24,000 nucleotides of DNA from Dehalococcoidia bacterium (lineage in GTDB: Bacteria; Chloroflexota; Dehalococcoidia; Tepidiformales; Tepidiformaceae). The stretch spans positions 17,691 to 41,690 of the forward strand of contig DAOTTM010000019.1 of assembly GCA_034437915.1 (NCBI GenBank), read 5' to 3'. Position numbers and translations under genes: made by a program. The notes under the pieces were generated by a model. The model was not told where the DNA came from, ran no database searches, and saw nothing but the letters and a program-made list of their open reading frames with translations. This document shows positions 1 through 24,000 of the stretch, one piece after another; the first letter of the stretch is position 1, and each line of letters opens with the position of its first letter.

Positions 1-1117
1 TGGTCTGGATGCTCAGGTTGCGCCCGGTGAGCGCCTTGCAGTAAAGGCGAAGGATTTCGCCCACGCGCGAAAGTTCGATGCGGGCTGAGAGCGTCTCGAG
101 AATGTCTTCGCTGCGCGTCGATTGCAGGCGAAAGTAGGCTTCACCGCCGTCATGCGTATGCTGGAGGATCTGCATGCCACTGGCGTGCCAGGCGTCGAGT
201 TCATCGAGGCGTATGCGCTGGAGCACGGTCGGCACGTTCGTCAGGAAGTCCATGGCCGCCGAGGGCGAATAGGGCGCCAGCTTTTCGCCGAGTTCGATCA
301 CTCGGAAGTGGTCGTCCGGTTCGAGGTCGGCGAGCGAATGGGCAGCGTCTTCGAAGTATTGGAAGGCCGAGCGGGTGTGGCCGCGCGCGACCTGCGCCGC
401 GAGAAGAAGATAGCGTTCGCGCAAGGGCTGATGGATCTTCTGGAGCAAGGGGGCGCCGCGTTCGAAGTAGAGCCGGGAATCGGCCCAGCTGCTCTGCGCG
501 AGTTCGACGGCGAATGTCAGAAAGGGCAGCCGGTCGTCCTCTTCGAGCTTGTGCAGCACTTCGGGCGCGGAACCGAGACAGGCCGCCGCGAGTTCGTAGC
601 TGTGTCGCGCAAGCTCATCGACGAACAGGACGAGGCGCGCAGCCTGGCCGGGGCGGAGCACTTCGAACACCTTTGGGCTGAGGTCGTAAAACTGCGAGGC
701 GAGCGACGAACTCTTCCAGTTGCCCTTGTAAAGCCGGCGGCCAAGGTCGGCCCACTGGCGCAGGTGGTTCGGGCCAACTTCGGTCATCACGGCGGAGGAG
801 GAGCGCAGGAAGCTCACGGCCAGCGGGGCCGACTCCGTGGCCATGTGCATCGCTTCGCGGCCGAGGCTTTCGAGGGCATCCCAGGTGATGTTGTCGGGCA
901 TGGTCTGGGCGGCACGGAAGTATTCCGCGGCTGCTTCCCAGGAGCGGAGACTGAGGGCGGTCAGCTCGACGCCGGTCTCGGACCAGCTCTGAAGCTGTGA
1001 CGGCGTGAGACGCGGCTGAAGCGCACGCAGGCTCGCTTCGTAGAGCTGTTCGAGCGGCGCGGGAAACCCGGAGAGCCGTTCGTGGTGCCGTGCCATCAAC
1101 TCGTTGACGATGCTCAT
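1..1117 (-). CDS. NorD/CbbO-like protein (presumed partner of the CbbQ/NorQ ATPase), N-terminal 372 codons; gene continues off the left edge
   Basis: Hand translation of the minus strand from ATG at 1117-1115 (GGGAGAG 5 nt upstream) stays open to position 1: MSIVNELMARHHERLSGFPAPLEQLYEASLRALQPRLTPSQLQSW... It is absent from the ORF track because no stop lies in the window. It has a repetitive helical N-terminal architecture, and a CbbQ/NorQ gene lies on the same strand upstream. The diagnostic C-terminal VWA domain would be outside the window. The + strand ORF 122..1000 is its antisense shadow. Confidence 0.5.
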   Translation of the reverse strand, partial: MSIVNELMARHHERLSGFPAPLEQLYEASLRALQPRLTPSQLQSWSETGVELTALSLRSWEAAAEYFRAAQTMPDNITWDALESLGREAMHMATESAPLAVSFLRSSSAVMTEVGPNHLRQWADLGRRLYKGNWKSSSLASQFYDLSPKVFEVLRPGQAARLVLFVDELARHSYELAAACLGSAPEVLHKLEEDDRLPFLTFAVELAQSSWADSRLYFERGAPLLQKIHQPLRERYLLLAAQVARGHTRSAFQYFEDAAHSLADLEPDDHFRVIELGEKLAPYSPSAAMDFLTNVPTVLQRIRLDELDAWHASGMQILQHTHDGGEAYFRLQSTRSEDILETLSARIELSRVGEILRLYCKALTGRNLSIQT

Positions 1118-1172
1118 GCGAACTCTCCCACGGTGACGCCCGGCGTCTGCCCGCTATTTCTCACTGTTGGCC

Positions 1173-1772
1173 TCAATGGCTGATGACGTTCCGCGACGGA
1201 TCCTTGTAATCGTAAAAGACGACCTCGTCTGTTGTCGTGTCCCAGGCCGCGCACGAGAGCTGATACTCGTTGCGGTGGTCGCGCGCATCGCCGGCGGAGC
1301 CGGGGTTGATAACGAGTACCCCACCAAAACGCTGCGCCATCTGGAAGTGCGTGTGGCCAACGATGACGGTATCACATTCCAGGCTCGCGGCCTTGCTCCA
1401 GACGGCCTCGTGGGGGTAGTGGTAGTCCTTCCACGGCTCCCAGGGCGAACCGTGCGTCATCAACACGCGCTTGCCATCGACGACCTCCTCGAGGCGGTAC
1501 GGCTGTCCGCGCATCCAGGCGACGAGGTCCTGGTCGATCTTTTCGGACGAGAGGGCGCGCACACCATCGACGCCCAGGATCGTCTCTTCGTGGTTCCCCA
1601 GGACAACGCGCGCATCGAGCTCCCGCAACCGCCCGATCACTTCGTTCGACCAACGAAACTGAAACACCGCGTCGCCCGCACACCACAACTGGTCGAACGG
1701 CGCCATCAATTCCAGCGCCCGGTTGAGCCCCGCGAGGTTGCAATGGATGTCGGAGACGATGGCAAGGCGCAT
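1173..1772 (-). CDS. Metallophosphoesterase (YfcE/MJ0936-like calcineurin-fold phosphoesterase)
   Basis: 199 aa. Full motif set is present: SDIH (DxH), GDAV (GD), GNHE, a central His, GHTH. ATG at 1772. Confidence 0.85.
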   Translation of the reverse strand: MRLAIVSDIHCNLAGLNRALELMAPFDQLWCAGDAVFQFRWSNEVIGRLRELDARVVLGNHEETILGVDGVRALSSEKIDQDLVAWMRGQPYRLEEVVDGKRVLMTHGSPWEPWKDYHYPHEAVWSKAASLECDTVIVGHTHFQMAQRFGGVLVINPGSAGDARDHRNEYQLSCAAWDTTTDEVVFYDYKDPSRNVISH

Positions 1773-1774
1773 GG

Positions 1775-2302
1775 CTAGATCCGAGATCCGAGATCCGAGA
1801 TCCGAGTGGGCTCGGAGTTCCGAGCGCCGGTGTTCGAAATCCGAGAGCGGGAATTCTTCTGGATCACTTGCCCATCAGCCAGCGTGCGCATAACCGACGA
1901 ATGTAGACCCCCGATGATGCGGCCGATCTCGTCAATCTGAGCTTTGAGTTCGTCGAACTGCATTTGAGCGAGGTACCCTACGTCCAGAGCCACGTAGAGA
2001 TGCGAACCGACTTCGGCACACGACGCCTTGGCGATGAGCAAAAAGTGCGCGAAGTCGGCCTGACTCCTGCGCTCGAAACCCTCGGCGATGTTCGCCATAA
2101 TTGACACCGCCGTACGGCGAACCTGATCCCGTAGCCCAAAGTCGCGGTCGAATGGCTGCTGGGGGGTGACGACATAGATGTCCCGTGTGAGAACACGCGA
2201 CTTCTGCCACGCCACCAAGTCTTCATATTTTTGAATCGCAGCCACTTCAAACTCTGCCCTCGGAGCGCACTCGGTTCTCGGTTCTCGGATCTCGCTACTC
2301 AA
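1775..2302 (-). CDS. Four-helix-bundle protein (TIGR02436 / 23S rRNA intervening-sequence protein family, Avd-like)
   Basis: Family hallmarks: [18 protein letters not shown] ... [54 protein letters not shown]. The track start is TTG at 2302. A GTG at 2245 (GAGGG upstream), giving [10 protein letters not shown], is a more likely start. Both ORF ends are translated heptamer repeats (SEIREPRTE..., ...RISDLGSRI). Confidence 0.85.
1777..1806. repeat. Tandem heptamer array (AGATCCG)x4 plus a partial unit
   Basis: Read directly from the sequence. Immediately preceded by CTAG. It lies 5 nt from the metallophosphoesterase start codon and forms the 3' end of the four-helix-bundle ORF. Confidence 0.9.
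2270..2294. repeat. Tandem heptamer array CTCGGTT CTCGGTT CTCGGAT CTCG (inverted relative to 1777-1806)
   Basis: Read directly from the sequence. It abuts the TAG stop (2295-2297) of the norQ-like gene. It is the reverse complement of the CCGAG core of the left array. Confidence 0.9.
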
Positions 2303-3179
2303 AAATACTCGTCACCACTTCTTCGATGCTGCGCTGCACTTCCTGGTCGTCCGTGAGGGACCAGGTGATGGCGACCTGGCAGGCGCGGCGGGGGGCGACG
2401 CCCTGGGCGATGAGGCGTCCGGCGTAGATGAGGAGGCGCGTGCTCACGCCCTCGCCGAGGCCGTGTTCGCGCAGGTTTCGCACCTTCTCGCCCAGTTTCG
2501 AGAGGTCGAGCGCGGTCTCGCGGGAGCAGTCGGCTTCATGGGTGATGATCTCCGTTTCCTGGTCGCGTGGGGGGTAGTCGAACTCGATCGAGATGAAGCG
2601 CTGACGCGTGGAGTGCTTGAGATCCTTGAGGGCGCTCTGGTAGCCCGGGTTATAGGAGATGACGAGGAGGAAGCCTTCCGCCGCCTCGATCACCTGTCCC
2701 AGCTTCTCGATTGGGAGCAACCGCCGGTAGTCCGTGAGGGGGTGGATGAGGACGGTCGTGTCCTTTCGCGCCTCGACCACTTCGTCGAGATAACAGATGG
2801 CGCCAACCTTCACCGCGCGGGTGAGGGGGCCATCGATCCAGCGCGTGCCGTCGGTATCGAGGAGGTAGCGGCCAACGAGGTCGCTGGCGGTGAGGTCCTC
2901 GTGGCAAGCGACGGTGATCAGCGGCATGCGATGGACAGCTTCCTTACCGGTCTCCTTCGATGTGCGTGTCACGGGGCGACCGAGGCGGTGCGCCATATAT
3001 TCGACGAAGCGCGTCTTGCCGCAGCCCGTCGGCCCCTTGAGCAATACGGGGATGCGCTGGGCGTATGCCGTTTCGAAGAGGCTGACCTCGTCCGAGATTG
3101 GCAGGTAGTACGGCTCTTCGCTGACTGTATACTCTTCGGCCGCATGAATCTTCGCCGAAACCATCACTGAATTACCCAT
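2295..3179 (-). CDS. CbbQ/NorQ/NirQ/GvpN-family MoxR-type AAA+ ATPase
   Basis: Walker A GPTGCGKT and Walker B AICYLDEV. Family-typical YNPGYQ and STRLLIYAG segments. I place the start at ATG 3179 (GGAGGT 5 nt upstream, [12 protein letters not shown]...), not at the track start 3266, which would overlap coaE. Confidence 0.85.
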
Positions 3180-3183
3180 GCAG

Positions 3184-3801
3184 TTACCTCCCGGCTGCTT
3201 TTCGCAGCCGCTCCTCAAGTTTGTCCCAGGCGGCCTGGATGCCCGATTCAAGGGCCGCCAGGTCACTGTTGTTCTCTATAACGATGTTCGCCTTTGCGAC
3301 GCGCTCAGCGTTCGAAAGCTGCGATGAGATGCGCGCGCGCGCCGCCGCCTCATCGAGATTGTTGCGGGTCGCGAGACGTTGGACGGCGAGGTCCGGTTCG
3401 ACCACTACGACCCAAACTTCATCGACAAGATCTTGCCAGCCAGCTTCGAAAAGCACGGCTGCTTCGAGTACGGCCAGGTGGTTGCCCGCAGTCTCCAACT
3501 CGGAGAGAGCCTCGCTGGCGAGCTTGCGGATGCCTGGCCAGACGATATCCGTGAGCTTCTTCAGCTCTTCCGGCTTGCCAAACACCTTTCCGCCGAGCAC
3601 GCGGCGGTCGATGGACCCATCGGCGGCGACAAGGTCCGGTCCAAAGGCGGCGACGACGGCGTTGAACGTGTCCGTGTCAGGGTCGTATGTGCGGTGGCCA
3701 AGCACGTCCGCGTCCAAAACGGGCACTTCACGCGACTTGAAGAAAGTGGCAAGGGTCGATTTGCCGCTGGCGATCCCGCCAGTCAGCCCGATGACGTGCA
3801 A
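3184..3801 (-). CDS. coaE: Dephospho-CoA kinase
   Basis: N-terminus (M)[16 protein letters not shown]-loop followed by LDADVLGH; about 205 aa, typical for CoaE. TTG start with GGAGA upstream. Its stop lies 4 nt before the norQ-like start. Confidence 0.85.
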
Positions 3802-3881
3802 ACGCGGTCTCCGGTGATTGGAAATTTAGTCGAACGCTAAGGATACGGCGCGGGGCTATGGGGCGGCAAACGGACGACTAG

Positions 3882-3909
3882 AGCCGAGGTCCGAGATCCG
3901 AGATCCGAG
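3882..3909. repeat. Tandem heptamer array AGCCGAG GTCCGAG ATCCGAG ATCCGAG
   Basis: Read directly from the sequence. Immediately preceded by CTAG, as at 1777. Confidence 0.9.
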
Positions 3910-4107
3910 TTGGCGTGCACCCGGTGAGTTCGAGCGCTCCGCAGGCTTGGGAGCAAGCCCCAGTGGTTGCCATAATTGCCTTCGCAGACGGTCACTGTCG
4001 CATAGGGTTCGTCTTTCGGGGGCCGCACTAACCGGACTCCCTTTGCCCGGAACGACTGCTTAGTCGCGATCGAAGTCGCCTTTCTCCAGGAAGAAAAGAC
4101 GCGCCGA

Positions 4108-4139
4108 CTCGGAACTCGGAACTCGGTTCTCGGCTCTCG
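4108..4139. repeat. Tandem heptamer array CTCGGAA CTCGGAA CTCGGTT CTCGGCT CTCG (inverted relative to 3882-3909)
   Basis: Read directly from the sequence. It ends 2 nt before the stop codon (4142-4144) of the LysM/SLT gene. Confidence 0.9.
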
Positions 4140-4141
4140 CG

Positions 4142-4987
4142 TCAGCTGTATTTCGCCGTGAAGAAGAGCACGTTCGACACGTATTCCCGCGTCTCCTGGA
4201 ACATGCCGAAGCGTTCAATGCTGCGCCAGCCCTGGTAGTAGAAGCCGAGGGCGAGGGGGATATCGCCGTTCGCCTGGTCGATCATGTGGCTGAGGATCGC
4301 GGCGCCGATGCGGGCGTTGTCACGCGCCGAGATGCGCCAGTTGGACGCCGTCGGCAGGAGGAACTCGACGGCCCAATCGCCCGTGTCCGGCGTGACCTGG
4401 AGCAAGCCCACCGCGCCCACCGAGCTGACGACGTGCTGCTGCCATCCACTCTCGATCCATGCGAGTCCGAGGACGAGGCCACGTGCCAGGCCGAACTCAT
4501 CGGCTGCATTGCGGAGTAGCTGTTTCGCGTCGGCCTGGGAAACGACTTCAGGCACGCCGTCGGGCGACGGCGGGATCGAGAGCACCTGGCCGACCTCGAT
4601 GACGTCCGGGTTCTTCAGCCCATTGGCATCGATGACGGCGCCGAGGGAGACGCGATAGTGGGTTGCGATCCAGCCAACCGAATCACCGCGTTCGACCACG
4701 TGGACGCGCACGACCGGGCTGACGGTCTGGTTGATGCGCAGCACCTGGCCCGCGTGGATGCGGTCGATGTCGGCGATGTTGTTCTCTTTGGCGATGGCGT
4801 CCATGGGCACGCCATAGTGGTCGGCGATGACCGAAAGGGACTCGCCGGGCTGGACGATGTGCGTTTGTGCGGCGAACGCGGCTGCCGCCTGGAGGGCGAC
4901 CAAGGCCGCCACGGCGACGATTACGAGCTTGAGGAACCTGCCAGAAAGGGCAGTTCGCACCGTTCCCAAGTGGGACTTACCTGACAT
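4142..4987 (-). CDS. Exported LysM-repeat lytic transglycosylase (2x LysM + SLT domain)
   Basis: N-terminal hydrophobic anchor/signal. Two LysM repeats (HIVQPGESLSVIADHYGV...; HVVERGDSVGWIATHYRV...). SLT catalytic region LAWIESGWQQ ... GLLQV. Confidence 0.8.
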   Translation of the reverse strand: MSGKSHLGTVRTALSGRFLKLVIVAVAALVALQAAAAFAAQTHIVQPGESLSVIADHYGVPMDAIAKENNIADIDRIHAGQVLRINQTVSPVVRVHVVERGDSVGWIATHYRVSLGAVIDANGLKNPDVIEVGQVLSIPPSPDGVPEVVSQADAKQLLRNAADEFGLARGLVLGLAWIESGWQQHVVSSVGAVGLLQVTPDTGDWAVEFLLPTASNWRISARDNARIGAAILSHMIDQANGDIPLALGFYYQGWRSIERFGMFQETREYVSNVLFFTAKYS

Positions 4988-5105
4988 GCCGGTACCACCA
5001 AAACCCCCCGCCAGGTGATGGAGGGTACCCTATCAGGGCCTCCGGATCACCTGTTCTTTGTAACCTGCGTGTAAAAAGTTTCGTCCGCGCTGTGTGTGGC
5101 GACGT

Positions 5106-5648
5106 TCATTCTCCCGTTAACGAGAGCAGGATCTTGAGAACCTCCCCCTCGGGAAGCGCGTGCCGAGGTTCCATGTTCAAGGTGAACCCGCGAGACGCCG
5201 TGAGAAGCGTGTAGCCGACGACGAAATCCGACTCGTACCGAAGGACGCGAATCCCAGCCTTGCCGGTCTCGATGGCCAGGCTCCGCTTCTCATCGAAGGT
5301 GAACGGCGAGTTCGTCTCGTCCAGGCCGAACCCGAGATTTCCGGGCACGTTCATCATCACAATCTTGAAGCCCCGCTGCGCACGCGGGTCGAGGTTCACA
5401 TAAATAGACGACACCGCGGCGTCGCCTCCGCGCTGGAACATCGCCACGGTGACGGTTGTCCCAGCGCAAGAGGCTGGTAGGCTGGCCTCAACGATGACTT
5501 CCTTGTCCTCGGCAACGACGTACAGTCGCTTCGCTGTCGGCAGGACGGTTGATTCGGGCGCTTGCGCGAACACCGGGCCGACGCTTGCTGCGAGGACAGC
5601 TAGACCGATTGCAGCGATGGTTCTGACGAACGGGCAAGACGAGAGCAT
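5106..5648 (-). CDS. Exported hypothetical protein, paralog A
   Basis: Signal peptide (AAIGLAVLAASVGPVFAQA). The C-terminal half aligns with the next gene: RGFKIVMMNVPGNLGFGLDETNSPF ... ASRGF ... EVLKILLS. Confidence 0.7.
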   Translation of the reverse strand: MLSSCPFVRTIAAIGLAVLAASVGPVFAQAPESTVLPTAKRLYVVAEDKEVIVEASLPASCAGTTVTVAMFQRGGDAAVSSIYVNLDPRAQRGFKIVMMNVPGNLGFGLDETNSPFTFDEKRSLAIETGKAGIRVLRYESDFVVGYTLLTASRGFTLNMEPRHALPEGEVLKILLSLTGE

Positions 5649-5818
5649 TTGTTTGTCCTCCTACTGAATGGCCATGCCTTCCGTGGCCAAGGAGACACAA
5701 CCACTCAAATCACCTTCCCCAACTCACCATAGCACCGTCTCGCCCGTTCAAGAGAAACAGAGCAAACCGCCGGAATGGCCGACGGTTACTCTGAAGTCGG
5801 GCGGCGACGCAGGAGCGC

Positions 5819-6355
5819 TTAGTTCAGCGGGAACGAGAGGAGAACCTTGAGCACCTCGGCCTCATCGACGACATCCGCCGTGTCGAAACTCATGACGAAG
5901 CCACGAGTGGCGGTGAACATCGTGTAGGACACCAGCGGAGCTGACGCATCACGATACACCCGGACCCCGGGTTCCTTGACGGGGATGGCCACGAACGCCT
6001 CGTTTGGGCTGAAGGCTGAGTTCGTCTCCTGAAGTCCGAATCCCGGCTTTCCGGGCACGTTGATCATGACCACTTTGAATCCGCGCTGGTTCGGATCAAC
6101 GTAAAGGGTCGTTATTTGCGAATTTTGGGGGAGATACCCCGGTGCGACCACCGTGAACCCTGCCAAACCCGAGGCCTTGTCGAGCGCGGCCTGGAGGGAT
6201 GGCTCCTGGGCCACAGTCACCAGGCCCTCCCGAAGGTCGAGAGACTCGGCACTCTTTGAGCCTCTTGTTAGCAGGCCGACCGTCAGTGCGCCGCCAACAA
6301 TACCCACCAACACGATTCCCAGGAACAATCGATGCCTAACGGCAAACAGCTTCAT
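5819..6355 (-). CDS. Exported hypothetical protein, paralog B (PGYLP-containing, reminiscent of DUF4367/LolA-like domains)
   Basis: N-terminal TM/signal segment. GFTVVAPGYLPQN, then RGFKVVMINVPGKPGFGLQETNSAF ... ATRGF ... EVLKVLLS, matching paralog A. The family name comes from memory of motif style only. Confidence 0.7.
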   Translation of the reverse strand: MKLFAVRHRLFLGIVLVGIVGGALTVGLLTRGSKSAESLDLREGLVTVAQEPSLQAALDKASGLAGFTVVAPGYLPQNSQITTLYVDPNQRGFKVVMINVPGKPGFGLQETNSAFSPNEAFVAIPVKEPGVRVYRDASAPLVSYTMFTATRGFVMSFDTADVVDEAEVLKVLLSFPLN

Positions 6356-6394
6356 GACTTACCCTCTCTAAAGGCTCTATGGAGTGCCTCCGCA

Positions 6395-6919
6395 TCACGG
6401 TACAAACGTAACATACGATGCACCTATGCAGCTTTGGTTGAATTGGCCGCCGCCCACGTACATTCCAAAGTTGGTTTCCACGTACGGCCAGTAACCGGTG
6501 TTGTAGTAGATGTACTTCCAAGCCCAAACAGTGATGTCGAACGTGTTAAACGCCGTACCGAGCATGCCCGGAACAGGGTACGTATTCCGGTAATTTGTGG
6601 AGTCTACGATATATGTGGATCCATATCGGTAGTCCACGAGCGCATCGAGCCCGCTGGTGGAACCACTGTACCAATCCACATATTTGAACTAACTTTGCTT
6701 GGGGCTGGAGAATGTTTCGATGCTATAGGCGAACCCGTGTTGCCAGCTGTACGGTTGAGTGAAGCAGTTTGAGCTCGCATTCAGGTAAGTTCCGCCAGTC
6801 GAGTTGCCGACGGGCGGGTACACGTCCCAGAAGTACGAAGCGTACGCCACCGATGACCCGATCAATCCGCCGAGGAGGAGCGCAAGGCTCAGGGCGCCCG
6901 TTCTCATCAACTTCGACAT
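6395..6919 (-). pseudogene. Aromatic-rich (Y/W/N/G/T) exported protein interrupted by one in-frame TAG (6691-6689)
   Basis: The frame from ATG 6919 gives MSKLMRTGALSLALLLGGLIGSSVAYASYFWDVYPP...SSPKQS, then TAG, then three in-frame codons (FKY), then the track ORF 6395..6679 (VDWYSGSTSGLDALVDYRYGSTY...). Together this is 174 codons. About 50% GC against about 65% elsewhere. There is no obvious SD before 6919. Confidence 0.55.
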
Positions 6920-7099
6920 GCCCCGGAAGGAGCGATTGCCCGCCAACGGGTCGGGGCCACTGACGTGCCCACTACGCAAAGACGTTTCAGATATACCATT
7001 GCATCTCACTTTCGCCCATCGTTTGGCGATGGGGCTAATTTCAGAGTATCGATGCAAAGCGAGATTACTATAGACCGACTGAGTGCTTTTCCAATCCTG

Positions 7100-7304
7100 C
7101 CATTCCTTGATGCGGAGGACGAGCTTTGTTCTATCGTGAATGTTGACGTGCGAGTAGATATCGGAGACGTATTGCTCGATAGTCTTGATGTCGAGCGTCA
7201 ACGCCCCGGCCATCTCCTGGTTGGTAGCGCGCGTCGGCCAGCAACGGCAAGAGGTGAAGCAGGCGCGGCGCGAGGGTGTCGAACTCCTCAAAGCCGCTTA
7301 CCAT
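7100..7304 (-). pseudogene. GerE/LuxR-type HTH protein with a frameshift near 7228
   Basis: ATG at 7304 (GGAGG 5 nt upstream) gives MVSGFEEFDTLAPRLLHLLPLLADAR in one frame. The canonical HTH continues in another frame: ATNQEMAGALTLDIKTIEQYVSDIYSHVNIHDRTKLVLRI. The second frame has no stop until 6689. Confidence 0.6.
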
Positions 7305-7399
7305 GGTCGCCTCCATCCCGGGACGGGTCCCGAACGGATTCATCGCCTCCGCGCTGGCCGACAGTCCATCAGGCCACGGGCGAGGGACTGAAAACACCC

Positions 7400-7429
7400 T
7401 TGGCGTGTAATTGCTTTGTAAAGTATTAT
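7400..7429 (+). promoter_or_regulatory. Candidate sigma70-type promoter upstream of acs (TTGGCG-N18-TATTAT)
   Basis: It lies in the only AT-rich patch of the LuxR-acs divergent spacer. Hexamers at 7400-7405 and 7424-7429. It would give a 5' UTR of about 150 nt. Confidence 0.3.
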
Positions 7430-7583
7430 TACGCGTGCTCCGGGAATCGCCGACGTGTGTCCTTCGGGGCATCCCAGCGCCTGCTCACGCGCGCGGTACG
7501 GATCCGGTGCCGGGCTCCCTTCTCTAGCCGCGCTCGCGTAGAATCCGGGCAACGACCCCGCGAAGGCACCCGGAGGATGTGAG

Positions 7584-9557
7584 ATGACCGAACCACGCGA
7601 TATTGGCCTGCCCGTGAACGAACGCTATGCCCCCGCCCAGCGCGTGCGTGATGGCGCCCTCGTCGCCACGAGGGCGGAGTACGACGAACTCTATCGCCGC
7701 AGCATCGAAGACCGCGACGCCTTCTGGGGCGAGATGGCGACGGCCAACATCGACTGGATCACCCCCTTCGAAACGGTCTGCGAAGAGGACATGTACGCGG
7801 GCAAGTTCACGTGGTTCGGCGGCGGCAAGCTCAACGTCTCCGCCAATTGCCTGGACCGCCACCTGGCGACGCGCGGCGAGCGCACGGCCATTCTCTGGGA
7901 GGGCGATGAGCCGGGCGTGAACCGCCGCGTCACCTATCGCCAGCTCTACGAAGACACCTGCCGTCTCGCCAACGCGCTCAAATCGCGGGGCGTTGTGAAG
8001 GGCGACCGCGTCGCGATCTATATGGGCATGGTCCCCGAAGTCGTGGTCGCGATGCTCGCCTGCGCACGCATCGGCGCCATACATTCGGTCATCTTCGGCG
8101 GCTTCAGCGCGCGCTCCATCCGTGACCGCGTGGAGGACTCGCTCTGCAAGGCGATCATCACGCAGGACGAGGGGCGTCGCGGTGGGCGGGCCGTGCCGCT
8201 CAAGCTGAACGTCGATGAAGCGCTGAGCGAAGGCTGCGAAAGCATCGAATTCACGATCGTCTATCGCCACACGGGCACCGCCGTCCCCATGACCAACGGC
8301 CGCGACGTCTGGTGGAACGATGCCCTTGGGGCCGAACCTGCCGAATGCGCGCCCGAGGTCATGGATTCCGAGGACCCGCTCTTCATCCTCTACACGTCTG
8401 GCTCGACGGGGAAGCCGAAGGGCGTGCTGCACACGCAGGCGGGCTACCTGCTCTTCACCATGCTCACGCACCGCTACGTCTTCGATATCCGCGACGACGA
8501 CATCTTCTGTTGCACGGCCGATGTCGGCTGGGTGACCGGCCACAGTTACATCGTCTACGGCCCGTTGGGCAACGGCACGACCTCCGTCATGATGGAATCC
8601 ATCCCGACCTACCCGGACGCGGGCCGCTTCTGGGACACCATCGACCGCCTCGCCATCACCGTCTTCTACACGGCTCCGACGGCCATCCGCGCGATCGCAC
8701 GCGAGGGCGACCACCATGTCACGAAGTACAGCCGCAAGAGCTTGCGCGTCCTCGGCACGGTGGGCGAGCCGATCAACCCGGAGGCCTGGCGCTGGTATTA
8801 CAACGTTGTCGGCGAAGGGCGCTGCGCGGTCGTGGACACCTACTGGCAGACCGAGACGGGCGGCCACATGATCACCGGTCTCGCCGCCGCCACGGACATG
8901 AAACCGGGTTCGGCATCGCTGCCGTTCTTCGGTGTGCAGCCGAGCGTCGTGGCGGAGGATGGGACTCTGATAGAGGGCAACAAGGCGACCGGTCGCCTCT
9001 GCATCGACCACTCCTGGCCGGGCATCATGCGAACCGTCTACGGCGACCACGAACGCTTCATCCAGACGTACTTTTCAACCTACCCGGGGCGCTATTTCAC
9101 GGGCGATGGCTGCCATCGCGACCAGGACGGCTATTACTGGATCACGGGGCGCGTGGACGACGTGCTGAATGTCGCTGGGCACCGCCTGGGCACCGCGGAG
9201 ATCGAGGGCGCGCTCGTTGGCCACGAAGCCTGCGCCGAAGCGGCGGTCGTGGGCTATCCGCACGACGTGAAGGGAACCGGTATCTACGCCTTCGTCCTGC
9301 TCAATGCGGGCACCAGCGGCTCACCAGAACTCGCGAAGGGATTACGCGACGCTGTGCGAAAAGACATCAGCGCCATCGCCACGCCGGACAAGATCCAGTT
9401 CGTCGAAGGCCTCCCAAAGACCCGTTCAGGCAAGATCATGCGCCGCATCCTCCGCAAGATCGCGGAGGGCGAACCGGAAAACGTGGGCGACGTGACGACG
9501 CTCGCCGACCCGGCCGTGGTCGAGGAGATTATCAACGGGTCACCGCGGGCACTCTGA
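7584..9557 (+). CDS. acs: Acetyl-CoA synthetase (AMP-forming)
   Basis: 657 aa. Acs-typical N-terminus ([20 protein letters not shown]), AMP-binding motif [19 protein letters not shown], and C-terminal [22 protein letters not shown] upstream of the ATG. Confidence 0.95.
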
Positions 9558-9634
9558 TCGGGCGTTGCGCTTGATGCTCCGATCGCCTGCGGGTCTTTTG
9601 GGAACGAGAATCCGCCGAGGAACGGCTCGCAAAT

Positions 9635-10969
9635 TCACCGCCCGCGGCCTGAGGCGGTGGGATGCTTCTGGCCCACCGGAGTGGTCCTGAGCGCTTCCCG
9701 GAACGTCGCAATCGCGCGTAGGCGCGCCTCGCGGTGGTCGACGATGGGCGCCGGTTGTGGCTCTGTTCCCAGCCACGCCGAACGATAGCTGCCCGTGGGG
9801 TCGAAGCGCGCCGCCTGGAGTTCCGGGTTCATCACCCGGAAATAGGGGGCGGCATCGGGACCCGTCGAGGCGGACCACTGCCATCCCAGCGAGTTATTCG
9901 CCACGTCACCATCGATCAGCTGGCGCATGAAGAACGCGCACCCCTCTCGCCAGTCGATGAGAAGGTCCTTGGTCAGGAAGGACGCGGCAACCATGCGCGC
10001 TCGGTTCGGCATGAAGCCCGTGCGGGAGAGCTGACACATCGCAGCGTCGACTAATCCGAACCCGGTCGTACCGGTTTGCCATCGCACAAGGGCCGCTGGG
10101 TCTCCGCGCCAGGCCACGCGGTCGTACGCCGGCTTGAGTGCGGCGTCGCGGAGACCTGGAAAGTGCCAGAGGAGGTAGGCCGCGAACTCTCGCCACGCGA
10201 GTTCGGACACGAACTTTTCGCTTCCGCGACAGGCCGCGAGAACTTCGATGGGAGACAGCAGGCCGAACTTGAGATCCTGGCTGAGGCGAGACGTGCCCTC
10301 CCGGCCGAGGTCGTCTCGCGCGTCTGCGTACTCCGCGAGGCGTTGGTCGGCGAACTTCCGCAGGCGTCCACGGGCTGCCCGCTCGCCCGGCTCAGGTGCC
10401 TGCTCCGGCTGTTCCGTTTCGACGTGCATGATTTGGAAGGGCGGACCTTCGCTCGCGGGAATGTCCAAGGTCCCAGCGCGAACAAGAGGGCGCGGTTCGT
10501 TCAGCATAAATCGGCGATGGAAAGCCGAGAACACTGTAAACGGCGCGCCAGTCTCGTTGGTGATGGAGGCCGGTTCGGTTATCAGGACTCCAGGATGTTC
10601 AACGAGTCGGACGCCAACATTCGCGAGGGTTGCAGCGACGTCGGCGTCGCGGCTCCGCCCATATGGCGCATAGTCACGGCTGACGTGTACCGATTGCGCC
10701 TCCATGAAGGTGACGAAGCCCGCCACGACCTGGCGCGGATTCCCGGTCACGACTGTCAACGGCACGCCAACGGTGGCCAACGACTCCCTCAGTTCTGCGA
10801 GCGACCCGAGCAAGAACCAGTTTCGCCTGGGCGACGACGATTTGCCGTTCGTCAGGACCGGGTCGATCACGAACAGGGCGCGCGGATTGCCTTCGCGCAA
10901 TGCCGCAGCTAACGCCGGGTGGTCGTGGACCCGAAGGTCACGGCGAAACCACACAACGGAACCGGACAT
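9635..10969 (-). CDS. phr: Deoxyribodipyrimidine (CPD) photolyase, class I type
   Basis: VVWFRRDLRVHDHPAL N-terminus. WREF and DGDVANNSLGWQW FAD-binding segments. The start is taken as ATG 10969 (MSGSVVWF), which overlaps the upstream stop as TGATG. Confidence 0.9.
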   Translation of the reverse strand: MSGSVVWFRRDLRVHDHPALAAALREGNPRALFVIDPVLTNGKSSSPRRNWFLLGSLAELRESLATVGVPLTVVTGNPRQVVAGFVTFMEAQSVHVSRDYAPYGRSRDADVAATLANVGVRLVEHPGVLITEPASITNETGAPFTVFSAFHRRFMLNEPRPLVRAGTLDIPASEGPPFQIMHVETEQPEQAPEPGERAARGRLRKFADQRLAEYADARDDLGREGTSRLSQDLKFGLLSPIEVLAACRGSEKFVSELAWREFAAYLLWHFPGLRDAALKPAYDRVAWRGDPAALVRWQTGTTGFGLVDAAMCQLSRTGFMPNRARMVAASFLTKDLLIDWREGCAFFMRQLIDGDVANNSLGWQWSASTGPDAAPYFRVMNPELQAARFDPTGSYRSAWLGTEPQPAPIVDHREARLRAIATFREALRTTPVGQKHPTASGRGR

Positions 10970-12405
10970 CAGCCGACCTGGACGGTCGCGAGCCACTCAG
11001 CGCGCTGCGCCATCGCCTTCGGCGTTCGCGAAAAGATGGACCCATGGGCCGGGGAGATAGCATACCAATAAAGCAGGCCCAAGATGCCAGCGGGGTGGAA
11101 GCGTGCCGTCATGGTCAATTCCGACGAATCTGGCCCGGTCGGGCTCACAACGAACTCCAGTACCGCAGCACCGGGGAGTTTCATCTCCGCGACGAGCGTG
11201 AGGCGTTTGCCCTCCTCCACGGCCGCAACGCGCCAGAAGTCCACGGCATCACCGACGTGCAGACGAGTCGGATGGCGTCTGCCGCGTCGCATGCCAACGC
11301 CTCCAAGGAGGCGGTCCATCGCCCCCCGGAGACGCCATAGCCCATCACCAAAGTAGTAGCCGCTGCGCCCACCGATGGACGAAACCACGCTCCATGTTGC
11401 GCTGGCCGGAGCACGAACGGGAACCGTCGTCGCCGTCCCCTTCGAATAGAACGAGACCGTCGGGTCGTACCCGCGAAAGGCGAGCGAACCCTCCGTCCAC
11501 CGAGCCACCACGGCGTTCGCTCGCTCATCTTCAAGGGCACGCCGGACGGCCTCGCGGTATGGCGTCAGCGGGATTGGGATGAGTCGCCGAATTTCACCGT
11601 CATTCGGCAGAAGGTCCTGCTTCAAACCGTCGATCAGGGGTCGTGCGATGGAGGCTGGCACGGCGGTGACGAGATCGAGCCAATACGACGAAATTCGGGG
11701 GGACAGCACCGGCACGGGAATGATCCATTGGCGACCCCCGCCGGTGACCTCCGCGAACTGTTTCATGAGGTCACGATAGCTCAGGGTCTCCGGGCCACCG
11801 ATATCCAGGGTCATCCCACCTGTCGATGGCACCGCAAGCACGCCGACGAGGTAGGCGAGGAGATCGTCCATGGCGATAGGCCGAGAACGCGAAGTGACCC
11901 ACTTTGGGGTGATCATCACGGGCAAGTGGTTCACGAGGTCACGAATGACTTCGAACGCTGCCGAACCAGCGCCAACGACCATGCCCGCCCGCAGCTCGGT
12001 CACAGCCACGGACCCTCCGCGTAGCAGCTCTCCCGTTTCTCGGCGAGACCGGAGGTGCTCGGATCCGGCCGACTCCAGGCCTCCAAGGTAAATGATTCGA
12101 GTCAGTCCGCAGTGCGCTGCGGCTTCGCGGAAGTTTGTTGCCGCAAGGCGGTCGCGAGCAGCGAAATCGCTCCCAGAGCCCATCGAATGCACCAGGTAGT
12201 AGGCGACTTCGATTCCCTCGAGGGCGCGTTCAAGGGATGCCCGGTCGAGCGCGTCCGCCTCAACTAATTCTACGCCCGCCCAACCTCGGCCTTCGAGAAC
12301 GGCCCGTCTGCGCGCCACCGCCCGGACGGTGTGGCCTTCGGCAATCAACCGCGGGACGAGGTGCGAACCCACGTAACCACTTGCTCCGACTACCGCCACG
12401 CGCAT
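10969..12405 (-). CDS. NAD(P)-binding SDR/NmrA-like protein with C-terminal DUF2867-type domain
   Basis: Rossmann motif VVGASGYVGSHLV. Length about 478 aa, with a long C-terminal extension typical of SDR+DUF2867 fusions. ATG 12405 is preferred over the track TTG at 12411. It sits 2 nt after the upstream stop. Confidence 0.75.
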   Translation of the reverse strand: MRVAVVGASGYVGSHLVPRLIAEGHTVRAVARRRAVLEGRGWAGVELVEADALDRASLERALEGIEVAYYLVHSMGSGSDFAARDRLAATNFREAAAHCGLTRIIYLGGLESAGSEHLRSRRETGELLRGGSVAVTELRAGMVVGAGSAAFEVIRDLVNHLPVMITPKWVTSRSRPIAMDDLLAYLVGVLAVPSTGGMTLDIGGPETLSYRDLMKQFAEVTGGGRQWIIPVPVLSPRISSYWLDLVTAVPASIARPLIDGLKQDLLPNDGEIRRLIPIPLTPYREAVRRALEDERANAVVARWTEGSLAFRGYDPTVSFYSKGTATTVPVRAPASATWSVVSSIGGRSGYYFGDGLWRLRGAMDRLLGGVGMRRGRRHPTRLHVGDAVDFWRVAAVEEGKRLTLVAEMKLPGAAVLEFVVSPTGPDSSELTMTARFHPAGILGLLYWYAISPAHGSIFSRTPKAMAQRAEWLATVQVG

Positions 12406-12407
12406 CT

Positions 12408-13298
12408 TCAAGACCCCTTACCCAGGGCCGCCCTGATTCCAGACTCGATTTCGCCAAACTGAAACTGGAATCCGCTGGCCACGAGCCGAGTCGGAACCAC
12501 GCGCTGGCTGGCGAGCAGAAGTTCGTCAGCCGAGCCTCCGAGCAGCAACCGCAAGGCTATAGGGGGTACGGGGAACAGCGCGGGCCGGTGAAGCACCTTC
12601 GCCAAGGCCCGAGTGAACTCTCGGTTGGTCACCGGTCCCGGCGCAGTCACGTTAAGCGTTCCCTCGGTGCCCGTGTCGAGGACGTACTGGATTGCCCGAA
12701 CGACGTCATCCAAAGCCACCCACGACATCCACTGGCGCCCGCGGCCCAGCGTCCCGCCCGCGCCAAAGCGAAAGGGCAACATCATGCGGGGAAAGGCCCC
12801 GCCATCGCGCGAAAGCACGACGCCGAAGCGCAGGATTGCAGTACGCAATGCGTCCTGGCCTTCCTTCGCCGCTTCCTCCCAGGCCGTCGTGATATCCGCG
12901 AGAAATCCCGTTCCCCGCGCGGATTCCTCCGTGAGAACAGCGTCGCCTCTGTTTCCGTAGTAGCCTACAGCCGAGGCGCTGACGAACGCCGGGGGCTTTG
13001 GCAGCTTCAACAAATGCGACACGAGCAAGCGCGTGGGTCCTACGCGGCTCTCCAGCAGCTCGCGGCGGCGGGATTCCGTCCACCGGCCTTCCCCAATGGA
13101 CGCACCGGCAAGGTGGACGACCGCGTCGATGCCCTCGAACGCTCCGGGGCGAATCCACCCGCTCGCGGGATCCCATGTCGACCCGGCCTGTTCGGCGGCG
13201 CCGCGCACAAACGGTACGACGCTATGCCCATTCGCTTGAAGATGGCTTCCCAAAGCCGTTCCGATGAGTCCCGTACTGCCGGTAATCGCAACGCGCAT
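12408..13298 (-). CDS. TIGR01777/YfcH-like (SDR39U1) epimerase-family NAD-binding protein
   Basis: MRVAITGSTGLIGTAL Rossmann motif. VVHLAG, YYG, and a C-terminal DUF1731-like end (RVVPTRLVASGFQFQF). Confidence 0.8.
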   Translation of the reverse strand: MRVAITGSTGLIGTALGSHLQANGHSVVPFVRGAAEQAGSTWDPASGWIRPGAFEGIDAVVHLAGASIGEGRWTESRRRELLESRVGPTRLLVSHLLKLPKPPAFVSASAVGYYGNRGDAVLTEESARGTGFLADITTAWEEAAKEGQDALRTAILRFGVVLSRDGGAFPRMMLPFRFGAGGTLGRGRQWMSWVALDDVVRAIQYVLDTGTEGTLNVTAPGPVTNREFTRALAKVLHRPALFPVPPIALRLLLGGSADELLLASQRVVPTRLVASGFQFQFGEIESGIRAALGKGS

Positions 13299-13337
13299 AA
13301 TTGGAGTCCTGTTCTGGGCGGTTCATGGCCGACCCGA

Positions 13338-14138
13338 TTAATTCGGCTGTAGCGTACCTGCGTAGACCTGCCAGGCAAGCAGTGACTTGGCTGTCAGGCT
13401 CAGGAGAATGTAAACGAACTCACCGAATACATAGTTTCGCCACGGCCCAATGCGCCGGTATTGAAGCAGCATGTTGATGGCAAAGACGTTGAACACTGCG
13501 AACATCGACCCAAATATCCAGTACACGAAGGTCGGTGGGCCACCGCCCTCTCCACCCGCGCCAGCAAGGTAAATGGCGATCCCGAGCCACGGTACGATGC
13601 CCGCCACGCATCCAAAGATGTATGCCGTCCAATCCGTAGTTTCAGTTGACTGGTTGTGGCGCTCCATCATCCAGCCAAACAGGATCATCGTCGCGTTCAA
13701 CGTGAAGAACGCAAGGAGCGCCACCGCGTCGTAGATGCCAACCAGCATCGCGATCACGACGATCATGATGGACGAACTGAACGCGTATTCGATCCAACGA
13801 GCGTAGTTGATACCGCGAGCCAGATTCTTCTGGTACCAGCCGTACACCCCTGGCAAGGAAACTACGATGTGGGCGAGGGCAGAAAGGAGCAAAAAGCTCG
13901 CAATGACGGGGGCGAGGCGGACTTCGAAGAGCGTACGGAGCCTGGGCTCCAGCGCCTGGGTGCCCTCGTTCATCTCCACGAAAGCGCCCGTTACAGGTAG
14001 CGCGAAGTCACTGGCAATCGCGAGCATGATGGCGCCCTGCACGAAATGCAGGGCCGCCATTGAAAAGTTCCAGCGCCGGAGGTTTCGCGAAAACCCGGGT
14101 GCTGCTTGCGGCGCCGCGCTGAGCGTTTGGAAAGCCAT
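13338..14138 (-). CDS. Heliorhodopsin
   Basis: 266 aa, 7-TM. Collinear with my recollection of heliorhodopsin 48C12: RWNF..ALHFVQG (His31), SALAHIVVS (His90), ARWIEYAFSSSIMIV (counterion Glu117), ILFGWM, FGCVAGIVPWLGIAIY, YILLSLTAKSLLAWQVYAGTLQP (retinal Schiff-base Lys251, codon at 13388-13386). Confidence 0.9.
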   Translation of the reverse strand: MAFQTLSAAPQAAPGFSRNLRRWNFSMAALHFVQGAIMLAIASDFALPVTGAFVEMNEGTQALEPRLRTLFEVRLAPVIASFLLLSALAHIVVSLPGVYGWYQKNLARGINYARWIEYAFSSSIMIVVIAMLVGIYDAVALLAFFTLNATMILFGWMMERHNQSTETTDWTAYIFGCVAGIVPWLGIAIYLAGAGGEGGGPPTFVYWIFGSMFAVFNVFAINMLLQYRRIGPWRNYVFGEFVYILLSLTAKSLLAWQVYAGTLQPN

Positions 14139-14185
14139 AGCAACCCCCCGTGCGAGTTTTCGCTCTATTTCGCCTTATGGAGAAG

Positions 14186-14211
14186 GAGGAGGAGAGAAGT
14201 CACTCCTCCTC
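14186..14211 (-). terminator. Perfect 9-bp polypurine/polypyrimidine hairpin (GAGGAGGAG-N8-CTCCTCCTC) between the DUF4397 gene and the heliorhodopsin gene
   Basis: Read directly from the sequence. No U-tract follows on the minus-strand transcript, so it may be a processing or stability element rather than an intrinsic terminator. Confidence 0.25.
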
Positions 14212-14227
14212 GATGCTCCGGTTCGGA

Positions 14228-15103
14228 TTAGCGGTTGCGTCGGACGGCGAAGGTCAAACCGGCGCCACCAGCGACGAGAAGGCTCAAGGCTGTCGCCAGG
14301 AAGAGCGACGACATTGCGCTGTCGCTAGAGGCTGCCAGTCCCGTGCCTGTGCCTGGCGCGGAGACGGTCACTGGCGCTTTTGCATCGGCGAGCGCCACAA
14401 CCTGGAGGGACCCGTTACCGGCAAGGCCCACCGCGACCGCGGTATAGACGTTGCGGTCGGCGAGGGCCAGGCTCACCGTCTTGACGACCTTGCTATCAGA
14501 TGCGGTGCGGACCTCAAGGTCGTACGAACCCGCCGCGACCGGTGTGTAGGTGCCGACGCCTTTGAACGCGACGTTGCTAAATACCTTCGTTGCTGTCCCT
14601 GCGACGGTGACATCAACGGCTGGCGCATCCGGCGACGCGTGGATGAGACGAACGTGTGCTTTGCCCGCGGCCGGGGCAGCGTTGTTGTCTTCCAGCGGAA
14701 GAAGACCGAGCGTCGAATTGCTGAGTTGGCCGACCGCAAGGACCGTATAGTCCTTGCCCGCGGCAACCTGGAGATTGGCTTCGAGGGCAGGAGCGCCCGT
14801 GCCCGTCGAGGGTGAAACGAAGACTTTGACGTTGTGACTTCCCGCGGACAATGAGACATACCCCGTGTCCTTCGGGAACGCGAGAGCCGTGACGGCCTTC
14901 TGACCATCGACGAAGATGTCGACGGCCGGAGCATCCGGCGATGCATGCATGACCCTGACGCGGCCATTAGCGGGTGCCTGAGCCCCCGCGTTGCCGAACA
15001 CCAGCAGTGCGGCCATCGCGGCCAAAATGACGGCGATGACCATTGAGCGACCAACAGATCCGAGTGCCAAGATATTTCTCCCGTTTTTCAAATGGACTGC
15101 CAA
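14228..15103 (-). CDS. Exported DUF4397-like repeat protein with C-terminal membrane anchor
   Basis: Signal/anchor at the N-terminus. Two internal repeats (RVRVMHASPDAPAVDIFVDG... / HVRLIHASPDAPAVDVTVAG...), typical of DUF4397. C-terminal SAPGTGTG, a hydrophobic helix, then RRNR. Confidence 0.7.
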   Translation of the reverse strand: MAVHLKNGRNILALGSVGRSMVIAVILAAMAALLVFGNAGAQAPANGRVRVMHASPDAPAVDIFVDGQKAVTALAFPKDTGYVSLSAGSHNVKVFVSPSTGTGAPALEANLQVAAGKDYTVLAVGQLSNSTLGLLPLEDNNAAPAAGKAHVRLIHASPDAPAVDVTVAGTATKVFSNVAFKGVGTYTPVAAGSYDLEVRTASDSKVVKTVSLALADRNVYTAVAVGLAGNGSLQVVALADAKAPVTVSAPGTGTGLAASSDSAMSSLFLATALSLLVAGGAGLTFAVRRNR

Positions 15104-15139
15104 AGTCGGCCGACGCTGTTGCGTTAACCTTGACCATCC

Positions 15140-15210
15140 TTGTACAGACTATGCGTGAGCATGGGTCTGATGTCAAGTGTTTGCATAACTTTGGTACAAA
15201 GTGCTAGGCT
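15140..15210. promoter_or_regulatory. Back-to-back divergent promoters, each overlapped by a TTGTAC half-site (candidate LitR/CarH operator)
   Basis: Minus-strand promoter: TTGACA (15176-15171), N17, CATAGT (15153-15148). Plus-strand promoter: TTGCAT (15181-15186), N18, TAGGCT (15205-15210), which predicts a leaderless litR-like mRNA starting at ATG 15217. TTGTACA at 15140-15146 and its inverted copy GGTACAA at 15193-15199. Confidence 0.4.
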
Positions 15211-15216
15211 ACCGGC

Positions 15217-16083
15217 ATGCTCATGAGAATCGGCGCCCTCAGCCAACATACGGGCATCTCCGCCGAAGTACTGCGTTCTTGGGAACGGCGTTATGGCTTG
15301 CTCGAACCGGAGCGAACCGCGGGAGGGTTTCGCCTTTATACGGAAGACGACGTTCGGCGAGTGCTCCGCGTGAAGGCTCTCATCGCCGGAGGAGCCTCGG
15401 CTTCGCAAGCAGCGCACCAGGTGCTGGCTGACGCGCGCGACGAGACAGGAACCGGCTCAGCATCGGGAATCCCACCCACCAGTGAGTGCAGGGCCGCCCT
15501 GGCCGCTGCTTTCCGATCGCTCAGCAGTTCGTCCATTGAGGCAGCTGTTGACCTCGTCTTTGCCCGGCTGGACCTCGATAGCGCCATCCTGGATGTGTTC
15601 ATTCCCTGTCTGCGCGAACTGGGCGAAGATTGGTTCGACGGTCGCACGACGGTGGGCCAGGAACATGTGGCCGTTAACGCCCTTCGTGGCCGTCTCATGG
15701 GCTTGAGTCGAGGCTGGGACCGCGGGCTTGGGCCGCGGGTCGTGCTCGCATGCCCACCTGGGGACTATCACGACGTCTCCCTCATCCTTTTCGGGCTTGC
15801 GCTCCACCAACGTGGGTGGCGAGTGACATTCCTTGGCGCCGATACGCCCATCGAAACGCTGATTGAGGTTCGCGAAACACTGCGGCCCCGCATTACCGTG
15901 CTGTTTTCGGCCCAGTGGGCTACTCATCCAGGGCTGGCTGGCGGACTAGCCAGGCTCGCGACGGGACCAACTGCTCTCGCCGGTCCAAACGGAGCAAGTC
16001 TCGCCAAGCAGGCGGGCATTCGCTGGCTCCAGGGCGACCCTGTAGCGGAGGCTGATTCGCTCACGGAAGAATCCCGCGCGTAG
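15217..16083 (+). CDS. MerR-family regulator with cobalamin (B12)-binding domain, LitR/CarH type
   Basis: MerR HTH at the N-terminus (MRIGALSQHTGISAEVLRSWERRYGLLEPERTAGGFRLY). B12-binding module with W-x9-EH (DWFDGRTTVGQEHVAVNALR) and a DxH-type segment (PPGDYHDVSLILFG), followed by GWRVTFLGADTP. An alternative start is at 15223. Confidence 0.8.
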   Translation: MLMRIGALSQHTGISAEVLRSWERRYGLLEPERTAGGFRLYTEDDVRRVLRVKALIAGGASASQAAHQVLADARDETGTGSASGIPPTSECRAALAAAFRSLSSSSIEAAVDLVFARLDLDSAILDVFIPCLRELGEDWFDGRTTVGQEHVAVNALRGRLMGLSRGWDRGLGPRVVLACPPGDYHDVSLILFGLALHQRGWRVTFLGADTPIETLIEVRETLRPRITVLFSAQWATHPGLAGGLARLATGPTALAGPNGASLAKQAGIRWLQGDPVAEADSLTEESRA

Positions 16084-16172
16084 ATAGTTCCCGGTCGTTC
16101 GGTCAGCCCAATCGGCGACTCCCGCGAGCGCCGACATCTGCTGAGCGGAGACAGAAATGAGAAGAAAATTGT

Positions 16173-16249
<77 letters not shown>

Positions 16250-16332
16250 AGATTTCCGATGGTACCACGGCGGTGCGTACTGTGGACAAGGTTCCCCGGG
16301 CCGCCCCCGGACACAACGAATTGGCGCTTGGG

Positions 16333-17943
16333 TTAGGCGGCAGCCAGATTCGCAGAGCCACCCTGATCCCTGAGGTATGCCTCGAACTCGATCGGCGGGA
16401 CCGCGGGCGAAAGGAAATAGCCCTGGCCAGTGTGGACCCCCAAGGCCCGGAGGTAGTCGTGCTGCCAGGCCGTCTCGATGCCCTCCGCAGTCACCTGCAT
16501 CATCGATGCTTTTCCGAGGTAGACGATCGAGGCGACGATCGCGAGCGCTCGTTCGTCCCCCGGTCCTGTGAGCGGGCGCACGAACGACTGGTCGATCTTG
16601 AGCGTGTCGAAGGGCAGCTTGTGGATGTAGCTGAGGGACGAATACCCGGTGCCGAAGTCATCGATGGCGAGATGAACGCCGAGAACATGGAGGTCGTTGA
16701 GCGTCTCGATGCTGAGGCCCACATCGCGCATGACCACCGTCTCGGTCAGTTCGAGTTTGAGGTTGGCCGCGGACAGTCCAGACTCGTGGAGCGCGTCACT
16801 GACGTTCTGAACGAGGTCTCCGTGAAGGAGTTCCGTCGCCGAGATATTTACGGCGACCGTGAAATCGCCGGGGACATGGCCGTCCGAGATCAGCACCCGC
16901 AGATATTCGCACGCCTGGCCCAATGCCCAGGCCCCGATGCGCACAATCTCCCCGGATTCCTCTGCGATTTCGAGGAAGTCCGCGGGCATAAGCAAGCCGC
17001 GATGGGGATGGTTCCACCGGATCAACGCTTCCATACCGACCACTTCGCCACTGTGAAGGTCATGTTCCGGCTGGTAGTGGAGCGTCAATTGGCCCCGGTC
17101 TACTGCCCGACGCAGGCCGCTGTCCAAGCGCAGCCGGTCTTCGGACAGCTCGTCAATCTCCGGATCGAAGACAGCGAAACGGGCGCGCCCGTGTGCCTTG
17201 GCGCGATACACGGCGATATCCGCTTTGCGAAGGAGGTCGGCCGTGCTTGGATTCTCGTTCACGGCCACTCCCGCGCTCGTGGTCACAAACAATTCATGTC
17301 CGCCAACCTCATACGTGTGCGAGAGTGCGTGCGTCAACTGCTCCGCGAGCGCGATGCCACGGTCGCCAGCATCATCTCCCTGGACGATCGCACCGAACTC
17401 GTCGCCACCGAGTCGACCCACGAAAACGTCATCGCCGGCGGCGGCAAGGAAGCGCGCGGCGAGACTCGACAAGAGCACATCGCCGAGCGTATGCCCGAGC
17501 GTGTCATTGACGAGTTTGAAGCGGTCGATATCGAAAAAGAGCACGGCAACGCGGCCAGCCGCACCATCTTCGCCGAGGGCGCGGTCAAGCAGGGCCTTGA
17601 ACATGGCGCGGTCGGGCAGGCCCGTCAACGGATCGAATGACCCGCGGCGAGTGTCGCGTGTGAACACAGGACGTTCCGCGACCGGCGATGGAGTAGCCGA
17701 GGGCCGATCTAATGCCGTGGCCCCGACGGTGGACCTTTCGAGGGTGGGGGCGCCCATTCCGCTGGCGCGGGGACGCACCATGGCATCGAGCACCGCGTGG
17801 ACGAGCATGGCCGCTGCCACGACGGCAATCCACGGCGAGACAAGGCCACCAAAGCCAAGTGCCGAGAGACATGCCGCAGCCGCGCCGATGTACGATGTCG
17901 AAGCAATCAGCGGTCGATGATTCGCCCGAATCCAAAGAGCCAC
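16333..17943 (-). CDS. Membrane-anchored GGDEF-EAL protein (diguanylate cyclase/phosphodiesterase)
   Basis: N-terminal hydrophobic helices. DPLTGLPDR ... GGDEFGAIV (GGDEF domain). EALIRW ... DDFGTGYSS ... KIDQSF (EAL domain). Confidence 0.9.
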   Translation of the reverse strand: MALWIRANHRPLIASTSYIGAAAACLSALGFGGLVSPWIAVVAAAMLVHAVLDAMVRPRASGMGAPTLERSTVGATALDRPSATPSPVAERPVFTRDTRRGSFDPLTGLPDRAMFKALLDRALGEDGAAGRVAVLFFDIDRFKLVNDTLGHTLGDVLLSSLAARFLAAAGDDVFVGRLGGDEFGAIVQGDDAGDRGIALAEQLTHALSHTYEVGGHELFVTTSAGVAVNENPSTADLLRKADIAVYRAKAHGRARFAVFDPEIDELSEDRLRLDSGLRRAVDRGQLTLHYQPEHDLHSGEVVGMEALIRWNHPHRGLLMPADFLEIAEESGEIVRIGAWALGQACEYLRVLISDGHVPGDFTVAVNISATELLHGDLVQNVSDALHESGLSAANLKLELTETVVMRDVGLSIETLNDLHVLGVHLAIDDFGTGYSSLSYIHKLPFDTLKIDQSFVRPLTGPGDERALAIVASIVYLGKASMMQVTAEGIETAWQHDYLRALGVHTGQGYFLSPAVPPIEFEAYLRDQGGSANLAAA

Positions 17944-18023
17944 GATTCAGTTATCGGTTATGACGAGAATCACGATAGTTTCCACGTGAAGGCGAAGCAA
18001 ACACGCCTCACCCCGGCGAGTCA

Positions 18024-18440
18024 CTAACCGACGATTCTTACGCGCGATCGGGGCGACGAACGGTCGCACGTTGGGCAGTGGTAGACCAGGGTGAGACCGT
18101 GCCCACACTCCTTATCCACGATAGAGAGGTCGTGTTCGGCGAACTGTTCGCCCCAGCTCGCCAACGCGCCGACGACGACGCCAAGCGCGTGACCTTTCGC
18201 GGTGAGGATGTACTCCGCACGCGGCGGATGATCGCTGTAGAAACGCCTGTGGACGACGCCTTCGCGTTCGAGCAATCGCAGGCGGTCAGAAAGCAAACTC
18301 CCGGGCACGCCCTCAACGGTGCGGGCGAGTTCGGAGAAGCGTGTGCGGCCACGCAGGAGGTCGCGGACGATGAGCAGTGTCCAACGGTCGCCCACAACAT
18401 CGAGCGAGGAGGCGACGGGGCAGCGAACCGTGCGTGGCAT
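18024..18440 (-). CDS. HxlR-family transcriptional regulator with Cys/His-rich C-terminal tail
   Basis: CPVASSLDVVGDRWTLLIVRDLL..RTRFSEL ... RRFYSDHPPRAEYILTAKG is the HxlR signature. C-terminal KECGHGLTLVYHCPTCD. AGGTGA SD upstream of the ATG. Confidence 0.85.
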   Translation of the reverse strand: MPRTVRCPVASSLDVVGDRWTLLIVRDLLRGRTRFSELARTVEGVPGSLLSDRLRLLEREGVVHRRFYSDHPPRAEYILTAKGHALGVVVGALASWGEQFAEHDLSIVDKECGHGLTLVYHCPTCDRSSPRSRVRIVG

Positions 18441-18487
18441 GGTGTTTCACCTTTCGCCAACAATGCGATATGCTAGCAACGCGGAGG

Positions 18488-18512
18488 GGTTAGTCCAGAT
18501 TATGGACTAACC
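18488..18512. promoter_or_regulatory. Perfect inverted repeat GGTTAGTCCA-N5-TGGACTAACC in the hxlR-fbiC divergent spacer
   Basis: Read directly from the sequence: 10/10 complementary arms. It ends 9 nt before the fbiC GTG. Candidate HxlR operator or 5' UTR hairpin. Confidence 0.45.
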
Positions 18513-18521
18513 TATTCTGGG

Positions 18522-21032
18522 GTGAATTCGCCGGCCGCGCAAGATTGGGGCCGGGCCATGCCTGCAAACGTCAATGCAATCCTCTCCGCCGCGCTCGATG
18601 GGCGGCTCCCTTCGGATGAAGAGGCACGCTCCTTGTCCGAGACCACGGATCTGTCCCGCCTGCTCGCTGTGGCGACGACGCTGCGCGATGTGGGGCACGG
18701 ACCGCTCGTTTCATACTCGCGGAAAGTGTTCATCCCGCTGACCCAGCTCTGCCGCGACGTCTGCCACTACTGCACGTTTGCGCAGCCGCCCAAGCCGGGC
18801 GAACGCGCTTACCTGACAGCGGAGGAAGTTCTCGCCATCGCCCGCGCCGGCGCCGCCCAGGGCTGCAAGGAAGCGCTCTTCACGCTCGGCGATAAGCCCG
18901 AATTGCGATACAAGGTGGCAAAACGCGAACTCGCGGAACTGGGGCACGAAACGACGATCTCCTACCTCACGGAGATGGCCGGACTCGTCCTCAAGGAGAC
19001 GGGTCTCTTCCCACACGCCAACCCGGGCGTTATGACACTCGACGAGATCGCGGCGCTGCGCAAGGTTTCCGTTTCGCAGGGCATCATGTTGGAGAGTGTT
19101 TCTGATCGCCTCATGAAGAAGGGCGCGGCGCACTACGGGTCGCCGGACAAGAAGCCATCCGTTCGACTCGAAACGATGCGCATCGCGGGCGAACTCCAGG
19201 TCCCATTCACCTCGGGCATCCTCATTGGCATTGGCGAGACGCGCCTCGAACGCATCGAGTCGTTCCTGGCTTTGCGTGACTTGCACCAGCGATACGGACA
19301 CATCCAGGAGATTATCGTCCAGAACTTCCGCGCCAAGGAAGGCACGAAGATGGTCGATTGGCCCGAACCGGACCTCGACGACCTGCTCTGGACGATTGCC
19401 GTCGCGCGCGTCATCTTCGGACCGAAGATGAACATCCAGGCGCCCCCAAACTTGAGCCCGGAGCACTACCCGCGCCTTGTGGCAGCCGGCCTGAACGACT
19501 GGGGCGGCGTCTCGCCCGTGACGCCTGACCACGTCAACCCGGAGGCGCCGTGGCCGCACCTCGAAGAGTTGCGGAAGAACACGGCAGCGACGGGCAAGTA
19601 CCTGCTGGAACGCCTGGCGGTCTACCCGGACTACAATAAGGATGTTGCGCGCTGGCAGGATGCCGCCTTGCGCACTCCCGTCCTCAAGGCGGTGGATGCC
19701 GACGGCTTCGCGCGCACCGAAGACTGGTCCCCAGGACTCAAGACGGAGGTCCCGGCGGAATACGAAACACTGCTCCACCACATCGATGTCCGCCCGACGG
19801 TCTCCGCGACATCCGAGGTTGGCGGCATCGTCGCCCGCGCCCGCGCTAGGGACGGCATCACCGAGGCCGAAATCGCACGACTCTTCCGCGCGCGCGGCGA
19901 CGAATTCTTCGAGATTTGCACGGCAGCCGATGCGCTGCGACGCGAGGTCAACGGCGACACGGTCACGTACGTCGTCAACCGCAATATCAACTACACGAAC
20001 ATCTGCTATTTCAAGTGCCAGTTCTGCGCCTTCTCGAAGGGCAAGCTGAGCGAGAACCTGCGCGGTGCGCCCTACGACCTCGGCATCGACGAAGTCGTTC
20101 GCCGCGCCGAAGAGGCCTGGGCGCGGGGCGGGACCGAGGTCTGTATGCAGGGCGGCATTCATCCCGAGTACACGGGCGAAACCTACCTCAAGCTGGCGTC
20201 GGCCGTGAAGGCAGCCATCCCCGGGATGCACGTGCACGCGTTTTCGCCGCTCGAAGTGTGGCAGGGCGCGCAAACACTCGGCATCGGCCTCCGCGAATTC
20301 CTCGTCCGTCTCAAGGAAGCCGGGCTCGGGACGTTGCCCGGCACGGCTGCGGAAGTGCTCGACGACGACGTGCGGGCCACGCTCTGCCCGGACAAGCTCA
20401 ACACAGCGGAGTGGCTCGAAGTCATGGAGACCGCCCACGAAGTTGGCTTCCAGACGACCTCGACGATCATGTATGGCCACATCGATGGGCCGGAGAACTG
20501 GGCGAAGCACCTCGTGCGCCTGCGCGACCTCCAGATCAAGACAGGTGGCTTCACGGAGTTCGTTCCCTTGCCCTTCGTCCACATGGAAGCGCCGATCTAT
20601 CTCAAAGGGAACGCGCGCAAGGGCCCGACCTTCCGCGAGGCCGTGCTCATGCACGCCGTCGCCCGCCTTGCCTTGCACCCGCACATCACGAACATCCAGG
20701 TCTCGTGGGTGAAGATGGGCGAAGACGGCGTGAAGGCCTGTCTCCAAGCCGGCTGCAACGACCTCGGCGGGACGCTCATGAACGAAAGCATCACGCGCGC
20801 CGCAGGCACCGAGCACGGCCAGGAGCTGCCGCCCTGGAAGATGGAGGAGATCATTCGCTCCATTGAGCGCGAGCCGCGCCAGCGCAGCACGACCTACGGC
20901 ACGCCCCCGGAGAGCCAGGTACAGCTTTCGTTCCACGCTGAAGCGCTCACACCGGTCATCCTCACGCCCGCCAGGAAGTATGACCGCGTCGGTCGCAAGC
21001 GCGAGGCGGACGAGGCCGTTCCCGTCGTATGA
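18522..21032 (+). CDS. fbiC: FO synthase, fused CofG/CofH (7,8-didemethyl-8-hydroxy-5-deazariboflavin synthase)
   Basis: 836 aa with two radical-SAM cluster motifs (CRDVCHYCTF and CYFKCQFCAF). CofH-like NINYTNIC. Length and order match bifunctional FbiC. The start is either GTG 18522 or ATG 18558. Confidence 0.9.
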   Translation: MNSPAAQDWGRAMPANVNAILSAALDGRLPSDEEARSLSETTDLSRLLAVATTLRDVGHGPLVSYSRKVFIPLTQLCRDVCHYCTFAQPPKPGERAYLTAEEVLAIARAGAAQGCKEALFTLGDKPELRYKVAKRELAELGHETTISYLTEMAGLVLKETGLFPHANPGVMTLDEIAALRKVSVSQGIMLESVSDRLMKKGAAHYGSPDKKPSVRLETMRIAGELQVPFTSGILIGIGETRLERIESFLALRDLHQRYGHIQEIIVQNFRAKEGTKMVDWPEPDLDDLLWTIAVARVIFGPKMNIQAPPNLSPEHYPRLVAAGLNDWGGVSPVTPDHVNPEAPWPHLEELRKNTAATGKYLLERLAVYPDYNKDVARWQDAALRTPVLKAVDADGFARTEDWSPGLKTEVPAEYETLLHHIDVRPTVSATSEVGGIVARARARDGITEAEIARLFRARGDEFFEICTAADALRREVNGDTVTYVVNRNINYTNICYFKCQFCAFSKGKLSENLRGAPYDLGIDEVVRRAEEAWARGGTEVCMQGGIHPEYTGETYLKLASAVKAAIPGMHVHAFSPLEVWQGAQTLGIGLREFLVRLKEAGLGTLPGTAAEVLDDDVRATLCPDKLNTAEWLEVMETAHEVGFQTTSTIMYGHIDGPENWAKHLVRLRDLQIKTGGFTEFVPLPFVHMEAPIYLKGNARKGPTFREAVLMHAVARLALHPHITNIQVSWVKMGEDGVKACLQAGCNDLGGTLMNESITRAAGTEHGQELPPWKMEEIIRSIEREPRQRSTTYGTPPESQVQLSFHAEALTPVILTPARKYDRVGRKREADEAVPVV

Positions 21033-21508
21033 ACGGGTTTTCCATGCGGCTGGCGACCGTCGCCGACGTGCCTCTCATCTGCGACCACCGCGAGAAGATG
21101 ATGCGCGATATGGGCCACCGCGAGGACGAGGTCGCGATGGCGGAGATGACCTCTCGGTTCCGCCCCTGGGTGGAAGAAAAGCTGGCCTCCGGTATCTACA
21201 CGCACTGGTTCGCGAACACGGATGACGGCGCGGATGACGGCGCGGCTGCCGGCGGGGCAGCGCTCTGGGTGCGCGAACGCCATCCCGGGCTGCTCGGGCC
21301 GCGCAACCAGCACGGCTACATCCTCAATGTGTACGTCGAACCCGCTTTCCGTCGACATGGCCTCGCACAGGAGATCGTCCAAGCCATCCTGGCGCACTGC
21401 AGGGCGATCGAAATGGATACGGTCGAGCTGCACGCCAGCGATCAGGGACGCCCGATCTACGCCGCCCTCGGGTTCGCCGCCACAAACGAGATGCGGCTGA
21501 GCATCTGA
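21029..21508 (+). CDS. GNAT-family N-acetyltransferase
   Basis: 159 aa. Acetyl-CoA-binding region YVEPAFRRHGLAQEIV and C-terminal YAALGF. Its ATG overlaps the fbiC stop (ATGA). Confidence 0.75.
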   Translation: MNGFSMRLATVADVPLICDHREKMMRDMGHREDEVAMAEMTSRFRPWVEEKLASGIYTHWFANTDDGADDGAAAGGAALWVRERHPGLLGPRNQHGYILNVYVEPAFRRHGLAQEIVQAILAHCRAIEMDTVELHASDQGRPIYAALGFAATNEMRLSI

Positions 21509-21515
21509 CCTGATG

Positions 21516-22352
21516 CTACCGCGGCGCCCAGCTCACCACACCAATCTGAAGCGGCGCCCAGTTTAGCGACCAGCGTCCGCCGCGTTCGCTCATCTCTGCC
21601 TTCGCAGCTTCTTGCAGCCGCCTGTCCTTCTCGCTTCCCTCTTTCACCCACGTTTGCTGGCGCAACATGCGCGTCGCTGCCGCGGGGTCGTCGTAACTCA
21701 TCGGTGGCCGAGGGAAGAGGCGGACTTCGAAGACGCGTCCGCGCGCCAGCAACATCGCCAGGAGATCTGGCAGGCAGGGCAGGACAACGCGCTCCACGCC
21801 ATGTACCGCTGGCCAGAACGGGTAGGCGAATGACGCAGGAGGGCGCGAGGTCTGCACGGCCACGCAAAGGCGCTCCGCCGAGGCTTCCATCGCATCGAGG
21901 AACTCGCCGAAGTTCTCCACGTCGTTACCTACGTTGGCGATGAGCGCGACATCGGCCCGCGGCGCGTCCGCCATGGGCCAGCGGCTCTGCACGATGCGGA
22001 CGTTTGGCACGTTGTATTCGGTCATGCACTCGCGCAGCAGGTTCCCCATGCCATCCGAGGGTTCCACGGCGATGACTTCCTTCGCACGCAAGGCAATGCC
22101 AAGTGCGAATCGACCGCCGCCAGCGCCGATGTCGAGCCATGACTCGCCCGGCAGAACGAGGTCCTGGAGCGCATTGAGGATAGGATCGTCCGCGCGCCGT
22201 GGGTCAGCCTTGAACGCGGCGGCGATAGGGCCATAGAAGTCGGTGCGCTCGGGTTCCTCGCGATAGGTGTCGACCTGTTGGCGGTCGGCGTGGACACGTT
22301 CTGCCCACTCGCGGGCGGCGTCGACGGGTGATGGACGGAGGGCGCTACTCAT
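21516..22352 (-). CDS. Class I SAM-dependent methyltransferase
   Basis: Motif I WLDIGAGGGRFAL and EVIAVEPS. The start is placed at ATG 22352 (MSSALRPSPVDAA) rather than the track start 22439. Confidence 0.7.
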   Translation of the reverse strand: MSSALRPSPVDAAREWAERVHADRQQVDTYREEPERTDFYGPIAAAFKADPRRADDPILNALQDLVLPGESWLDIGAGGGRFALGIALRAKEVIAVEPSDGMGNLLRECMTEYNVPNVRIVQSRWPMADAPRADVALIANVGNDVENFGEFLDAMEASAERLCVAVQTSRPPASFAYPFWPAVHGVERVVLPCLPDLLAMLLARGRVFEVRLFPRPPMSYDDPAAATRMLRQQTWVKEGSEKDRRLQEAAKAEMSERGGRWSLNWAPLQIGVVSWAPR

Positions 22353-22469
22353 GCGCACCAGTCTGCGGCAGGTTCGGGAGGCGCGGCAAATGGGTGTCGG
22401 CTGACAGCCGAATCCGAGCCGCGAATGCAACATGGACAAAGAGCATCATTGAGTGGCAATGTCCACCAT

Positions 22470-23430
22470 GCCAAACGAAGGCGCTCGCCCCTCTTGGCTG
22501 ACGTAAAAGCCGCATTGGCGGCGCTCGATGCGAGCATCTCGGCATACCGCCCGCGCGATACCGGGAAATCGCATCCCACCTTGAGCCGCTGCCCGGGAAG
22601 CTCGACCTGAACCAATTCGTGCAGGTGGACCTGGTCAAGCAGACCGACGCCGCCACACTCGGCAAGGATGTCGTGGACGAAATCCTTCGAGCCGCCGAAC
22701 TGCCCCGCAGGATTGGGCGGTCGCGACCGGATGACGCCATGGCGCGGTTCATCGAGCGGTTCACAGAGCGCGTCGAAGGCGAGGCGGTGCCGCTCCTGGA
22801 AGCGCTGGACCCCGACTTCGGTGTACCGTTCGACGATGACGAATCCGCGCCCACTCCGCTCATGGCGGGGCTCGGCGCCAACGAGGCGCCACCTCCAACG
22901 CAGACGTGGGGCCGCGGGACGATTATCTCCTCGGCCGACTGCTTGAGTCGCAAGCCGCGGGTGGGCAGGAACTCGTCCTCACGCGGAGCGACGTCGAGAA
23001 GCTCGAAAGCGCCGATGCGCCGCAGTTCCCTGACGCGCGTTGGGCAATGGCTGTCCTCGCCGCGACGGACGCATCCGCGCTTGCCCATGGCAATTTCCGG
23101 GTTTAGCTCTTGGAGGTGGGTGGCCCTTCCGGGGCGCGGCCATTCGGCCGCTTTTGCCATGGCGACAGTGCCCTCCAATCTGCCGTCGAAGAGCACCTAC
23201 GCGCGGAGGAGGCGCTCGACCCGGAGGCCATCTTCGCGGAGATCGTCCACCTCCCGCGGTCGCGCGATGTCAACGTTGCTGCCCGCCCGGTGCTTCGTGG
23301 CTACGAGATCCCCTGCCTTGGCCAATCCGGTGCGCCCGGCGACCGCCAGATCCCCCTCGCCGACCTTACAGTGTCAGAGAAGGGGGGCTGACCGTGCTGT
23401 CTCCGGCGCGACGGACTACACGGAGGACAC
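22470..23430 (+). pseudogene. Remnant of a LanB-type lantibiotic/thiopeptide dehydratase (N-terminal glutamylation-domain segment)
   Basis: Family-like text is spread over three frames. Frame 2: LDLNQFVQVDLVKQTDAATLGKDVVDEILRAAEL...FIERFTERVEGEAVPLLEALDPDFGVPF. Frame 1: DDYLLGRLLESQAAGGQELVLTRSDVEKL...FPDARWAMAVLAA..GNFRV, then TAG (23104-23106), then LLEVGGPSGARPFGRFCH...AEIVHLP...ARPVLRGYEIPCLGQSGAPGDRQIPLADL. A further frame change occurs at the G6 run 23382-23387. Both the N- and C-terminal parts of a full dehydratase are missing. Confidence 0.65.
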
Positions 23431-23439
23431 CCCCGGGCC

Positions 23440-24000
23440 TCGTCCGAAGCGGATCCGCCGCTTCCCGCACATCTATCAGCTGGACGAGATGGACTGCGGC
23501 GCCCCCTGCCTGGCGATGGTTTGTCGCCACTTTGGCCGCTCCGTGGGATCTCCCGCATCCGCGAAGCCGTACACACCTCCACCGGACGGCACGAGCCTCG
23601 CCGGGATCACGCTCGGGGCGGAGGAACTCGGCCTGGCAGCCGGCTCCGTGCGCGCCTCCAAGAGCAAGCTCGATGAACTCCCATTGCCACCAGTGGTCCA
23701 CTGGGAGGGGAATCATTGGGTTGTGCTCTACGACGTCGGGGCCAATCACGTCCGCATCGCCGACCCGTCCCGCGGACCCGCCGCGTCGCCCGCAAGGAGT
23801 TCATGGAGAAGTCGAGCGGTTACGCGTCGTTGCTTTCCACCACGGAGCGCTTCACTGAAGCGCCGGAGTCTCCTTTCAGCCTGCGTTGGCTGCTCCCCTT
23901 CGTCCGCCCCCACCTCGGGAGGATCCTGCTGGCCGTGCTGTTCGCCGTGGTCGCCGCCAGTCTCGCGCTCGTGTTGCCAATCCTCACGCAGGTCGTCGTC
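23440..24000 (+). pseudogene. C39-peptidase-domain bacteriocin ABC exporter, 5' part, frameshifted; continues off the right edge
   Basis: RRFPHIYQLDEMDCGAPCLAMVCRHFG (catalytic Cys), GNHWVVLYD (His), and IADP are in frame 2. The ancestral text GISRIREAVHTST is readable only in another frame between about 23546 and 23584. After about 23775 the canonical continuation RRVARKEFMEKSSGYASLL...LRWLLPFVRPHLGRILLAVLFAVVAASLAL is in frame 1. There is no ATG/GTG/TTG start in the peptidase frame upstream of the Cys motif. Confidence 0.65.

Follow-up and report, generated by a model that had tools for sequence, protein, structure and literature searches.

To our knowledge, proteins of the PF05635/S23p family are very common, and a function has been established only for Avd in diversity-generating retroelements (DGRs). 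The relatives of Avd are pentamers that bind nucleic acids and reverse transcriptase (RT). Members of the same family are encoded in intervening sequences (IVSs) of 23S rRNA, whose origin has been, as far as we know, an open question since the 1990s. The ORF-bearing IVSs of Coxiella, Leptospira and other bacteria sit in helix 25/45 of the 23S rRNA and carry the PF05635-family ORF inside stem-forming terminal inverted repeats; ORF-decayed forms also exist. The 23S IVS of Coxiella burnetii contains an S23p ORF, a 28-bp terminal stem and, at its 5' end, two to three tandem copies of GACAGAT whose number varies by strain, and the cut made by RNase III has been mapped to the first heptamer (PMC4990558).

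Tandem heptamers have also been described in intergenic regions. Heptamer simple sequence repeats (SSRs) are over-represented in bacteria (cited in PMC4692102). In Xanthomonas, inverted pairs of GGGAATC arrays, mostly of about four units, are found between co-oriented genes, with 70-75 convergent pairs per genome; they have been reported as G-quadruplex-forming SSRs and have been linked neither to four-helix-bundle (4HB) genes nor to mobile elements (Rehm et al. 2015, PMC4692102). The cyanobacterial STRR and the Beggiatoaceae TAACTGA repeats are intergenic tandem heptamers as well, often ending just before a start codon, but they are described as direct repeats practically without inverted counterparts (a single set out of 170 in a Beggiatoaceae genome), and no 4HB association has been reported for them (PMC4679880).

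The window analyzed here, i.e., the whole stretch of 24,000 nucleotides from a Dehalococcoidia bacterium, carries a 4HB gene bracketed by inverted heptamer arrays at positions 1775-2297 (Table 1). This arrangement had been proposed from the sequence, and it was confirmed by Tandem Repeats Finder (TRF), an inverted-repeat search and matches to PF05635 and TIGR02436. The arrays and the gene together fill the spacer between a norQ-like gene, whose ATG at 3179 was set from the gene calls of a near-identical contig (L001) and from orthologues, and a metallophosphoesterase (MPE) gene, as originally claimed. This unit, cassette 1, is co-oriented with the genes of a conserved coaE-norQ-MPE-VWA operon in a Dehalococcoidia-type member of the Chloroflexota. 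Rfam identified no rRNA in the window and no match at all between 1600 and 4300, and the flanks are protein-coding. The window genes that were scanned do not include a transposase, an integrase or a reverse transcriptase.

Table 1. Features of the two cassettes and of the neighbouring operon genes in the window.
Feature	Position	Strand	Description and evidence
Metallophosphoesterase (MPE), downstream operon gene	1173..1772	-	Pfam Metallophos_2 E 4e-25; fold
4HB gene	1775..2245	-	GTG 2245, TAG 1775-1777, 156 aa; PF05635, TIGR02436, homologue alignment
Cassette 1 3' arm	1777..1824	-	(ATCTCGG)n array 1777-1806, degenerate to 1824; TRF, inverted repeats, folds
Cassette 1 5' arm	2252..2294	-	(CCGAGAW)n array 2270-2294, degenerate to 2252; TRF, inverted repeats, folds
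norQ/MoxR-like AAA ATPase (AAA_5 + CbbQ_C), upstream operon gene	2295..3179	-	Pfam
Cassette 2 3' arm	3878..3909	-	(ATCTCGG)-type units, ending CTCTAG; TRF + pattern search
Cassette 2 interior	3910..4106	-	weak collinear remnants SWRKATSIA, FDRD, SAKAIMA
Cassette 2 5' arm	4107..4139	-	CCGAGNN units; TRF + pattern search

TRF detected 4.3 copies of AGATCCG at 1777-1806 (100% match) and 3.6 copies of CTCGGTT at 2270-2294 (94% match). The repeat finder paired 1774-1799 with 2270-2295 (26 nt, 88% complementary) and, as an extended inverted pair, 1782-1824 with 2252-2294 (43 nt, 84% complementary). Stop codons, which 5' arms of the family typically carry, are missing from the 5' arm of cassette 1. 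The fit to the neighbouring genes is slightly tighter than first described: the right array follows the norQ-like stop codon (2295-2297) with a gap of 0 nt instead of 1 nt, and the 3' arm, which lies inside the 4HB reading frame, ends 4 nt instead of 5 nt from the MPE start codon (ATG at 1770-1772). The window contains the motif CCGAGNNCCGAG 11 times vs. 0.17 expected from shuffles, and all 11 matches fall in four arrays, i.e., the two of cassette 1 and another two, paired with each other, at 3880-3909 / 4107-4133. This confinement to four arms argues against a mere coincidence or by-product, in which intergenic heptamer SSRs born by slippage would just happen to flank a 4HB gene, even if the general over-representation of heptamer SSRs in bacteria (cited in PMC4692102) would favour it.

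By its sequence, the encoded protein is a member of the PF05635 / TIGR02436 family ('23S rRNA IVS protein', S23p). The PF05635 match covers residues 27-131 of the 175-aa ORF (E 3.4e-36, 124.1 bits vs. a cut-off of 33.8) and the TIGR02436 match scores 115.7 bits (E 1.1e-33, cut-off 24). The start codon GTG 2245 was placed by homologue alignment and a metagenome gene call; it falls within the extension of the 5' arm, downstream of the heptamer array, and thus the N-terminus is not repeat-encoded. The idea that both ORF ends are translated repeat therefore stands only for the C-terminus, where the last ~25-40 residues of the 156-aa protein correspond to the 3' arm, the 4HB core domain comprising approximately residues 4-116. 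The conserved motif G..R...S...N..E is present. A copy with 97% identity differs by three synonymous and three nonsynonymous changes, which are too few for a dN/dS estimate. PADLOC gave no match. The nearest solved structure is 2GSC (XCC0516; E 3e-16), with sequence similarity also to 2RLD, and both entries contain five chains; XCC0516 has been described as a homopentamer (PMC4990558).

Avd (bAvd) belongs to the same fold superfamily of pentameric four-helix bundles, and the window protein shows weak similarity to the bAvd model (PF22296; 28 bits) and to the DivGenRetAVD model (NF033474; 26.8 bits), which might suggest that it serves a DGR as its Avd accessory protein and that the repeats are part of this element. 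However, these scores lie below the respective cut-offs of 40 and 80, and the window genes examined include neither an RT nor a template/variable repeat pair (TR/VR). Unlike DGR Avd genes, the cassette stands alone among housekeeping operon genes, which are conserved in relatives without it. We therefore consider the DGR reading barely credible.

When the minus-strand RNA of 1760-2310 was folded, the minimum free energy (MFE) was -231.5 kcal/mol (z = -3.6 vs. shuffles), and the arms were predicted to pair with each other in both the MFE and the centroid fold, forming the closing helix. The calculation agrees with the proposed pairing of the arms. The stem that it predicts extends as far as the MPE start codon, which lies at its base, 2 nt past the 4HB stop codon, consistent with the suggestion that the MPE initiation region would be covered. 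Hence, cassette 1 shares with the ORF-bearing 23S IVSs a PF05635-family ORF inside terminal inverted repeats that form a predicted stem (43-nt arms, 84%), but it resides in an mRNA operon spacer, and none of the 80 related 4HB loci fetched is located in rRNA either. Further differences from the 23S IVSs are that the window has an intact, conserved ORF, that its arms adjoin the stop codon of one neighbour and the start codon of the other, and that translation extends into the 3' arm. Because the Coxiella 23S IVS, with its heptamers, its 28-bp stem and its RNase III cut, has the same anatomy (PMC4990558), the designation of the cassette as IVS-like is a well-founded analogy.

A second, decayed copy of the cassette was identified at 3878-4139, 1.6 kb from cassette 1. 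Its 5' arm begins 2 nt past the stop codon of a LysM/SLT gene (4142-4987), the coaE start follows 76 nt downstream of its 3' arm, and its termini share 89-92% identity with those of cassette 1. The interior has no significant match to the 4HB profile and none of its remnants is individually significant, but it probably represents a decayed 4HB gene that has undergone frame-shifting and internal deletion. Its RNA also folds with the arms as closing helix (z = -4.4).

The comparison with relatives, which the original prediction had proposed as a way to define the boundaries, showed that cassette 1 is indeed a discrete unit. The norQ-MPE spacer is empty (33-37 nt) in L205 and L208/209, it is filled with a divergent cassette in L206 and L210-L214, and it holds a truncated remnant in L222. 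Each of the two empty sites has a filled site as its sister. In L205, the whole cassette 2 is missing as well, with 43 unrelated nt in its place. An arm helix of 32-53 bp is present in the folds of all six filled orthologous sites, and the array units vary between orthologues with matching changes, in mirrored order, in the partner arm. The host genes are ~80% identical at the DNA level, yet the cassette 4HB is only 56% identical and the unit type is different. The postulated slippage of heptamers was not borne out by three near-identical contigs, since L001 and L221 have the same copy numbers as the window.

The presence, absence and truncation of the cassette at one site, its divergence relative to the host genes, and the decayed, miniature inverted-repeat (MITE)-like cassette 2 that is also missing in L205 could also be expected from a mobile element acting at the DNA level, whose arrays would be terminal inverted repeats (TIRs) or DNA sites for a recombinase or transposase acting in trans, or for the 4HB protein itself, the RNA stem being a by-product. 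In fact, the cassettes resemble MITEs and REPINs in being short, intergenic, multicopy and bounded by inverted repeats, with non-coding remnants (cassette 2 and the L222 remnant). They differ from them, however, in their fixed-polarity tandem-heptamer arms and in that full-length cassettes encode a non-transposase protein; the inverted termini are accompanied neither by a cognate transposase in the window nor by a target-site duplication at the junctions inspected (window, L206 and L210-L214). The lack of integrase and RT genes in the window and of relatives in viral contigs also speaks against a DNA element, and the closest 4HB relatives of the window are all found at the same site, suggesting long vertical persistence. 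As neither a target-site duplication nor a transposase or reverse transcriptase was found, it is solely from the patchy distribution that we infer mobility.

The inverted arrays are a trait of the family. Among 69 related metagenome 4HB loci with enough flanking sequence, 48 have complementary arms of 7-nt units, above every shuffle, and the arms co-vary. This complementarity was scored by local-alignment scores against shuffles; RNAduplex gave large energies for matched and mismatched arm partners alike, owing to the long inputs. The 4HB flanks contain 2.9 arrays per kb and the remaining parts of these loci 0.36 per kb, an eight-fold enrichment. The 4HB gene is co-directional with its upstream neighbour in 56 loci (8 are not) and with its downstream neighbour in 50 (17 are not). 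The 5' arm has more G than C in 66 of 66 elements, so that the G-rich arm is always upstream, and stop triplets per 100 nt amount to 12.6 in 5' arms and 1.0 in 3' arms. In 31 of 75 loci, the 4HB stop is accompanied by an ATGA or ATG, and the ORF opened there often spans the 3' arm and extends into the host gene, although such coupling signatures are found in only ~40% of the loci.

The invariant polarity and the stop-codon asymmetry would be unexpected for the symmetric TIRs of a DNA element, and the strong co-orientation with neighbouring genes also speaks against it. Nevertheless, the mismatches between arms comprise 33 sense-compatible G·U pairs, 45 antisense-compatible ones and 117 of transversion type, with the register of the repeat alignment being ambiguous, so that the comparison loses power for either outcome; because G·U pairs are not enriched on the sense strand, they do not demonstrate RNA-level selection on pairing, and this is a point in favour of the DNA-level reading. 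The same can be said of the 22 gene-less inverted pairs found among 120 array loci elsewhere. Taking both sides together, we regard the DNA element as unlikely.

These 120 loci, i.e., genomic stretches with at least four CCGAG heptamers, derive from a wider scan of whether arrays predict 4HB genes. They do not: tblastn and HMM searches placed a 4HB gene nearby in only 3 of the 120, and thus the arrays are not diagnostic of the cassette. CCGAG arrays elsewhere are common in many phyla and mostly solitary, as a coincidental association would have it. However, the complementary arms in 48 of 69 loci, the eight-fold enrichment in the flanks, the co-variation and invariant polarity of the arms and the recurrence of the same design in five phyla make coincidence very improbable, and we strongly disfavour it.

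The cassette design extends well beyond Chloroflexota. In Xanthomonas, the XCC0516-type gene lies in an accB-4HB-accC arrangement and is flanked by an inverted GGGAATC pair, and the same build is found in Nostoc, Calothrix and Riemerella, as well as in Picosynechococcus (cmr2-4HB-cmr3), where the arrays have a period of 8 nt. The unit types include GAGNNNN, GGGAATC, GGGGAAA and AAGGTTY. The published Xanthomonas pairs share with the cassettes the tandem heptamers, the inverted arrangement, the intergenic position and the co-oriented neighbours. A G-quadruplex as a general explanation was rejected, since CCGAG- and CTGAG-type arrays have no G-tracts. The original statement that no such cassettes had been described needs to be qualified, because the Coxiella IVS heptamers and the Xanthomonas GGGAATC pairs are published, but neither had been tied to a general 4HB cassette. 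The literature searched, which did not include the original Leptospira/Coxiella IVS papers, yielded no general description of an array-bounded 4HB cassette family.

The 7-nt period is mostly kept across lineages while the unit sequence changes completely (including GACAGAT of Coxiella), and heterogeneous units keep GAG in phase. A plain stem needs no 7-nt periodicity, which we count against our preferred explanation, together with the missing stop codons in the 5' arm of cassette 1 and the prevalence of solitary CCGAG arrays in other genomes. The period, the typical array size of 3-5 units, the five chains of the two solved homologues and the homopentameric XCC0516 would fit arrays that serve as RNA binding sites for a ring-shaped 4HB oligomer made by the cassette, with one 7-nt unit per subunit, in a way similar to TRAP on GAG repeats; the nucleic-acid- and RT-binding pentamers related to Avd point in the same direction. 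This would imply autoregulation or control of neighbouring cistrons, with arm complementarity being secondary. However, these sites are putative, the exact complement of the second arm in mirrored order is left unexplained, ORF-less remnants keep both arms, and one lineage has an 8-nt period, so we consider this reading rather improbable.

We propose a widespread class of heptamer-array-bounded 4HB cassettes, which are co-oriented with their neighbours and missing from some orthologous sites. From 5' to 3', a cassette consists of a G- or purine-rich array of ~7-nt units, a short leader, a PF05635 gene encoding ~120 aa and the complementary C- or pyrimidine-rich array. The segment 1775-2297 of the window is a cassette of this class. 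The reading that we prefer, to which we give about even chances, is that it is an IVS-type operon cassette subject to gain and loss, whose arms would form an RNA stem of 25-45 bp and whose translation would be coupled downstream. No promoter of its own is evident (promoter/terminator evidence is neutral), and the cassette would be transcribed within the operon. The arms may then pair in the operon RNA as an imperfect helix, so that the 4HB ORF would form the loop and the start region of the following gene would lie under the helix. This would mirror the ORF-bearing IVSs of 23S rRNA and, by analogy with them, RNase III might cut the helix also in this mRNA. Ribosomes crossing the stop-free 3' arm would melt the helix and pass to the downstream start codon, so that the insertion would be tolerated; in the window, this hand-over would be made by the 4HB ORF itself, which stops 2 nt short of the MPE ATG. 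The cassette appears to be dispensable, and its apparent gain, replacement, truncation and loss at one site suggest a selfish or mobile element. In being promoterless single-gene units, co-directional with and expressed from host transcription, the cassettes would resemble integron gene cassettes, but their repeats lie on both sides of the ORF, they lack an integrase and an attC hairpin on the 3' side, and their insertion sites are scattered operon spacers.

On a broader scale, rRNA IVSs might be the rRNA-resident minority of operon cassettes spread across phyla, in which a 4HB ring would read the 7-nt units of its own arms, one per subunit, and control or even mediate excision and spread at the RNA level, possibly recruiting an RT as Avd does. 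This is speculative and, in our opinion, improbable. If true, the decay of cassettes to gene-less pairs and solitary arrays would explain much of the bacterial heptamer-repeat excess as well as spurious 'associations' between PF05635 and cas or other operons. In this regard, PF05635 genes within cas or other operons may be hitchhikers and not accessory components.

If the design lives mainly in mRNA operon spacers, the function of PF05635 and the origin of IVSs become testable in tractable organisms, such as Xanthomonas with its accB-XCC0516-accC locus, where a crystal structure of the protein exists. The heptamer repeat pairs that had been published without an explanation are now linked to a gene. 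Moreover, the design rule, i.e., a 5' arm that closes reading frames, a stop-free translated 3' arm and an overlap with the host start, points to a way for a selfish insert to escape polar effects. Finally, homologues with 52-60% identity also have tails translated from the arrays, such as TRNSELG from (ACTCGGA)n and STEYRVP from (CCGAGTA)n, and N- or C-terminal extensions encoded by arrays in this way may be mis-annotated.

The cassette in the spacer between norQ and the metallophosphoesterase (MPE) gene (cassette 1; 1775-2297, minus strand) belongs to a large class that spans phyla; we would describe this class as a variant of the ORF-bearing intervening sequence (IVS) that resides in mRNA. 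We have high confidence that this class of cassettes is discrete, array-bounded, and gained and lost. The inverted heptamer arrays that the original prediction placed around the four-helix-bundle (4HB) gene are real, as seen with Tandem Repeats Finder, a repeat finder and profile matches. The inverted arms span 26 nt with 88% complementarity, and with their degenerate continuations they reach 43 nt and 84% (1782-1824/2252-2294). The 24-kb window contains 11 copies of CCGAGNNCCGAG, versus 0.17 expected from shuffles, and every one of them falls within four arrays. The 4HB ORF matches PF05635 (E 3.4e-36) and TIGR02436 (E 1.1e-33); its assignment as a DGR Avd was rejected, given scores under the threshold of the DGR Avd models. 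Some boundaries had to be corrected: the gap between the norQ stop codon and the 5' array is 0 nt instead of 1 nt, and 4 nt rather than 5 nt separate the 3' array from the MPE ATG, which lies 2 nt beyond the 4HB stop. Likewise, the C-terminal tail of the protein is translated repeat as proposed, but the N-terminus is not, since homologues and the metagenome gene call set the start at the GTG.

Features of the window, with the arrays of both cassettes
Feature	Position	Strand	Remark
MPE	1173-1772	-
4HB gene	1775-2245	-	GTG start 2245 (homologues, metagenome gene call); stop TAG 1775-1777
Cassette 1, 3' array	1777-1806	+ (as read)	AGATCCG x4.3
Cassette 1, 5' array	2270-2294	+ (as read)	CTCGGTT x3.6
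norQ/MoxR-like ATPase	2295-3179	-
coaE	3184-3801	-
Cassette 2, inverted pair	3878-3909/4107-4139	-	LysM-coaE spacer
LysM/SLT gene	4142-4987	-
Large VWA protein (start)		-	known from relatives
Photolyase	9635-10996	-
Heliorhodopsin	13338-14138	-
MerR + B12-binding CarH/LitR-like regulator	15217-16083	+
tRNA	16176-16249	-
GGDEF-EAL protein	16333-17943	-
CofG/H-type radical-SAM fusion	18522-21032	+

The second inverted pair (cassette 2) has the same orientation as cassette 1 and shares 89-92% identity with it at the termini (5' GCGAGA..CCGAG.., 3' ..CTCGG..TCTAG). Its 5' arm begins 2 nt past the stop codon of the upstream LysM/SLT gene, and its interior of ~200 nt contains weak 4HB remnants, collinear and distributed over three frames, none of them individually significant. 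Judging from its sequence, cassette 2 is probably a decayed copy. The relative L205 lacks it and has 43 unrelated nt at that place. At a homologous spot in both cassettes there are antisense sigma-70-like sites (…CATAAT; 2073-2101 and 3947-3976, plus strand), which overlie conserved I-M-A-N codons and are probably just a by-product of this coding motif.

The arrays are a property of the 4HB family. Translation of (ACTCGGA)n and (CCGAGTA)n accounts for C-terminal tails such as TRNSELGTRN or SELGPRNSE in homologues with 52-60% identity, and for the N-terminus STEYRVPRTEYRV in one of them. Among 80 metagenome loci encoding 4HB relatives at 48-63% identity, most are flanked on both sides by mutually inverted period-7 arrays, whose unit varies among loci yet agrees between the two arms of any one locus (TGAGTGC with GCACTCA, TGAGGAC with GTCCTCA, TGAGCAA with TTGCTCA, AAGAGTG with CACTCTT). 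Many arms combine different units while GAG remains in 7-nt phase. Arm complementarity beats every shuffle in 48 of the 69 loci with enough flank, and array density is 2.9 per kb in the flanks versus 0.36 per kb in the remainder of these loci. More distant members share the design with unrelated units, e.g., in Nostoc (GGGGAAA with TTTCCCC), Riemerella (AAGGTTY with RAACCTT) and Calothrix (TTAGCTG with AAAGCTA). In Xanthomonas, an XCC0516-type gene with GGGAATC-type arms separates accB from accC, whose ATG the 3' arm touches. On a plasmid of Picosynechococcus sp. PCC 7003 (L226 1162-1591), a type III-B operon has a 4HB gene inserted between its cas10/cmr2 and cmr3 genes, with arms of 8-nt instead of 7-nt period (GGAGATAA with TTATCTCC).

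The window cassette shares the anatomy of the 23S IVS of Coxiella, in which an S23p (PF05635-family) ORF follows 2-3 tandem GACAGAT heptamers that differ in number among strains, the terminal stem measures 28 bp, and RNase III cuts at the first heptamer (Warrier et al., 2016; PMC4990558). The rRNA location that defines those elements is, however, absent from the window, and no rRNA was found in any of the 80 related loci. The GGGAATC arrays of Xanthomonas, including 70-75 convergent pairs, were read as G-quadruplex-forming, with no link made to mobile elements or to any gene family (Rehm et al., 2015; PMC4692102). Our analysis shows that such a pair encloses the XCC0516-type 4HB gene. PF05635 genes have also been associated with cas loci (PMC3936711; PMC10910872); the Picosynechococcus arrangement looks like the same hitchhiking, and this insertion may explain the reported "CRISPR association". 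A full-text search, with subscription literature outside it, found no description of array-bounded 4HB cassettes as a class; an earlier one is possible.

The converse association, of CCGAG arrays with 4HB genes genome-wide, failed. Scanning one genome from each species for at least 4 CCGAG heptamers gave at least 120 stretches over many phyla, and among the matches listed (120) a 4HB gene was close by in 3, an inverted partner lay within 1.5 kb in 22, and most arrays were solitary. Thus, heptamer arrays are a broader class. Many of the inverted partners are separated from their array by just 40-250 nt of gene-less sequence, and such pairs may be decayed cassettes, as the remnant in L222 (see below) illustrates. 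Genomes of Streptomyces, Desulfobacterales and others (L012, L037, L095, L103 and further loci) also contain long solitary CCGAG-heptamer arrays, 12-17 units in length, with neither a 4HB gene nor an inverted partner.

The names borne by the NorQ orthologues point to a Chloroflexota host of the Dehalococcoidia type. The gene order coaE-norQ-MPE-VWA is conserved in relatives, and the proposed comparison of orthologous loci revealed three states of the norQ-MPE spacer: empty in L205 (37 nt) and L208/L209 (33 nt), filled in the window, L206/207, L210/211, L212, L213 and L214/215, and truncated in L222. The latter has a 209-nt remnant (1696-1904) in which a 4HB gene breaks off after its first ~45 codons; a (CTGAGTT)n 5' array precedes this piece and a 3' array follows it directly, the arms being no longer complementary. 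Both empty sites have a filled site as their sister in a neighbour-joining tree of CoaE+NorQ+MPE, which implies either several gains or no fewer than two clean losses. The closest 4HB relatives of the window (P0002, P0004, P0007) are all at this site, which suggests long persistence there. Against this, host-gene DNA of L222 differs by ~20% from that of the window, but its 4HB fragment is 56% identical to the window protein and 80% to P0043, and the unit type differs, hinting at cassette replacement. No target-site duplication was visible at any junction inspected. In metagenome contig L001 (1248-2132) norQ is in two ORFs, versus one in the window, and two Logan contigs (L003/L004, position 1) start exactly within the 3' array, suggesting that assemblies break at the repeats.

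The arms probably pair in the operon transcript. They form the closing helix of the predicted RNA in cassette 1 (z = -3.6), which answers the original call for fold energies, and in cassette 2 (z = -4.4), and a 32-53 bp arm helix appears in 6/6 filled orthologues; in L214 the arms mirror at 27/28 positions, with mixed units (TT, GG, TT) corresponding in mirrored order. Arm mismatches showed no sense-strand G·U excess (33 vs 45) and thus lend no support to selection on RNA pairing. By analogy with the rRNA IVS, RNase III might cleave this helix, a proposal that we regard as tentative.

The elements are also strongly polar. The upstream neighbour of the 4HB gene is co-directional in 56 loci vs 8 and the downstream one in 50 vs 17, and, read on the sense strand, the upstream arm is always the G-rich one (G>C in 66/66 elements; purine-rich in 62/66). 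The 5' arms contain 12.6 stop triplets per 100 nt, closing all three frames in 34/54, versus 1.0 in the 3' arms, where every frame is open in 43/54. This polarity and stop asymmetry argue for arms acting strand-specifically at the RNA or translation level, rather than as symmetric DNA termini. Handover of translation to the downstream gene is rather likely. Of 75 loci, 31 have a start codon that overlaps the 4HB stop or comes right after it (ATGA in 22), opening either a short bridging ORF or one that continues in frame across the 3' arm and into the host gene, whose own start seems lost in some loci. In the other arrangement, seen in the window and all same-site orthologues, the 4HB ORF itself extends across the 3' arm up to the start codon of the host gene, with an ATGA or GTGA overlap or a 2-nt gap. 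At L194 (3366-3430), L183 (1300-1365), L138, L162, L168, L176 and L203 the host gene (GDP-mannose dehydratase-like, RmlA-like, epimerases) apparently begins at the ATG of the cassette's ATGA, acquiring a 15-60-aa N-terminal extension from the stop-free 3' array, and some of these genes have no evident start codon of their own.

Elsewhere, the window carries a cluster of light-related genes (9635-21032) and a tandem paralogous pair (5106-5648 and 5819-6355, minus strand) of ~180 aa each, with N-terminal hydrophobic segments and the shared motifs …VMMNVPGNLGFGLDETNSPF… / …VVMINVPGKPGFGLQETNSAF….

Follow-up and report, generated by a model that had tools for sequence, protein, structure and literature searches.

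A heliorhodopsin gene string behind a CarH-type operator in a Dehalococcoidia bacterium: a probable light-inducible photoprotection operon

Genomic surveys (Bulzu 2021, PMC8612252; Chazan preprint, 10.1101/2021.02.16.431466; Cho 2024, PMC11109279) tie heliorhodopsins (HeRs) to oxidative stress and lipid remodelling and list photolyases, cobalamin-binding proteins, MerR-family regulators, SDR oxidoreductases and DUF1295 proteins as their neighbours. In the last of these surveys, the SDR and MerR groups share no operons with other groups (PMC11109279). In Trichococcus flocculiformis the photolyase is bound by TfHeR and its activity raised about 3-fold (PMC9769723). Transcripts of heR in Aurantimicrobium rise in the dark and not in light (PMC8591293), so that HeR genes are not induced by light as a rule. 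Clusters with LitR-family regulators in Pseudomonas contain phrB, a short-chain dehydrogenase, an FAD oxidoreductase and ufaM, and the sensor acting through P. mendocina PmlR2 is a 'short' LOV blue-light photoreceptor (PMC9758184). For CarH of Thermus thermophilus (TtCarH), the operator repeats follow the consensus nAnnTnnACAn and overlap the -35 box (PMC8156234). Anabaena ThyD (All2390), a TIGR01777 member, associates with membranes; high light induces it 5-8 fold, and growth under high light depends on it (PMC11711299). A link of HeR to CarH/LitR, to an operator or to adenosylcobalamin/B12 dependence was not found in the literature searched.

The window, the whole 24,000-nucleotide stretch analysed here, carries on its minus strand five consecutive genes, for a DUF4397 protein, a HeR, a TIGR01777 protein, an SDR/DUF2867 protein and a photolyase (Table 1). 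An earlier note, made from the sequence alone, had described this string, and open reading frames together with Pfam and NCBIfam searches bore it out. The junction lengths it gave also held when read in the sequence: 89 nt between the DUF4397 and HeR genes (14139-14227), 39 nt between HeR and TIGR01777, a 2-nt gap (TGA-ag-ATG) before SDR/DUF2867 and a 1-nt TGATG overlap (TGA 10971-10969, ATG 10969-10967) before the photolyase. A second assembly, the SRR6448210 contig (L172), is 99.84% identical across window positions 12508-16250 and has the same gene order. We consider it probable that the string is a light-inducible photoprotection operon under a divergent CarH/LitR (AdoCbl) repressor. Its position directly behind a CarH operator points to a light-switched sun-protection operon rather than to a new rhodopsin signalling system, and the adjacent CarH photoreceptor gene and operator suggest that the clustering of the genes reflects co-regulation.

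Table 1. Features of the locus in window coordinates.
Feature	Position	Strand	Basis or detail
Weak terminator-like hairpin	9612..9625	-	Consensus scan; directly past photolyase stop codon
Cryptochrome/photolyase-family protein, last operon gene	9635..10969	-	DNA_photolyase 1e-41, FAD_binding_7 3e-59
YbjT-type protein: atypical SDR/NmrA-like Rossmann N-domain, DUF2867 C-domain	10969..12405	-	Pfam
TIGR01777 (YfcH / SDR39U1 / ThyD-type) NAD(P)-binding protein, DUF1731 C-terminus	12408..13298	-	
Heliorhodopsin	13338..14138	-	PF18761 4e-100; NF038020 332.6 bits vs cutoff 100
9-bp GGAGG/CCTCC hairpin, GAGGAGGAG/CTCCTCCTC	14186..14211	-	DUF4397-HeR spacer; sequence and centroid fold
Two-domain DUF4397 protein, first operon gene	ORF 14228-15103, likely 14228..15070	-	Pfam 1.1e-56
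Putative operator set B, two to three inverted repeat-like units, AACCTTGACCA / TCCTTGTACAG / ACTATGCGTGA	15126..15158	+	
Sigma-70-like operon promoter	15148..15176	-	TTGACA (15176-15171), 17-nt spacer, CATAGT (15153-15148)
Putative CarH operator set A, three 11-bp direct repeats, ACTTTGTACCA / AAGTTATGCAA / ACACTTGACAT	15170..15202	-	
carH/litR-like gene (MerR helix-turn-helix, AdoCbl-binding photoreceptor repressor)	15217..16083	+	Pfam, NCBIfam, PDB alignment

Judged by its sequence, the product of 15217-16083 is a CarH/LitR-type repressor with adenosylcobalamin (AdoCbl) as predicted light sensor. It matched Pfam MerR_1, B12-binding_2 and B12-binding as well as the NCBIfam CarH model (1.6e-42), with a score of 145.7 that lies below the equivalog cutoff of 400, and it aligned over its full length with T. 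thermophilus CarH (3WHP/5C8D, E~1e-27). The Wx9EH (W...EH) and DxH motifs are present, and the segment PPGDYHD aligns with PPGERHE of Thermus CarH, the histidine of which we take to be H177. A -10 box, TAGGCT (15205-15210), lies 6 nt 5' of the ATG, and the mRNA is probably leaderless. This gene, divergent to the five-gene string, had been overlooked in the earlier note.

The 113-bp intergenic region between carH and the operon contains three tandem 11-bp direct repeats (set A), the design of a CarH operator. Set A overlaps both promoters, that of the operon at the -35 box and that of carH at the -35/spacer region. In an alignment of eight loci from Chloroflexota and Gaiellales its T and C columns are invariant with a period of 11 bp and match positions T5 and C9 in the TtCarH consensus. 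The window repeats read ACnYTnGACAA; position 2 is thus C where the consensus has A, which counts against control by CarH. With a leave-one-out position weight matrix (PWM) trained on other loci, set A scored 35.1 bits vs 9.4 for the runner-up site in the 24 kb. When HeR loci totalling 2.66 Mb, counting both strands, were scanned, strong matches outside the training set occurred solely at light-gene promoters. On L087, a contig without a carH gene, the match lies 115 nt 5' of HeR. Set B, the inverted set, overlaps the operon -10 box and transcription start and ranked fourth among PWM matches in the window; equivalent inverted sets were present in L001, L002, L011 and L085.

The operon promoter agrees with the consensus at 10/12 positions, and related loci retain its -35 box. 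It is the sole promoter-like site in 9400-15400, where shuffled sequence yields 0.9 matches, so that one match is at background level. This single site lies upstream of the first gene, and the five genes may plausibly be transcribed as a unit. The terminator-like hairpin past the photolyase gene is no stronger than matches in shuffled sequence. For the DUF4397 gene the most likely start is TTG 15070 (280 aa, RBS GGGAGA), also the start of the 280-aa gene call in L172. The N-terminus of this protein resembles a signal peptide and its hydrophobic C-terminal tail closes with RRNR, which suggests that it is probably secreted and surface-anchored; in L051 a DUF4397 gene adjoins a sortase gene and HeR.

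From this arrangement we infer light induction and co-transcription of the five genes, although the heR transcripts of Aurantimicrobium speak against the former. Without light, an oligomer of AdoCbl-loaded CarH would sit on the tandem 11-bp direct repeats. Occupancy of set A would cover the operon -35 box and also CarH's own leaderless promoter, and occupancy of set B the operon -10 box and start site. UV-to-green light would photolyse AdoCbl and release CarH from the DNA, and a single mRNA would then encode the DUF4397 surface protein, HeR, the ThyD/YfcH-type and YbjT-type proteins and the class I-like photolyase. HeR would in this case be an output of light sensing and not necessarily the primary sensor.

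Related loci share these elements. The same operator stands 5' of the HeR transcription unit in all seven lineages with a HeR at least 67% identical to that of the window, and in two Gaiellales genomes. A carH gene adjoins the HeR unit in the window, L001, L002, L003, L085, L088, L011 and L035. Across Chloroflexota and Actinomycetota a shared set recurs in shuffled order: CarH, DUF4397, HeR, TIGR01777, SRPBCC, acyltransferase, DUF1295, YbjT-like SDR-DUF2867 and photolyase. Co-occurrence with HeR exceeded background: in 80 species-representative HeR loci we counted CarH in 5, photolyase in 7, SDR-DUF2867 in 7 and TIGR01777 in 2, and nine control genes of the same window in none. The SDR-DUF2867 gene lies on the carH side in L001 and L085 and in a carH-DUF1295-SDR/DUF2867-photolyase operon in L035; it moves, yet it joins carH-side units and would therefore remain under CarH control whatever the order. 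The earlier note's light-response/repair module thus stands as light-related and plausibly one transcription unit, but not as a dedicated four-gene order: HeR, TIGR01777, SDR/DUF2867, photolyase in exactly this order was found in the window and in none of about 90 related loci.

This bears on a different view, in which HeR is the primary sensor of a dedicated four-gene module and has the Rossmann proteins, the photolyase or all three as direct signalling or enzymatic partners, as in Trichococcus. For the HeR itself, alignment to 48C12-type and TaHeR structures placed H31, H90, E117 and K251, the residues named in the earlier note, opposite H23, H80, E107 and K241 of 48C12, and all four are invariant among 24 homologues. 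HeR and TIGR01777 genes are adjacent in both orders, with 37-39 nt spacers or a 1-nt overlap, no more than 10 kb separates HeR from photolyase in 7 of the 80 species loci, and Cho 2024 names 'photolyase', 'SDR' and 'MerR' groups among HeR neighbours (PMC11109279). The Trichococcus operon, TfHeR-DUF2238-photolyase (PMC9769723), also places HeR and photolyase on one strand within a single predicted operon, and the binding and stimulation reported there, together with the charge of TfHeR K227 kept as R229, favour a direct partnership. However, no photolyase was found in the loci of the six closest HeR relatives, and only 1 of 80 YbjT loci contains a HeR. The Trichococcus photolyase is class II, whereas that of the window is class I-like by sequence: its PDB matches were 1OWL/1TEZ (1e-76), 1IQR and 1DNP, with class II 2XRY at merely 1e-8. 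The designation as a CPD photolyase holds in that class I CPD enzymes are most similar, but the NCBIfam 8-HDF type and PRK10674 models (~1e-89) were both matched below their equivalog cutoffs. Furthermore, TfHeR R162 and E97 are replaced by Q163 and W101, and the mutation R162Q abolishes binding in TfHeR; DUF2238 separates HeR from photolyase there, TIGR01777 and the YbjT-like gene here, and a CarH regulator is not described for that operon. The precedent therefore transfers poorly, and we regard HeR as primary sensor as unlikely. This view is compatible with CarH control and concerns only the role of HeR once made. After translation, HeR may assist one of the proteins expressed with it in a light-dependent manner. 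By synteny the most persistent candidate partner is the product of the TIGR01777 gene rather than the photolyase: this gene directly adjoins HeR in the window, L001, L003 and L088, shares an operon with it in L002 and is divergent in L010.

The hairpin in the 89-nt spacer, already reported in the earlier note, could separate transcripts and counts against a CarH-controlled operon. CarH might then control only itself and DUF4397, with the transcript ending at this stable stem, HeR and the downstream genes constitutive, and the clustering without regulatory meaning. Analogous, longer hairpins lie 5' of HeR in L001 and L085. The region's z-score is only -1.1, and covariation is weak. The element, however, lacks a T tract, and no promoter-like site lies between it and HeR. 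Moreover, in L003, L035, L087 and L085 operator and promoter lie directly 5' of HeR without an intervening DUF4397 gene, and in L088 a single string running in one direction comprises carH, SRPBCC, TIGR01777 and HeR. Such a restricted regulon is very unlikely.

The two Rossmann proteins between HeR and photolyase belong to broad families. The TIGR01777 protein scored 322.7 bits against the NCBIfam cutoff of 207 and matched 3OH8 (6e-61) and 4B4O (8e-50). The SDR-DUF2867 protein (DUF2867 match 1.2e-31) belongs to the widespread YbjT family, usually found away from light genes, and JGI names its homologues 'YbjT (DUF2867 family)'. Its full-length AF2 model (pLDDT 80) matches NDUFA9, NmrA-like reductases and SimC7 in the N-domain. 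The C-domain model (pLDDT 89), with all top 50 PDB matches Bet v 1-like, predicts a Bet v 1/START (SRPBCC) fold with a Bet v 1-type hydrophobic ligand pocket. Both proteins may have as substrates hydrophobic compounds of the membrane that either suffer damage in light or are required there. Retinol dehydrogenases are SDRs. E. coli, the host of the TIGR01777 member YfcH, is not known to make retinal. That the pair supplies or recycles the chromophore (retinal/retinol or carotenoid-derived redox), offsetting missing nearby blh/crt, would agree with the predicted pocket, with the pairing of TIGR01777 and an SRPBCC protein in relatives and with the absence of crt/blh families among the scanned window ORFs, where the earlier note had also seen none, but it is the least probable explanation, as both families extend well beyond HeR-bearing organisms, the Tepidiforma YbjT copy has unrelated neighbours, the YxxxK position is apparently HxxxR in the window's YbjT clade, which suggests an atypical, possibly non-catalytic SDR, and absence of blh near HeRs is a general rule (preprint 10.1101/2021.02.16.431466).

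Set against described systems, the probable CarH-controlled operon most resembles the class I (AdoCbl-dependent) CarH/LitR regulons of Thermus thermophilus, Bacillus megaterium, Myxococcus xanthus and Streptomyces. Common to them are the MerR helix-turn-helix, a four-helix bundle with Wx9EH and a Rossmann domain with histidine ligand, an operator of tandem 11-bp direct repeats over a sigma-A-type promoter, a divergent, presumably autoregulated regulator gene and photoprotective cargo. The window differs in this cargo, which is HeR, two atypical SDR-fold proteins, a DUF4397 surface protein and photolyase instead of carotenoid synthesis, in its repeat sequence, in a regulator under the CarH equivalog cutoff, and in the second inverted set over the -10 box and start, a 3+3 repeat layout that we did not find described in the literature searched. 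Class II LitR members are not known to use AdoCbl chemistry. The regulators of the Pseudomonas clusters belong to this class (PMC9758184); there, too, the regulator adjoins photolyase and dehydrogenase genes in a conserved light-inducible cluster, but the dehydrogenase is of another family and a rhodopsin is absent. ThyD belongs to the same family as the window TIGR01777 protein, which, however, scores 255 against the ThyD equivalog cutoff of 400 and comes from an organism without thylakoids. Unlike the separate groups of Cho 2024, the window locus unites SDR, MerR and photolyase. The association of HeR with light genes is partly anticipated in the literature; the link at the level of the operator is new.

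The heliorhodopsin (HeR) cluster is probably best read as a stress operon of known kind with shared regulation of its genes, rather than as a new signalling system. All five consecutive co-directional genes claimed in the earlier note were found on the minus strand by a six-frame ORF list and profile searches (see table). The junctions, too, could be read as claimed: the first two gaps measure 89 and 39 nt, the third only 2 nt (TGA-ag-ATG), and the last two genes overlap by one base (TGATG). The last three genes, encoding the TIGR01777 oxidoreductase, the SDR-DUF2867 (YbjT-type) protein and the photolyase, are probably translationally coupled. For the DUF4397 gene, TTG 15070 is the probable start codon (280 aa), matching the gene call in contig L172, an independent assembly from another sequencing run with 99.84% identity over window positions 12508-16250. 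Since L172 shows the identical gene order, the arrangement is no assembly artefact. The C-terminus of the DUF4397 protein (SAPGTGTG, a hydrophobic stretch, RRNR) resembles a sortase sorting signal; on an Acidimicrobiia contig (L051, 657-2363), a sortase gene stands between a DUF4397 gene and HeR, in that direction. A purine-rich GGAGG/CCTCC hairpin lies 5' of the HeR gene in the window and on the related contigs L001 (~9935-9964, 13 bp) and L085 (~7275-7312, 14 bp), in the latter with no DUF4397 gene preceding. None of the three hairpins had a U tract or an Rfam match, and covariation was weak. The hairpin may serve as a processing site, an attenuator or a stabiliser.

Features of the window by position, strand and supporting match
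Feature	Position	Strand	Match or remark
23S_rRNA_IVP/bAvd-like protein and CbbQ/NorQ-type AAA ATPase	1775-3266	-	
Cryptochrome/photolyase-family protein	9635-10969	-	profile search
NmrA/NAD_binding_10-type Rossmann protein, C-terminal DUF2867	10969-12405	-	profile search
TIGR01777 oxidoreductase with DUF1731 tail	12408-13298	-	322.7 bits vs 207.35
Heliorhodopsin (HeR)	13338-14138	-	PF18761 E 4e-100; NCBIfam NF038020 332.6 bits vs cutoff 100
Hairpin 5' of HeR gene	14186-14211	-	9 bp
Two-domain DUF4397 protein	14228-15103	-	E 1e-56 (profile search)
C-terminus of DUF4397 protein	14228-14350	-	
Inverted repeat-like units (set B)	15126-15158	+	
Three tandem 11-bp repeats (set A)	15202-15170		
Operon -35 box	15176-15171		TTGACA
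-10-like box to ATG of carH	15205-15219	+	TAGGCT
carH-like gene	15217-16083	+	288 aa
tRNA-Pro(GGG)	16173-16249	-	
GGDEF-EAL protein	16333-17943	-	
FbiC-like protein	18522-21032	+	836 aa

Directly upstream of the operon, on the opposite strand, lies a carH-like gene overlooked in the earlier note. By Pfam, its product has an N-terminal MerR-type helix-turn-helix (MerR_1, 1.5e-14) and a C-terminal B12-binding module (B12-binding_2, 5e-07; B12-binding, 9e-08). Its best NCBIfam match is the light-dependent repressor CarH (1.6e-42), and an alignment with Thermus thermophilus CarH (TtCarH; 3WHP/5C8D, E ~1e-27) spans the entire protein. It did not reach the CarH equivalog NF052513 (145.7 bits vs cutoff 400). 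A Wx9EH motif, W-FDGRTTVGQ-EH, aligned with the W...EH of TtCarH, and the (D/E)xH pattern was found as well. In CarH, the Wx9EH motif caps the adenosyl group. The segment PPGDYHD aligned with PPGERHE of TtCarH, which carries H177, the lower axial histidine ligand of the cobalt. By architecture and motifs, the regulator is thus best classed as a CarH-like family member, not as a curated equivalog. The -10-like box ends six bases before the carH ATG and the predicted -35 box lies inside the repeats described below, a placement that suggests a leaderless and autoregulated carH mRNA. L001, L003 and L085 share this TAnnnT-6/7 nt-ATG layout; in L002 the spacer is 4 nt long. Immediately past carH follow the tRNA gene and the gene for the GGDEF-EAL protein (cyclic-di-GMP turnover); GGDEF/EAL genes near heliorhodopsins were noted by Bulzu et al. 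2021 (PMC8612252). Elsewhere in the window, unrelated to the operon, a 23S_rRNA_IVP/bAvd-like four-helix-bundle protein adjoins an AAA ATPase.

The 113-bp spacer between carH and the operon holds the only sigma-70-like promoter found in 9400-15400, its TTGACA being separated by 17 nt from CATAGT. The tandem units of set A, ACTTTGTACCA, AAGTTATGCAA and ACACTTGACAT, run across this -35 box. In an alignment of eight loci (the window, four Chloroflexota relatives, a Dehalococcoidia MAG and two Gaiellales), T and C were invariant every 11 bp, which matches positions T5 and C9 in the repeat consensus published for CarH, nAnnTnnACAn. Over 21 repeat units T5, A8, C9 and A10 were conserved, with C at position 2 where the consensus has A. 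In Thermus, three direct repeats of this consensus likewise overlap the -35 box (PMC8156234). Scored with a position weight matrix built from the other loci only, set A reached 35.1 bits; the next best of ~48,000 window positions reached 9.4 bits, and the next few matches also fell in the same spacer. Among these lower-ranked matches were the inverted repeat-like units of set B, which cover the -10 box and the start site. Set B lies just downstream of set A, and the two together form a predicted ~77-bp, 3+3 head-to-head operator. An inverted second set was also seen in L001 (~8983-9015), L002 (~5652-5684), L011 (~3224-3256) and L085 (~7122-7154).

Contig-by-contig inspection of the closest HeRs placed the predicted operator before the HeR transcription unit in each of the seven distinct lineages whose HeR shares at least 67% identity with that of the window. 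The genes behind it were shuffled. In L001 (Tepidiformaceae), SDR-DUF2867 and carH diverge from DUF4397-HeR-TIGR01777-SRPBCC-acyltransferase-DUF1295, and in L002 carH diverges from DUF4397-TIGR01777-SRPBCC-acyltransferase-DUF1295-HeR. An Anaerolineaceae MAG (L003) has carH diverging from HeR-TIGR01777-SRPBCC-like, and L085 has SDR-DUF2867 and carH diverging from HeR-acyltransferase, the DUF1295 gene that comes next being present on its sibling contigs, L084 and L086. In L088 (Dehalococcoidia), carH-SRPBCC-TIGR01777-HeR occupy one strand. L087, a 10-kb contig with no carH gene, has a triple-repeat site of 30 bits that precedes HeR by 115 nt; here HeR comes after F420-related genes (F420_oxidored, F420_ligase; 1108-3776). 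The operator architecture extends to a second phylum: in L035 (Gaiellales), HeR diverges from a textbook operator-promoter, with photolyase, SDR-DUF2867, DUF1295 and carH on one strand, and L011 (Gaiellaceae) is arranged analogously. In L051, DUF4397-sortase-HeR converges on photolyase, acyltransferase and SDR-DUF2867. A second strong operator-like site (29 bits) was found in L035 (1-4200), 8 kb from HeR, with a fatty-acid desaturase gene on one side and, diverging from it on the other, a FAD-oxidoreductase/DUF1365-like/cyclopropane-fatty-acid-synthase-like string. Sets of such genes are characteristic of regulons for photo-oxidative stress.

Across 80 species-representative HeR loci (1.18 Mb), homologues of the photolyase and of SDR-DUF2867 were each found near HeR in seven, of CarH in five and of TIGR01777 in two, whereas each of nine other window genes, taken as controls, was found in none. 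All positive loci belonged to Chloroflexota, Actinomycetota or unclassified bacteria, and the window families were absent near HeR from the 34 Patescibacteria and 6 archaea among the 80. According to the earlier note, a synteny unique to this genome, with no co-occurrence above chance, would refute its module; for the gene set, this was not what the loci showed. The exact order HeR-TIGR01777-SDR/DUF2867-photolyase was seen in this window only.

We consider it likely that the locus is a CarH-repressed, light-induced operon. In the dark, AdoCbl-CarH (AdoCbl, adenosylcobalamin) would occupy the repeats and block both divergent promoters. UV-to-green light would break the Co-C bond of AdoCbl and CarH would dissociate, allowing transcription of all five genes, which would include read-through of the hairpin-containing spacer. 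That the hairpin between DUF4397 and HeR splits the operon is less likely, as other loci place the operator-promoter directly before HeR. In Aurantimicrobium, heR mRNA rose in the dark (PMC8591293), which cautions against extending light induction to every heliorhodopsin.

The window HeR passed the curated cutoffs of both profiles, with 334.5 bits against 26.7 for Pfam PF18761 and a hit to the NF038020 equivalog. The residues put forward in the earlier note as critical could be confirmed in alignments to solved heliorhodopsins: the helix 1/2 histidines H31 and H90, the counterion E117 and the Schiff-base lysine K251 in the last helix align with H23, H80, E107 and K241 of 48C12 and were invariant in 24 homologues. 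The photolyase (PF00875 1e-41, PF03441 3e-59) has class I CPD enzymes as closest solved structures (Anacystis 1OWL/1TEZ 1e-76, Thermus 1IQR, E. coli 1DNP 9e-72). Class II 2XRY matched at 1.5e-8 only, and TIGR00591 phr2 gave 55 bits vs a cutoff of 550. Class I equivalog cutoffs were not reached (8-HDF type 299 bits vs 884.6; PRK10674 298 vs 506). It is judged a family member, most like class I CPD enzymes and with CPD as putative substrate. Its best NCBIfam match was the 8-HDF-type class I model. FO (8-HDF) is the antenna chromophore of that type. The window also encodes a putative fused FO synthase (FbiC), with two radical-SAM domains and CofH_C; in the vicinity of its gene, nothing resembling a CarH operator was found.

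A dedicated module in which HeR acts on a partner, as first proposed for this locus, is compatible with CarH control, yet weakly supported with the photolyase as that partner. As in Trichococcus flocculiformis (TfHeR/TfPHR), HeR and photolyase lie on the same strand in one predicted operon; in the window, two genes and no internal promoter-like site lie between them. TfPHR, however, is a class II enzyme, unlike the class I-like photolyase of the window. Of the cytoplasmic-loop binding residues E97, R162 and K227 of TfHeR, pairwise aligned with W101, Q163 and R229, only the last keeps its charge; the assignment of Q163 is somewhat uncertain because of a 2-residue gap in the loop alignment. In TfHeR, the mutation R162Q abolishes photolyase binding (PMC9769723). 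In addition, the closest HeRs have no photolyase nearby. That the Rossmann proteins handle a retinoid or carotenoid chromophore of HeR is very improbable, both families extending well past HeR-bearing organisms, E. coli included, and blh being generally absent near HeRs (preprint 10.1101/2021.02.16.431466).

The most persistent HeR neighbour is the TIGR01777 protein. With its DUF1731 segment (4e-16) and PDB matches 3OH8 and 4B4O, it can be placed by homology in the YfcH/SDR39U1/ThyD family, although the ThyD equivalog was not reached (255 vs 400). Expression of Anabaena ThyD, of the TIGR01777 family, rises 5-8 fold in high light, and the protein is needed for growth under this condition (PMC11711299). 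The YbjT-type protein has a glycine-rich GASGYVG motif, NAD_binding_10 (3e-14) and DUF2867 (110 bits vs cutoff 27). In its AlphaFold model (pLDDT 80), the N-terminal Rossmann domain was nearest to NDUFA9, NmrA-like reductases and the ketoreductase SimC7. NDUFA9 is a non-catalytic NADPH-binding subunit of complex I. A conserved segment of this YbjT clade appears to read H117-L-x-S-R121 (HxxxR) in place of the YxxxK of extended SDRs, and catalysis is uncertain for this reason. Residues 318-478, modelled alone (pLDDT 89), matched only Bet v 1/START/polyketide-cyclase folds among the top 50 PDB matches, by which DUF2867 is predicted to be a hydrophobic-ligand pocket domain of Bet v 1-like fold. 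The fusion of Rossmann and pocket domains mirrors the separate TIGR01777 and SRPBCC genes of the relatives. When their profiles were compared directly, the two pocket proteins gave no match. The highly conserved SRPBCC-like protein (~170 aa, WHHQHHF motif; L001 11735-12253, L002 7622-8104, L003 8207-8731, L088 8556-9077) is always encoded beside TIGR01777 in relatives and is absent from the window, where the fusion is found instead. The TIGR01777 structure 3OH8 from C. glutamicum has 148 additional residues at the N-terminus, possibly a fused SRPBCC equivalent. In general, the YbjT family shows no link to light genes.

In the proposed CarH-controlled operon, HeR would be a second photoreceptor made in the light, which may tune a co-expressed neighbour. 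We tentatively envisage, as a speculative extension, a two-tier cascade in a clade that spans Chloroflexota and Gaiellales: CarH, acting directly on HeR transcription, would gate synthesis of HeR and its companions, and slow-cycling HeR would then tune an NAD(P)-binding/lipid-pocket partner in the membrane, either the YbjT fusion or the ThyD/YfcH-type TIGR01777 protein paired with SRPBCC. If true, heliorhodopsin would gain its first conserved partner in these phyla and a link to the light-dependent protection of membrane lipids. A HeR behind a CarH operator would have a predictable expression, namely in light with B12 available, and candidate partners narrow to a small, recurrent, co-regulated set in which the TIGR01777/ThyD-type protein is persistent, unlike the photolyase of the sole published precedent. 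The CarH/LitR regulon would extend past carotenoid genes to a second photoreceptor and to the widespread, uncharacterised YfcH and YbjT families, for which the CarH linkage would be a first physiological context.

CarH/LitR regulons (PMC8156234) and HeR-photolyase linkage (PMC9769723) are already published, as are 'cobalamin-binding', 'MerR' and 'SDR' neighbours of HeR (PMC11109279; preprint 10.1101/2021.02.16.431466). Our literature search of the searchable texts gave no paper joining 'heliorhodopsin' with LitR, CarH, adenosylcobalamin or B12-dependent. Equally absent from these texts were the link at operator level by which HeR is predicted to be under direct CarH control in a defined clade, the DUF2867 fold assignment, the 3+3 inverted repeat layout and the pairing of HeR with TIGR01777 as a conserved feature. 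The CarH operators described in a review (PMC8156234) have three or four repeats in tandem, all with the same orientation, whereas the predicted operator of the window type has an added inverted set; if true, this would be a new CarH binding architecture. The companions of HeR, among them the pocket-bearing NAD(P)-binding domains, the acyltransferase, DUF1295 membrane protein, desaturase and CFA-synthase-like protein of relatives, and the photolyase, point to membrane-lipid protection or remodelling, along with DNA repair, under light. This reading fits earlier neighbourhood surveys, which link heliorhodopsins to oxidative stress and lipid remodelling (PMC8612252; preprint 10.1101/2021.02.16.431466), and the LitR clusters of Pseudomonas, which combine phrB with a short-chain dehydrogenase (PMC9758184).
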